A stretch of 64,000 bases of DNA from assembly GCA_050633305.1 (NCBI GenBank), contig JBOEGF010000010.1, positions 384,001 to 448,000 of the forward strand, given 5' to 3'. Shown here piece after piece: positions 1 through 64,000 of this stretch (position 1 is the stretch's first letter; the number at the start of each line of letters is the position of its first letter). The stretch is from Nannocystales bacterium (GTDB lineage Bacteria > Myxococcota_A > Polyangia > Nannocystales > Nannocystaceae). The notes under the pieces were generated by a model. The model saw nothing but the letters and a program-made list of their open reading frames with translations, was not told the origin of the DNA and searched no databases. The translations under genes were made by a program, and so were the position numbers.

Positions 1-2
1 GG

Positions 3-338
3 GCTGTGGGAAAGGGGGACGTCCTCTCGGTCGCACGCCTTGCGGCCATTGGGGCGGCGAAGGGCACCGCCGGGCTCATTCCGCTGTGTCATCCCGTCCG
101 GCTGACGAGCGTCGACGTTGACTTTGCCATCCTCCGGGAACTCCCTGGGGTCGAAGCGCGAGTCACGGTTCGGGCTGTGGACCGGACGGGACCCGAGATG
201 GAGGCCATGGTGGGGGCCTCGACCGCGGTGCTCACCATCTACGACATGTGCAAGGCGATGGACCGCGGGATGGAGGTCCTCCAGGTCGCGCTGTTGTCCA
301 AGTCCGGGGGAAAGTCGGGCGAGTGGACGCGCGACTGA
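3..338 (+). CDS. moaC: Cyclic pyranopterin monophosphate synthase MoaC (5'-truncated by window edge)
   Basis: [40 protein letters not shown] and KSGGKSG are MoaC motifs; the frame is open to the window start. Confidence 0.95.
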
Positions 339-379
339 TTTCGGCCCGGCTCCTACCGTGATCTCGGTGGGGACGGCCC

Positions 380-1603
380 CTAGTCGTATTCTTCGATCTT
401 CGAGGGGAAGTTCGGCGTCAGGCTGGCGGGCTCTTCTCGGGCCGCAGGCTGGCCCTCGTTCTGGTTGCGGATGCCCGTCTGGAGCGACTCGTGCGCGATG
501 GGGGTGTGGGTCTCGAGGACCTTGTTCAGCGCGTCGTCGAGGGCCCGAAGCTTGCGGTGGTGGGTGTCGTCACCGGGCTTCACCGCATAGTCTGTAGGTT
601 CGGCGCTTGGTGCCGGGGCTGGCGGGGCTTGACGGGCTCCGACGGGTGCAGGAGCCGGAGGCGGGGCGCTTCGTGGGGCCCGCCGAGGACCAGGCTTGTC
701 GAGCAGTCGAACCCACGGCTTGGCGTCCGACCGCAGAGTCCGTGCGATTCGCTCGAGTCCACTGATGGCTGCCGCCGCGTCGGAGTAGCGTCGTGCTCGC
801 TCCCGTGCGATCAGCTTACTGAGTCCCGCGTTGATCAGCGGAGGCACGGACGGCGGAAGCGGGGGGACGCGCCCAGCAACATGTGCCTTCATCAACGTCC
901 GCGCATCGGTCGATGAGAATGGCGGGGCTCCGGTGAGCATCTCGTAGAGGATCATGCCCACCGAGTACAGGTCGGCGCGACCGTCGATGTCCTCGCCCAG
1001 CGCTTGCTCGGGGCTCATGTACGCTGGGGTCCCGACAATGGCCCCAACCTTGGTCGTGAGCCCGTCCGCGAGCTTCTCGTCGACGATGCGGGCGATCCCA
1101 AAGTCCACGATCTTGAGAAGATCGTTGCCGTGATGATCCTTTGTGACAAACAGGTTGTCGGGCTTGAGGTCGCGGTGGACGACGCCGTGCCGATGGGCGT
1201 GGTCCAGCCCCCGTAGCACTTGCAGCGTCAACGCGATGCACTGCGACGGCGGAAGCGGCTTGCCGAGGACCTTCGCCAACTCGCGCCCCTCGAGCAGTTG
1301 CATCGCCATGAACTTGAGGCCGTTCTCGAGTTCTCCGCAGTCGAGGACGGCGCGGCAGTTGGGGTGGTCGAAACCAGACGATGCGCGGGCTTCTCGAGCG
1401 AATCTCGCGGCGATCTCCGGGTTGTCTCCGTACTCCGGGCGCAGCACCTTGATCGCGACAGCGCGGCCCAGCCCCATGTGCTGCCCGCGAAACACGACAG
1501 CCATGCCTCCGACGCCGATCAGCTCCTCGACGAGGTAGCGGCCAGCCACGACTTTTCCCTGCAGCTTGAGCTGCCGCGGAAGGGCGACGTGCCGGCTAGC
1601 CAT
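380..1603 (-). CDS. Hanks-type Ser/Thr protein kinase with Pro/Ala-rich C-terminal tail
   Basis: IGVGGMAVV, VAIKVL, HRDLKPDN, DFGIA, GTPAYMSPEQ; AAAGGAG RBS directly upstream. Confidence 0.95.
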   Translation of the reverse strand: MASRHVALPRQLKLQGKVVAGRYLVEELIGVGGMAVVFRGQHMGLGRAVAIKVLRPEYGDNPEIAARFAREARASSGFDHPNCRAVLDCGELENGLKFMAMQLLEGRELAKVLGKPLPPSQCIALTLQVLRGLDHAHRHGVVHRDLKPDNLFVTKDHHGNDLLKIVDFGIARIVDEKLADGLTTKVGAIVGTPAYMSPEQALGEDIDGRADLYSVGMILYEMLTGAPPFSSTDARTLMKAHVAGRVPPLPPSVPPLINAGLSKLIARERARRYSDAAAAISGLERIARTLRSDAKPWVRLLDKPGPRRAPRSAPPPAPAPVGARQAPPAPAPSAEPTDYAVKPGDDTHHRKLRALDDALNKVLETHTPIAHESLQTGIRNQNEGQPAAREEPASLTPNFPSKIEEYD

Positions 1604-1949
1604 CTCCTTTGATGGTATCAGGCGCGCCCTGGACTAGGGTGGCGCTTTGTGCGCTGAACCGTGGGGGAGACTTGCATACACCTGACCGGGGGGACCTGTC
1701 CGTGGGGGTCGTCGTCCCGGCCGCCTCTGAAACGGGCGCGACGCGAGCTGAGCCGTGCCGCGGCAGGTTGTCACCTTGCGTCGATCCTTCGCGCAGCCTA
1801 CGCGGACCCGCGGCCGATTGCGATTCGCTGGAACAGCACGCGACCGCTTCGCGGGAGGGCCCGGCAAGACGGCGAAAGGCGGTCCGTGGCGACCCCGATC
1901 GGACCGCGTGCAGAGTCGGCCGAGAGGGTGCTTCGTCCGAGGTCTGCCG

Positions 1950-3788
1950 CTACTCGACCGTGACCGACTTTGCCAGGTTCCGTGGCTGGTCCACGTCGGT
2001 GCCCTTGAGATCGGCGACGTGGTAGGCGAAGAGCTGCAGCGGGATGCTGGCGACGATGGGCTGAAACAGCTCGTGAACGTCGGGCACCAACACGACGTCT
2101 TGTGCGATGTCTGCGATCGCCGAGTCGCCCACGGTCGCGAGCGCGATGATCTTGCCGCCGCGTGCACGGACCTCCTCCAGGTTGGACACCACTTTGTCGT
2201 AGCCCGGTCCCCGCAGGGCGATCACGACGATGGGAACGTTGTCATCGACCAGTGCGATGGGGCCGTGTTTCATCTCGCCGGATGCGTAGCCCTCGGCGTG
2301 GATGTAGGAGATCTCCTTGAGCTTGAGCGCGCCTTCGAGGGCGACAGGAAAGCCGAGTCCGCGGCCGAGGAACAAGAAATCGCGGGCGTGGGCGTAGCGA
2401 CGCGCGACGGTGCGGATGGACGCGAGCTGACCCAGAAGGCGGTTCATCGCCTCGGGCAGGGCGCTGAGGCTCTCGAGCATGGAGCGCTGCGCGTCGTCGT
2501 CGAGCTTTCCGGTGAGCTGCCCGAACTTGATCGCGACGAGGCTCATCACGACGAGCTGGCTGGTGAACGCCTTGGTGGAGGCCACGCTGACTTCGGGACC
2601 TGCGTGGGTGTAGAGAACCTGGTCGGCCGCTCGGGCGATCGTGGAGCCGACCACGTTGCAGATCGCCATCGTGCTCGCGCCGCGCCGTTTGGCTTCTCGA
2701 AGGGCCGCGAGCGTGTCGGCGGTCTCTCCGGATTGGGAGATGACGATCGCGAGGTCACGCTCGGAGACGATGGGGTCGCGGTAGCGGAACTCGCTGGCGA
2801 GGTCGACCTCGACGGGGATGCGGGCGACGGATTCGATCAGGTACTTGCCGCACAGGGCCGCGTGCCACGACGTGCCGCAGGCCAAGATGATGATGCGATC
2901 GAACTTGGAGACGTCGAGCTCGACGTCGTCGAGGATCACATCGGGGACCACGACGGTGAATCGCCCGGACATCGCATCGGAGAGCACGCGCGGTTGCTCG
3001 TGAATCTCCTTGAGCATGAAGTGCTTGTAGCCCTGCTTCTCGGCGGCGACGGGGCTCCAGTCGATCTCTCGGCTGTCGCGCTCGACCGGCTCGCCCTTGA
3101 CGTTGAACAGGCTGTATCCGTCGGCGGTGACATGCGCGAGGTCGCCGTCTTCGAGGTCGACCACGGTGCGCGTGTGGTCGAGCATGGCCACGACGTCGGA
3201 GCCGACGAACATCTCGCCCTCGCCAATGCCCAGCAGCAGCGGTGCGTTTTGGGCTGCGACGACCATCTCACCGGGCGTGTCGTCGTGGAGCACGCAGATC
3301 GCCCACGTCCCCTCCACTTGTTGGAGTGCGGCCGTGACGGCCTCGCGGAGGTTGGCTGCGGTGGCCATCTTGCGCTCGACGAGGTGCGCGAAGATCTCGG
3401 TGTCGGTCTCGGAATCGAAGACGCAGCCCTGGTCCTGCAACGTGCGGCGCAGGTTCATGTGGTTTTCGATGATGCCGTTGTGAACGACGCTGACCTTGCC
3501 CTGGCGATGCGGGTGGGCGTTGGATTCGGTGGGACGGCCGTGGGTTGCCCACCGGGTGTGTCCGATCCCGGTCGTGCCGCGGATGGGCTCCCGCGCGAGT
3601 CGTTCGCGCAGGTTGGCGAGCTTCCCTTCGCATCGGGCGATCGAGGCACCGGAGGCCGCATCGGGTCCTTGGCGACCCAAGATGGCGACTCCGGCGGAGT
3701 CGTAGCCCCGATATTCGAGCTTTCGCAGGCCCTCCAAAAGGATGGGGGCCGCCTCATTCTCACCGATATACCCAACTATGCCGCACAT
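1950..3788 (-). CDS. glmS: Glutamine--fructose-6-phosphate aminotransferase (isomerizing)
   Basis: Starts MCGIVGY after a GGAG RBS; EYRGYDSAG, GHTRWATHG, SQSGETADT; ends PRNLAKSVTVE. True start is 3788, not the longer ORF-track start. Confidence 0.98.
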   Translation of the reverse strand: MCGIVGYIGENEAAPILLEGLRKLEYRGYDSAGVAILGRQGPDAASGASIARCEGKLANLRERLAREPIRGTTGIGHTRWATHGRPTESNAHPHRQGKVSVVHNGIIENHMNLRRTLQDQGCVFDSETDTEIFAHLVERKMATAANLREAVTAALQQVEGTWAICVLHDDTPGEMVVAAQNAPLLLGIGEGEMFVGSDVVAMLDHTRTVVDLEDGDLAHVTADGYSLFNVKGEPVERDSREIDWSPVAAEKQGYKHFMLKEIHEQPRVLSDAMSGRFTVVVPDVILDDVELDVSKFDRIIILACGTSWHAALCGKYLIESVARIPVEVDLASEFRYRDPIVSERDLAIVISQSGETADTLAALREAKRRGASTMAICNVVGSTIARAADQVLYTHAGPEVSVASTKAFTSQLVVMSLVAIKFGQLTGKLDDDAQRSMLESLSALPEAMNRLLGQLASIRTVARRYAHARDFLFLGRGLGFPVALEGALKLKEISYIHAEGYASGEMKHGPIALVDDNVPIVVIALRGPGYDKVVSNLEEVRARGGKIIALATVGDSAIADIAQDVVLVPDVHELFQPIVASIPLQLFAYHVADLKGTDVDQPRNLAKSVTVE

Positions 3789-3813
3789 GGTGTCGTCTCC
3801 GTATAGCGTTGGG

Positions 3814-4797
3814 ATGCGCGGAGAACCAAGATTATTCCCGCTTCGATTTGTCGCGCTGCTAGCTTCGAGGTCTGTGGGACTGCCGGTTGCGAAAGACTTT
3901 TGTGCGCAGGCTTCGAGCGACCTCGAAGAGCCCATCATCGGGACCGCAGCGGCCCGTACGAGCGTTTGGCTGGGCGTCGAGGTGCGCGGTGTTTGGCCGC
4001 GCGACGCGTTCGAGTGCGACACGGTTCCCCCAGCTCTTCGGTCCCGACTGCCGATGTGGGCCGCCGCGCTGCCAGGGTTTCGACCGCAGGCTCTTCGACG
4101 TCCGGGTCGCGAGCAGTGCTCCGAGCCGGCGGTGTTCGTCGCGTTGACCGGGCCGGACTGCGACACGGTCGTTCGGTTGAACGTCTCGTCCCTCGAGACT
4201 CTGTCCGAAATCGACCTCCCGTCCGTGGTTGAAACCATCCGCGCAGGAGGCGTCCCGGACGGCGGGCGGCGGGTCGAGGAGCCGGCCGTCTGGGTTTGCG
4301 TTCACGGCAAGCGTGACCGCTGCTGCGCCAAGTTTGGCGCGCCGGTGTTCGAAGCTGCCGCCGCGCTCGAAGGTGTCGATGTTTGGCAGACCTCGCACCT
4401 CGGCGGCCACCGGTTCGCCGCGACGTTGCTGTGCTTGCCGACGGGGCTCTGTTATGGCCGCGTGCAAGCTGACGATGTCGACTCGTTGGTCCGCAACCAC
4501 GCGCAGGGCCGCGTCCACGACCTCACTTTGTTCCGAGGTCGGAGCTGCTGGAGCGCTCCGGCGCAGGCGGCTGTGCACTTCGTCCGTGCACACGTGGGCG
4601 AGATGGCGACAAGCGGGTTCGTGCCAACATCCGAAGCTGAGACCGATGACGGAGTGCGGGTCCGAGTGGAGAGTCCGCGCGGTGGGTTCGACGTGGTGGT
4701 GGAGAAGCGGCCGGTCGGCGGAGAAGCTCCTCCGAGCTGCGAGAAACCGCCGGCGCCGGTCGCTGGCTGGTTTCAGGTCGCGCTGCGGCCCATCTAG
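3814..4797 (+). CDS. Sucrase/ferredoxin-like (thioredoxin-like 2Fe-2S) protein
   Basis: VCVHGKRDRCCA and WQTSHLGGHRFAAT...YGR motifs; start codon uncertain. Confidence 0.85.
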   Translation: MRGEPRLFPLRFVALLASRSVGLPVAKDFCAQASSDLEEPIIGTAAARTSVWLGVEVRGVWPRDAFECDTVPPALRSRLPMWAAALPGFRPQALRRPGREQCSEPAVFVALTGPDCDTVVRLNVSSLETLSEIDLPSVVETIRAGGVPDGGRRVEEPAVWVCVHGKRDRCCAKFGAPVFEAAAALEGVDVWQTSHLGGHRFAATLLCLPTGLCYGRVQADDVDSLVRNHAQGRVHDLTLFRGRSCWSAPAQAAVHFVRAHVGEMATSGFVPTSEAETDDGVRVRVESPRGGFDVVVEKRPVGGEAPPSCEKPPAPVAGWFQVALRPI

Positions 4798-4854
4798 GCG
4801 CTCCACGATCTTCCGCCCTGTTCGACGACAGGTTCGCTGGTAGGGTGGTCGAGC

Positions 4855-5607
4855 GTGTTCGGCTTGCGTCGACGGATTCTCTTTCCAAGGCACATGCTGG
4901 CTGCAGATCCGGAGGCGTTGCGCCACTTCGACGGCGTACAGCGACTGGCGCGCCCGGTCCGAGGGGGGGAGGTCGAGGCTTGGTTCCTCCCCGCTCCCGG
5001 AGACGGCCCGCGTCCGGTTGTCGTGTTCGCGCACGGGAACGGTGAGCTGATCGAGCACTGGCCCGACATGCTCGCTCCGTATCTTCAGATGGGGATCAGC
5101 GTGCTGTTGCCGGAGTATCGCGGCTACGGACGGAGCGCGGGTTGGCCGAGCGCGGACACGATCGGCGAAGACTTCCGGTGGTTTGTGGAGCAGGTTCGGC
5201 GCCGACCCGATGTGGACGCGAGCCGTTTCGTTTTGCACGGGCGGTCGATCGGCGGCGGGGTTGTTTGCGCGTTGGCTCAGCACGTTCAGCCACACGCGAT
5301 GGTGCTTTGGTCCACGTTCACGAACATCGGTGATGTGGCAAAGCGGTTCGGCATTCCGCGCTTCCTCATTCCAGATCACTTCGACAACGAGACCGCGCTT
5401 CGCGACGTGCGCGCCCCCACGTTCATCGTGCACGGGACGCAGGACCTCTTGATCCCGGTCTCGCATGCGCACCGACTGGCGGCCGCTGCCCGCGACGCTC
5501 AGTTGCACCTGTACGCAGCGGGGCACAACGACTGCCCGCCCTCAGGCGCGGATCATTGGCGCACGCTGGAGGGCTTCCTTCGCGATGCGGATTCCACGCG
5601 CGACTGA
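4855..5607 (+). CDS. Alpha/beta hydrolase (ABHD17/BEM46-like)
   Basis: FAHGNGE, EYRGYGRS, nucleophile elbow GRSIG, HGTQD, GHND. Confidence 0.9.
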   Translation: MFGLRRRILFPRHMLAADPEALRHFDGVQRLARPVRGGEVEAWFLPAPGDGPRPVVVFAHGNGELIEHWPDMLAPYLQMGISVLLPEYRGYGRSAGWPSADTIGEDFRWFVEQVRRRPDVDASRFVLHGRSIGGGVVCALAQHVQPHAMVLWSTFTNIGDVAKRFGIPRFLIPDHFDNETALRDVRAPTFIVHGTQDLLIPVSHAHRLAAAARDAQLHLYAAGHNDCPPSGADHWRTLEGFLRDADSTRD

Positions 5608-5674
5608 CGCGGAACCTGGGCATGCCAGCCCGGTGACGTTGTCAGACACCGTGCGCGTGCGCTATCCCTCCGGA

Positions 5675-7351
5675 ATGAGGACGCTTCCGGTGCTGCTTGC
5701 CCTTCTGACGGGTGGATGCGCGACCACGATCGACAAGGCGCGGGACGCTCGCAACATCGGTGAGTACGACGAGGCCCGGTCGCTCTACGAGGAAGCGATG
5801 GCGGAGCCGAAGATGCAGGACACGGCGCGGGAAGAACTCGCGCAGATGTACGTCGATCGAGCTGCTGATGCCGAGTCCTCGAACAAACAGCAAGCGGAGC
5901 GAGAGTACCGTCAGGCGCTGACGGTCGACCCCGTCTTCGCGCCCGCGCTCACCGGTTTGGTGCGGCTGCTGAGGGACGGCGGGCGCATCAAGGATGCCCG
6001 TCTTGCGATCGACGGTGCGCGCAAGTCCGGGGAGTGCCCCACCTGCAATCGCCTCGAGCTGGTGGTCTTGCTCGAAGAGGCGGAGGCGGCCGCGAAAGCG
6101 GGGCAATGGAAAGAGGCCCTCACCCGCTACAGCGAAGCGCAACAGGTTCGCCCGCAACCGGCGGTCGCGCTCTCGATCGTGCAAGCCCACATCGCGCTTG
6201 GAGCCCACGCTGAAGCTGTTGCGGCACTTCAGCGATCGGTCCCGATGATGACCGACGCCGACACCAACGCGACGGGGAACTTCGTCACCTTCCGCGGGCA
6301 GCTCTTCACGCACGCACTCGAGGGCGGCGACATCCCGACAGCGGACCAGGTCCGGGCCCTTTCGCTGGCCAACGAACCGCAGCCGCCGTTGTTCGCGATG
6401 GAGCTCCGTGTCGCCGACCACCTGCTCGAGAAGGTCGACGGAGAGCTGGCGCTTGCGCGCTACGAGTCGATGCTTGCCCGAAAAGACGACGAAGCGCTCA
6501 GCGCCAAGCAGGTAGACGCGGTCAACACTCGCGTCGCGAGAATCTATGCCAACCGTGGCACCGCGCTTCTCAACGAGGGCAAGAGCAACAACGCCGACTG
6601 GGCTTTCAAGAAGGCGATCGAGATTCGCCCAGACGATTGGTCGCTGAAGCTCCAGCGTGTCATCGCGATTTCCGAGTCGGTCGGGTCGGAAAAGGCGTTG
6701 CAGTCGCTCAGCGGGGTTCCCGAGGGAACGTACGGTCTCAAGACCACCCGGGGAATCGTCGCGGCGCTGAAGGTTCGGGAACTTGTCGACCGCGGGCAGA
6801 TCGACGCGGCCCGAACCGCGCTTGCCGAGGTTCAGTCGGAGTATGGGAGTGTCCCCGAAGGGCACCTCGTCGCCGCGATGGTCCTCGCAAAGACGCCCTT
6901 CGAAGGCTTGTCCAAGCGGGAGCGCAAGGCGGTCCTGAGCACCAAGGCCTTGGTCATGTACCCCGGCGACCGGATCAACAGGTACGCGGAGGCCAAGGCC
7001 GAGCTGGCCTGGGTGAAGATGGCGATGGCGGCCTCCGACAAGGACAAGTTGTTCATCGCCCCGTGGCTGGGGACTGAGCTGGCCCGGATGGACCGAGAGC
7101 TCGCAGTCTCGTATCCCCCCGTCGTCGAGTTTCGGGCCGACCCGGAGCCCGTCATCGTCTTGCACAACGCGGGGGCCGGTTACGTCGATGTCGTCGTTGA
7201 AGGCGAGGACCTCCAAGAGGAGTTCGGCATTCCCACTGGCGACCGGACCGAGTTCACCGCTCCGGTCCCTGGTCTGCTACGCATGCGCATCAACGGTGAG
7301 AAGCGAGTCTACGTCGCCGAGCCCTACGCGAAGGTCACGATTCGCATCTAG
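5675..7351 (+). CDS. TPR-repeat lipoprotein
   Basis: Signal MRTLPVLLALLTGG-C (lipobox); several TPR-like helical repeats (AEREYRQALTVDP, ADWAFKKAIEIRP). Confidence 0.75.
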   Translation: MRTLPVLLALLTGGCATTIDKARDARNIGEYDEARSLYEEAMAEPKMQDTAREELAQMYVDRAADAESSNKQQAEREYRQALTVDPVFAPALTGLVRLLRDGGRIKDARLAIDGARKSGECPTCNRLELVVLLEEAEAAAKAGQWKEALTRYSEAQQVRPQPAVALSIVQAHIALGAHAEAVAALQRSVPMMTDADTNATGNFVTFRGQLFTHALEGGDIPTADQVRALSLANEPQPPLFAMELRVADHLLEKVDGELALARYESMLARKDDEALSAKQVDAVNTRVARIYANRGTALLNEGKSNNADWAFKKAIEIRPDDWSLKLQRVIAISESVGSEKALQSLSGVPEGTYGLKTTRGIVAALKVRELVDRGQIDAARTALAEVQSEYGSVPEGHLVAAMVLAKTPFEGLSKRERKAVLSTKALVMYPGDRINRYAEAKAELAWVKMAMAASDKDKLFIAPWLGTELARMDRELAVSYPPVVEFRADPEPVIVLHNAGAGYVDVVVEGEDLQEEFGIPTGDRTEFTAPVPGLLRMRINGEKRVYVAEPYAKVTIRI

Positions 7352-7359
7352 GCCTCGCT

Positions 7360-8256
7360 GTGGCGCTCCTCCTCCTCGGCACTCTGCTTGCGTTTGGACT
7401 GGGAGGTTCGTCGCCCCTGCCACTGCCGGTCGTCGGTGGCGAGCCCGCGCCGGAGCTGGCGTTTGAGGCGGTCATGGAGTTTGAGAACCCGTTGATCGGC
7501 GGGTGCACGGGCACGCTTGTTCGTCCGGATCTCCTGCTGACCGCCGGGCACTGCTTTCCAGAGGGAACAACGCTGCAGGCCCTTTCGGTCTCTCGGCCAC
7601 CGAGCCTCGGCGGTGGCCTCGTCGAGGTCGAGTCGTTTGGCACACACCCTGACATGTGCCTCACCTGTGACCGAGACGAGTTCGACTACGGCTACATCCG
7701 ATTTCAGGAGGCGCTCGCCGTGCCGCCGTTGGAGATCATCACCGACCAAGACCTCTGGGACGCGAGTCTCTACAAGGGCGCGGAAGTCACGGTGGTGGGA
7801 TGGGGCAACGTACCGGAGCGCGGAGGACTGCGGGGGGAGCGTTGGCGGGTCGAGGTTCCGATTCGTGGATTCACCAGTACGGGGATCGAGTTCATCGCGG
7901 GGGGTGATGGCAAGGACAGCTGCGGAGGGGACTCTGGGGGTCCCGCGCTGGTTCTTGGGGACGACGGGACCTGGAAAGTCGCGGGCGTCACCTCTCGCGG
8001 CTCCAAGCCCTGCGGAAGCGGCGGCTTCTACGGTGTCGCCTATCACGCGTTGGAGTGGCTCTCGGAGGAGGTCATGGACCCGTCGCTCTGCGGAGCGGAC
8101 TGCGGCTCGTGCGACTGCCTCGACACTCGGCCGCCTCCGGACGACGGATGCTGTTCGACTGGGCGTCCGATCGGGATCCCGTGGGTTTTGTTCGCGTTGC
8201 TCTGGCTTCGACGTCGACCGAGCAGACGCAAGAAAGCCCCTCACGCCGAAGCGTGA
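7360..8256 (+). CDS. Secreted S1 (trypsin-like) serine protease with MYXO-CTERM-like tail
   Basis: Signal peptide, VVGG mature N-terminus, LTAGHC, KDSCGGDSGGP; C-terminal GCCSTG + hydrophobic helix + RRR. Confidence 0.9.
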   Translation: MALLLLGTLLAFGLGGSSPLPLPVVGGEPAPELAFEAVMEFENPLIGGCTGTLVRPDLLLTAGHCFPEGTTLQALSVSRPPSLGGGLVEVESFGTHPDMCLTCDRDEFDYGYIRFQEALAVPPLEIITDQDLWDASLYKGAEVTVVGWGNVPERGGLRGERWRVEVPIRGFTSTGIEFIAGGDGKDSCGGDSGGPALVLGDDGTWKVAGVTSRGSKPCGSGGFYGVAYHALEWLSEEVMDPSLCGADCGSCDCLDTRPPPDDGCCSTGRPIGIPWVLFALLWLRRRPSRRKKAPHAEA

Positions 8257-8266
8257 GAGGCTCTTT
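8233..8266. terminator. Probable bidirectional intrinsic terminator between convergent genes
   Basis: AAAGCCCCTCACGC-CGAA-GCGTGAGAGGCTCTTT hairpin with short A/T flanks. Confidence 0.6.
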
Positions 8267-8287
8267 GGGAGAGTCGGTGGGACTCGC

Positions 8288-9817
8288 TCAGCCCTTGGGC
8301 TGCAAGTCGGTGCCGTACATCTTGATGGTGGCCTTGGGCAGGACCTCGCGGATTTGGCCTTCGATGGCAGCCGTCTCGCCCACGATGACGACGTGGGGGA
8401 TGGGGTGCATGTACTTCTTCGCGGCGTCCTGAACCTGCTGAGCGGTCACGGCCGAGATCGAGTCGCGGTAGCCTTTCCAGTAGTCGGTTGGGAGCCCGTA
8501 CGTCAAAGCAGCCCGCATCTTGGAGGCGATTTGTCCGGCTGTCTCGAGCTCCAGCGGGAACTGGCCCACGATGCGTGCCTTGGCAGTCTCGACCTCGGCG
8601 TCGGAGGGGAGCTCCTTTCGCATGCGCTCGAGGTGCCCAAACAACGCCGCCAGCATGTCCGCGGTGGATGCGTTGCGCGTTCGAGTGTTGATGTAGAAGG
8701 TGCCGGGCGCTTGCGCTTCGTCGACGTGGGACGCGACGTTGTACGCTAGACCCTTCTCCTCACGAACGTCGAGGAAGAGCCGTCCGGTGGCGCTTCCACC
8801 CAGGATCGAGTTGGCGAGTGTGAGGGCGGCCCAGTCCGGGTGGTTCCTCGCGATGGCGAGGTTGCCGATCATGATCTCGGCCTGCGCCGACCCCGGCCGA
8901 TCCACGAGATGGATGACAAGCTCGGTGGGAACCGCGTAGTCCTTGAACTTGTTGAGCGGGTTTCCTGGGAGCTGGCGCTTGGTGGTGGACTTCCAGCGGC
9001 CCAGCGTGCGCTTCACCAGCGGCTTGGCTTCGGCCACGGTGATGTCGCCTGAGAGCACGAGGAACGAGTTGTTCGCGCGGTAGAAGGTCTCGTGGAACTC
9101 GCGAAGGTCGGCGACCTTGATCGCGTCCACGTCCTGCGCGGTGGGGGGGAGAAGCCCGTACGGGTGGCCCTCGGGGTACGCCACGTGGTCGAACAGCATG
9201 CCAGCGAGGTAGCCGGGGCTGCCCGCGTTCATGCTGAGGCTGGTCTTGACCTGCTGCTTCTGCTTCTCGAGGGCTTCCTCGGGAAACAGGGGGTTCATGA
9301 CTTGGTCGGAGAGCAGGGTGAGACCGAGCTTGAGGTCCTTGCCCAGGGTTCGAGTGAACACGAAGCTGTTGTGGACGCTGGCGCTCTCCCCGAGGCTACC
9401 GCCGACAAACTCGATGGCCTCGTCGATCTTGGCCTTGCTTCGAGCTCGGGTGCCTTCACCGAGCATGTTGGCGGTGATACCCGCGACGATGTCGTTGTCC
9501 ATGCTGCCGGCTCGAACGACGAGCGTGCTGGAGACGATCGGAACCTCGTGGTTCTCGACGATGTAGACCGTGAGGCCGTTGTCGAGCTGGAATTGCGCGG
9601 CGGACGGGAAGTCGACCGGCTGCGGGGCGCCGGGTCCCGGAGGCGAGGGGTACTCGCGTTCGGCGACCGGCTCAGGCTCGGGCTCGGGTTCGGGCTCAGG
9701 CTCGGGCTGTGGTGCCGGGGCGGGTGCGGGGGCTTCGGTGGAGGTCTTCACCTTGCAGCCCGTGCCCAAACTGAGCGCGAGCGCGAGGGACGACAGCGAT
9801 ACGATGGAAGTGCGCAT
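8288..9817 (-). CDS. M16 family peptidase, non-catalytic subunit, lipoprotein
   Basis: Lipobox LGTG-C, Pro-Glu repeat linker, LDNGLTV..VENHEVP, GRLF..VREEKGLAY; no HxxEH. Confidence 0.88.
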   Translation of the reverse strand: MRTSIVSLSSLALALSLGTGCKVKTSTEAPAPAPAPQPEPEPEPEPEPEPVAEREYPSPPGPGAPQPVDFPSAAQFQLDNGLTVYIVENHEVPIVSSTLVVRAGSMDNDIVAGITANMLGEGTRARSKAKIDEAIEFVGGSLGESASVHNSFVFTRTLGKDLKLGLTLLSDQVMNPLFPEEALEKQKQQVKTSLSMNAGSPGYLAGMLFDHVAYPEGHPYGLLPPTAQDVDAIKVADLREFHETFYRANNSFLVLSGDITVAEAKPLVKRTLGRWKSTTKRQLPGNPLNKFKDYAVPTELVIHLVDRPGSAQAEIMIGNLAIARNHPDWAALTLANSILGGSATGRLFLDVREEKGLAYNVASHVDEAQAPGTFYINTRTRNASTADMLAALFGHLERMRKELPSDAEVETAKARIVGQFPLELETAGQIASKMRAALTYGLPTDYWKGYRDSISAVTAQQVQDAAKKYMHPIPHVVIVGETAAIEGQIREVLPKATIKMYGTDLQPKG

Positions 9818-9830
9818 GGTCCGGAGTCCT

Positions 9831-11216
9831 CTAGGGCTTGGGCACGATCTCGAGCGTGAACCAGTCATCGCCCAGATAGGTGTTGGCAACACGCTTGATG
9901 TCCTTCGAGGTGACGGCTTGCGTCAGCTCGAGGTCGCGGAGAACGAACAGAGGGTCATCGTTGAACAGGGCGCCCTGCACGATCTGGAAGGCTCGGCCGT
10001 TGTTCGTCGCGAGTGCGCCGACGGTGTCGACGGTGGCTCGGTTTTTGGCCTTGGTCAGGTCGCGGCTGCTCACGCCCCGCTTCTTGACCTTGTCGACTTC
10101 CTCTTTGACGACGGCTTGGATGTCGGCGAAGGAGTTCCCCGGGAGGGGAATGAAGCCAGCCATCTCGCTGCCTGCATTGCGTCCACCCGCGGTTCCCATC
10201 GGCAGCGCTGCGACGACCATCTTCTTGTCGTCGGTGAGAATCTTGGTGATACGGGCCGACTCTCCACGCAGGAGCATGCTCATCAGGAGCTCCAGCGCAG
10301 GTCGGTCGGGGTGATCGTGGGGGACCGTCTTCCAGCCGACGACGAACAGAGGCTGCCGCGCGTGGGGGTCCTCGCTTCGCTTCACCACCGCTTTCTGCGC
10401 GTGGTCGACGTTCTTTCGAGGGGTCCGGGACTCGCCCTTGGGGATGTCCCCGTAGAACTTCTCGATCTTCGTCTTTACCTCGGCCACATCGACGTCACCG
10501 ACGATGGTGATGACGGCGTTGTTGGGGACGTAGTACTTGTCGAAGAACGCTTGGACGTCGGCGGTCTTGGCGGCGGTGAGGTCGGCTTGCGACCCAATCG
10601 TCGTGTGTCCGTAGCCGGTTCCTTCCCACAACGAGGAACGGAACTGACTGAGCGCCTGCGCGTAGGGCTGGTTCTCGTACCGCATCGCGCGCTCTTCTTT
10701 GACGGCGCTGCGCTGGTTCTCGAAGTTCTCGTCGGTGATGACCAGCGAGCGCAGACGGTCGCTCTCGAGCCACAGGATCATGTCCAGGTAGTGGCTGGGC
10801 AGTACGGCGAAGTACTGCGTGACGTCGGCGCTTGTGAACGCGTTCATCACTCCGCCGACGCCCAGGACGTTCTTGAAGTAGCCACCGTCGGGCACGTTCT
10901 CGCTGCCCTTGAACATCATGTGCTCGAAGAGGTGCGCGAACCCGCTGCGGCCGTCTTCCTCGTCCTGCGACCCCACCTCGAAGGCGGTGTGCATCGCAAA
11001 CGCGGGGACCGAGTGGTCCTCGACGACGTAGACCCGCAGGCCGTTGTCGAGTGTGAACGACTCGACCGTCAGTTCCACCCCGAGGGCGGAACCGGTGGTC
11101 TTGACGGTGCCAGAGGGCGCTGCGGCGGTCGTCGCTTTCGGCGTTTCGGCGTTCGCAGGGGCGGCCAAGCCAACGCTGGCCGCGAGCAGGAGTTGCGTCG
11201 GGAAGTTCCAGAGCAT
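9831..11216 (-). CDS. M16 family zinc peptidase, catalytic subunit (exported)
   Basis: Signal peptide; GFAHLFEHMMFKGS (HxxEH), NAFT..D.T.Y, VKEER. Confidence 0.93.
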   Translation of the reverse strand: MLWNFPTQLLLAASVGLAAPANAETPKATTAAAPSGTVKTTGSALGVELTVESFTLDNGLRVYVVEDHSVPAFAMHTAFEVGSQDEEDGRSGFAHLFEHMMFKGSENVPDGGYFKNVLGVGGVMNAFTSADVTQYFAVLPSHYLDMILWLESDRLRSLVITDENFENQRSAVKEERAMRYENQPYAQALSQFRSSLWEGTGYGHTTIGSQADLTAAKTADVQAFFDKYYVPNNAVITIVGDVDVAEVKTKIEKFYGDIPKGESRTPRKNVDHAQKAVVKRSEDPHARQPLFVVGWKTVPHDHPDRPALELLMSMLLRGESARITKILTDDKKMVVAALPMGTAGGRNAGSEMAGFIPLPGNSFADIQAVVKEEVDKVKKRGVSSRDLTKAKNRATVDTVGALATNNGRAFQIVQGALFNDDPLFVLRDLELTQAVTSKDIKRVANTYLGDDWFTLEIVPKP

Positions 11217-11383
11217 GGACGGGCCTCGAACGCGCGAACCGTATCAGGCCCGGGAGAAACCCACCACGCACGGTCGCGGACGGCGAGCCCGCACGAGCGT
11301 GGCCGCTGCAAAAGCCGTGACTTAGCTCCCGCCTCGGGTCCGCGCCCGGCCGGGTGCTGTGCCGGTTTGGGGACCGCGCGGGC

Positions 11384-14698
<3,315 letters not shown>

Positions 14699-14808
14699 GC
14701 CGGGCTACAGATCGCCGCCGGACATATGGCTAGGGCTCGGATGACGCATGGGCGCAATAGGCGCGAATGAAGGCCTGGGGACTGCAAACCCCGACAGTGT
14801 GGGGGCTG

Positions 14809-16275
14809 TCAGCGGCTTGCGTACATCTGGTGGAAATACTCCCTCAGGACGGCTTCTGCGTGCTCGGGGGGGAGCGCATCCAACACACGGTTGATCGCTG
14901 CGGATTCGTTCGCTGTGCGGGCGGGGTCCGTGCCAATCGCGGAAACCGCGTCCGGGATCGACAGCTGGCCGGCGACGAAGGCCGCGGCCATAGCGGCCAT
15001 CGGGTCGGCTGCGGGAGTGTCCTGTACAGCGGTCACTTGCAGGGCTGCGACACACTCGCTCAGGTCTGCCAGGAACGCCTCCCGGTGAGGCACGTTGATC
15101 GGCGTGACGGTGAGGTGGACCGATTTGGGCACGTGATCGTGCCCGAACTGCGGTTGGATGTACCAGTTCCGCTCTCGCATCGCGTCGACGAGCGCGAAGA
15201 CATCGAGGGACTCCGAGCCGAATGCGAGCAGGCTGCCGTCGGGTTCGCCGAGTACCTGGAGCCCGTCGATCGTATTGATCGCCGTGCACAGGTCGAGGAC
15301 GCAGGCCCGCACCTCGGTCTGCAACTCTCTATAGCGGCTCGCGCCGATGTACCGCAGGACCGCCCACGCAGCCGCGACGGACGCTCCTCCACGGCTGCTT
15401 TGTACGGTGGCGTTGGTGATGCCGTATCCAGCCCATCGGGTGTGGGCGAACAGCTGGTGTCGACGCAGGTCCGGGTTGGCGTACATCACGACGGATGCCC
15501 CTTTGGGGCAGTACCCGTGTTTGTGAAGATCGAGTGACATCGAGGTTACACCCGGTACGCGGAAGTCGAAGGCCGGCACCGCGTGGCCAGCCTGCTCGAG
15601 GAAGGGGAGAAAGAACCCGCCAACGCAGGCGTCGACGTGCATGAGGGTGCCCCGAGCCGCTGCGGCTGCCGCCAGTTCGGGAATCGGATCGATGACACCT
15701 TGCGCATACGAAGGGGCCGAGCCCACGACCATGACCGTGTTTTCGTCGATGGCGGCGGCCATGGCTTCGGGGTCCGCCCGGAAGTCCTTTCGAACCGGAA
15801 CCGAGGTGACGTCCAACCCGAAGTAATGCGCCGCTTTGTGGAATGCGGGGTGAACGGAGTCGGGGACGACGAGGCGTGGCCGGTCGATTCCACGTTCGGT
15901 GCGACCGTGGTCTCGCGCCGTCTTGACCGCGAGCAGGATGCTCTCCGTCCCGCCGGAGGTGAAGTTGCCGACGGCTCCGTCGCCGTGGGCGAGCTCGGAG
16001 GCGATCTGAACCACCTCGTTCTCCATTCGAACCAGGCTGGGAAACGACGTCGGGTCCAGCGCGTTCTCGGTCATGAACGCGGTGTAGGCACGCTTGGCGA
16101 CGGCGCCGACATCTTTGCCCGCGCTGAACACGTACGCGAAACAACGCCCCGCGCTCCAGTCGAGGTCGTGTTCGCGAATCTCGTCGAACGCGGCGTCGAT
16201 CGCTTCCGGGCTCAGTCCTCCGTCTTCCAGCGCATCCATTCGGGTCAGTCTGACACTCGGTGCCATTACGATCAA
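14809..16275 (-). CDS. PLP-dependent group II decarboxylase-fold enzyme, sphingosine-1-phosphate lyase-like
   Basis: FTSGGTESI, HPAFHKAAHYF, HVDACVGGF, DLHKHGYCPKG (PLP lysine). Confidence 0.85.
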   Translation of the reverse strand: MIVMAPSVRLTRMDALEDGGLSPEAIDAAFDEIREHDLDWSAGRCFAYVFSAGKDVGAVAKRAYTAFMTENALDPTSFPSLVRMENEVVQIASELAHGDGAVGNFTSGGTESILLAVKTARDHGRTERGIDRPRLVVPDSVHPAFHKAAHYFGLDVTSVPVRKDFRADPEAMAAAIDENTVMVVGSAPSYAQGVIDPIPELAAAAAARGTLMHVDACVGGFFLPFLEQAGHAVPAFDFRVPGVTSMSLDLHKHGYCPKGASVVMYANPDLRRHQLFAHTRWAGYGITNATVQSSRGGASVAAAWAVLRYIGASRYRELQTEVRACVLDLCTAINTIDGLQVLGEPDGSLLAFGSESLDVFALVDAMRERNWYIQPQFGHDHVPKSVHLTVTPINVPHREAFLADLSECVAALQVTAVQDTPAADPMAAMAAAFVAGQLSIPDAVSAIGTDPARTANESAAINRVLDALPPEHAEAVLREYFHQMYASR

Positions 16276-16323
16276 GCCGGCCTGACGATTCCTTCCGGAA
16301 GGCCGTCTGGTGACCTCAGCCGT

Positions 16324-17568
16324 TCAATCGAGGCTGGTGGGTGCCGGCGGGGAGGCGTCAGGTCGTTGTCGCGCGATTCGGTCGTCGAGCCAGTCCCCGA
16401 TCGCTTCGATCACGGGGAGCGAGCGTAACGATACCAGCAGATCGAAGCTGTGGTGGGCACCGGGGACGGTGGTGAACCGAACCGGGTTGTCGCTGACGGC
16501 GCGAAGCTCGGTGACGAAGTCCTTCGCGTCCTCGAGCGGAACCATGGAGTCGCGGCTCCCGTGCACGACGAAGAACGGCGGTGCGTTGGTGTGGACGCGA
16601 TGAATCGGTGACGCCTCTTCGAAGCGCTCGGGCTCGTCCTCGTAGAAGGCCTTGAGGAACAACGGCTCGATCAGCATGGAGTGGAACCCCGGCGCATGCC
16701 GCTTCTTGACGTTGGTCAGATCGAAGACGGCGTACATCGGAACCGCGGCTTGCACGGAGCAGTCGGCGTCTTCGAAGCCCGGTTGCAAGGCGGGGTCGCC
16801 CTGGGTGAGGCCGACCATGGCTGTGATGTGTCCTCCTGCGGAGCCACCGATGATGGTGACGAACGCTGGATCAACTCCGTACTCCTCGGCGTGCTCCCGC
16901 ACCCAGGCGATCGCACGTTTGACGTCGACGAGGTGGTCCGGCCACGTAGCTCCGGGGGAGAGGCGGTAGCTGACGTTGAAACACACGTGTCCGCGGTCGG
17001 AGAGCAGTGCCATCAAGGGGATGCCTTGCTCGGTCCTGCTGCCGACGACCCACCCTCCACCATGGACATGGACGACCGCCGGACGTGGACCCTCGAACGT
17101 CTTGGGCGGGTGGTAGACGTCGAGGCGGAGGCGCTGGCCGGACACGCGCGCGAACTCGATGCCGCGGGTGACGCGCTGCTGAGAGAGACGGTATGGAAAA
17201 GGCCAGAGAATCCGGGCCCACGGAAGCCGGCGATCGCGGGAGAACTCGGGCACATCGCGGTGCAGCGTCGCGGTGGTTCGAATCGAGGAGATGAGCTGGC
17301 CGAGTAGAAGCGCAGTCGCGAGGCCGGAGAAACCGAGCGAGAGCCAGCCAGCCCACCCGCGTGGCTCGCCGAACCATGCCGCCAAGCCAAGCCCTGCGAG
17401 CAGGAGCGGCAGGATGAACACGGAGGTCTCGGCAAGCAGCGTTCCGGCGAGAAAGCTCGGGAGCAGCAGCACGCGGGAACGCCGGATGGGTGCGACCGCA
17501 TTGATCGCCAACGCAGCCAACGACGCAGCGATCACGAGAGAACCCCACCCGAGCAGCTCGATCAGCAT
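16324..17568 (-). CDS. Membrane-anchored alpha/beta hydrolase (HSL-family esterase/lipase)
   Basis: N-terminal TM helices; HGGGW oxyanion motif, GGSAGG, HGSRD, GAHHSFD. Confidence 0.9.
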   Translation of the reverse strand: MLIELLGWGSLVIAASLAALAINAVAPIRRSRVLLLPSFLAGTLLAETSVFILPLLLAGLGLAAWFGEPRGWAGWLSLGFSGLATALLLGQLISSIRTTATLHRDVPEFSRDRRLPWARILWPFPYRLSQQRVTRGIEFARVSGQRLRLDVYHPPKTFEGPRPAVVHVHGGGWVVGSRTEQGIPLMALLSDRGHVCFNVSYRLSPGATWPDHLVDVKRAIAWVREHAEEYGVDPAFVTIIGGSAGGHITAMVGLTQGDPALQPGFEDADCSVQAAVPMYAVFDLTNVKKRHAPGFHSMLIEPLFLKAFYEDEPERFEEASPIHRVHTNAPPFFVVHGSRDSMVPLEDAKDFVTELRAVSDNPVRFTTVPGAHHSFDLLVSLRSLPVIEAIGDWLDDRIARQRPDASPPAPTSLD

Positions 17569-17572
17569 CCCG

Positions 17573-18856
17573 TCACCTGCAGCCCAAATCGATCAGCCGG
17601 CGCGTCTTGGCAGCTTGGCGAAGCTCCGCGCGAAAGTCGGGATGGGCGACCTCGATGAGCAGCTCGGCCCGCTCTCGGAGCGAGCGCCCTCGGAGGTTGA
17701 CCGCGCCAAACTCGGTCACGACCCATTGCACATGACCTCGGGTTGTGACGACTCCAGCTCCGGGTTGCAGCCGCGGCACGATGCGCGAGGCCTGGCCGTG
17801 ACACGCCGTGGAAGGGAGGGCGATGACGGCAGCTCCGCCCGGGCTACGTAGCGCGCCCTGGACGAAGTCCATTTGGCCCCCAATCCCGCTGTAGATCCGC
17901 TCTCCAACCGAGTCCGCGCAGACTTGGCCGGTGAGGTCGACCTGCAACGCCGAGTTGATCGCGACCATCTGGTGCTGCTTCTTGATCTCGTTGGGGTCGT
18001 TGACGACATGCGAGGGATGGAACTCGACGAACGGGTTCTCGTGCACGAATGCGTGGAGGGTCTCGGACCCGGCGGCAAACGAGGTGACGACCCTGCGCTC
18101 GAAGCGTGTCTTGTGGTGGCCATTGATGACGCCCGCGGTGGCCAGCCCGAGCAAGCCGTCGCTGAACATCTCGGTGTGAACACCGAGTCCTTCGTGTTTC
18201 CCGAGCGCGGCGAGCACTGCGTTGGGCACTTTGCCGATGCCGACCTGGATGGTGGCGCCGTTGGGAACAAGGTCTGCGACGTGCCCGCCGATTGCCTCTT
18301 CTGTTGCACCGAACGCGGCCGGGGTCATTCGCGGCAACGACGTGTCGACCTCGATTGCGAAGTCGATCTCGTTGACGTGCACGGCGGAGTTGCCCAGGGT
18401 GCGTGGCACTTGCGGGTTGATCTGCGCGACGACGATCTTGGCCGCCTCGATCGCGGGCAGAGCACACGCCACCGACAACCCGAGGCGGCAGTACCCGTGT
18501 TCGTCCGGTGGAGAGACCTGGATCAGGGCCACATCGAGCGGCAAGGAGGCGTGGAACATCGAGGGGACTTCGCCCAAGAAGACGGGCGTGAAATCGGCCC
18601 GACCCTCGGCGACCGCTTGCCGGGTGTTGGGGCCCACGAAGAGCGCGTTGTGGCGGAGGTGTCCGTCCAGCGAGGGGTGGACGTGGGGTGCGTCACCATC
18701 GACATGCAGGTGGACGACCTCCACACCCTCCAACTCCGGGGCCCGTGCGACCAGGGCCTCCAGGAGCGCGTGCGGGACCATCGAGGCCTCGTGCACGTAG
18801 ACGCGCTGGTGGGAGTGCACGCAGGCGACGGCGGACTCGGGATTGCAGATCTTCAT
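17573..18856 (-). CDS. Acetyl-CoA hydrolase/transferase family (4-hydroxybutyrate CoA-transferase-like)
   Basis: EGRADFTPVFL, IQVGIGKVP, HTEMFSDG, SGIGGQMDF; ATG at 18856. Confidence 0.92.
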   Translation of the reverse strand: MKICNPESAVACVHSHQRVYVHEASMVPHALLEALVARAPELEGVEVVHLHVDGDAPHVHPSLDGHLRHNALFVGPNTRQAVAEGRADFTPVFLGEVPSMFHASLPLDVALIQVSPPDEHGYCRLGLSVACALPAIEAAKIVVAQINPQVPRTLGNSAVHVNEIDFAIEVDTSLPRMTPAAFGATEEAIGGHVADLVPNGATIQVGIGKVPNAVLAALGKHEGLGVHTEMFSDGLLGLATAGVINGHHKTRFERRVVTSFAAGSETLHAFVHENPFVEFHPSHVVNDPNEIKKQHQMVAINSALQVDLTGQVCADSVGERIYSGIGGQMDFVQGALRSPGGAAVIALPSTACHGQASRIVPRLQPGAGVVTTRGHVQWVVTEFGAVNLRGRSLRERAELLIEVAHPDFRAELRQAAKTRRLIDLGCR

Positions 18857-18956
18857 CGCGCGCGCCCGCAGTGTGGCATGGGCGGGGATGCCCTGCAGGC
18901 GGAGGGAGCACGCCGACTTCCTTGGGCGCATCGGCGGGTTGAGGCATGCTCTGGCG

Positions 18957-19367
18957 ATGCTGGCCCTGGGTCTCACGCTGCTGCTCCTCGACCCGCCGGA
19001 CTGGTCGGCTTGCGAGACGGGCCCGTGGGGAGCGGACGCTGCAGACACCCTGGGGTGGATGCGGGACGAGGTCGTGCCGGGCGCGAACGACCGTTCATTC
19101 TATGTCCGCATCTGCGGTATGCCGATGGGGTTCGGATACACCCAGGTGTTGGTGGCGGTGTGGGACGGACGACCTGCCGGGCGCCCAGCCAACGTTCGTG
19201 CTGAGCAGGGCGTGACGGCATGCTCCGACACCAAGCTCGAGCCTGAGCCGAAGGGCCTACGCGTTCGAACGCCAGCTTGCGCGTACCACGACGAAGAGCC
19301 GACGGGGTCCTTGCAGACCCGGCTGCGCTGGCTGGACGATGCGCCGTTCGTGACCGTGGTGGATTGA
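18957..19367 (+). CDS. Hypothetical exported protein with several Cys
   Basis: Hydrophobic N-terminus MLALGLTLLLL; fills the gap before the AIM24 gene; no recognised domain. Confidence 0.55.
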   Translation: MLALGLTLLLLDPPDWSACETGPWGADAADTLGWMRDEVVPGANDRSFYVRICGMPMGFGYTQVLVAVWDGRPAGRPANVRAEQGVTACSDTKLEPEPKGLRVRTPACAYHDEEPTGSLQTRLRWLDDAPFVTVVD

Positions 19368-19439
19368 CCGCGTTATCGTCCGAGAATGCAGCCTCCATCC
19401 TCGCTCCCCGCAAGGCTCAGTGGACCCGACGTCGCCAAC

Positions 19440-20108
19440 ATGTCCGAGCGGGTTCCGGGCAGCTACGAGTTGCGTGGGCAGATCGCGCAGACGGTGACGG
19501 TTGCGCTGGAGTCAGGACAAGCGATGTGGGCCTGCAAGGGGGCGATCCTTTCTCACGACGCGGGGGTTCAATGGCAGCTCAAGGTTCCCGGCGCGGCGGT
19601 TTCTCGCATGCTCTCGGGCGAAGGGCTGGCGCTCACCCACATCACCGGGCAACAGCCAGGTGCCACAGTGACCCTGTCGGCCAATCAGACCGGGAAGGTC
19701 GCGGTGTGGGACCTGGCATGGGGCCCCGTAACCTGCACGTCAGGATCGTTTCTCGGGGCGATCGGTGACGTGAAGATCGACGTCACCGTGGCTCGTCGGT
19801 TTGGGGCCGCATTGTTCGGGGGCGCCGGGTTCCTGCTTCAGAAGCTGTCGGGGCAGGGCTTGGTGTTCATCCACGGGTCGGGAGACTTCGTCGAACGCGA
19901 CCTCGAACCGGGCGAGGAGGTCACGGTGTCCACGGGGAACCTCGCCGCCTTCGGCTCTGGCGTTGGCTACGACGTCGTCGGTGTGGGCGGATGCTTGAAG
20001 GTGTTGTTCGGCCGCGAGGGACTGTTCATGACCCGAATGACCGGACCAGGGCGCGTGCTCATGCAGAGCATGAAGCGCCAGCGGCTGCAGCCCGGTCGGC
20101 AGGGGTGA
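19440..20108 (+). CDS. AIM24 (TRAP-like) family protein
   Basis: SGEGL, LFGGAGFLLQKLSGQGLVF, LFGREGLF...GPGRV..QS. Confidence 0.9.
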   Translation: MSERVPGSYELRGQIAQTVTVALESGQAMWACKGAILSHDAGVQWQLKVPGAAVSRMLSGEGLALTHITGQQPGATVTLSANQTGKVAVWDLAWGPVTCTSGSFLGAIGDVKIDVTVARRFGAALFGGAGFLLQKLSGQGLVFIHGSGDFVERDLEPGEEVTVSTGNLAAFGSGVGYDVVGVGGCLKVLFGREGLFMTRMTGPGRVLMQSMKRQRLQPGRQG

Positions 20109-20147
20109 GGTTCGGCGGCTCCCGTCGTCCGGGGGGAGTGAGTCGCC

Positions 20148-20579
20148 CTACATCACGGCGATCAGGACCCATGTGAGCCCGAGGAGCACGAGGAGCGCTC
20201 CCACGACCGAGCTGACGCCGACGATTCGCCAGTAGAGAAGCTGGTGCCCAAGTGTGCCCTCGAGGTCGCTCAGCAAGCCTCGTTCGCCCACCTTTCGCGC
20301 CGTCGCAGCTGCCGAGCGGAGATGCAGACCACAGGCGATGCCCAACCCGGCGCCCACGAAGTGCGGGAGGATGGCGATGAACCCCAACCGTCCGAGGTCC
20401 GTGAATGCGATCGCACCGACCGCGGCCAAGGCGGAGAAGCCACCGCTGGCCAAGGTGACCCACGCCACGATGCGGAGGTAGATCGCGCTCTGGCGAACGG
20501 TTTCGATCACCAATGTGCTGACGTGCCCCGCGTCAAGGAGTCCCTCTTGCAACTCAACTCGGTTCTCTGCGCCTCGCAT
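20148..20579 (-). CDS. Small membrane protein (3 TM, DUF5362-like)
   Basis: Three hydrophobic segments; L..Q..YWR..G pattern before the last helix. Confidence 0.6.
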   Translation of the reverse strand: MRGAENRVELQEGLLDAGHVSTLVIETVRQSAIYLRIVAWVTLASGGFSALAAVGAIAFTDLGRLGFIAILPHFVGAGLGIACGLHLRSAAATARKVGERGLLSDLEGTLGHQLLYWRIVGVSSVVGALLVLLGLTWVLIAVM

Positions 20580-20630
20580 GCACAACGAGACGTGCGGGGC
20601 TCAACGCTGTTGCAGAGAATCGCACGGGAA

Positions 20631-22919
20631 CTATCGAGCGGCGTCCGGCGCGTTCGGGTCGATGGTGGTCGAGATTCTGGGGCGCTGGAGTTCCATTTCT
20701 GCTGCCGCAGCATGTTCCGCGTCGCGTTGCTGCCGCTGCGCAGCGACGCTGACAGCCGAGAGCAGGCCGGAGGTCTTCTTGTAGTTGATGTGCGAGCCGA
20801 GGTCGCGCCGCTCGAAGGCGGTGTATCGCTCGATGAACTCCTGCCGCTCCCGCATCCGGCGCGAGTGAATGCGCCGGGCGTCGTCGGGCGAATCGATGAT
20901 GTGGGGGACCATGACCATCAACAGGCTGACCTTCTCCTTGCGCCGGTTTCGTTTTCGGAACAGCCAGCCGATCACGGGGATCGCGCCCAGTCCGGGAACC
21001 CGGCTGTCTGTGAGCGCGTCGACTTCTCGGGTGAGACCGCCCAGGACCAAGGGCTGGCCCGGGTGCGCCACCACCTTCTTGAGGTCGAGCTTCCGCTTGA
21101 GCGTTCGGTAGTTTCCGGTGGTGCCCTCCAGCGCACCGAGCTGTCGGTCTTCGAGGAGGATATCGAGCGACACGGTCTCGTCGTCGTTGACGTAGGGGGT
21201 GACCTCGAGCTTGAGCGTGACGTCCTCGTTTTGGATGTTGTCGATGGTGGGGGCCACCGGGTTGCTGGTCGTGGTCGTCCCTGTGCGAAACGGAATCGTC
21301 TCGCCAAATTCCGCCACCGCCTGCTCGTTCTCGGCTGCGTACAGGTGTGGCTGAGCGACGATATCGATGTCCTGTTGGGTCTCGAGCGCCTGCAGGGTTG
21401 CACCGAACGCGGGGATGTCGGCATCGAAGCCGAACAGAGTCGTGGTGAGCGTGGGACCGACCAGCCCCGCAGCGAGCCCGCTCAGGGCGCCCGGAGCCAC
21501 CGAGCTGACGTCACCGGGGGCGCTGCTCGCGTACCCGAGCCCTCCCGCGGCCTCTTGTCCGAAGTGGCCGCTCACGTCGATGTTGCGGCCGAGCTCGGTC
21601 CGGACTTCCAAGAGGTACACCTCCAGGTAGAGCTGCTCCCGGGGATGGTCGATTCGTCGGATGACCTTTTGTAGTGCCGCAAAGTCGAGCGCGGTGGCGT
21701 TGACGATCAGCGTTTGCGTTGCAGGGTGGGCGGTCACCTTTACGGAGCCCGAGATCGAGGCTCCGGCGACCGCCGCCTTGCCCCGGTCATTCTTGGCCTG
21801 CGTGCCGTTGGCCAGGCCGGACAACACCCCCGCGACCTCCTCGGCATCCACATGAGCCAGCTCGATCACGTGCAGGGTCTCTTGTCCCTCACCTCCATCG
21901 ATGTCGAGTTCGTCGAGGAGCCGCGAGACCGCGGCAAACGTCGCATCCGTGCAAACGACGAGGAGCGTTCCCGTGCGGACGTCGACGGTGATCGTCGGTG
22001 TGTCGTCGGTGGTGCTCTGGGGGCTTGCGGCGGCCGACTTGGGCGCGGCACGCTGCTTCTTTCCCTTGCCCTTCTTTGCGGCGGGTATTACCGAGGTTGT
22101 TGTTGCGCCCGAGGCCGCAGGGCCAATGTTCCCCAGTCCTGCATCGAAGACCGAGCGGACGACCTCGGAGAGCGTCTCGGCATCTGCATGGCGCACGCCG
22201 TACAGGTGGACCTTTCGATGGGGCCCCTGTGGCTGCTCGAGATCAGCGAGGAGCCGTTCGAGTGTCCGGATCCGGGCACCCGTGTCGGTGACCACAACGA
22301 CGTCGCCCACGGTCTTCACCACCCCCGTGTCGGTCTTGAGTTCGGTGAGGAGAGAAGCTGTCTGTGCCTGCCGTTCCGCGGGGGGGCGCCAAACCTTGGT
22401 CACGATCCGACCGTCGGCGGGCACGTCGGCGCCCGGGCCATACACGCGAAAACCAGTGGAGGCGACCTGAGAGGTCTCCACGATCTTGTAGAAGTCTCCG
22501 GCAGGCTCGACCGTAGCTCCGATCGTTGCCAGTGCGGCATGGAAGGCTGCGTAGGCCTCCGACATCGTGACCGGCTCAGGTGCGACGATGTTGACCGTCT
22601 TGGTGCGGAGCTTGGGATCCCAGATGAACTTCTGGCAGCTCACGCTCATCATCCACTCGACCAGGTCCTGCAGTTCCGCCTCTTGTTTGAGCGTGATGCG
22701 GAACTTCTGCTTGCCGCCAGGTCGGTCGCACTGATCAGGCAGCGCAGAGACGGTCGTCGATGGCAGGGGCTGAGTTGCGGGAGGATCCGGCTTCGGCGTG
22801 GCAGGAGGCGGCGCGGTTGTGCCCGCCGCAGGAGGTTGGGCCGGGGCTGCGACCGCCGGGCCCACCGCCAGGAGCATGCAAGTCGACAGCGTAGGGGCAA
22901 GGAGTCGGCGGTGAAGCAT
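20631..22919 (-). CDS. gspD: Type II secretion-type secretin (GspD family)
   Basis: Signal peptide; N0 domain (EAYAAF...L...G), N-domain repeats (HADAE.L..V, D.RT..L.V), secretin domain (QP.L...ENEQA...GE.IP, L.LEVTP.VN, VPGLGAIPVIGWLFR). Confidence 0.88.
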   Translation of the reverse strand: MLHRRLLAPTLSTCMLLAVGPAVAAPAQPPAAGTTAPPPATPKPDPPATQPLPSTTVSALPDQCDRPGGKQKFRITLKQEAELQDLVEWMMSVSCQKFIWDPKLRTKTVNIVAPEPVTMSEAYAAFHAALATIGATVEPAGDFYKIVETSQVASTGFRVYGPGADVPADGRIVTKVWRPPAERQAQTASLLTELKTDTGVVKTVGDVVVVTDTGARIRTLERLLADLEQPQGPHRKVHLYGVRHADAETLSEVVRSVFDAGLGNIGPAASGATTTSVIPAAKKGKGKKQRAAPKSAAASPQSTTDDTPTITVDVRTGTLLVVCTDATFAAVSRLLDELDIDGGEGQETLHVIELAHVDAEEVAGVLSGLANGTQAKNDRGKAAVAGASISGSVKVTAHPATQTLIVNATALDFAALQKVIRRIDHPREQLYLEVYLLEVRTELGRNIDVSGHFGQEAAGGLGYASSAPGDVSSVAPGALSGLAAGLVGPTLTTTLFGFDADIPAFGATLQALETQQDIDIVAQPHLYAAENEQAVAEFGETIPFRTGTTTTSNPVAPTIDNIQNEDVTLKLEVTPYVNDDETVSLDILLEDRQLGALEGTTGNYRTLKRKLDLKKVVAHPGQPLVLGGLTREVDALTDSRVPGLGAIPVIGWLFRKRNRRKEKVSLLMVMVPHIIDSPDDARRIHSRRMRERQEFIERYTAFERRDLGSHINYKKTSGLLSAVSVAAQRQQRDAEHAAAAEMELQRPRISTTIDPNAPDAAR

Positions 22920-23150
22920 GCGTGGACTCAAAAGCAAGTGGCGCACCACACCGGATTTCAAGGGGTTGGCCTCGGAGGTAGAGCTTCGCGTCGACAAAAA
23001 GACAAGCTCGCCGCGGAGAGGCTGCGGACGCGTCACCCGGAGCCCTCGCCGAGGGCGTCGTCGTCGGAGGAAAAGCGGTGCGCGCCGCGAGCGGTCGCCG
23101 GTATCGTCTGCCTGCGTAACGTCGAGCGTGCGCGACAGGTAGTTCCAAAC

Positions 23151-24023
23151 ATGCGCTGGCTTGCACTCCTTTGCGTTCTCTTCGGCGCTGCTTGCGATGG
23201 GTCCTCTGTCGGCGAGTCCCCTGCAGGGGCGCCCGAGCACGGGGAGGCCATCGACCCTGATCAGGCGCCTCGTGTCTCGGTGGATCGCTTCGGGCCTCGG
23301 AGGGCGGAAGGTTCTGGCGAGCTGCCCGCACCAAACGAGCCGATCGACCTCGATGGCGAGTTCACGACGCGTGGGCTAGGCCCGGACGGTCAGGAGGTTG
23401 CGTACTACGATCTCGGCCCGGCCACGGGCGCGACGATGCCGGTGTTCCGACTCGTCGACATCGACGGCGCGCCGGTCGACGCCCAGCTCCCGATCATCAC
23501 TGTGGCGCCAGGCGACGTCTCGTACAGCGATTTCTGGCAGGTCACGGAGATCGAGGTGCCCGAGGGCTACGAGGCGAACACGATCACGAGCGCGTCCGAA
23601 GTCGCGGAGTCTGGCTATCCACAAACCCTCACCGCCGAGGTTCTGAATCGGCCGGTCGTGCCGGAGGGAAGCTCGGCGAGGTTTGCGACGGACCAGGGGC
23701 GGCTGCACCAAGCCTGGCTCGAGGACCAAGTTGCGCTGTCGTTCGATTTTTCCGAAGCCGAACCGAACGTTCGCGGGGCGCTCGTGGACTACGTCGCGAT
23801 CTATGTCTGCCTGACCGAGTCGGGAACGTTCTGTGCGGATTCCTCGGGGAGCACCCACAACGTGGTGGCTGCGGTCCCGACGGAGCCCGGCTACTCCCCG
23901 TTATGGAAGGTCAATGTCTACCCTGAGGCTGCGTTCGACGCGGTTGGAGATCTCGACTCCGCCCTCGCAGCCGATCCCCAGCCGCAGCCACTGCTCGTCA
24001 ACTGCCCGCTCATCGAGTGGTGA
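23151..24023 (+). CDS. Lipoprotein with two internal repeats of an uncharacterised domain
   Basis: MRWLALLCVLFGAA-C lipobox; repeated P..(x)YS(D/P)(F/L)W.V and N(R/C)P(V/L) motifs. Confidence 0.75.
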   Translation: MRWLALLCVLFGAACDGSSVGESPAGAPEHGEAIDPDQAPRVSVDRFGPRRAEGSGELPAPNEPIDLDGEFTTRGLGPDGQEVAYYDLGPATGATMPVFRLVDIDGAPVDAQLPIITVAPGDVSYSDFWQVTEIEVPEGYEANTITSASEVAESGYPQTLTAEVLNRPVVPEGSSARFATDQGRLHQAWLEDQVALSFDFSEAEPNVRGALVDYVAIYVCLTESGTFCADSSGSTHNVVAAVPTEPGYSPLWKVNVYPEAAFDAVGDLDSALAADPQPQPLLVNCPLIEW

Positions 24024-24049
24024 GCGGGGCAGCGACTGCGGCAGGCGCG

Positions 24050-24274
24050 CTAGGAACGAGAGGCCAGCAGTTTGGCGAGCTCCCCAGGCTGCGGGAACCG
24101 ACCGGTGTCGTGTTTGGAGAAGACGAGATCGCCTCCCACCACCACATCAAAAATGCCGCGACCACCCTCGATCAGACGAGCGGTGGTTCCCAGCGCGTCC
24201 TCAAGCTCGGCGACCAACCTGGTCGCCTGGGGCTTGTAGTTTCACATCACGCAGTATTCGATGGAAATGTCCAC
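24050..24274 (-). CDS. Rdx (SelW/SelT/SelH-like) family selenoprotein, 74 aa, in-frame TGA read as Sec
   Basis: GTG-DISIEYCVM-TGA-NYKPQATRLVAELEDALGTTARLIEGGRGIFDVVVGGDLVFSKHDTGRFPQPGELAKLLASRS-TAG: CxxU motif plus Rdx signature G.FDV...G.LVFSK...GRFP. Confidence 0.9.
24209..24227 (-). promoter_or_regulatory. Bacterial SECIS-like hairpin
   Basis: On the minus strand GGCGACCA-GGT-TGGTCGCC (perfect 8-bp stem, G-containing loop) begins 14 nt after the TGA at 24242-24244. Confidence 0.8.
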
Positions 24275-24373
24275 GCACGGTCCATGACACGGACACGGCG
24301 CTCCGCAACGAGTTCCCGGTTTGCGCCCATTGCGCTCTGTGGACCCCCTAGGGCGTCGTGGTCCGAGAAATCG

Positions 24374-24402
24374 TTGACAGCTCCAATGCCCAGCCCTATA
24401 AA
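24374..24402 (+). promoter_or_regulatory. Sigma70-type promoter for tRNA-Gln/prs
   Basis: TTGACA-N17-TATAAA followed by a GC-rich discriminator (GCCGCCC). Confidence 0.8.
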
Positions 24403-24443
24403 GCCGCCCTCGCGTCCGCCCGCTGGGCTGACAGAGCTCCTCT

Positions 24444-24520
24444 AGGGGCGTCGACAAGTGGCTTAAGTCGCCAGGTTTTGATCCTGGTATTCGCAGGTTC
24501 GAATCCTGCCGCCCCTGCCA
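24444..24520 (+). tRNA. tRNA-Gln (anticodon UUG)
   Basis: Cloverleaf: acceptor AGGGGCG/CGCCCCT, anticodon arm CCAGG-TTTTGAT-CCTGG, T-arm GCAGG-TTCGAAT-CCTGC, discriminator G, encoded CCA. Confidence 0.97.
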
Positions 24521-24523
24521 CCC

Positions 24524-24559
24524 AAACCCCCGCGCACCACTCGGTACGCGGGGGTTTTT
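24524..24559 (+). terminator. Intrinsic terminator after tRNA-Gln
   Basis: AAACCCCCGCG...CGCGGGGGTTTTT inverted repeat with T-run. Confidence 0.75.
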
Positions 24560-24742
24560 CGTGGTTGTCATTGTCTCGGGGTCGTTGTGTGGGCGGATTC
24601 CGGCGGGGGCGCGGTTCGGTCGCGCGTCGGGCAGCGCCCTGGGCGGCGCGATCCCCCAGCGACCGGACGTGAGCCACCCTTTGCCGTAGGGGCTCGATCT
24701 GTTGCGGACCGTCTGCGAGCATCCAGGCGTCGCGAGGCCCCG

Positions 24743-25690
24743 ATGAACAAGACCCTGAGCATCTTTGGCGGCAACTCCAACCCCCAGCTCACTCGCGACG
24801 TCGCCGAGTACGTCGGCACGCCCGAAGGCAAGAGCCGGGTGGAGCGGTTTTCGGACGGCGAGATTTTCGTCGAGATCGGGGAGAACGTTCGCAACGTGAA
24901 CTGCTTCATCGTGCAGTCCACGTGCACTCCGCCGAACCGCAACTTGATGGAGTTGCTCATCATGATCGACGCGCTCAAGCGGGCGTCGGCCGGCAGCATC
25001 GTCGCCGTGCTTCCGTACTTCGGCTACGCCCGGCAGGATCGCAAGGTCAAGCCGAGGACGCCGATCAGCAGCAAGCTCGTCGCGGACCTGCTGACCGCCG
25101 CGGGGGCGACACGCGTCGTCTCCGTGGATCTCCACGCCGGGCAGATCCAGGGCTTTTTCAACATCCCCTTCGATCACCTGTTCGGCAGCCCGGTGCTCAT
25201 CGACCGCCTCGAGCGGTTCGGCTACCGAGGTGAGGACACCGTCGTGGTCTCGCCCGATGCCGGGGGTGTCGAGCGGGCACGCATCTACTCCAAAGCGCTC
25301 GGTTGCGGGCTTGCGATCATCGACAAGCGGCGCGACAAGCCCAACGTCAGCCAGGTGCTCCACCTCATCGGCGACGTGAAGGGCAAGAAAGCGATCCTGG
25401 TCGACGACATGATCGACACCGCTGGAACGCTCTGCAACGCGGCGACGGCGGTGATGGATCACGGTGCCACCGAGGTCGTGGCGGCCGCGACCCACGGGGT
25501 GTTCTCGGGGCCTGCGATGGAGCGGATCAACAACAGCGCCCTGAGCAAGGTGTTGGTCTCCGACACGATTGCGCAGCACGATCGGGTCAGCATCTGCGAC
25601 AAGCTGGAGGTGCTGAGCATGGGTCGTTTGCTCGGTGAAGCGGTCAAACGCATCCACCACGGCGATTCGATCTCCTCTTTGTTCGCCTGA
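24743..25690 (+). CDS. prs: Ribose-phosphate pyrophosphokinase
   Basis: FSDGE, YFGYARQDRK, DLHAGQIQGFF, SPDAGG, VDDMIDTAGT. Confidence 0.98.
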   Translation: MNKTLSIFGGNSNPQLTRDVAEYVGTPEGKSRVERFSDGEIFVEIGENVRNVNCFIVQSTCTPPNRNLMELLIMIDALKRASAGSIVAVLPYFGYARQDRKVKPRTPISSKLVADLLTAAGATRVVSVDLHAGQIQGFFNIPFDHLFGSPVLIDRLERFGYRGEDTVVVSPDAGGVERARIYSKALGCGLAIIDKRRDKPNVSQVLHLIGDVKGKKAILVDDMIDTAGTLCNAATAVMDHGATEVVAAATHGVFSGPAMERINNSALSKVLVSDTIAQHDRVSICDKLEVLSMGRLLGEAVKRIHHGDSISSLFA

Positions 25691-25807
25691 CCTGCCGGCT
25701 GGCTCGAAGCGGCGCGACATCTCCGCCGCTTCTGCTGGGTCCAAGTGACCCGCCTCGTTGCTGTCGTCGGCGGTCCGTCCTATCGTCCGCGGCGTGGTGA
25801 TGGGTCT

Positions 25808-27547
25808 ATGAGGAGAGCTGCAATGATCGGGGTGCTCGTGCTCGCTGCACCGGCGTGTGGTGATGACGCTGGCGGTGGTGGGGACGAAGGCGGGGGGACG
25901 ACCGGATCGCCGTCCGAGTCCGAGGCTTCGACCGGGGGATCCGGGACGGAGGATCCCAGCACCTCATCCGCATCGGGTTCGGAGACCGGGGCTGATACGG
26001 AAGGGGACACCGAGGGTGCCGCCTTCGACCCCGAGGCGTATGTGCTCGACGACGTCTTTGGCACCCCCAACCTCGACGATGACGACGGCAACGACCGCAC
26101 CGATTGGCTCGAGACCGTCTTCGAAGCTGACGACGATGTCTCCGCACTCGAGGTCCCGGGCGCACCCGAGGGCTATACCGTCGAGCTGATCGCAGGTGGC
26201 GAACTCGACGACTTCCGCCTGTGGGACGGCGATGCCTTTGCGATCGGAGTGGCCGATGAGGTCACCGCGCAGACCTACTCGCTCGAGCCTGGCCCAGACG
26301 GTGCCACGCTCGACGTCGAGTTTGGGGCTTTCAACACACAGGGCTCTCTCGAGGTTCGCTTGCTCGATCCCGACGGCACCGAGGTCTCGAACCAGGAGAT
26401 CCGAGTGATGGGTTCTCCGCTGATCATGAACCACCATCTGCAGCCCTCCGAAGGGGTTTGGGTGATGGATGTCGATGCCAACTTCGGAAGCAACGCCGCG
26501 ATGGTGGATGTCTTCGCGACCGTCCTCGGTGACCAGTTTGACCCCGTCGACGACGCGACGTACGGCTTCGATGTTTGGGTCCAAGATGAGATCGAGTTCG
26601 CGACCGCCACGGGCCAGGGGGGACAGCGGCTCGACATCGTGATCGACTCGGTTCGCGACCGAGGCCTGGACGATTTCCCCGAGGACGAGTTCGTGGGACC
26701 CAGCTTCATCGCGGCCCGATGGGGAGACCCCGCCCTCGCCACCACGTGGGACTCGTTCGGCAACCTCGAAGCCTCTCCTCCGGTCACGGTTGATGGTGTC
26801 GAGTATCCCTTCGGCAAGATCTACTACGGTCGCGAAGCGGGCAACGGCCTGCAGTCGCAACTCGGTGACTTCCTCGCCTCCCAGACCGTGCAGGCACCGT
26901 TCGAGGTCGACACTCTGTGGCTGTGCGTGGGCCATGTGGACGAGTTCTCCTCGTTCGTGCCCGACCCAAGCTCGGACAAGGGGTTCAAGTTCCTGATCTC
27001 CGATGTGGACGCAGCGTGGGACGTCATCGACGCGTTGCCTCCCTCGACGCCGCTGGGACGCTTTGGCCCGGACCACGGATTTGCGACCGCAGGCGAGCTT
27101 CAAAACGACGCCGGCTTGCGGGCGCTCAACGACGAGCTGCAGGCGGACGAACTCGATCCCATTCGCGAGCAGTTCATCGCCGAGCTCGGATTGGACGAGA
27201 GCGACATCATCTACGTCCCCAGCTTGTTCGAGGAGATTCCCGGGTGCGGTGTCGCGGCACTGATCCCCGGCATGGTCAACCTGATCGTCTCCAACCCCGA
27301 AGACGGTCCGATCGACCTCTTCCTGGCCGACCCATTCTTCCGACAGGACGAGGGCGACCAATCCTCAGACCCGATGATCGAAGCGTTCTCCGCCGCGCTT
27401 CCAGACGGCATGGTTCCGCACTACGTGGACAACTGGGACGTCTATCACCTCGCGTTGGGCGAGGTGCACTGCGGAACCAACGTGCTGCGGGCCCCGACCG
27501 AAGACTGGTGGACCACCGCGCTTCCCCTGCTGGAGAACGACCGATGA
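25808..27547 (+). CDS. Protein-arginine deiminase (animal PAD-type catalytic domain), predicted lipoprotein
   Basis: Lipobox AAPA-C and Gly/Ser/Thr linker; PAD motifs WVQDEIEF, DSFGNLEASPP, WLCVGHVDEF, PGMVN, GEVHCGTNV. Confidence 0.9.
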   Translation: MRRAAMIGVLVLAAPACGDDAGGGGDEGGGTTGSPSESEASTGGSGTEDPSTSSASGSETGADTEGDTEGAAFDPEAYVLDDVFGTPNLDDDDGNDRTDWLETVFEADDDVSALEVPGAPEGYTVELIAGGELDDFRLWDGDAFAIGVADEVTAQTYSLEPGPDGATLDVEFGAFNTQGSLEVRLLDPDGTEVSNQEIRVMGSPLIMNHHLQPSEGVWVMDVDANFGSNAAMVDVFATVLGDQFDPVDDATYGFDVWVQDEIEFATATGQGGQRLDIVIDSVRDRGLDDFPEDEFVGPSFIAARWGDPALATTWDSFGNLEASPPVTVDGVEYPFGKIYYGREAGNGLQSQLGDFLASQTVQAPFEVDTLWLCVGHVDEFSSFVPDPSSDKGFKFLISDVDAAWDVIDALPPSTPLGRFGPDHGFATAGELQNDAGLRALNDELQADELDPIREQFIAELGLDESDIIYVPSLFEEIPGCGVAALIPGMVNLIVSNPEDGPIDLFLADPFFRQDEGDQSSDPMIEAFSAALPDGMVPHYVDNWDVYHLALGEVHCGTNVLRAPTEDWWTTALPLLENDR

Positions 27548-28401
27548 AGTCTCGACACATCCTTGCCTTCGGAACCGCTCTCCTCCTGACGTCGGCCTGT
27601 GACAACGGTTCGACGGACGAGCCCAACGCGGAGCGACAGGCTCAAGTCGCCGCTCCGGCCGACCAGGCTCCGGCGACGAATGCGTTCGTTCTGGGTGCCG
27701 ATTGGCGCGTCTCGGTTGACGACGCTGTCGCTCGGTTGCGGACGGACGATGCTCAACTCGCGGAAGCCCTGTTTGCGATGCAGCCCCGCAGCACGCGGGC
27801 TGGGACCGCTCGGTTCACGGGCCCCCTGGTGCGCAACCCGATCGCTGCGGCGGTCTTCCTCGATCGGCTGACCGCCGGGGATGACGTGCCCTCCGAGGTT
27901 CGTGCCGCGCTCGTCGAGGCCTTGCCACGCACGACCGGCCCGTTCGGTCCTGCGGTCGCGGCTCTCCTCGCCGACGAGGGGGACGCCCAGGTCCGGGTTG
28001 CGATGGTCGCATCACTTCGTACGGCCGAGGCTTCGTCTGCCCTGGCCGGGCTCGAGTTGGGCCTGGCGGACACAGATGCCTTGGTCCGGATCACCGCGGC
28101 TCGAACCGCGGCACGTCGCACCGACGGCGTGGAACTCGAGGACGCGCTGCTTGCCGCCGCTGCTGATGCGGAGCTGGAGGTCAAGGAGGAAGCGATGCGC
28201 TCGCTGGGCGTGCTGCGGATTGAGGCCGCGAAGCCCTTGATCGCAGCGGAGCTGACCGCAGCCGACGCGGACATGCGGCTGGTCGCCGTCCGAGCGCTGA
28301 CCCGCATCGATCCTTCCGACGCCGCAAGTCGCGTCGGCCCCCTCACCACGGACGCCGATCCTCGGGTCGCGAAAGCGGCCCGCAAAGCGCTCGGGAACTG
28401 A
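27544..28401 (+). CDS. HEAT-repeat lipoprotein
   Basis: ATGA overlap with the PAD stop; lipobox LTSA-C; repeated L.D.D..VR..A...L helical units. Confidence 0.82.
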   Translation: MKSRHILAFGTALLLTSACDNGSTDEPNAERQAQVAAPADQAPATNAFVLGADWRVSVDDAVARLRTDDAQLAEALFAMQPRSTRAGTARFTGPLVRNPIAAAVFLDRLTAGDDVPSEVRAALVEALPRTTGPFGPAVAALLADEGDAQVRVAMVASLRTAEASSALAGLELGLADTDALVRITAARTAARRTDGVELEDALLAAAADAELEVKEEAMRSLGVLRIEAAKPLIAAELTAADADMRLVAVRALTRIDPSDAASRVGPLTTDADPRVAKAARKALGN

Positions 28402-28441
28402 GACTACGGGCTGCTAGCGCCTCGTCGGGGCGGCCGTAGTC
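28402..28441 (+). terminator. Hairpin directly after the HEAT gene (possible terminator)
   Basis: GACTACGG...CCGTAGTC inverted repeat; no clear U-tract. Confidence 0.35.
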
Positions 28442-28840
28442 GCCCGCGTTTCACGACGCAGAAGTCTTCGAGTCCAAAGAGCTCGCCGCCGAGCGTGCGG
28501 CGAGCCGAGGGAGCGCCGCAGCGCGTCGGCGGCAGAGTTCCGCGCGCGCACGGCCCAGATGGCGGAGAGCGTGCGGTAGAGGGCAGCGTGCGGCCATACG
28601 ACGCCGATCAGCGCCGGGGAATCCTCGCGAAGCGCGTTCGGAGTCCACCCCTTGCGGGCGCCCAAGATTTGCCTCCGCCATGACCGAGGGCCGGGGCGTT
28701 CCGTCCCGCGAGGGTGGGTCGAGTTGGAGCTCGAACGGCGCGCCGTCACGGCCCACGGTGATGGCGTCGTCCGCCATTCGACGCGCCCATTCGACAATAT
28801 TCTTCATTGATTTCAGTAGTGTTTGTCTTCTCCGAAAACG

Positions 28841-28856
28841 GAATGATATGTCATTC
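28841..28856. promoter_or_regulatory. Palindromic candidate TetR operator
   Basis: GAATGA-TATG-TCATTC inverted repeat in an AT-rich patch at the start of the BVMO-TetR operon. Confidence 0.6.
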
Positions 28857-28859
28857 TTC

Positions 28860-30368
28860 ATGGTGGAGACGCACGACGTGGTGATCATCGGCGCCGGGTT
28901 CTCCGGTCTCGGAGTCGCGATGGCTCTACGGGATGCCGGGGTCGATGACTTCGTCCTCCTCGAGAAGGCGCAGCAGTGCGGAGGCACGTGGCGCGACAAC
29001 ACGTACCCAGGTTGCGCATGCGATGTGCCCTCGCACCTGTATTCGTTCTCGAAGATCCCATGGACGTGGTCCCGCGTCTTCGCGGGCCAACCCGAGATTC
29101 AGCAGTACCTCCTGCACGTGGTCGAGCGAGAGAACCTGCGGCCGCGGGTTCGTTTCGGGCACGAGGTCGAGCGGGCCAGCTGGGAGCCGTTCGCCCGACG
29201 CTGGGTGGTTCAGACCAGCCGGGGCACGTTGCACGCCCGCGTTCTCGTCTCCGCGACGGGCCCGTTGCACGAGCCCAAAACCCCGGCGATTCCCGGTCTC
29301 GATCAGTTCGAGGGCACGGTCTTCCACTCCGCTCGTTGGGATCACGACCACGACCTGACCGGGAAACGCGTTGCGGTCGTCGGCACCGGATCTTCGGCGA
29401 TCCAGTTCGTGCCCAAGATCCAACCGCGAGCTGACCACCTGGTTCTCTTCCAGCGCACGGCTCCATGGGTCCTCCCCAAGCCCGACCACCGCTACCACGC
29501 GCTGCAGCGATGGATGTTCGAGCACGTGCCGGGCTTCCGCTGGGCCTACCGCGGCGCGCTCTACATGGCCCTCGAAGGCGTCCAGCAGCTGCAACAGCGC
29601 GCCCGCTGGATGGACCGACTTGGCCCGGTCGCCCTCAAGCACCTGCACCGCCAGGTGCCCGATCTGGCGCTGCGCGAGATGTTGACCCCGCGCTTCACCT
29701 TGGGGTGCAAGCGGCTCCTTCTGTCGAACACGTACTATCCCGCCCTGCAGCAGCCCAATGTGTCGGTCGTCGGACATGGCCTCGAAGAGGTGTCCGCCCA
29801 CGCCGTCCTCGCAGGCGATGGCACTTGGCACGAGGTGGACGCGATCGTGCTCGGCACCGGCTTCCGCGTGACCGACCCGCCGATCGCCGAGCGGATCTAT
29901 TCCGGAGACGGCAAGCAGCTATCGGCGCAATGGTCGGGGTCGCCGCGGGCGTATCTGGGCACCAGCGTGGACGGGTTCCCCAACCTGTTCTTCATGATCG
30001 GCCCCAACCTGGGCAACGGGCACTCCTCCGCCTTCGTCCTGATCGAACTCCAGGCCAACTACATCGCCTCCGCACTCCGCTGGATGCGAGAGACGGACAA
30101 CACCGCCGTCGTGGTCGAGTCCAAGATCGAGCGCGAGTACAACACCGCGGTCCAGTCGGCGCTTCAACCCACGGTCTGGAACGCCGGGGGCTGCAGCAGC
30201 TACTACCTCGACGTTCGCGGCACCAACAGCTCGATCTACCCCTGGTCCACGCTGGACTTGCGTCGTCGCATGCGGAAGTTCGATCCCGCCGACTACACGG
30301 TGGTGACCGCTGCCGAGCATGGTACGACTCGGACGGACGAGTCCCGTGGTCACCAGCGACGAGCGTAA
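28860..30368 (+). CDS. Baeyer-Villiger-type flavin monooxygenase
   Basis: GAGFSG, GGTW.DN.YPG.ACD, fingerprint FEGTVFHSARW, GTGSSA; alternative ATG at 28848. Confidence 0.93.
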   Translation: MVETHDVVIIGAGFSGLGVAMALRDAGVDDFVLLEKAQQCGGTWRDNTYPGCACDVPSHLYSFSKIPWTWSRVFAGQPEIQQYLLHVVERENLRPRVRFGHEVERASWEPFARRWVVQTSRGTLHARVLVSATGPLHEPKTPAIPGLDQFEGTVFHSARWDHDHDLTGKRVAVVGTGSSAIQFVPKIQPRADHLVLFQRTAPWVLPKPDHRYHALQRWMFEHVPGFRWAYRGALYMALEGVQQLQQRARWMDRLGPVALKHLHRQVPDLALREMLTPRFTLGCKRLLLSNTYYPALQQPNVSVVGHGLEEVSAHAVLAGDGTWHEVDAIVLGTGFRVTDPPIAERIYSGDGKQLSAQWSGSPRAYLGTSVDGFPNLFFMIGPNLGNGHSSAFVLIELQANYIASALRWMRETDNTAVVVESKIEREYNTAVQSALQPTVWNAGGCSSYYLDVRGTNSSIYPWSTLDLRRRMRKFDPADYTVVTAAEHGTTRTDESRGHQRRA

Positions 30369-30945
30369 GCGACGACGGCGGAGCGAGATCCTCGACGCCG
30401 CCCATCAGGTCCTCCTCGAGAAGGGCTATCACGCCACGGGGATCGCCGACATCGCGGCGGCGCTCAGCATCGGCCATGGCACCGTCTACCGCTACTTCTC
30501 CAACAAACACGACATCGCCGTTGCGGTGCTCGATCGTGTCATCGAGCGGCTGGCCTCGGCAGGCCTGAGCGAAGACCCCACCGAGAGCACCACGGTCGCG
30601 GAGTACCGGGCGCAGGTCCAGCGCATCCTGCAACGCCTCATCGAAGTCTGCTTCGAGGAACCAAACCTCCTCCGATTTTTCGAGGAGCAGGGCCTTGTCA
30701 TCGCCCCGGGCCGGCTCTGGGAGTTCAAGGCCCAGTTTGCCCTCTTCACCACGATGTTCCTGGACAACGGCATCAGCCGCGGTTTCCTCCGGGCCGACAT
30801 GGACATCCAGCCCACCGCCGAAGCCCTCGTCGCCCTGATCTTCGAGGGCGTCACCCGGTCCCTGGCAGCGGGCGACCGCGACATCGCGACTCGCTGGATG
30901 AACGCCGGGATTGCACTCATGTTCGACGGACTGGTGTCTCGGTAG
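30319..30945 (+). CDS. TetR/AcrR family transcriptional regulator
   Basis: ILDAA..V..EKGY..T.IADIA..L.IG.GTVYRYF.NK HTH; alternative GTG start at 30346. Confidence 0.93.
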   Translation: MVRLGRTSPVVTSDERKRRRRSEILDAAHQVLLEKGYHATGIADIAAALSIGHGTVYRYFSNKHDIAVAVLDRVIERLASAGLSEDPTESTTVAEYRAQVQRILQRLIEVCFEEPNLLRFFEEQGLVIAPGRLWEFKAQFALFTTMFLDNGISRGFLRADMDIQPTAEALVALIFEGVTRSLAAGDRDIATRWMNAGIALMFDGLVSR

Positions 30946-31181
30946 GGCGCGGTCTCGGATTGTGGCGTCGAGGAGACCCTAGCTCGCAGCTCAGCCAAGA
31001 CCCGCATGACGAGAAAACCCTCTGAGTCTGCTCTGCGCGCGGGATGGAACGCGGGGGAGACGAGACTCACGACGACCCGGGGGGCAGCCTACCTCAGGCG
31101 GTTGCGGTCAAATGCAGCCGAGAGACGAAAAAGTGGGGACCATCCCGGAATCGGGGGGGGCTGGCGCGACACTCATCCCGA

Positions 31182-31772
31182 ATGACGTCGCGAAGCCAGA
31201 CCGCCGAGGCGGGACGGACCGAAGCTCCGATGCAGCGCTCCTGGCCCGAAGACTGGGCTGTGGCCCAGCGATGCGCGGCCGGAGACGCGGCCGCGGTCGA
31301 GGAACTCTACCGGGCGCACGCGACCTCAGTCCGGTCGATGGCGCGACTCCACGCGAGCCAGCCGGCGGTCATCGATGATTTGGTGCACGACACGTTCGTG
31401 CGGGCGATCGAGCTTCTTCCGCGCTATCGAGGGGATTCGCCGTTGGGGGTCTGGCTCCGAGGCATTGCATTTAACCTAGCGCGAACCGAACGACGTCGGT
31501 CACTGCGCCGTTTCGGACTGCTGCGCAGGCATGGCCTTCCGCCATCACACGCTCCCGCCGCACCGGACGAGCGCAGTCCTTTGGAAACGGTGACGCGATT
31601 GGTGGCGCGCTTGTCGGAGGCGGACCGCGAGGCGTTCTGTCTTCGGAGCCTCCAGCAGCTCTCGTTGGACGAGGCCTCCGCACTGTTGGGAGTGTCTGGG
31701 TCGACGGTTAGTGATCGTGACCGCCGAGCGAAACAGAAGCTTCGCGCCTGGCTGGAAGAGGAGGAAGAATGA
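31182..31772 (+). CDS. ECF-type RNA polymerase sigma factor
   Basis: GD..A..ELY..H, DDLVHDTFVRA, WL.GIA.N, region 4 LS..DREAF.LR....LS..EA..LLG; start at 31182 or 31230. Confidence 0.88.
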   Translation: MTSRSQTAEAGRTEAPMQRSWPEDWAVAQRCAAGDAAAVEELYRAHATSVRSMARLHASQPAVIDDLVHDTFVRAIELLPRYRGDSPLGVWLRGIAFNLARTERRRSLRRFGLLRRHGLPPSHAPAAPDERSPLETVTRLVARLSEADREAFCLRSLQQLSLDEASALLGVSGSTVSDRDRRAKQKLRAWLEEEEE

Positions 31773-32785
31773 TGGACACGAACGAATTCGACCGGCTCAT
31801 CTCGGAGGCTCGCGAAGAGCTGCAATCAGAAGCGTCGGGCGACGTCGGCCGGCTACAAGAACTCGCGACCTGGTGGGAGCAACAGCGTGGGACGGTTCGC
31901 TGGGTCCGGGGGATCGCGGTGGTCGCAGCTTCGCTGTGGGTGTTGCAGTTCGGCTACGCGATCTGGTTCCTCGACCTGTTCGGTCGTCCCGAGCCCTTGA
32001 CGGCGGTTCTTGCCTTGGTGCTTCCGCCTTCGGTGCTGTGGGGAGCCGCGGTGCTCGCCGGCCGCCCGGGGTTCAGCGCTCAACTTCTGAGTCGGTCGCT
32101 CCTCATTGCGACTACGATGGTCGGCAGCGCGAGCTCGCTGTTTCAGAACGCGAGCTTCGACAGTCAGCTTGGGCTTGGTCTCGGATGGAGCACGACACGT
32201 GTGCTCGTACCTGCCGGTCTCCTCATCGGGCTGACGCTCGGCGGGCATGGGCTGACGACCCCGCATCGTCACCGCGAGCGGGGCGGATTCGAGATGGTGC
32301 TGTCGCTGTCGCTGGTGATGGGTGTCGCAGATGCGATGTTCCTGGCATTCGTTGCCGCCGTGACCTTTGGGACGGTGTCGGTTGGGCCGTGGCCGTTCGT
32401 ACTCCCTATTGTTCTGATGGTCGCTGCCCACGGCTTGTTCCGTGGACGGGTTTGGGGCTTGCTGTTGATGGCGCTGACAAACCTCGCGGAGGTCCTGCTG
32501 GTTCTCGACGGTTCGCTTCTGGGCGATTCGATCGTGACCCAGACTGCTGCGGCACTGCTGGTCCTCACGGCCACCATCCAGCTGCTGCTCCCGGTGCCGG
32601 TCTACGCTGCAATGCTGGCTCCGCGCCGGGCGTGGGTCGAACGCCTCCAGGCGACGGATGGGTCTCTCGCCCGCATCCTCACGCTGTTGCTCGCCTTCTT
32701 CCTCGCGCTGGCGGCGCTGGCATCGACGGTGGTCTTCCCGATGCTGTCGATGGCCTGGGAACAGGGTCTGCTGCCGAGACCGTAG
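31769..32785 (+). CDS. Polytopic membrane protein, candidate anti-sigma factor
   Basis: ATGA overlap with the ECF sigma gene; short charged N-terminus followed by about 8-9 hydrophobic segments. Confidence 0.7.
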   Translation: MMDTNEFDRLISEAREELQSEASGDVGRLQELATWWEQQRGTVRWVRGIAVVAASLWVLQFGYAIWFLDLFGRPEPLTAVLALVLPPSVLWGAAVLAGRPGFSAQLLSRSLLIATTMVGSASSLFQNASFDSQLGLGLGWSTTRVLVPAGLLIGLTLGGHGLTTPHRHRERGGFEMVLSLSLVMGVADAMFLAFVAAVTFGTVSVGPWPFVLPIVLMVAAHGLFRGRVWGLLLMALTNLAEVLLVLDGSLLGDSIVTQTAAALLVLTATIQLLLPVPVYAAMLAPRRAWVERLQATDGSLARILTLLLAFFLALAALASTVVFPMLSMAWEQGLLPRP

Positions 32786-32836
32786 CGGCGCAGGGTGGGC
32801 GAAAACGCGCAGGTGAGGTCGCACCTCCGCCTTCAT

Positions 32837-32866
32837 TTGACACCCCCCAGCGGGGTCCTCCATCCT
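32837..32866 (+). promoter_or_regulatory. Candidate sigma70 promoter for rplY-pth
   Basis: TTGACA-N18-CATCCT about 80 nt upstream of rplY. Confidence 0.5.
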
Positions 32867-32944
32867 CCCGCCTCCGGGTTCCCTCGGCGGCGTGCTGGTG
32901 CACCTATCCGAGCCCCGAAAACCGAATCAGAAGGAAGAATTATC

Positions 32945-33553
32945 ATGGCCGAATTTGGCAACATCAACGTTTCCGTCCGCACCAAGACCGGCAAAGGCGT
33001 CGCCCGCTCGATCCGCCGCGAAGGTCTTGTCCCCGGTGTCCTGTACGGCGCGGCTGGAGAGAACCTGTCCCTTACGCTCAGCCCCCACGAGCTGATGAAG
33101 GCGACCGATCCAGAGCGTAGCTGGAACACGATGTACACCCTCACGATCACGAACGAGGGCAAAGAGACCACGCAGACCGCCATGGTCAGCGATGTGCAGG
33201 TTCACGCCGTGCGCCGCGACGTCGAGCACATCGACTTCATGCGCGTCGACCCCGAGGCCGAGGTCATCCGGAAGATTCCGGTCCGCTTCGAAGGTCGGCC
33301 CGCGGGCGTCGTCAAGGGCGGCAAGCTCAAGACGTACCGCCGCACCGTTCGCATCGCCTGTAAGCCTGGCGAAGTCCCGGTCGAGCTTCTCGTCGAGATG
33401 TCGGGCGTCGATGCCGGAGAGTCGCTCCGCATGAAGGACGTGCAGCCGACCAACGGCCGCTTGGTCGAGCCCGAGGATGCGCGTCTGTGCTTCGTCGATC
33501 TTCCGAAGTCTGCTCCCGCAGGCGAGGGTGACGACGCTGCGGCGGACGCATAG
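32945..33553 (+). CDS. rplY: 50S ribosomal protein L25/CTC (long form)
   Basis: GKG.AR.IRREG.VPGVLYG, HIDF, GV.KGG; lies upstream of pth. Confidence 0.95.
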   Translation: MAEFGNINVSVRTKTGKGVARSIRREGLVPGVLYGAAGENLSLTLSPHELMKATDPERSWNTMYTLTITNEGKETTQTAMVSDVQVHAVRRDVEHIDFMRVDPEAEVIRKIPVRFEGRPAGVVKGGKLKTYRRTVRIACKPGEVPVELLVEMSGVDAGESLRMKDVQPTNGRLVEPEDARLCFVDLPKSAPAGEGDDAAADA

Positions 33554-33561
33554 ACCGGACG

Positions 33562-34197
33562 ATGGCCGACGCTGCCCCATGGTTGCTCGTCGGGCTCGGG
33601 AATCCGGGCCCGAAGTACGCCAACAATCGCCACAACGTGGGGTTCATGGCTGTCGACCGCTGGCTCGATCGGCACGGGACACCCGGTGCCGACGGCTGGC
33701 GGGAGAAGTTTCATGGGGAGTTCTCCAGTGTCAGCACTCGCTTCGGCCGGTGTGTGGTGCTCAAGCCGCAAACGTTCATGAACGTGAGCGGCAAGTCTGT
33801 GGGAGCGGCCTGCACCTTCTATCGAGTGCCGCCCTCCAGGCTCATCGTGCTGCACGACGAGCTCGACTTTGAGGTTGGGCGGGTCGCGATCAAGAAAGGT
33901 GGCGGTCACGGAGGCCACAACGGTCTTCGCGACATCGCCTCCGTCCTCGGCTCAAAGGACTTTGTGCGGGTCCGGATGGGGATTGGGCGGCCACCCCACG
34001 GCAACATGGATGTGTCGGCCTGGGTCCTGAAGGACTTCTCGGCGGACGAGGCAGCAGATCTCGGAGATCTCGTGGATCGCGCACATGAAGCTGCCACCGC
34101 GGTGATGACTCACGGGGTCGCTGCCGCGATGAACGAAATCAACCAAACAAGCTCGAAGAAACCCAAGCCAGCGCCCAAGTCACAGTCCGTGGACTGA
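33562..34197 (+). CDS. pth: Peptidyl-tRNA hydrolase
   Basis: GLGNPG..Y...RHNVGF, KPQTFMN.SG, HDELD, GGHNGLR. Confidence 0.97.
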   Translation: MADAAPWLLVGLGNPGPKYANNRHNVGFMAVDRWLDRHGTPGADGWREKFHGEFSSVSTRFGRCVVLKPQTFMNVSGKSVGAACTFYRVPPSRLIVLHDELDFEVGRVAIKKGGGHGGHNGLRDIASVLGSKDFVRVRMGIGRPPHGNMDVSAWVLKDFSADEAADLGDLVDRAHEAATAVMTHGVAAAMNEINQTSSKKPKPAPKSQSVD

Positions 34198-34303
34198 GGC
34201 TGGGCTGGCCGGGTTGCGAACCCAGCAGCTCCCCGCACCCCGCGGAATTCTGGTAAGCAGTGCCCGCTTTTCGAGCCACCCCCCTCGAAGGACACCGTCG
34301 AAA

Positions 34304-36472
<2,169 letters not shown>

Positions 36473-36531
36473 GCGAAGACCCTGGAGGCTCTCCTGAGCC
36501 ACCCTCCGCCGAGATCGACCTCGGCGGGCAG

Positions 36532-36570
36532 AAGACGCCGGTTCCGAAAGGGGCCGGCGTTTCTCGTTTT
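36532..36570 (+). terminator. Intrinsic terminator after hppA
   Basis: GACGCCGGTTCC-GAAA-GGGGCCGGCGTT followed by TCTCGTTTT. Confidence 0.75.
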
Positions 36571-36596
36571 CGCAAACGCCGCGGTAGGCTTGGGGA

Positions 36597-37898
36597 ATGC
36601 GGATGGGACTGACAGTCATGGCGACCTTCCTGGTCCCCAGCTGCGTGGGTCTCAATCCCGCGTTTGAGGACCAGGCGGAGGACGGCAGCGGAGGGGAGAC
36701 CTCGAAGGGCACGGGCGGAGGCGGCCCGACCGGTGGAGCCTCGACCGTCGCCAGCGGTTCCGCATCTGGAGCGACCGGGGCTTCGACCCTTTCCACCGGA
36801 ACGGGCTCTGTCTCGGATCTCGGAGATGGAACAGCGACCGGCTCCGAAGTGATGCCCGCAAACTGGTGGGACCCGGACTACCGCCACCGGGTGGAGCTCG
36901 TGTTTGAGCCCCGGGACGAGGCGCTGTCGGGCTTCGTGACCTACGTGCCGTTGAACCTCAGCCCCTCGCGGCTCGAGGGGGTCACGAGGTCGAAGCTCGC
37001 GTTCGTCGATCCCAACTCGAACACGCGAATCCCTGCGGAGGTCCCGGTCCTGGTCCCTTCCGCGGGGGAACTCGCAGCTTGGGTCCAGCTCCCCGTGTGG
37101 AGGAGCGACGAGCCCACCAGCGTCTTTCTCTACTTCGGGTACTCCGCTCCCGACACCCCCAGCGAGAGCCCTTGGTCAGGGCACGTCGCGGTCTGGCACA
37201 TGGACGAACTCTCCGGGGGCGGACTCACTCCGGACGCGGCGGGTTCGGCCGATGCCGAGCAGGTTGACGCTGGCGGGAGTCCACTCAGTCTCGAGCCCGG
37301 CATCGTCGGGGATGCGCTTCAGTTCGATGGCGAGACGAACCGGCTCGGTGCCACGATCTCCGACGGCCTCGTCGATGACACCTTCTTGGTCTCGGCCTGG
37401 GTGTTGACCACGAGCTACGCGGAAGCCGGCAGTCCGATCATCGCGCGCGGAGATCGTTCCGGTCCGAGCTGGTCGGATCACGAGTGGGTGATGGGCTTCA
37501 CCCCAGATCGTGCGGAGGTTCGCGTGCACGACGACTTGCTGAACGACACCGAGCCGAGGAACGCAGGCGTGGTCCATCCGGAACTCGGCTGGCATCACTA
37601 CGCTTTCCTCTACACGGGCAGCAGTATCCGCCTCTACGTCGATGGGGTGAGCCCTGTGGCAGCAGGGGTGACCGCCGGGATGGATCATGTCCTCAGTGAG
37701 GTTTCGATCGGCGGCTATCCGGACGCTCCCGCGCCAGAGTGGGAAGCGGGACGCCTGGAAGGGCGGATCGATGAGCTTCGATGGCGCCGGGGTGCCGACG
37801 TGGATGGACCCCACAACACCTGGGTCGACACGTTGTACGAGTCCCAGCTGGAACCGGAGACCACGTTCGCCGTTGGGCCCGTGGAAGACCTTCCCTGA
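36597..37898 (+). CDS. Lipoprotein with Gly/Ser/Thr linker, DUF2341-like region and LamG/concanavalin-like domain
   Basis: LVPS-C lipobox; WWD..YR.R, AWVQLP, LYFG; G..G.AL.FDG, WHH.A..Y.G..IRLYVDG, G.IDELR. Confidence 0.78.
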
Positions 37899-37937
37899 GA
37901 GAGGAGCTTGGGAGGGGGGCCCCCGAGACAGACCCGT

Positions 37938-38870
37938 CTACAGCGCGATGCCAAACAGTTGCAGCGCGACGAACGTGCCGCCGAGCGCAGCGACAGGGAC
38001 CGAGAGGTTGTCGTCGATGCTGCGGCTGAAGAGCTCGGCGAGTGCACCGCACAGGCCTGCCGCGAACGAGACTCCGAGCACGGGGAGCAGACCAAGGTCC
38101 GGTCGTGCGAGCGTGAGGGCCAAAGCGCCCGCGAGGGTGCCGACCAAGACGAACGCGCTGGTCCCCTCGAGCGAACGTCCGTTGACGAGCGGAGTTCGAC
38201 CGAACTTACGTCCGAGGATGCCTGCGGCGGGGTCGCCGAACGCGAGCACCGCGACGGGCACGACCATGAGCGAGACCGACCCGGTCAGGGTGAGCCCGAA
38301 CAGCGCGCTGGTGTACCAGGTGGCGGAGTTGACCCGGTTCCACTCAGAAGGGTGCGCGACGTGCTTGAAGCCCCGCATGAGGATGGCGTTGGCACGTGGC
38401 GAAACGCGCCGTGCGATCTCGGCGGACCAGCCCCACGCGGCGAAAGCCCCGGCGACCCACACGAGTTGGTGCAGCGGGAGCAGTGCGATCGCTAGGACGA
38501 GCGAGACGACGCCACACCCAGCGTGGAAGATCGAGCGCGTGTAGTTGATCGGCCGAGCCGGCTTCTCCGGATCGTCAGCCGTCAGGATGCAGGTGAGACC
38601 TTCGTACGCCTCGGTGAGGTCGGACCGCAGCGCCTCCCACGTGTTGGCGTCCGGTGTGTACTCGGCGAGCGTCGCCTTGAGCGTCTCGATGAGTTCGGTG
38701 AGGTCTTCGTCCGCCGCGGCCCTTCGCGTCATCGACTTGAGCCGGCGACTCAAGGACTCGACCTGCGCGTGGACGACCTCCGGCACGAGTGCATCGAAGT
38801 CGAGCGACTCGATCAGCGCGGCGATCTCTTCCGCGAGGGCTCTGGAGCCTTGTTGGAGTGCGACGTCGAT
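37938..38870 (-). CDS. Cytidylyltransferase/dolichol-kinase family membrane protein with N-terminal helical domain
   Basis: NYTRSIFH, E..RVNSATWY, GDPAAG..GR.FG, GRSLEG, DDNL.VP; start unresolved (first canonical in-frame start GTG at 38786). Confidence 0.8.
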   Translation of the reverse strand: MDVALQQGSRALAEEIAALIESLDFDALVPEVVHAQVESLSRRLKSMTRRAAADEDLTELIETLKATLAEYTPDANTWEALRSDLTEAYEGLTCILTADDPEKPARPINYTRSIFHAGCGVVSLVLAIALLPLHQLVWVAGAFAAWGWSAEIARRVSPRANAILMRGFKHVAHPSEWNRVNSATWYTSALFGLTLTGSVSLMVVPVAVLAFGDPAAGILGRKFGRTPLVNGRSLEGTSAFVLVGTLAGALALTLARPDLGLLPVLGVSFAAGLCGALAELFSRSIDDNLSVPVAALGGTFVALQLFGIAL

Positions 38871-39026
38871 GCGGGCAAAGGTAGGCGGACACGGGCCCTC
38901 GCGCCATTTTTTTCTCCCAAGCCACGGGACCGATGTGCGCCGTCGCGCGGTGTGTTTTCCCGCGAAATCGGCTGCACGCCCACGGCTGCGCAGGAGCGAG
39001 CTGCGTTCGCGCCGGTTCGTGCGAGT

Positions 39027-39362
39027 ATGGTCGCCGCGATGGAGCTCGATTGCGGCGCGTGCGGAGCTTGCTGCTTCAACCCACAGTCCAATGTAGAGCG
39101 TGGGTTCACCGCGTACGTCGAGATCGATGACCCCCGGTCCAAGTTGGTCCGCGACCCTAGCCTCAAGCGCCGGTACGTCTCCCGGGATAAGGAAGGCCGG
39201 CCACATTTGCGCATGGCGGGAGATCGCTGTTCGGCGCTTGAAGGCTCGTTGGGCGAGTACGTTCGATGTGTCGTCTATGCGCATCGCCCGGATCCGTGCA
39301 GAAACCTGACGGCCGGTGACTCGGACTGCCTGCACGCTCGCCGAGAGCGTGGCCTCGCATAG
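39027..39362 (+). CDS. YkgJ-family cysteine-cluster (putative Fe-S/Zn) protein
   Basis: C..CG.CC, RC.AL, C.VY..RP..CR. Confidence 0.88.
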   Translation: MVAAMELDCGACGACCFNPQSNVERGFTAYVEIDDPRSKLVRDPSLKRRYVSRDKEGRPHLRMAGDRCSALEGSLGEYVRCVVYAHRPDPCRNLTAGDSDCLHARRERGLA

Positions 39363-39429
39363 CATCACCTCACAGCAGCTCGGCCTGGCGGAACAATTTG
39401 CGCCATGGGCCGGTTGAGCCCCCTGATCG

Positions 39430-40038
39430 ATGACGAATCTACCTGCCAATCCAGCGTCCGCCACACCCGCGATTCTCGACGAAGAGTTTGGCCTCTCCTT
39501 GATGGAAGGAGAGGAGGTTCTGTTGCAGGGGCGTCCACAGGCCGCGCCGCTACAGCGCTACTTCATGTTGACCGCGCTGTTGGTCATGTTCGTCACGGTG
39601 TTCGGGTTGCTCGGGCTCCCGCTGGCCTACTTCATCGTCCGGGCGTACGTGAACAAGCACCGCTACTGGTTGACGAACTCCCGGGTGGTGGTCACGACGG
39701 GCATCATCGGATTTCGGGCGCGTTCGATCCCACTCGAGCGGGTCAGCGATGTGGCGATCTCGTGCGATTGGCTGGAGAAGCTGATGGGCATGCGGACGGT
39801 GGTCGTCCGCGACATGACAGGAGAGGCGCTTGCGGGCGCCAACATGCGGGCGTTCGAGAACCCGACCGACCTCCAGCAGAAGATCCTCGACCAGGTGCAT
39901 CGGGTGAACCGCCGGGAGGGGAAGGAGTCGGTCGCACTCGACGAGCCGGGTCGCCCGTATCGGCAGATCGAAGGCGGCCAATCCTCGGAGATGCTGGAAT
40001 TGCTTCGGCGCATCGAAGCGAACACCCGCGACGCATAG
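39430..40038 (+). CDS. Membrane protein with bacterial PH domain
   Basis: TM hairpin followed by Y.LTN.R.....G.......IPL.R..DV. Confidence 0.8.
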   Translation: MTNLPANPASATPAILDEEFGLSLMEGEEVLLQGRPQAAPLQRYFMLTALLVMFVTVFGLLGLPLAYFIVRAYVNKHRYWLTNSRVVVTTGIIGFRARSIPLERVSDVAISCDWLEKLMGMRTVVVRDMTGEALAGANMRAFENPTDLQQKILDQVHRVNRREGKESVALDEPGRPYRQIEGGQSSEMLELLRRIEANTRDA

Positions 40039-40058
40039 CAGGTCCTGGAGCGCGTCCC

Positions 40059-40784
40059 TCACCCGCCTCCGCGTAGCCGGCGTTTTAGGTCTGGGAGCAG
40101 TCGCCGGCTGACGGGGACTCGAGAGCCATCGCGGAGGTTCACCGTGCTCTCTCCAGCGCCGATCCGCACGGACACCACGGCGGCCAAGTTGACCAACTCG
40201 GCCCGGTGAACTCGCACGAAATCCCATGCCGCGAGGCGGCGCTCCATCTCGGCGAGGGAGTCGTCGAGGATGTACTCGACGCCATCGACCCAGAACATCG
40301 TGACCTTGTCCCGGGCGTGAAGCCGCTGGACGGCGACGGCATCGAAGACGTGCAGGGTGTCTCCGGTCCGAGCGGTGAGGCGGGGAGGTCGTCCTCGGTC
40401 TACGCGCTCCGAAGGGGCCGCCCGCTGGGGAATCAACGACCGCCGACTCCGGGCGCGCTCGAGCGCCTGTCGAAGTCGGTCCCGGCTCACAGGTTTGAGG
40501 AGGTAGTCCACCGCGTCCAGCCCGAACGCCTCCAGTGCATGTTCGCGGTGCGCGGTCACGAAGATGACGGCGGGAAGGTTCGTCGTCGCGGCGAGTGTCA
40601 GCCCATCGCACTCGGGCATGTCGATGTCGAGCAACACCGCGTCGGGCGCGAGCGTACTGAGGCGGTCCCGTGCCTGGGAACCATCGCTCGCTGTCCCCAC
40701 GACCTCGATGCCCTCCAAGCCCTTCAGCATGCGCTCGAGTCGACGCCGGGCCAGCGGTTCATCGTCGACGATCATGACCTTCAT
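40059..40784 (-). CDS. LytTR-family response regulator
   Basis: IVDDEPLAR, LDIDMP, FVTAH, DYLLKP; F.RVHR..LVNL, VPVSRR. Confidence 0.95.
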   Translation of the reverse strand: MKVMIVDDEPLARRRLERMLKGLEGIEVVGTASDGSQARDRLSTLAPDAVLLDIDMPECDGLTLAATTNLPAVIFVTAHREHALEAFGLDAVDYLLKPVSRDRLRQALERARSRRSLIPQRAAPSERVDRGRPPRLTARTGDTLHVFDAVAVQRLHARDKVTMFWVDGVEYILDDSLAEMERRLAAWDFVRVHRAELVNLAAVVSVRIGAGESTVNLRDGSRVPVSRRLLPDLKRRLRGGG

Positions 40785-41827
40785 CGGATGGCCTCCTCAT
40801 GGGGAAGTGACACGGCGACCCGATAGCCGCCCTCCGCTCGGGGGCCAGCCGATACGGTGGCACCGGATCCGTACTCGAGCTGAAGGCGCTCGCGCAGGGT
40901 TTTCTCCCCAACCTGGGTGCCCTTGGTTTCGCCCGTTCCCGGACCATCGTCGGTCACCTCGAGGTGAAGCCGAGCATCTTGCGCGTACCCGCGGACGTGG
41001 ATGGAACCGCCGTCTCGGCGAGGAGCGACGGCGTACTTGACCGCGTTTTCAACCATCGGTTGCAGGAGCAGGGTGGGGACGGTCGCGTTGCCAAGCTCGT
41101 CGTCGATCTCGAGGGTCCACCGGAGTCGGTCACCGAACCGGAGCCGCTCCATCTCCAAGTAGTCCGCAAGTGCCGAGAGCTCGGTGCGCAGTGGGGTCTT
41201 TCGGGCTTCGGTGCTCTCGAGCGCGTGGCGAAGCAGCTCACACAACCGCTGCAGCGCATCGACGGCGGCGGGAGGGTCCTCTTCGATCAGGCCGGCCAGG
41301 CTGTTGAGACTGTTGAACAGGAAGTGTGGATTGAGACGCGCCCGCAGGTTCGACAGTTGGGCTTCGAGCAGCTCGCGCCGTGCTTGCTCCTCGCGCAGTT
41401 CGACCGCGCGGGCGTGGGCCCGGAGTCGGTCGAAGGCCACGCTCACCACGAGGACGACCAGCGTCACGACTCCCGCAAAGCGCCAGACGATCGTGCGAGA
41501 CCCGTGGAGCTCGAGCGACATCACGCGGAGCACCAGCAGCGCGAGTTCGACGCCGAGCGCGACCGAGAGCGCGAAGGCGAGCGTTTTGACCACGACTCCG
41601 CGCCAGCCGGTCAGCGCAAACCTTGGCAGGACGCGCCCGAAAGCCAGGGAGGTGATGGTGCCGATGCAGACTGAAAACGCCAGGTTGGCGGTCATCGTGA
41701 TCAGGAGGTCGCGCCAGCTCCAACGGGCGCCGACCATGAACACACTGAGCGTGCCGGCGATCAGCAGGTGCAGCCCCAGCCCGCCGAGGAAGGCCCGGAC
41801 GCGCGAACGCGTTCGTTCAGGCGGCAT
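40781..41827 (-). CDS. LytS/AlgZ-type sensor histidine kinase
   Basis: Four TM helices; LRARLNPHFLFNSLN, YLEMERLRFGDRL, LQPMVENAVKY, DDGPG; ATGA overlap with the regulator. Confidence 0.93.
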   Translation of the reverse strand: MPPERTRSRVRAFLGGLGLHLLIAGTLSVFMVGARWSWRDLLITMTANLAFSVCIGTITSLAFGRVLPRFALTGWRGVVVKTLAFALSVALGVELALLVLRVMSLELHGSRTIVWRFAGVVTLVVLVVSVAFDRLRAHARAVELREEQARRELLEAQLSNLRARLNPHFLFNSLNSLAGLIEEDPPAAVDALQRLCELLRHALESTEARKTPLRTELSALADYLEMERLRFGDRLRWTLEIDDELGNATVPTLLLQPMVENAVKYAVAPRRDGGSIHVRGYAQDARLHLEVTDDGPGTGETKGTQVGEKTLRERLQLEYGSGATVSAGPRAEGGYRVAVSLPHEEAIR

Positions 41828-42563
41828 CACGAACCATCTTGCGGGCGTGAAGCTTCCGGGTCCACATCGAGGTTGCGACGATGCCCAGAGCAACCGGGAT
41901 GGTCCAGGCGAGGGTCATCGCGACAGCTCCAGTGGTGAGCCGAGACGAGAGCTGCACCGTGAATGCGGTTGTTGCGGCGGTGCAGCCCCCCAGCATCGCC
42001 TGGATGTGTGTACGCAGCCACGGCGGCGCAGTGCGACTTGGACGAAGCGAGCGGACCGCGTTGGTGAGACCGAGGCCGCCGCCAATCGCGAGGAAGGGGT
42101 CGAACCCCGTGATGCAGGCGACGAGTGCGGCAACCCCGGCGAGCCCGAGGAGGACCGAGATCATACGTCCGAGCGGGTGACGGCTAGGATCGGCGCGGCG
42201 GCGTCGGGACGCGAGAATGCCGAAGGTGATCGCTTGCGCCGTCACCAGCGAGAGCACGAGGAAGAAGAACCCCGCTGCCCGCAACTGCTCCGTCACTTCC
42301 GCTGCTGCCTTGGGGTTGTTGGGCAGCGGTCTGACCAAGTCAGGCACCGCGATCCAGCTCAACGCCACGAGGAGCCCGGTTGCCGAGGTTGTCGCCATGG
42401 CGAGCGAAAATCCCCAGCCCGTGCGGCGGTGGGGGAGTGAGCCCTTGCGGGCGATGAGCGCGCCGAGCATCGAGAGCAGGCCAACGACGCCCGCGGTGAT
42501 ATGGACCGCCACCAGTGCGCCGTACACCGTCACGACCTTCAGCGTGAGGTCTCTCGGGCGCAT
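41817..42563 (-). CDS. DUF2306-like membrane protein
   Basis: H...G..GL, KGS..HR..G, WL..H...M.G....A.TAF; first gene of the LytS/LytTR operon. Confidence 0.75.
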   Translation of the reverse strand: MRPRDLTLKVVTVYGALVAVHITAGVVGLLSMLGALIARKGSLPHRRTGWGFSLAMATTSATGLLVALSWIAVPDLVRPLPNNPKAAAEVTEQLRAAGFFFLVLSLVTAQAITFGILASRRRRADPSRHPLGRMISVLLGLAGVAALVACITGFDPFLAIGGGLGLTNAVRSLRPSRTAPPWLRTHIQAMLGGCTAATTAFTVQLSSRLTTGAVAMTLAWTIPVALGIVATSMWTRKLHARKMVRDAA

Positions 42564-42575
42564 GTCGCGATTGCG

Positions 42576-42648
42576 CCGATGAGTGGTCGCAGGCACCGAC
42601 GGCCGGTAGGCGAAGCCGAGCGAGCGGTGTTGCAAGATCCGCGAGCGG
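42576..42648. promoter_or_regulatory. Imperfect direct repeats with ~21-bp period (candidate LytTR binding sites)
   Basis: GAGTGG (42581), GGCCGG (42601), GAGCGG (42622), GAGCGG (42643); GCGAGCGG occurs exactly at 42620 and 42641. Confidence 0.5.
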
Positions 42649-42669
42649 GCCGCAGGATTCGGCCGACCG

Positions 42670-44037
42670 ATGCAGTCCATCAACCCTGCGACTGGCGAGA
42701 CTCTGCGAACGTACCCCGAGCCCGACGATGCCGCGGTCGAGGCCGTGATGGCGCGCGTCGATGAGGCGTCGACAGCGTGGGCGGATGAGTCGTTCGAGGT
42801 CCGTAGCGCCCTGTTGCTGGCCATCGCAGACCAGCTCGAGTTGCAACGAGAAGCTCTGGCCACGCTCATCGTCGAGGAGATGGGGAAGCCGGTCACGCAA
42901 GCGCTGGCAGAGGTCCAGAAGTGCGCCCTTGTCTGCCGTTTCTTCGCGGAGCAGGCTCCGGGCTTTCTGGCGGATGAATCCGTGGACGTCGAGGGCGGGG
43001 CGGACGCCAAGGTCACGTATCGGCCGCTCGGTGTGATTCTCGCGATCCTGCCGTGGAACTTCCCGCTGTGGCAGGCGTTTCGGTTTGTCGCTCCGGCGCT
43101 CATGGCCGGGAATGGTGTTGTGGTCAAGCCCGCACCCAACGTCTTGGGCTGCGGACTCGCTGTTCAACAGCTCCTGCTCGATGCGGGTGTCCCCGAAGGC
43201 CTCGTCCCCTCCTTGGGCGTCTCCAATGCCCGCGTAGAAGGTCTCATCCGTGACCCCCGAATCGCCGCGGTTACGCTCACTGGGAGCGACCGGGCGGGCC
43301 GTGCTGTGGCTGCCATCGCTGGCAGTGAACTCAAGAAGGTCGTCCTCGAACTCGGTGGGAGCGACCCGTACGTGGTGCTGGCGGATGCTGATCTCGATCA
43401 AGCGGTCGAGGCCTCGGTGCGGAGCCGCTTGAACAACGGCGGGCAGAGCTGCATCGGTGCCAAGCGCATCATCGTCGAGGAATCGGTGGCCGAGGCATTT
43501 GCGGAGAAGCTGCGGACGCGCCTGTGTTCGATCGAGTACGGCGATCCCAGGGACCCCGCCACGATGTTGGGCCCCATGGCACGGGCTGACCTGCGCGACC
43601 AAGTCCATACTCAGGTCGAGCGGTGCATCGCAGGGGGGGCTCGACTGGAGTTGGGCGGACACGTTCCCGGACAGGCGGGCTGTTGGTATCCGCTCACACT
43701 GTTGACCGGGGTGAGTGCAGAATCACCCGCGTTTCGCGAGGAGCTGTTCGGCCCGGTGTTCACCCTGTGTGTCGCCCGGGACGAGCCCGATGCGATCTCG
43801 CTGGCCAACTCGAGTGACTTCGGGCTGGGTGCGGCCGTGTTCACAGGGGACGTTCGGCGCGGGGAAGACATCGCTCGGCGTCAGTTGCAAGCCGGCTCGT
43901 GTTTTGTGAATGCGTCCGTGCGCTCGGACCCGCGGCTCCCGTTCGGCGGTATCAAACGCTCGGGGTATGGCCGTGAACTCGGACGGCACGGGATCCTCGA
44001 GTTCGTGAACGCGAAGACCGTTTGGGTTCAGCCCTGA
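42670..44037 (+). CDS. NAD(P)-dependent succinate-semialdehyde dehydrogenase (Sad/GabD1-like ALDH)
   Basis: SINPATGE, PWNFP.WQ, LTGS, LELGGSDP, GQSC, EELFGP, PFGG.K.SGYGRELG. Confidence 0.92.
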   Translation: MQSINPATGETLRTYPEPDDAAVEAVMARVDEASTAWADESFEVRSALLLAIADQLELQREALATLIVEEMGKPVTQALAEVQKCALVCRFFAEQAPGFLADESVDVEGGADAKVTYRPLGVILAILPWNFPLWQAFRFVAPALMAGNGVVVKPAPNVLGCGLAVQQLLLDAGVPEGLVPSLGVSNARVEGLIRDPRIAAVTLTGSDRAGRAVAAIAGSELKKVVLELGGSDPYVVLADADLDQAVEASVRSRLNNGGQSCIGAKRIIVEESVAEAFAEKLRTRLCSIEYGDPRDPATMLGPMARADLRDQVHTQVERCIAGGARLELGGHVPGQAGCWYPLTLLTGVSAESPAFREELFGPVFTLCVARDEPDAISLANSSDFGLGAAVFTGDVRRGEDIARRQLQAGSCFVNASVRSDPRLPFGGIKRSGYGRELGRHGILEFVNAKTVWVQP

Positions 44038-44050
44038 GCGGCCGAACTGC

Positions 44051-44953
44051 TCACGGCTTCGCTGTTGCCGCCTCGTCCAACGACGCTCCTTCGGGACTCT
44101 CGCTTGGGCGAGCCTTGCGGCGCGGACACTCCACGGCGACAACCGAGGACTCCTCCCGGAACGCGTGGCTGCACGCGAGCTGTTTCAAGCCTCGTTTCGC
44201 GATGTGGTGAACGCCCCACCGATCGACGTGAAGGGAAGCCCGCTCCAACTCGAGCAAGGCGGCCCGGTTCGCTTCGTCGAACCCTGCATCGGAGAGGTCG
44301 AGGTGTTCGTGGGCGCGGAGGATCGCGAAGGTGTTCGGCGTTCCGCGGTAGACCTCGCGTAGCTTCGCCTCGATGTGTGCCTTCCCGCTCTGCGGAAGCC
44401 GTACAAACGCCTGGTACCACTCGTCCCGGAGCTCGTGAGCCCTCGCGTCGAGCGTTGCAGCCATGAACTCCAACAACACGTCGTCGCCCTCGTCACGCGC
44501 ATCGTCGAAGAAGCTCGCTCGTTGGACGGTTTGTCGGCGGTAGATCGCCGCACGAACCTCCCGAAGGGGAGGGACCTGTCCCGGCTCCGCGGACTCGACC
44601 CCTTGAAAAATAGCGACCGAACCTTTGTAGAGCGGCCACCACTGCCCACTGTTGCGGCGATACAGCGCTGCGCCGTCGTCGACCGTGAGCTCGACGGAAT
44701 CGTCGCGGCTCCAGCGGTCGGCTGGGTCACCACGGTTCCACAGCTGAGCCTCGAGATCGCCCCACTGGGCGTGTTGTGACTCCCGTTCGTCGAGCTTTGG
44801 GATTGGGTCGTGCCCGCCTTGCCCGATTAAGCGCTGCTCGGTCCGCCACACGATCCGGACATCCCCGGACTCGGCGAGGAGCGCATCGCTCTCCCACACC
44901 GTGCACCCGGACGCGCTCACCAGAAGCACGAGTGCGGTCAGGATCCTGCGCAT
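44051..44953 (-). CDS. Hypothetical lipoprotein
   Basis: MRRILTALVLLVSASG-C lipobox; no recognised domain. Confidence 0.7.
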   Translation of the reverse strand: MRRILTALVLLVSASGCTVWESDALLAESGDVRIVWRTEQRLIGQGGHDPIPKLDERESQHAQWGDLEAQLWNRGDPADRWSRDDSVELTVDDGAALYRRNSGQWWPLYKGSVAIFQGVESAEPGQVPPLREVRAAIYRRQTVQRASFFDDARDEGDDVLLEFMAATLDARAHELRDEWYQAFVRLPQSGKAHIEAKLREVYRGTPNTFAILRAHEHLDLSDAGFDEANRAALLELERASLHVDRWGVHHIAKRGLKQLACSHAFREESSVVAVECPRRKARPSESPEGASLDEAATAKP

Positions 44954-45028
44954 CGGACAAGGGTAGCCCGAGGGGTCCGGGGTCAACGCGCGCTTTTTTG
45001 TAGGGGCGGGTGAGACTGTTAGGTTTTG

Positions 45029-45931
45029 GTGGTGAGACCTGGAATCGCCGCGTGGCTCATGGGGTGCCTTCTGGCGGCCTGTGGAACGGCGGAGCCCGAG
45101 GTTGCACTCCGAGTCGACGCTGCACAGCCGGCGGCTGAGCTGTCGCTGCAGCCCGTCGCCGAAGCACCGACCGGTGTCGTATCCAACGAAGCGTCACCTT
45201 CAGGTGCAGGGCTGGTCGGAGATCCGAGCGATCGTGAACTCGAGATCCTGGACATGGCGGATGCCGAGTCGGTCGATGCATTGCTCTTGGACCTGCCGGG
45301 CTCCTCCGGTCTGCGCGCTGACGCGGCCGCTGACCTCATCGCAGACGGGGCTCGCAGCGTGGGGACCCCACAGCGCGGCAAGATCCGCAACGCGATCCCA
45401 CTGCCTCCGCGCCCGCATCTGTACACCCGGCGACACCCGGGTCGGTCGTTTGGATCCACGCACACGATTCGGACGATTCAAACCGCGTTGACGACCCTGC
45501 GAGCCGACAAGGGCGTTCAGACTGAAGTCATGATCGGAGACATCAGCTTGCCTCCGGGCGGCCCGATCTCTCCGCACGTCTCGCATCAGAGCGGTCGAGA
45601 CATCGACATCCGCTTGCTTCTGGTCCCGGGGTTGGATCGCGAGACCGTCCCGGTCGACGCGAAGTCGGTGGATTGGGATGCGACGTGGGCCATGGTCCAC
45701 AGCTTCTTGGAGACGGGCGCGGTGAAGGTGCTGTTCCTCGACTTCCACCGCCAGGGGCTGCTGCACGCCGCGGCGCTGCGCGCTGGCGTGCACCCGAACG
45801 TCGCCCGGAGGTGGTTCCAGTGGCCCCAACCAGGTGGGCCGGGGCTGATTCGGCACGAGGCCGGCCATCGCGCGCATGTGCATGTCCGGCTTGGATGTGG
45901 TCACAACGAGCGGTCTTGTCGCGGTTCGTAG
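45029..45931 (+). CDS. Penicillin-insensitive murein endopeptidase (MepA-like), lipoprotein
   Basis: LAA-C lipobox; SVGTP..G.I, GDIS...GG, HVSHQSGRDID, H..HVHVR. Confidence 0.85.
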   Translation: MVRPGIAAWLMGCLLAACGTAEPEVALRVDAAQPAAELSLQPVAEAPTGVVSNEASPSGAGLVGDPSDRELEILDMADAESVDALLLDLPGSSGLRADAAADLIADGARSVGTPQRGKIRNAIPLPPRPHLYTRRHPGRSFGSTHTIRTIQTALTTLRADKGVQTEVMIGDISLPPGGPISPHVSHQSGRDIDIRLLLVPGLDRETVPVDAKSVDWDATWAMVHSFLETGAVKVLFLDFHRQGLLHAAALRAGVHPNVARRWFQWPQPGGPGLIRHEAGHRAHVHVRLGCGHNERSCRGS

Positions 45932-46081
45932 CCGCAAACGTGCGGATTCGGCCTTGCGACCGCCGTTGGGTGAGCGGTCCGGCCGGGTACGAACACAAAA
46001 AAAGTGAACGACCCGGTGACGGGTCCGCTCCAATCCGGCCATCCCAGCCAATACCCCCCGCAGTTGGGGGCTGGCTTGACC

Positions 46082-46948
46082 ATGGCTTTCCAAAACTCCT
46101 CTTCGATCTTCGTGGCTCTCAGCGCCGCGAGCCTGCTTTTTCTTCCGGCTTGCGATTCCGCGGTCGATGCCGACGACACCGGTGGCACGACAGGCGGAAG
46201 TTCCACCTCGGGCCCTCCCGCCACATCCTCCACGACGACGACGCCCGGGAGCTCGTCGAGTTCGACAGACCCAGGGACGACGACGGTATCCCCGGGGTCT
46301 TCGTCAACCGGTGTGGACATGACCAGCAGCACGACCGACGCTTCGTCGAGCACGGGTGAGCCTGGGGACTGTGTGGATGAGGACATCGGCGACGCCGTCG
46401 GCGAGGAGGTGGCAAGTGGGACGAACGACGGGCAGGGCGATGACTTCAGCCTTCGCTACTGCGACGGGGCGAGCACCTCGACCTCCACGACCGACCCGAC
46501 GACCGTTTCGACGTCGGGCCCCGATGACACGGGCGGCGGCGGAGGGGCCACGACTGGGGTAGGTGGCGGGACCACGGGAGACTTCGGCGATGGCGGAGAT
46601 GACTACGTCGTGTCCTGGACGCCACCCTCGAGCGGGCCGTTCGTCCTGGACACGTTTGGCTCAGGGATCGACACCGTCCTCTCCGTGGTCGCGCCCGGAT
46701 GTGGCGCTCCTGCAGTGGACTGCAACGACGACTGCGACGGCTTCGAGGCGGGTCTCCTCTACGAAGCGACCGAGGGGGAGACGGTCTTCATCGTGATCGA
46801 GGGGTACTCCGGGCGGCAAGGCTCCTTCGTGCTGAATATCGCCGAGGGGGAGGACTTGGAGTGTGGCGGCTTCGACACCGATGGTCCGATGGGCAGCTCG
46901 ACCTCAGTCGGAACCTCCGTGGGAACCTCGCCGGGAACCTCGCCTTAG
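46082..46948 (+). CDS. Ser/Thr/Gly-rich lipoprotein with a PPC-like beta-sandwich domain
   Basis: LPA-C lipobox; low-complexity linkers; DTFGS..DTVL.V, CNDD, IVIEGY....G.F.L. Confidence 0.75.
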   Translation: MAFQNSSSIFVALSAASLLFLPACDSAVDADDTGGTTGGSSTSGPPATSSTTTTPGSSSSSTDPGTTTVSPGSSSTGVDMTSSTTDASSSTGEPGDCVDEDIGDAVGEEVASGTNDGQGDDFSLRYCDGASTSTSTTDPTTVSTSGPDDTGGGGGATTGVGGGTTGDFGDGGDDYVVSWTPPSSGPFVLDTFGSGIDTVLSVVAPGCGAPAVDCNDDCDGFEAGLLYEATEGETVFIVIEGYSGRQGSFVLNIAEGEDLECGGFDTDGPMGSSTSVGTSVGTSPGTSP

Positions 46949-47078
46949 TTTCCTTTTCGGTGTGGCCGAGAGTCGCTCCGGGCGAGCGCAAAGGTCGGGG
47001 GCGACCGTTTGCTCGCTCGGGGTTACTTTTTCGGCTGCCGCTGGCGAAACCTCGACGCGTCGGCCAGTCTTGGTGCGG

Positions 47079-47561
47079 ATGGGCGACGACCTCACGCGCT
47101 TCAAGGGCGACAACCAGAACGTGCCGGCTCGGTTCTCGCCATACGGCGGCAGTCGGCTGGCTCCCGCGATCGACATTGTCGACACCGCGAAGCAGATCGC
47201 GGAGGCGGACCGGGTGATCGGCACGGTCGTGAACGCGAAGCTCGAAGTCATCGCCGAGCAGATCCGGAATCTGCAGGACCAGGCCCGGGCGGTCTTGAGT
47301 CAGGCGTTGGACGACGCCGACCTGCATCGCGCGCAATGTCGGTTTCAAAAGAGGGTGGGAGAGACCTACTTCCTGTACCGAGAGAGCGGCGGGACCCCGT
47401 ACTTCTCCATGCTCAGTCCGGACGACTGGAAAGGCAGCCCCCCGCACGAGTTCGGAGGCGCGTACCGACTCGAGGCGGACATGAGCTGGTCGCCCGCGGA
47501 GCACGCCAAGCCGCCGACGCAGGAGATGCTGCTCGCGCTGGCCGGCGTCTCAAAACCTTGA
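47079..47561 (+). CDS. DUF2452-like protein
   Basis: SPY..SRL.P, I.EQI..LQ.QA, LH.A.C.F....G..Y.LY, SMLSP.DW, L.AD.SW. Confidence 0.75.
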   Translation: MGDDLTRFKGDNQNVPARFSPYGGSRLAPAIDIVDTAKQIAEADRVIGTVVNAKLEVIAEQIRNLQDQARAVLSQALDDADLHRAQCRFQKRVGETYFLYRESGGTPYFSMLSPDDWKGSPPHEFGGAYRLEADMSWSPAEHAKPPTQEMLLALAGVSKP

Positions 47562-47605
47562 ACTCATCTCGAGAACTTCTGTCCGTCGGGGGCGTCCAAC
47601 CCGTC

Positions 47606-48157
47606 GTGCGTGCATCGACCTCCCTGAGTTTGCTGCTTGTGGCCTGTACGCCCGCTGCGCGACCGGACCCCGTCGAAGTCGAGCCCAAGCCGCAGATCTT
47701 GGACGTGGCAGGGGCGACCGTCGTGGATCCTCCGCTGGCTCCGATGCCACCGGACGCGGTGATCGAGCTGACACGAACCCGCTGCTATGGCGGGTGTCCG
47801 GCCTATGAGGTCTCCATGGATGCTGATGGGCATGTGAGCTGGGAGGGCACTGCCCACGTGACGCGCAAGGGCGCCGCGTCCTGGAGCGTTTCCGCGAAGG
47901 CCGTCGAGGGCTTGTGGCAAGAGCTGGACGGCCTTCCGTGGGACCGACTGCCGCCGAGCACCGGGGAAGCCGAGTGCCCCGAGTTGTTCAGCGATCACCC
48001 GTCGTTCACCCTCGTGGTTCGAGCAGGCGGCGTTTCACGGGGCATCACGCACTACACGGGGTGCAAGGGGCACCCGGACTACGACGCACTCGGCCCGGTC
48101 TCCCACCAAGTCGACTTCGTCGCGGATACCGAGGCCGCTATCGGTTCGCGCGAATGA
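47606..48157 (+). CDS. Lipoprotein, DUF6438-like
   Basis: LLVA-C lipobox; I.L.RT.CYG.CP.Y.V....DG.V...G. Confidence 0.75.
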   Translation: MRASTSLSLLLVACTPAARPDPVEVEPKPQILDVAGATVVDPPLAPMPPDAVIELTRTRCYGGCPAYEVSMDADGHVSWEGTAHVTRKGAASWSVSAKAVEGLWQELDGLPWDRLPPSTGEAECPELFSDHPSFTLVVRAGGVSRGITHYTGCKGHPDYDALGPVSHQVDFVADTEAAIGSRE

Positions 48158-48211
48158 CGCGTTCGTCCCGGCGGTGTCTTGCGATCCGTTCGGGGATCCG
48201 CTAAACCCCGG

Positions 48212-48262
48212 CCCCTTCCTTGTTCTCACCATGGTGGTGGGGGCCAGAAGTCCGAAAGGGAG
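48212..48262 (+). promoter_or_regulatory. Candidate S6:S18 autoregulatory leader RNA
   Basis: TTCCTT (48216-21) can pair with the SD-containing AAGGGA (48256-61); inner hairpin CTCACCA/TGGTGGG; unpaired CCG just before the SD. Confidence 0.55.
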
Positions 48263-48269
48263 CCCAAAC

Positions 48270-48866
48270 ATGGCATCAGAAGAAACGGTCGGCGCGGTTC
48301 AGTCCGTCGCCTCCAAGAAAAACACTCAGCGCGAGTACGAGACGGTCACGATCCTCCGTCCCGACACTGGCAAGCCCCAGATCAAAGCCCTTATCGAGCG
48401 CGTACAAGGCGTCGCCGAGAAGCAGGCCGGAAGCCTCGTCAAGATCGACAGCTGGGGCATGCGTGTCCTCGCCTACCCGGTCGCTCACCAGCGCAAGGGC
48501 ATCTACCTGTACTGGCGCTACCTCGGTGGCTCCGACATGGTGGCCGAGCTTGAGCGGAACCTTCGTCTGTCCGATCGCGTCATGCGTTTCTACTCGGTCC
48601 GCGTCGACGACGATGTCGATCCCGGAGCGCGTCCCTCGGAGATCAACGACGAGCTCCTCGACGCCGTGTCCGAGCCCGGACCCGACCCCGAAGAGATCGC
48701 CCGCAAAGCCGCCGAAGCTGAAGAAGCACGGCGCGCCGAAGAAGCTGCCGTCGCCGCAGCCGCAGCCGCTGTGGCCGCGGAAGAAGCCGCAGCAGCAGCC
48801 GCCAAAGAAGCAGCCGCAGAAGCCGACGCTCCCGCTGCTGAAACCGAGACCAAGGAAGAGGGTTGA
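48270..48866 (+). CDS. rpsF: 30S ribosomal protein S6 with long acidic/Ala-rich tail
   Basis: REYET..ILRP, WG.R.LAY.V, G.Y, ELER..R....V.R. Confidence 0.95.
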   Translation: MASEETVGAVQSVASKKNTQREYETVTILRPDTGKPQIKALIERVQGVAEKQAGSLVKIDSWGMRVLAYPVAHQRKGIYLYWRYLGGSDMVAELERNLRLSDRVMRFYSVRVDDDVDPGARPSEINDELLDAVSEPGPDPEEIARKAAEAEEARRAEEAAVAAAAAAVAAEEAAAAAAKEAAAEADAPAAETETKEEG

Positions 48867-48869
48867 TCG

Positions 48870-49157
48870 ATGTCTGACCGATACGAACGTTCCGAGCGTG
48901 GAGACCGTGGTGACCGAGGCGATCGCGGAGATCGCGGCGAGCGCGGCGAGAAGGGCAAAAAGTCCCGCTTCAACTTCTCCGAGAAAGAGCTGGTCATTGA
49001 CTACAAGAACCCCCAGCTCCTCAAGAACTTCCTCACCGACCGCGGCAAGATCATTCCCGCGCGTATCTCCGGTCTGAGCGCTCGGCAACAGCGGTCGCTC
49101 ACCAAGGCCATCAAGCGCGCGCGCATGCTCGCCCTGCTGCCTTTCACCTCCTCCTGA
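48870..49157 (+). CDS. rpsR: 30S ribosomal protein S18 (Cys-less form) with RG(D/E) repeats
   Basis: IDYKN..LL..F.TDRGKI.P.R.SG, QR....AIKRAR.LALLPF. Confidence 0.97.
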
Positions 49158-49201
49158 GCTGACTCAGAGCCGTTCAGCGAGAGAAAAAGGGAGACCCAAT
49201 C

Positions 49202-49657
49202 ATGGCGAACATGTCCATCATCCTCACCCAAGACGTCGACAAGCTCGGCCGTGCCGGTGAGATCGTTACCGTCAAGCCCGGCTACGGCCGGAACTTCCTC
49301 TTGCCCCGCAGCCTCGGCCTCCTGGCCACGCGCGGCAATGTGGCCCAGCTCGAGCACCACCGTCGTGCCATCGCTCGCGAGCAGTCCAAGATTCGCGACG
49401 AGTACGAGGCGCTTGCCAAGCAGCTCGAAGGCATCAAGGTGTCGATCGCGCGCAAAGCTGGCAAAGACGAGAAGCTCTTCGGCTCCGTGTCCAACAAGGA
49501 CATCGTCGAGGCGCTCAGCGCACAGAACATCAAGATCGATCGCCGCATCGTTCAGCTCTCGGAGCCCATCAAGAGCACCGGTAGCCACGACGTCGTCGTC
49601 CGATTCTCGGCCGATGTGTCCGCGACGCTTCAGGTGAACGTCGTCGGCATCGGCTAG
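49202..49657 (+). CDS. rplI: 50S ribosomal protein L9
   Basis: LG..G.IV.VKPGYGRNFLLP, KLFGSV, PIK..G. Confidence 0.97.
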   Translation: MANMSIILTQDVDKLGRAGEIVTVKPGYGRNFLLPRSLGLLATRGNVAQLEHHRRAIAREQSKIRDEYEALAKQLEGIKVSIARKAGKDEKLFGSVSNKDIVEALSAQNIKIDRRIVQLSEPIKSTGSHDVVVRFSADVSATLQVNVVGIG

Positions 49658-49677
49658 TCCGAACGCCCCGCGTTCTC

Positions 49678-49715
49678 GAAAGCCCCCGGGTGTCCGTCAG
49701 GACCTCGGGGTTTTC
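49678..49715 (+). terminator. Intrinsic terminator after rplI
   Basis: GAAAGCCCCCGGG..TCC-GTCA-GGA..CTCGGGGTTTTC hairpin with T-run. Confidence 0.65.
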
Positions 49716-49754
49716 ATTGGTTTCGAACGTTGAACTCTGGGATGATGTTCAGGT

Positions 49755-50567
49755 ATGTCTGGCTGGAAGCTTCGTTATGTTGGTTTTGGATCCGTTGACC
49801 GGCGCTCGAAGAACCGAATCCGCGCGCTCACCACAGTCGCCGCCTTGGGATTTGGCCTGACGCCAGGATGCGACGCAGCCGTCGATCCTCCCGAGGACTC
49901 TGGTTCGTCGAGCGCTGCCGGCGACGACTCCTCGACCTCGGATGGCAGCGGCGCCGTGACGAGTGCATCCCCAGCGACGACGAACAACTCCTCCTCGACA
50001 AGCACGCCGCCCAACCCGACGCCGCCGACCGCAACGGCGGCGGTCACGACGGCTTCGACATTCGGCACGAGCAGCAGCGGGTTTGGGTCGTCGGGGAGCA
50101 GCGGTGGACCCGACACGTGCGGCAACGGTGCGGTCGACTTTGCCGAGCAGTGTGACGGCGAGGACCTGTTTGGGTTTTCGTGCGAGGCGCTTGGTCTTGG
50201 CGAAGGTGTGCTCGCGTGCTCGCAGGCATGCCTGTTCGATACGACCGACTGCGTGGGAGCACTCCCGGACTGTGGTGACGGGCTCGTTCAACCCGGCGAG
50301 CAGTGTGACCAGGACAATCTCCAGGGACTCTCCTGCGAAGCGTTGGGGCTCGGTGGCGGGTTCCTGGCGTGCACGCTGGACTGCACCTTCGATACATCCG
50401 GTTGCATGGATGGGGCTGGATGCGGCGATGGCTTCATCAGCCCGGGGGAGCAGTGTGATGGCAACGATCTTCAGGGGCTGAGCTGCGAAGCGCTGGGGCT
50501 CGGAGGCGGGGCGCTCGCGTGCGATCCCGTCCAGTGTGTCTTCGACACCTCCGGCTGTGTCCCGTGA
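49755..50567 (+). CDS. Lipoprotein with three myxobacterial Cys-rich repeats
   Basis: LTPG-C lipobox, Ser/Thr linker, 3x CG(N/D)G....EQCD..DL.G.SCEALGLG.G.LAC...C.FDT..C. Confidence 0.85.
   Translation: MSGWKLRYVGFGSVDRRSKNRIRALTTVAALGFGLTPGCDAAVDPPEDSGSSSAAGDDSSTSDGSGAVTSASPATTNNSSSTSTPPNPTPPTATAAVTTASTFGTSSSGFGSSGSSGGPDTCGNGAVDFAEQCDGEDLFGFSCEALGLGEGVLACSQACLFDTTDCVGALPDCGDGLVQPGEQCDQDNLQGLSCEALGLGGGFLACTLDCTFDTSGCMDGAGCGDGFISPGEQCDGNDLQGLSCEALGLGGGALACDPVQCVFDTSGCVP
50118..50558 (+). repeat. Three intragenic repeats of about 150 bp encoding Cys-rich units
   Basis: Repeated GAGCAGTGTGA and TGCGA(A/G)GCG.T.GG.CT.GG blocks. Confidence 0.8.
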
Positions 50568-50607
50568 CGTCGCGCCCGATGGGCACGCTCAGGCATCCGC
50601 AGGATTC

Positions 50608-52614
50608 TTAGAGTCCACGTAGGTCGTCGTCGAGCTTCGTCGCAATGCCGTGGGCGGGCGGAGGCTCGGACGGCTCCGCAACAGGGGCTGGCGGCTCTGC
50701 CGCGGGGGCGTTGCGACGTGGACGGTTCCGGGTCTTCTTGTTGTGTCGCGTGGGTTTGGGCGGCTCTACGACGGGCCCGACAGCCTCACGCAGCTTCTGC
50801 AACCGCTGACCCAGCCCCTTACACGCGGACGTTTTCCCCGTTGGCGGGTTGGCCTCTCGAATCGCCCAGAGGAACGCACGAGGTCTCTCGCTACCCTCCA
50901 TGATCGTCAGGGCATCCGAGAAGGTTCGGCACGGAGACTCCGACTCATTTGCCTGGACGAGGTCCAAGCCGACGTGAAGCTCGACCGACACCTCGCCGGG
51001 TTCATTTGCCAGCAGGGCGTGCCGCTCGACGTAGCCGAGTTTTCGCAGGTCGGCCAACATGACGGGCATGTGTGCGGGCTCTTCCGCGACCGGTTTGGCC
51101 GGGCTGGGTTTGTCCGCGGGGGGCTCTTCCGTGGCCGTGGCGGCGGGGACGGTCTTGGCGGCGGTGACTTGCGAGGCGGCGGCGTGGGATTGCGTGCCGG
51201 TTTGGGTCGACTGCCACCAAGCTCCGCCGCCGAGCGCGAGCAACAAGGCGACAGCGGCGGCCCACAGTACAGGCGGTACACCACGCCTTGATCCCTCCGG
51301 CTCCGCGGTCACGGGCTCGAGCGCGGGCCCCGAGGCCTCGGTTCGGTCTCTCTCCAGAGCACGTTCGGCGACGAGCGTCTTGGGCTCGCTCGTCTCTGCC
51401 GGGGAAAGGACGATGGAGGCAGCTGCAACCGCCCGCTCCGGCTGTTGAGGAGCCCCAGGCTCTGACGGCTTCGATTCGCGTGGAGCGGATGCGGCGGAAC
51501 GGGGGCCGGGAGCAGCTGGGGCCGGGGCCGGGGTCCCTGCGGGCGCGGGAGGTGGGGGAGCAGGTGCAGGCAACTCCGCGGACGTGGCGACCAAGCTGAG
51601 CTCCGAGGCGGTCGCGGGAACCGACAAGGGACCGCTTCCCAAGTCACTCGGAACCGGGAGCAGCGAGCTGACGAAGGAGATGCTCTCGTGGTTCCGGTGC
51701 GGGAACAGCTTCTCCATATGGGCCGAGAGCCTCGACGAGGACAGTGGAATCTGGTGTTTGAGCGTGAAGCCTTCGAGCGCGTCCCGGAACTCCTGCGCGG
51801 TCGCGTACCGGTCCTCCCGGTCACGCTTCATCGCCCTGAGAACGATGCGTTCCAGCTCGGGTGGATAGTTCTGGACCACCTCAGTGGGTGGCGGGATTTC
51901 CGCGCGTTCGACTTGCTTGAGCAGCTCGAGGCCGAGCGTGTCGAGGCCGAACAGTTTGCGCCCCGTGCTCAGCTCCCACAGAAGCGTGCCGAGGCTGAAA
52001 ATGTCGCTTCGTCGGTCGACCAACTCGCCGCGACACTGCTCCGGCGACATGTACGAAACCTTGCCCTTGAGGGACCCCGCGACCGTTCCTGGCCCTCGGG
52101 CCGCGATCTTGGCGATCCCGAAGTCGACCAGCTTGATGTTGCCGTCGTAGGTGACCAACACGTTGGACGGAGACACGTCCCGGTGGACGATCTCGAGCGG
52201 GTTGCCGTCCACATCGCGGGTCTCGTGGGCGTGGTGAAGGCCGGCCGCGACGTTGTCCACGATTCGTAACGCGCAACTCAGCGGCATCGGGCTCTTGTTT
52301 TGATGACCCGAGAGCAACACCTGCCGCACGTTGCGCCCGGCGACGAACTCCATCGTGAAGAAAAAGCTCCCGTCGTCCTCCCCGAAATCGAAAACCTGAG
52401 CGATGTTGGGATGGTGAAGACCGGCGGCGAGCTTTGCCTCGGTCAGGAACATCTGGACGAAATCCGGCTGCTCTGCAAACGACGGCAGGATTCGCTTCAG
52501 GACGACCGTCTTCTGAAACCCGTGGCGGGCTTTGGACCTCGCGAGGAAGAGCTCCGCCATGCCTCCGACGGCAAGACGCTCGAGAAGATCGTATTTCCCG
52601 AGTTGGCCCTCCAT
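50608..52614 (-). CDS. Transmembrane Ser/Thr protein kinase
   Basis: LAVGGMAELF, VVLKRIL, HRDVSPSN, DFGIAK, GKVSYMSPEQ; Pro-rich linker, single TM; ATG at 52614. Confidence 0.95.
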   Translation of the reverse strand: MEGQLGKYDLLERLAVGGMAELFLARSKARHGFQKTVVLKRILPSFAEQPDFVQMFLTEAKLAAGLHHPNIAQVFDFGEDDGSFFFTMEFVAGRNVRQVLLSGHQNKSPMPLSCALRIVDNVAAGLHHAHETRDVDGNPLEIVHRDVSPSNVLVTYDGNIKLVDFGIAKIAARGPGTVAGSLKGKVSYMSPEQCRGELVDRRSDIFSLGTLLWELSTGRKLFGLDTLGLELLKQVERAEIPPPTEVVQNYPPELERIVLRAMKRDREDRYATAQEFRDALEGFTLKHQIPLSSSRLSAHMEKLFPHRNHESISFVSSLLPVPSDLGSGPLSVPATASELSLVATSAELPAPAPPPPAPAGTPAPAPAAPGPRSAASAPRESKPSEPGAPQQPERAVAAASIVLSPAETSEPKTLVAERALERDRTEASGPALEPVTAEPEGSRRGVPPVLWAAAVALLLALGGGAWWQSTQTGTQSHAAASQVTAAKTVPAATATEEPPADKPSPAKPVAEEPAHMPVMLADLRKLGYVERHALLANEPGEVSVELHVGLDLVQANESESPCRTFSDALTIMEGSERPRAFLWAIREANPPTGKTSACKGLGQRLQKLREAVGPVVEPPKPTRHNKKTRNRPRRNAPAAEPPAPVAEPSEPPPAHGIATKLDDDLRGL

Positions 52615-53095
52615 CGGCCCAGTGTAGTCGAGAACCCCCACGAGCCGGGAGAATCCTAATTGTCGGAGTATCGGCGTCGCGGCATGACTCGGTGCCCCAA
52701 CGGGCCCACGTGCCGACTGTCGGCAGCAGCAACTTCGCAGGGGAACACCCGGGTTGAGCTGCCCATAGGCTCTAATCCTGGGAAAGCGACGATGGAATTC
52801 GCGACGACGACTGCGGTGCGGACAACGTGCCGTGCGCTGATTGATTGCGCCGGGAAACAGAAGGTCGCGCCCCAGGGGCGCAGTCGAAAGCGGACGCGAC
52901 TTGAGGTCCCAAGTACCCGGGGTGGAACCGTCCTGACACGGTCGCGTGACCCAGCGTTCGAGGAGCGGGTTTCGGCCGCCGCAGCCGCTGACGGTGGTGG
53001 GGTCCATCGGACTTTGGGGCCAGGGCCCCCTAGCACCTGGTCCTGGCCCTGCGTCCCCCCCGCGCGGGGTTGGATCTACGGTAGTCGGCTCCCGC

Positions 53096-54526
53096 ATGTC
53101 GAAGCCACTGCCGCACAACAAGGAAGCCGAGGCCGCGGTTCTCGGCGCGATCCTCCTGCGCAACGAGAGTCTCAACGAGGTCGTCTCGATCCTCTTGCCC
53201 GAGGACTACTACGTGCCGGCCCACCAGGCCGTCTACAAGGCGATGACCAAGCTTGCCGACCGCGGCCAGCCCATCGATATCGTCACCCTTGATGCCCAGT
53301 TGCGGGGGACCGACGAGATCAGTCTCATCGGTGGTCTGGAAGGGTTGGGCAAACTGGCCGATCGCTATGCGACCAGCCACAACATCGTCCACCACGCGGA
53401 GCTCATCCGGGACGCGTCCACCATTCGCAAGCTCGTGGTCACGTGTGCCGAGATTGCGGAGGAGGGTCGCAACGAGGTCGAAGACGTTGGGCAGTACATC
53501 GACGAGGCCGAGCGGAAGTTGCTCGAGGTCAACCAGGCGGGGCGCAAGGGCAGCTACAAGTCGGCCAAGGACCTGATTCACGGCGTCTTCGAGGCGATCA
53601 CCGAGCGGGCCAAACTCAAGAACCCGATCACTGGTGTCCCGACCTCGTTCAAGAAGCTCGATGAGATGACCGGTGGCATGCAGCCGGGCGACTTGGTGAT
53701 TCTCGCGGCTCGTCCGTCGATGGGAAAGACGGCGCTCTCGCTCAACTTTGCGCAGCACGCCTGCATCGTCCAGGAGCACGACGTCAACAAGCCGGAGGCG
53801 GAGCGGCCGCCCAAGTTCCCGGTGCTGTATTTCTCCCTCGAGATGGGTGCCAACCAGCTCATCGAGCGGATCCTCTGCAGCGAGGCCCGCATCGATGCAG
53901 GGAAGCTGCGGGCGGGTCGATTGGTCGAGCAGGAGTTTGCCGCGCTCGTGCGTGCGGCCGACCGCGTCTACAAGGCGCCGTTGTTCATCGACGACTCCGC
54001 TGCACCGACGATCCTCGAGATCCGCGCTCGCTCTCGCCGGTTCCGCCAGGACAAGAGCTTATTCCCCCCCCCAGAGGAAGGGAGCAACCGCAAGCCATTG
54101 GGCATGATCGTCGTCGATTATCTGCAGCTGGCCCGTGGGGGAAAGGGCAAGTACGACATCCGCGAGCAGGAGATTTCCGAGATCTCGCGAGGCCTCAAGG
54201 CCATCGCCAAGGAACTCGAAGTTCCAGTCATCGCGCTCTCTCAGCTCAACCGCGGTGTCGACAGCCGAGCGGATCACCGCCCGATGCTTTCCGACCTCCG
54301 GGAGTCGGGCGCCATCGAGCAGGACGCGGACATCATCATGTTCATCTATCGCGAGGCGCGGTACGTGACCGACGAGCAGAAGCGCAAGGAGATCGAGCGC
54401 GATGCCGAGGTGATCATCGGCAAACAGCGAAACGGCCCGTGTGGGACCGTGCACCTCTCCTTCATCGGTGAGCACACCCGATTTGAGAACCCCGCGTTTG
54501 GGGGCAACGGTCCTCCGGGGGGTTGA
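53096..54526 (+). CDS. dnaB: Replicative DNA helicase
   Basis: PH..EAE.AVLG, AARPSMGKT, FSLEM, VDYLQL, SQLNR, SDLRESGAIEQDAD, KQRNGP. Confidence 0.98.
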   Translation: MSKPLPHNKEAEAAVLGAILLRNESLNEVVSILLPEDYYVPAHQAVYKAMTKLADRGQPIDIVTLDAQLRGTDEISLIGGLEGLGKLADRYATSHNIVHHAELIRDASTIRKLVVTCAEIAEEGRNEVEDVGQYIDEAERKLLEVNQAGRKGSYKSAKDLIHGVFEAITERAKLKNPITGVPTSFKKLDEMTGGMQPGDLVILAARPSMGKTALSLNFAQHACIVQEHDVNKPEAERPPKFPVLYFSLEMGANQLIERILCSEARIDAGKLRAGRLVEQEFAALVRAADRVYKAPLFIDDSAAPTILEIRARSRRFRQDKSLFPPPEEGSNRKPLGMIVVDYLQLARGGKGKYDIREQEISEISRGLKAIAKELEVPVIALSQLNRGVDSRADHRPMLSDLRESGAIEQDADIIMFIYREARYVTDEQKRKEIERDAEVIIGKQRNGPCGTVHLSFIGEHTRFENPAFGGNGPPGG

Positions 54527-54679
54527 GCGGGATTCGCTCGAACCTGCGCCCAGCGCAGCCAGGAGCGCACCGAAACCAGTTGCGCAAGACACGCTGCCCT
54601 CGGGGTGGAACGCCTGTTCATCTACACCATGCGTTTCGTGGCAGTCGACGGCGCTCCCGTGATAAACCCTGGCCGTACG

Positions 54680-55705
54680 ATGGCGGCACCGCCGGAAAGC
54701 ATCGGCCAGTTCTCAGTGGTCGGACTGCTCGGCAAGGGAGCGATGGGGGAGGTCTACGAGGGCCTCGACTCAGCCCTTGGCCGGCGAGTTGCGATCAAGA
54801 TCCTAGGTGCAAAGCATCGGGAGTCGACCGAGTTCAAGACCCGCTTCCTTCGCGAGGGCCGGTCGCTGGCGGCGATGAACCACGCCAACATCGTGCAGAT
54901 CTACGCGATCGGCGAGCACGAAGGCCGTCCTTTCTTGGCGATGGAGTTTCTCGACGGCGAAGACCTCGGCGCCGCGCTCAAGAAACGTGGACCGCTTCAT
55001 CCCGCCGACGCGGCGGAGGGCATTCGCCAGGCCGCGGTCGGCTTGCGAGAGGCGAAGCGGGCTGGGGTTGTCCACCGGGACGTCAAACCCTCGAACCTGG
55101 TCGTCACCAGTCAGGGCGCGGTGAAGGTCACCGACTTCGGCCTGGCCAAGGCGTTGCAGGAAGACCTTTCGATCACGGCAACCGGTGTGTTCGTCGGAAC
55201 GCCGGACTACCTGGCACCCGAGCAGGCGATGGGCGATGAAGTCGATTCTCGCGCCGACGTGTACGCTTTGGGATGCTCCTTGTTCCACATGTGCAGCGGG
55301 CATCCCCCGTTCCGCAAGGGTGGGCACGACGACCACTACACCGCTGTGGTCCGTCGGCACCTCAAGTCCGAGCGACCCCAACTCAAGCTCGAGGTCGCAG
55401 CGTTCGACACTCCGCTGTCGGACCTTTGTCGTCGCATGATGAGTCGGCGCCCCGACGTGCGCCCCACGTTCGATGAGCTCGTCGACAAGCTTGGGGAGTT
55501 CTCCCAGAAGAACGGCGGTCGTATCCCGCCGCGTCACCAGGATGTCGAACTCCTCGAAGCGACAAAAGCCTCTCCGGCCGAGTTGGTCGAGACCAACGAC
55601 ATCGCGCCAGCACCTCAGCGCAGCAAGACGGTCGCAATCGCGGTCGCTGCAGGCATCGCCATTGGCGTAGGTGTATCGGCGGCGGTGATCATGGCGCTGC
55701 GGTGA
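54680..55705 (+). CDS. Ser/Thr protein kinase with C-terminal TM anchor
   Basis: LGKGAMGEVY, VAIKIL, HRDVKPSN, DFGLAK, GTPDYLAPEQ. Confidence 0.95.
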   Translation: MAAPPESIGQFSVVGLLGKGAMGEVYEGLDSALGRRVAIKILGAKHRESTEFKTRFLREGRSLAAMNHANIVQIYAIGEHEGRPFLAMEFLDGEDLGAALKKRGPLHPADAAEGIRQAAVGLREAKRAGVVHRDVKPSNLVVTSQGAVKVTDFGLAKALQEDLSITATGVFVGTPDYLAPEQAMGDEVDSRADVYALGCSLFHMCSGHPPFRKGGHDDHYTAVVRRHLKSERPQLKLEVAAFDTPLSDLCRRMMSRRPDVRPTFDELVDKLGEFSQKNGGRIPPRHQDVELLEATKASPAELVETNDIAPAPQRSKTVAIAVAAGIAIGVGVSAAVIMALR

Positions 55706-56811
55706 CCGAAAGAGCGCCCAGGCCCGAACGCATTGCAGCCGCAGCGCGAGCCCTCGGCTCCGAGCTGCGCGACCTGGTGACCTTGTATGCCGATGCGGTC
55801 GGGGCGAACCTCGCGGATCAGGCGCAGATGGTCGCTTGGGATCGCGAGCAGCTGATCGGCCAAGTCCAGCAGCGGCTCGACGGGCTCCGCGGGCAACGGT
55901 TTCGCGAGCTCGGGGACACCAACGTCCGCATCATCGAGCGCGCGGGCCAGCCGTTGGAGAGTCTGGAGCTGGTTTGGACGAACCTGCGCCAAGGACGACG
56001 CGTGAAGCTCGAGTGGGAAGAAGGCGCCTGTGCCGTCGTTCCGACGCTGCTGCGTCCGTTGGCCCGGGTGCTTCGAAGCACCGTGGGCGCGGAGGTGCTG
56101 CATATCTCCGAGACCCCATGGGCTGCGGGCGATCAGGAACCTTCCGCGTCGCAGATGGCCTTCAAGGTGGCGCATGACAACCCGGACGATCCCCGCCGAT
56201 GGCCGATCGTGGGCGTCCGACGTCCGGGTCCGCGGGTCGCGGTTGTCGAATCCTCGGCCGACCGGGAGCTGGCCGCGTATGTGTTGGCACGGACCAGTCT
56301 ACGGCGCTCGGGGACCGACCCGCGCAGCGTGAAGCGGGCGTACGTCGTGGATGCGGAGGAGCGGTTCCTACGGCATCTCAAGCGGGTTTGGGTTGGGGCC
56401 GTGATGGGCCCGCCCGACGATCCTTTCTCGTTTGCAGGCCCCGTGACGCCGGGGATGCGCGAGGCTTTTCTCGACGCGCACCGAGCTTGGGAGCGGCAGC
56501 CCGGTGCCGATGTGTTGGTTGCCGGCGGTGACTTGGCCCGCTCCGGGGCCCCGGGTTGCTACTTGGCGCCCGCCCTGTTCGCCTGCGACTGGCCTGTTCC
56601 TGATGTGCCGCTCGCGGGCCCGATGATGGTCGTCGTGCGCTCCCGAATCGATCAAGCTCGCGCGGCCGCCGAAGCTGCGACGCGTGAGGGCGGACAAGCC
56701 GTGGTCGTGGGTGCCTCGAGGACTCGCTACCCCGGGGAAGTTCGCCATATTCGCGGAGCTCTGCTCGTCGAGCGCTTGCCACCCGGTCTGCCTGATCCCC
56801 GCCCCGTTTGA
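55702..56811 (+). CDS. Degenerate aldehyde-dehydrogenase-fold protein (probable pseudoenzyme)
   Basis: GTGA overlap with the kinase; V...AD.ELAA, G.P.DP....GP, GA.VL..GG......G.YL.P.L, L.GP match ALDH spacing, but ELGG and GQxC are absent. Confidence 0.65.
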   Translation: MTERAPRPERIAAAARALGSELRDLVTLYADAVGANLADQAQMVAWDREQLIGQVQQRLDGLRGQRFRELGDTNVRIIERAGQPLESLELVWTNLRQGRRVKLEWEEGACAVVPTLLRPLARVLRSTVGAEVLHISETPWAAGDQEPSASQMAFKVAHDNPDDPRRWPIVGVRRPGPRVAVVESSADRELAAYVLARTSLRRSGTDPRSVKRAYVVDAEERFLRHLKRVWVGAVMGPPDDPFSFAGPVTPGMREAFLDAHRAWERQPGADVLVAGGDLARSGAPGCYLAPALFACDWPVPDVPLAGPMMVVVRSRIDQARAAAEAATREGGQAVVVGASRTRYPGEVRHIRGALLVERLPPGLPDPRPV

Positions 56812-56944
56812 ACGCGTCGCGACGGTGCCGTCGGTGACATTGTGCCGGAGGTCATCGACGACGCTTCGCCGGCTGCTTGGATTGTCCGACTCGTCGTGAC
56901 GCGGCGGAGCCCATCCCGCTTCGAGTAGCGGTACGGTACCGCTC

Positions 56945-57745
56945 ATGCGGCGCTTTTCCCTTGGATGTGTACTGACGGTTGGACTCTTCGTTGGATGCGG
57001 GGACGATGGAGGCTCGGAGACGGGGACCTCCGAGGGGGCGGGTACCTCGGGATCCACCGGCGGGCCGACGAGTTCTCCGACCTCGATGTCGACGAGCGGG
57101 CCGGGGACCTCCGGAGTGGAGACCGGTTCGTCAACCGTCGCCCCAAGCTCCACGGGTACCGGTGACTCATCGTCGAGCAGCGGAGGCGGGCAAGGCACAG
57201 ACGATGGTTCGGAGAGCAGCAGCACCGGGGGCGACGGGGTTGGCCTGCTCCAAAACGACATGTGGCGCGACGGAGGTCAGACGTCGGTACAAGGTGGCTT
57301 CGCGTCGGGAGAGTGTTGGGCCTCGACCTACGTTCCCGAGGCGACGGACTACCCCTTTCGTGTGCGCGGGCTTCAAGCCCTGATCAGTGGTGATGTGGAG
57401 GGGGTCACCGAGGCTTTTGACGTCAGTGTGTGGTCCGTCGACGACGAACTGCGGCCTCTCGCGGAGCTGGGAACCGCCGCTGCCGAGTTCACAGCATCCA
57501 ACGATGCGTTCAACAGCGCGGAGTTCGACCTTCTGTCGATCGACGACATCATTCTCGACGAGGGGGCGTTCGCGATCTCGATGTGCTTGGTCGATCATGA
57601 CGGCTTCCCTGCCATCGCCACTGACGTGGGCCAGGAGCTCATCGCCGACCGAAACTGGCTGTTTACCGGCGGGGCCTGGACCCCCTCGGGCGACTTCGGC
57701 CTGACCGGAAACTGGATCATGCGAGCGATCATCGAGCCCCAGTAG
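56945..57745 (+). CDS. Ser/Thr/Gly-linker lipoprotein, unknown function
   Basis: LFVG-C lipobox, low-complexity linker, globular C-terminal domain ending GNWIMRA. Confidence 0.8.
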   Translation: MRRFSLGCVLTVGLFVGCGDDGGSETGTSEGAGTSGSTGGPTSSPTSMSTSGPGTSGVETGSSTVAPSSTGTGDSSSSSGGGQGTDDGSESSSTGGDGVGLLQNDMWRDGGQTSVQGGFASGECWASTYVPEATDYPFRVRGLQALISGDVEGVTEAFDVSVWSVDDELRPLAELGTAAAEFTASNDAFNSAEFDLLSIDDIILDEGAFAISMCLVDHDGFPAIATDVGQELIADRNWLFTGGAWTPSGDFGLTGNWIMRAIIEPQ

Positions 57746-57777
57746 GGCCGGGACCGATCGCATTTTCCCAACGCACG

Positions 57778-57808
57778 AAAAAAGAGGGCCGGCAAATGCC
57801 GACCCTCT
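57778..57808 (-). terminator. Intrinsic terminator for the minus-strand lipoprotein gene
   Basis: AAAAAAGAGGGCCGGCA-AA-TGCCGACCCTCT; the A-run gives a U-tract on the minus strand. Confidence 0.65.
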
Positions 57809-57842
57809 GTTGCGCTGAGCGAGCTCGAAGGAGCCTGCGAGT

Positions 57843-59045
57843 TTACAGGCCGGGGACGAGGTCGTCGCAGCCGACGGCTCGAGCGCAGCCCGAGCAGATC
57901 GTCAGGTTTCCGCGCTCTGCTCGGTCCTGGGTCGGGCCGTTGCCAACTCCGGCGAAGTCGTTCGGGTCTTCGGTCGCGAGAATCACGAGGCACTCCGCGG
58001 AGTTCATCGAGATGTTGTAGCCCGCGCCCTCGGTCGCCATATCGCCCGGGAAGTTGATCGAGCCCTGGTTTTCGTTGGGCTTCTGCCCAAGGTCGATGCC
58101 CTCGGCGAGCCGGACCTGGCCTGCGCTGTCGTCAACTCTGGCCTCGCACAACGCGCCGTCTTCGTCGTTGCCCGGCGTGTTGTCTCCGTCGTTTCGCAGC
58201 AGGTATCCAACCCAGAAGTCGGAGGCGCTGGGGATGTCGACGATGCCGTCTGCTGCCTGACCATCGTTGGAGGTGATCTTGACCTGTCCGAACTCGAGGT
58301 CGGCTGCAAGGCAGGGACAGTCAGAGGCCCAGCCGGCGGCTTCGCAGGTCTCGACATCGGCCGCGGCACAAAGCGGGCTGATGGAGCTGTTCTCGTCGAC
58401 AATGACCCAGGCGGTACCGTTGCTGAGCGTGATGTCGGCCGAACCGGGGAGGTTCTCCACGCACACGTTGCCTCGGTTTTGGTAGTCCGAGTCGGCGAGG
58501 TTGTCGTCGGTCGAGATCTGGAGGTCGAAGATGAAGTCGCGAGGCAGCGTCACGCGAAGGTCCGCACCGGAGCGGTCAACCTGCACCTGTCCGTCGTAGA
58601 AGACCGCGATCTGGCAGTCGTCTTGCCAGGGTTGCACGCCGGTCGGGTCGACGCAGTTGTCCTCAGGGTCCAAGGTGAAGGGCCGGGCCGGGAGAGTCGC
58701 GGTGGAGCCCCAGATCGAGAGCTTGGCGAAGTCTTCCTCGGCGAGCGCTTGGCTTTCCACCTGGGTGAACTTCCGCATCTCGACGGTGATCCGAGAGACG
58801 TCGGCGTATTGAACGATGACGTCGCCCCGGTTGTTGAAGTTGTCACCGCCGTCGTCCCCGATCCTCACGGTCTGGATCTCGATGGTGCCGTCTTCGGCAT
58901 AGATGTTGAAGGGCTGGTCGATGACCGTCTCCCACTCGCCCCGGAAGGGCTGGGCAACACCGGTGGAGTTGTCGGCGGGGTTGCAGCTCGCCAGCCCGGT
59001 GAGGGTGGCGGCGGCGAGCATCATCATGAGAAAAGAGCGCTTCAT
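57843..59045 (-). CDS. Acidic Cys-containing lipoprotein, unknown function
   Basis: MKRSFLMMMLAAATLTGLAS-C lipobox, GGAG RBS; strongly GC3-biased codons. Confidence 0.8.
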   Translation of the reverse strand: MKRSFLMMMLAAATLTGLASCNPADNSTGVAQPFRGEWETVIDQPFNIYAEDGTIEIQTVRIGDDGGDNFNNRGDVIVQYADVSRITVEMRKFTQVESQALAEEDFAKLSIWGSTATLPARPFTLDPEDNCVDPTGVQPWQDDCQIAVFYDGQVQVDRSGADLRVTLPRDFIFDLQISTDDNLADSDYQNRGNVCVENLPGSADITLSNGTAWVIVDENSSISPLCAAADVETCEAAGWASDCPCLAADLEFGQVKITSNDGQAADGIVDIPSASDFWVGYLLRNDGDNTPGNDEDGALCEARVDDSAGQVRLAEGIDLGQKPNENQGSINFPGDMATEGAGYNISMNSAECLVILATEDPNDFAGVGNGPTQDRAERGNLTICSGCARAVGCDDLVPGL

Positions 59046-59215
59046 ATCGTTCTCCGAGGACTGACGCGGAGCATATACCCGCGTCTAGGGGGCAGCAATG
59101 ACGCCGGGACCAGGTCCCGGGCGGGATAGGGCCAGCTGGCGTGTGTGGAGACGCAAGGCGCCGGATAGCGGGTGTTTGCGCCATACCCTACTCTTCGGGG
59201 CCACGGAGCAAAGCG

Positions 59216-62200
59216 ATGTCCGACCACGCAGCAACGTCCACGCTGAAGGCGCCTCCGGCGAGCTTCGACCTCCCGGCCCTTGAGGAGAGCATTCTCCATT
59301 TCTGGCAAACCAACGACGTCGAGGCTCGGAGCTTACGCCAAGGAGCCGAAGCAGCCACGGGGGACGGCAAGACCTCGTTCGCCTTCTACGACGGCCCACC
59401 GTTCGCGACCGGCCTTCCGCACTACGGCCACCTGCTCGCAGGCACGATCAAGGACGTTGTCCCCAGGTATCAGGCCATGCGTGGCCGCCCCGTTGAACGG
59501 CGGTTCGGGTGGGACTGCCACGGTCTGCCGATCGAGAGCCTGGTCGAAAACGAACTGGGGGTTCACGGCAGCGCCGACATCGAGGCGTACGGCATCGAGA
59601 AATTCAACGCGGCCTGCCGGGCGGGCGTGCTCCGCTACACGAAAGAGTGGGAGCTCGCGGTCCGGCGTATGGGACGGTGGATCGATTTCGAGAACGACTA
59701 CAAGACCATGGACGCGTCGTTCATGGAGACGGTGTGGTGGGTCTTCCGTCAGCTGTGGGACAAGGGCTTCATCTACGAAGGCCACCGAGTGCAGCCCGTG
59801 TCTCCGGCTCTGGGAACTCCGCTGTCGAACTTCGAGGTCGCGCAGGGACCCCAAGAGAAGGACCCGGTCACCCGCAAAGAGGGCCATCGCCGTCGACAAG
59901 ACCCGTCGCTCACCGTGCGGTTCAAGCTCGAGGACGAAGACGTGTACCTGTGGGCGTGGACGACCACGCCGTGGACCCTCCCCAGCAACCTCGCCCTCGC
60001 GGTCCATCCCGACCTCGAGTACGTGAAGTTCGAGGTCGTGGAGACCGGCGAGATCGCGATCGCCGAGCCGGGCCGGCTCGCCGACTACCAAGAGAAGGGT
60101 AAGGTCGGAGAGACGAAGGAACTCGCGCGTCTCAAGGGGTCCGAGTTGGTCGGTCGGCCCTACGCGCCTTTGCTCCCGTATTTCGAGTCGTACCGCCTCA
60201 AGGAGGACGGCTCGCGTTGGGCGTTCAAGGTCGTGGGGGCGGACTACGTCACCACCGACAGCGGCACCGGTGTTGTGCACCAGGCCCCCGCGTTCGGCGA
60301 GGACGACTATCAGATCGGCGTGAAAGAAGGTTTGCCGCTGGTCCGCCCGCTCGACCTCGCGGGCAAGTTCTCCCAAGCGGTCCCAGACTTTGCAGGGCAG
60401 CACGCCAAGGACGCGGACAAGGGCATCATGGCGATGCTCAAAGACCGGGGCAGCGTCGTCGACCAAGACGTCTACGTCCACCCCTACCCGCACTGCTACC
60501 GGACCGAAGAGCCCCTGCTCTACATGGCGCTCTCCACCTGGTTCATGAAGGTGGAGGAGATGCGCGATACCTTGGTCGCGCACAACGAGAAGATCCACTG
60601 GGTGCCCGGTCACGTTGGCAAGGGCCGCTTTGGCAACTGGCTGGGAGGCGCCCGGGACTGGAACCTCGCGCGCAACCGCTTCTGGGGCACACCCCTTCCG
60701 ATCTGGCGCTGCGACACCGACCCCTCCGACATGCACTGCATCGGCTCGGTCGGCGAGCTCGAGGAACTCGCCGGGCTGGAGAAGGGCTCCGTGCTGGACC
60801 TGCACCGCGAGAGCGTCGACAGCATCACCTGGGCGAGCAAGGCCGGCGGCCTCATGCGACGTGTACCCGAGGTGTTCGACTGCTGGTTCGAGTCCGGCAG
60901 CATGCCCTACGCGCAGAACCACTACCCGTTCGATCCCGCGAAGAAGGGCTACGTCGAAAACAACCTCCCGGCGGACTTCATCGCCGAGGGGCTCGACCAG
61001 ACCCGCGGCTGGTTCTACACGCTGCACGTCCTCGCCACCGCGCTCTTCGATCGGCCCGCGTTCAAGAACGTGATCGTCAACGGACTGGTGCTTGCCGAGG
61101 ACGGCAAGAAAATGTCCAAACGGCTGAAGAACTACCCTGACCCGACGGAGGTGATGGAGAAGTATGGAGCCGACGCGCTGCGGGCCTACTTGATCAACTC
61201 CGCCGTCGTGCGAGCCGAGCCCATGCGCTTCGCCGAGAAGGGCGTTCGCGACACCGTGCGCACCGTCGTCCTGCCACTGTGGAACGCCTACAAGTTCCTC
61301 AGCACCTATGCGTTGGCGGATGGCTGGTCGCCGACCAAAGCCGACCTCGAACTCCGTCCGCAAGGCACGGCGGACCGTTGGATCCTCAGCCGGGTACAGT
61401 CATTCCTCGCCGATCTCGTTTCCGAATACGACGACTACGCCCTGTCAAATGTCGTTCCGGCGTTTCACCGGATCTGCGACGACCTCAACAACTGGTACAT
61501 CCGCCGCGGTCGGAGGCGATACTGGCGGTCCAAGGAAGAAGGCGCTGAGGCGGAGCGCGACAAGGCGGAGGCCTACGGCACGTTGTTCCGCGTGCTGCAG
61601 ACCGTCTCGGCCGCGATCGCTCCGGTGATGCCGTTCTTCTCGGAGTGGATGTACCAACGGCTCGTGGTCGAAACCGGGCTTTCCGACGCCGATAGTGTGC
61701 ATCTGAGTGCCTTCCCGCTCCCCGACGCGTCATTGCGCGACGAGGCTCTCGAGGTCGAGGTCGCGGCGGTTCGTCAGGCGGTCAACCTGGGGCTCGCCAT
61801 TCGCGAACGCGAGAAGATCGGTGTGCGGCGTCCCTTGGGCACGCTGACCGTCGCATCCGTGGACGAGGCGGTGCGGGTCGCGGTGAAGGCACACGCCGAT
61901 GACCTGTTGTCCGAGCTCAACATCAAGGCGCTCGAAGTCGTCGCGGACGATGGGGGACTGGTCACGCTCAAGGCGAAGGCCAACTTCAAGGTTCTGGGTC
62001 GGAAGCTTGGCAAGCGGATGAAGGCCGTCGCAGGTGCCGTCGCAGCCCTGAGCCCGGAGCAGGTGCAAGCGTTTGTTCGTGAAGGCTCCATCGCGCTCGA
62101 GGGCGAGACCCTCTCGCCCGAGGACATCCTGATCGAGCGGGAGGTTGCGGGGGGTCAGTCGGCGGAAGCCGCCGATGGGATGACCGTGTTGCTCGACACC

Positions 62201-62500
62201 GAGGTCACCGACGCGCTGCGCCTGGAAGGGCTCGCGCGGGAGGTCATCAGTCGGGTTCAGAACCTGCGCAAGGCCGCGGATCTCGACGTCAGCCAAACCG
62301 TCGAACTCGTATTGGCGTGCGATGGGGCCTTGGCCGATGTTGCACAGGACGCTGGGCTGGTCGAGTTGATCCAGGCGGAGACACTGGCAAGCACGCTGAG
62401 CCATCAAGCGCACACCGAGCCGGGCAGTCTGGGCACCGAACATCACGCTGCGGACAAGATCGACGGCGAGAAGCTGTCGGTCGGACTCCGCGTGTCCTGA
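59216..62500 (+). CDS. ileS: Isoleucine--tRNA ligase, type 2 (IleRS2)
   Basis: DGPPFATGLPHYGH, GWDCHGLP, WTTTPWTLP, DCWFESGSMP, EGLDQTRGWF, KMSKR; long C-terminus with EGLARE and no C-terminal Zn finger. Confidence 0.97.
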   Translation: MSDHAATSTLKAPPASFDLPALEESILHFWQTNDVEARSLRQGAEAATGDGKTSFAFYDGPPFATGLPHYGHLLAGTIKDVVPRYQAMRGRPVERRFGWDCHGLPIESLVENELGVHGSADIEAYGIEKFNAACRAGVLRYTKEWELAVRRMGRWIDFENDYKTMDASFMETVWWVFRQLWDKGFIYEGHRVQPVSPALGTPLSNFEVAQGPQEKDPVTRKEGHRRRQDPSLTVRFKLEDEDVYLWAWTTTPWTLPSNLALAVHPDLEYVKFEVVETGEIAIAEPGRLADYQEKGKVGETKELARLKGSELVGRPYAPLLPYFESYRLKEDGSRWAFKVVGADYVTTDSGTGVVHQAPAFGEDDYQIGVKEGLPLVRPLDLAGKFSQAVPDFAGQHAKDADKGIMAMLKDRGSVVDQDVYVHPYPHCYRTEEPLLYMALSTWFMKVEEMRDTLVAHNEKIHWVPGHVGKGRFGNWLGGARDWNLARNRFWGTPLPIWRCDTDPSDMHCIGSVGELEELAGLEKGSVLDLHRESVDSITWASKAGGLMRRVPEVFDCWFESGSMPYAQNHYPFDPAKKGYVENNLPADFIAEGLDQTRGWFYTLHVLATALFDRPAFKNVIVNGLVLAEDGKKMSKRLKNYPDPTEVMEKYGADALRAYLINSAVVRAEPMRFAEKGVRDTVRTVVLPLWNAYKFLSTYALADGWSPTKADLELRPQGTADRWILSRVQSFLADLVSEYDDYALSNVVPAFHRICDDLNNWYIRRGRRRYWRSKEEGAEAERDKAEAYGTLFRVLQTVSAAIAPVMPFFSEWMYQRLVVETGLSDADSVHLSAFPLPDASLRDEALEVEVAAVRQAVNLGLAIREREKIGVRRPLGTLTVASVDEAVRVAVKAHADDLLSELNIKALEVVADDGGLVTLKAKANFKVLGRKLGKRMKAVAGAVAALSPEQVQAFVREGSIALEGETLSPEDILIEREVAGGQSAEAADGMTVLLDTEVTDALRLEGLAREVISRVQNLRKAADLDVSQTVELVLACDGALADVAQDAGLVELIQAETLASTLSHQAHTEPGSLGTEHHAADKIDGEKLSVGLRVS

Positions 62501-62502
62501 TC

Positions 62503-63198
62503 ATGGCCAGCGACCCCAACGGGTTCCCGAGCCCCTGGAAGATCCCCATGCGCATCACCGCGGTCCTCGGGATCGTGGGGGTCGCGCTGTTGGTCGGGGC
62601 TGTGTTCGTCTCGGGCCCGGCGTTGGGGTTGATGGTTCCCGGTATTGCACTGACGGTCTTCATGGGAGGCGCGTGGGCGTTTGCCCGGTCGAGGGCGGCG
62701 CTGATCGAGTCCGACTTGCAACGGCTCCGTCGCGATGACGCAGTTGTTCGTTGGGAACTCGAGCCTCAGCAATGGGCGGACTTTGTTCGTGGCCGGCGTT
62801 TCCGGACCCGAGCCTGGTTGCTCGGCGGGACGGCCGGCATCTCGCTGGTGCCGGCGCTGCTCGTCGCGGTGTTGTTCGCAGGGCCGCCTCAAGCCCATGC
62901 CGCTGCCGGGTGGATCGGCGGGGGGCTTGGAGTTGTCTGGGCCTGCGCTCTGGTTGCCGTGGCCTTTGCGGGCCGGGCGAGCCGAACACCCCGGCCGGTC
63001 GTGTTTGCCCCGAAGCTGTGCGCGGTCGGGCGGACCGTGTTCGCATGGCCCAACGGCATCGCGATGATCAGTCTCGACGAGGCCGCCAAGACGTTGTGGA
63101 TCACGCGGAAGGGCGCGCTGTTCATGCCTGCGATGACGTTTGCCATTCCCGTCCCGTCGGACAGCCTCGCGCAGGCTCGGACGCTGCTGCCCTCGTGA
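62503..63198 (+). CDS. Hypothetical membrane protein
   Basis: ATG 2 nt after the ileS stop; four hydrophobic segments. Confidence 0.65.
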   Translation: MASDPNGFPSPWKIPMRITAVLGIVGVALLVGAVFVSGPALGLMVPGIALTVFMGGAWAFARSRAALIESDLQRLRRDDAVVRWELEPQQWADFVRGRRFRTRAWLLGGTAGISLVPALLVAVLFAGPPQAHAAAGWIGGGLGVVWACALVAVAFAGRASRTPRPVVFAPKLCAVGRTVFAWPNGIAMISLDEAAKTLWITRKGALFMPAMTFAIPVPSDSLAQARTLLPS

Positions 63199-63452
63199 GC
63201 CATCCGGGCGAAGAGCGATTCACAGCGCTCGTGGAGCGGGTGTGTCGGCAGGGCATGACCGACCCCGGGGACGAGCGGTGGCCCGCATTGCTCGGAGACA
63301 CGCGGACATCTGCTGCGTTCGTGGAATGGGCGACGTTCCACCCGAAATGGTGTCACGACGTGGCCGATGTCGCGGAACAGGTCTGCGCGAAGCCGCTCGA
63401 AGCCGCGGCTGCGATCCTCGCTGGCATCGCGGCGGAATCGCTCGAGGAGTAG
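63195..63452 (+). CDS. Small hypothetical protein
   Basis: GTGA overlap with the preceding gene; 85-aa ORF. Confidence 0.5.
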   Translation: MSHPGEERFTALVERVCRQGMTDPGDERWPALLGDTRTSAAFVEWATFHPKWCHDVADVAEQVCAKPLEAAAAILAGIAAESLEE

Positions 63453-63518
63453 CGGACCCTGTGGAGAAGGTTGCGAAGGCGTTCCAAACCGCTTTCTCGT
63501 TCGCGGTACCATCGTGGT

Positions 63519-64000
63519 GTGCGGCACTCGAAGCTGGTGGTGGTCTTCGTGCTCGGCGTGGTCGGGTGCTTCAATCCTGAGCCGTCCGAGGTCGGCGAGA
63601 CGGACATCACGGCCTCGACGAGCGGTGGCTCGTCCGAGGGGACGCAGTCGGGATCAAGCGACCCCTCGGCTGGTGCATCGGAGTCTGGCTCCGCCGCGTG
63701 TGAGGCGTGTGTCGCGGGCCCCCCCGAGGGCTGGCTGGGCCCCCTCGTTCTTGGTGTGGGGGAGACCGCTCCAACATGTGCCGCGCCGTTCACGGCGGTT
63801 GTCTTTCAGGCGGCCGAGGACATCTCGGGCGAGGACGCATCGTGTGGTTGCGAGTGCGGTGACCCGCAGGTCGATTGCGACTCGTTACAGGTCCAGTACG
63901 GCAACGCCTGCGCTGGGCCGTTCGACATCGAGAGTCTGGGCGACCCTGACGTATGCCACAACACCACACCACAGGGTCCCTCCATCGGCGCACTGTTTGC
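63519..64000 (+). CDS. Cys-rich lipoprotein (3'-truncated by window edge; not in ORF track)
   Basis: GTG-RHSKLVVVFVLGVVG-CFNPE, Ser/Thr/Gly linker, then CEACVAGPPEGWLGP...CGCEC; open to the window end. Confidence 0.7.
   Translation, partial: MRHSKLVVVFVLGVVGCFNPEPSEVGETDITASTSGGSSEGTQSGSSDPSAGASESGSAACEACVAGPPEGWLGPLVLGVGETAPTCAAPFTAVVFQAAEDISGEDASCGCECGDPQVDCDSLQVQYGNACAGPFDIESLGDPDVCHNTTPQGPSIGALF

Follow-up and report, generated by a model that had tools for sequence, protein, structure and literature searches.

A predicted SelW-like selenoprotein gene with an in-frame UGA in a Nannocystales bacterium

A small reading frame of the Rdx/SelW family in a Nannocystales bacterium is interrupted by a TGA, raising the question of whether this codon ends the protein or specifies selenocysteine (Sec). 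The frame lies in a 64,000-nucleotide stretch of one contig, here called the window, of a genome (G000) of 11.0 Mb with 66% GC that is 92% complete. We conclude from sequence comparison that the in-frame UGA is almost certainly recoded as Sec. It is likely, too, that the fuller reading holds, i.e., that the gene encodes a SelW-like protein in which UGA is decoded as Sec by means of a SECIS hairpin, and which is predicted to act in the cytoplasm as a thiol-disulfide oxidoreductase whose active site is Cys8-Val-Met-Sec11. The features on which this reading is based are collected in Table 1. Translation of the minus strand from 24274 to 24050 gives VDISIEYCVM, the TGA, and then a sequence from NYKPQA to LLASRS before the TAG, with 63 sense codons between TGA and TAG; coordinates, frame, sequence and TGA position are all as given in a preliminary description of this locus.

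Table 1. Features of the Rdx/SelW-like locus (positions in the window) and further likely Sec-TGA sites in the genome (contig:position)
Feature	Position	Strand	Remarks
Rdx/SelW-like selenoprotein CDS (predicted), 74 aa	24050..24274	minus	GTG start 24272-24274; TAG stop 24050-24052
In-frame TGA, predicted selenocysteine 11	24242..24244	minus	Aligns to Cys in PDB homologues
Cys8 codon TGC, first residue of CxxU	24251..24253	minus	Cys invariant in 18/18 aligned proteins
G-I-F-D-V, residues 40-44	24143..24157	minus	Rdx GxFEI(V)-type motif, D for E; G40, F42, V44 invariant in 18/18
R-F-P, residues 59-61	24092..24100	minus	Conserved C-terminal motif; F60, P61 invariant in 18/18
SECIS upper stem and apical loop	24209..24227	minus	7 bp, GGCGACC/GGUCGCC closing A-GGU-U; 21 nt after UGA
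Invariant SECIS loop G	24219	minus	Kept across 17 TGA genes
SECIS including lower stem	24202..24236	minus	Lower stem 5 bp, 24232-24236 with 24202-24206; weakly conserved, 61.2% paired
tRNA-Gln	24444-24520		
prs	24743-25690		
Other likely Sec-TGA sites in the genome	C4:134092, C5:195152, C5:196987, C5:271923, C10:198930, C14:279653		
Other likely Sec-TGA sites, continued	C18:115685, C20:61257, C24:25172, C32:274059, C43:106110		

The frame has a coding signal on both sides of the TGA. With a codon model trained on the genome, the 10 codons before the TGA score 0.38 and the codons after it 0.16; for comparison, the values are −0.31 and −0.38 in the other two sense frames and 0.006, −0.15 and −0.52 in antisense. 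The GTG start is supported because the 50 in-frame codons upstream of it score −0.48. Most relatives' loci have ATG or GTG in the same register. No Shine-Dalgarno sequence precedes the GTG. Ending 8 nt upstream of it, the element GTG(T/G)CA (24283-24288, minus strand) recurs with the same spacing in five same-genus sequences and may mark a short-leader transcript; several more distant genes have a TAnnnT hexamer 7 to 9 nt before the start. A sigma-70 scan that demands T at the last position, and hence misses TTGACA-N17-TATAAA, found neither a promoter nor a terminator on the strand of the gene. A possible ECF-type promoter upstream of the gene (GGAAC...GTC) is not proposed here, as its GGAAC portion varies among the five genus sequences that were aligned.

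Scored with C standing for U, the read-through product matches the Pfam Rdx model at 61.4 bits (cut-off 22.6; profile positions 2-72 of 74) and TIGR02174 (CXXU_selWTH) at 51.9 bits (cut-off 34.2), in agreement with the family assignment in the preliminary description. The 63 residues after the TGA alone reach 38.6 bits (E = 1.3e-9) against Pfam Rdx. The best NCBIfam score, 85.8 bits, is with NF041051 (SelTWH_Campy); it falls under the equivalog cut-off of 88, so the protein is not filed there. The C8-V-M-TGA11 motif follows the first strand (residues 3-8), and the TGA falls, in the alignment, on the second Cys of the CxxC in the solved Rdx proteins 2FA8, 2LJK and 3DEX, i.e., at the very position said beforehand to carry CxxC or CxxU in Rdx proteins. 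R-G-I-F-D-V corresponds to the tGxFEI(V) motif described for the C-terminal half of the family (PMC10650576), with R for t and D for E; several orthologues have E. The predicted model (pLDDT 95.7) adopts a minimal thioredoxin-like fold, in which the motif occupies the canonical beta1-alpha1 site. It superimposes on solved bacterial Cys-containing Rdx proteins (Atu0228 2FA8, 2OBK, 2OJL, 2OKA, 2P0G and 3DEX) with TM 0.89-0.93 and rmsd 1.1-1.5 Å, the motif lying in the same place; however, these proteins have CxxC rather than CxxU, are longer, and are 21-32% identical to the window's protein. Mammalian SELENOW (2NPB, mouse; TM 0.63) and MIEN1/Rdx12 (2LJK; TM 0.71) share the Rdx fold and CxxU or CxxC, but SELENOW has a eukaryotic SECIS in its 3'-UTR, unlike the gene in the window. 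The partners of mammalian SELENOW and MIEN1, e.g., 14-3-3, are eukaryotic. By inspection, the mature sequence has neither a signal peptide nor a membrane span, and therefore the protein is likely cytoplasmic. The gene is the sole Rdx match in the whole genome.

Conservation of the TGA was assessed at two scales. Among 39 relatives searched for the Rdx gene, 18 have a match; the motif position is TGA in 16 of these and TGC in two, and the proteins of the TGA genes are 33-82% identical to that in the window. The two Cys forms (L037 in G021 and L038 in G020) resemble the longer CxxC subgroup and have a C-terminal extension. The closest named matches are a Nannocystaceae protein (P0002, 84% identity), a Nannocystaceae contig (73%) and a Myxococcota contig, in keeping with a myxobacterium of this family. 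Across the phylum, 85 genomes in an even sample of 201 have an Rdx match, with 93 matches in all; 71 of the 93 contain exactly one TGA, counted anywhere in the match, and 22 are stop-free. Six genomes of this sample (G052, G070, G127, G132, G181 and G231), plus G140, have a TGA match alongside a full-length match that is stop-free. TGA is also found at the motif in four distant records, i.e., a Desulfobacteraceae, a Thermoanaerobaculia and two Actinomycetes; the set of distant records comprises seven loci, the remaining three being duplicates of sequences already counted. In one same-genus relative (G003), the orthologue (L040:1531-1720) keeps TGA and SECIS, and the frame shifts around codon 28, shortly after the SECIS, reflecting either decay to a pseudogene or an assembly error. 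Because four of the five Sec-using relatives tested, each at least 90% complete, have no match to the Pfam Rdx model and the copy in G003 is frameshifted, the Rdx/SelW-like gene is dispensable in the lineage.

The sequence after the UGA is predicted to fold into a hairpin of the bacterial SECIS type. In the consensus bSECIS, the apical loop has 3-9 nt with a G in its first two positions, the upper stem has 4-16 bp, the spacing is 16-37 nt, and the energy is ≤ −7.5 kcal/mol (PMC13188914, legend of Fig. 2A). The hairpin in the Rdx gene agrees with all of these, having a loop of 5 nt (A-GGU-U; or 3 nt), a stem of 7-8 bp, a spacing of 21-22 nt and an energy of −13.2 kcal/mol, and three stretches starting at the UGA give folding z-scores of −1.75 to −3.83. 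Across the 17 TGA genes, 92.4% of the cells in the upper stem are paired and four of its seven pairs show two-sided changes. Two of the covarying pairs (columns 21-33: GC 8, CG 7, GU 2; columns 24-30: CG 15, GC 2) link one wobble site to another, a pattern not accounted for by constraint on the protein. The covariation score is 0.332 versus 0.132 after shuffling (0/500) and at most 0.162 with slid partners, bearing in mind that the shuffle ignores relatedness, that the structure was drawn from one of the sequences, and that the stem overlaps conserved codons. A simple SECIS scan is passed, in the same register, by 16 of the 17 TGA genes and by neither of the two Cys genes; the one TGA gene that fails the strict hairpin scan is L025. 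Four-fold sites in four same-genus orthologues are identical at 15/23 positions in the SECIS versus 36/84 further downstream. On the other hand, 127 of 1738 ordinary TGA stops pass the same scan and 30 of the 1738 are followed by a hairpin as strong as that in the Rdx gene, and thus the hairpin alone is not proof.

The preliminary description reasoned that the organism should have a Sec machinery, and its genome does contain selA, selB, selC and selD, all above cut-off: selA at 397 bits (C18:698941-700278), selB at 265 bits, or 296 with neighbouring in-frame segments (C18:706020-707990), selD at 366 bits (C4:133193-134122), with an in-frame TGA of its own in AAG-TGA-ASK, and tRNA-Sec (selC) with anticodon TCA at 67 bits (C28:15978-16071). 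selA (plus strand) and selB (minus strand) are ∼6 kb apart on opposite strands and do not form one operon (C18:698941-707990), and selC and selD are on other contigs. At least one gene for Sec machinery is present in 16/16 relatives with the TGA form. Twelve of these 16 genomes have selA (one partial) together with a strong tRNA-Sec match; the others have selA, selB and selD (G031), selB and selD (G025), tRNA-Sec only (G022), and selD only (G014, 71% complete). Turning to the Cys forms, G021 (95% complete) has no match to selA or selD, no selB over cut-off, and a weak RF01852 match of 49.5 bits; in G020, the Sec machinery is present, yet the gene is a Cys form of the longer Rdx subgroup.

A genome-wide scan for TGA read-through yielded 96 candidates, among which at least 11 further genes, selD included, are likely to contain a Sec-TGA, as judged by motif and hairpin. 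The others are, we presume from their motifs, several Prx/TlpA-like UxxC proteins, a DsbA-like protein, a GPx-like protein and a YDAT-U-LG protein. Because the scan filter, which requires coding-like sequence across 30 codons upstream of the TGA, missed the Rdx gene itself, this count of the selenoproteome is a lower bound.

In bacteria, SelB carrying Sec-tRNA binds the G-containing apical loop of the SECIS and delivers Sec at the UGA. We suggest that SelB-directed Sec insertion at UGA 11 would compete with termination. Where Sec is not inserted, translation would end through release factor 2 with a peptide of 10 residues, and the yield of full-length protein would thus vary with the selenium available. 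Judging by fold and motif, Cys8 and Sec11 in the complete protein would cycle between a selenenylsulfide and the free thiol/selenolate, and this cycle may reduce or rearrange oxidised cysteines of cytoplasmic partner proteins. Such thiol-disulfide redox activity is what we infer from the modelled fold, the motif and, by analogy, the redox potential of −225 mV of the human CxxC relative MIEN1 (PMC3527542). The function is deduced in this way because the flanking genes, whose conservation is limited to part of the genus, point to no redox partner. A more specific proposal, which we consider speculative and rather unlikely, is that the protein acts in the cytoplasm as a redox switch, gated by selenium and dedicated to one specific partner protein, in a myxobacterial lineage with a large selenoproteome. 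If so, the trapped partner would be the first substrate assigned to the bacterial SelW-like proteins, a family more abundant among marine selenoproteins than any other.

Could the TGA instead be a nonsense mutation or a sequencing error, making the gene a pseudogene? TGA is the commonest stop in this genome, ending 2768 of 4685 long coding ORFs, and one same-genus copy is frameshifted. However, the same TGA recurs in 16 relatives despite the wide range of protein identities given above, single TGAs prevail among Rdx matches across the phylum sample, and the SECIS covaries. Moreover, none of 16 contigs from four public runs over 24180-24310 has a different letter at 24242-24244; these contigs are from related strains or other organisms, and the window-identical pieces (run X1) do not include the TGA codon. 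A TGA that is absent from relatives or is an error was what the preliminary description had named as telling against Sec; given its conservation and the agreement of the run contigs, we regard a pseudogene as practically out of the question. The same abundance of TGA stops speaks against the idea that a changed code or a suppressor tRNA makes UGA specify Trp, Gly or Cys. The one point in favour of this idea is that P0004, the ninth of nine protein-database homologues, is recorded with W at the TGA position, probably from the translation table used; the other eight lack the CxxU end. By contrast, the genome does not have the characteristics of a UGA-reassigned code (table 4 or 25), and of 68 tRNAs found, the single one with a TCA anticodon is tRNA-Sec. 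A changed genetic code is thus excluded, because TGA is the usual stop and tRNA-Sec the only TCA tRNA. As, in addition, homologues have Cys at this position and a SECIS comes after it, decoding as an amino acid other than Sec is very improbable.

A different alternative accepts that Sec is inserted and holds that the protein is a metal or selenium binder, or a redox-sensing adaptor without turnover, and not a catalytic disulfide reductase. Our literature search returned no substrate of a bacterial SelW-like protein, there is no conserved reductase or peroxidase neighbour, Sec is at the second and not the first position of the motif, and reviews describe the exact functions of the family as unknown (PMC10650576). 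Nevertheless, the modelled thioredoxin-like fold with the motif at its canonical position and the thioredoxin-range redox potential of MIEN1 favour catalysis, and no metal-resistance neighbours were found at the locus in the window or among 38 flanking ORFs scanned. Altogether, a non-catalytic role is improbable, and we favour the SelW-like, Sec-containing oxidoreductase.

Compared to the bacterial SelW-like CxxU selenoproteins (PF10262, TIGR02174), the gene in the window shares size, fold, CxxU, GxF(E/D)V, RFP and an in-frame UGA with a 3' SECIS; it has D for E in GxFEI(V), with no difference in kind. Ten SelW-like sequences were included in a bacterial catalogue of 2006 (PMC1794560), SelW-like proteins were the most abundant family in the GOS data with 427 Sec versus 56 Cys sequences (PMC2398784), and a review from 2026 lists SelW-like among bioinformatically identified proteins predicted with high confidence (PMC13188914). 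Ten of the GOS reads described have a Prx gene next to the SelW-like gene (PMC2398784), unlike the locus here. Thus, in size, motif, SECIS and context, the gene is an ordinary further member of a long-known and common bacterial selenoprotein family. A parallel in its history is Campylobacter jejuni SelW, likewise a small UGA-containing Rdx gene first missed by annotation, although in another phylum and neighbourhood; there, on CJnc60, UGA read-through to the full-length protein has been documented by Ribo-seq and MS/proteomics (PMC11955535). In Epsilonproteobacteria, SelW genes were wholly missed by annotation (PMC4607533), an oversight that is common for bacterial SelW-like genes and that the gene here shares. 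Our search of the literature found no paper on a SelW-like gene in myxobacteria, and supplementary selenoprotein tables or BSepDB may list the lineage; the main text of PMC13326102 contains no mention of SelW, Rdx or Myxococcota.

The value of the finding is mainly one of annotation. It restores a gene that callers drop or shorten, as the preliminary description foresaw and as the truncated or W-containing database homologues confirm, with the active site absent from eight of nine of them, and it lengthens by one the list of selenoproteins in a genome already rich in them. There is no partner gene at the locus, and for studying the substrates of SelW-like proteins it has no advantage over C. 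jejuni, in which translation has already been demonstrated.

The Rdx gene is on its own between tRNA-Gln and prs, which are transcribed away from it, and a lipoprotein-like gene, which is transcribed towards it. The latter (23151-24023, plus strand) encodes 290 aa; its N-terminus (LFGAAC) is lipoprotein-like, its match to DUF7482 is weak and below cut-off, and 26 nt separate the stops of the two genes. Of the relatives with a match, four of the five in the same genus keep the synteny with tRNA-Gln/prs and the lipoprotein-like gene, and none of the 13 more distant ones does so within 1.5 kb flanks; we take this arrangement to reflect position and not function. Among 68 candidate flanking ORFs, 38 were scanned with Pfam, mainly those nearest the Rdx gene and coming from 20 of the 21 loci screened; no redox partner or other recurring family emerged. 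In the loci L028 and L030, the Rdx gene is preceded by a gene for a probable outer-membrane protein, the two copies being 44% identical; a selenoprotein operon with this gene was considered and rejected, as no in-frame TGA follows its likely start and the G000 homologue is on another contig. Farther along, a gene for a GspD-like secretin (20631-23240, minus strand; Secretin, Secretin_N and N0 domains) has no obvious type II secretion neighbours within 16000-32000. Upstream of tRNA-Gln and prs, the near-consensus sigma-70 promoter TTGACA-N17-TATAAA (24374-24402, plus strand) is kept in two same-genus relatives.
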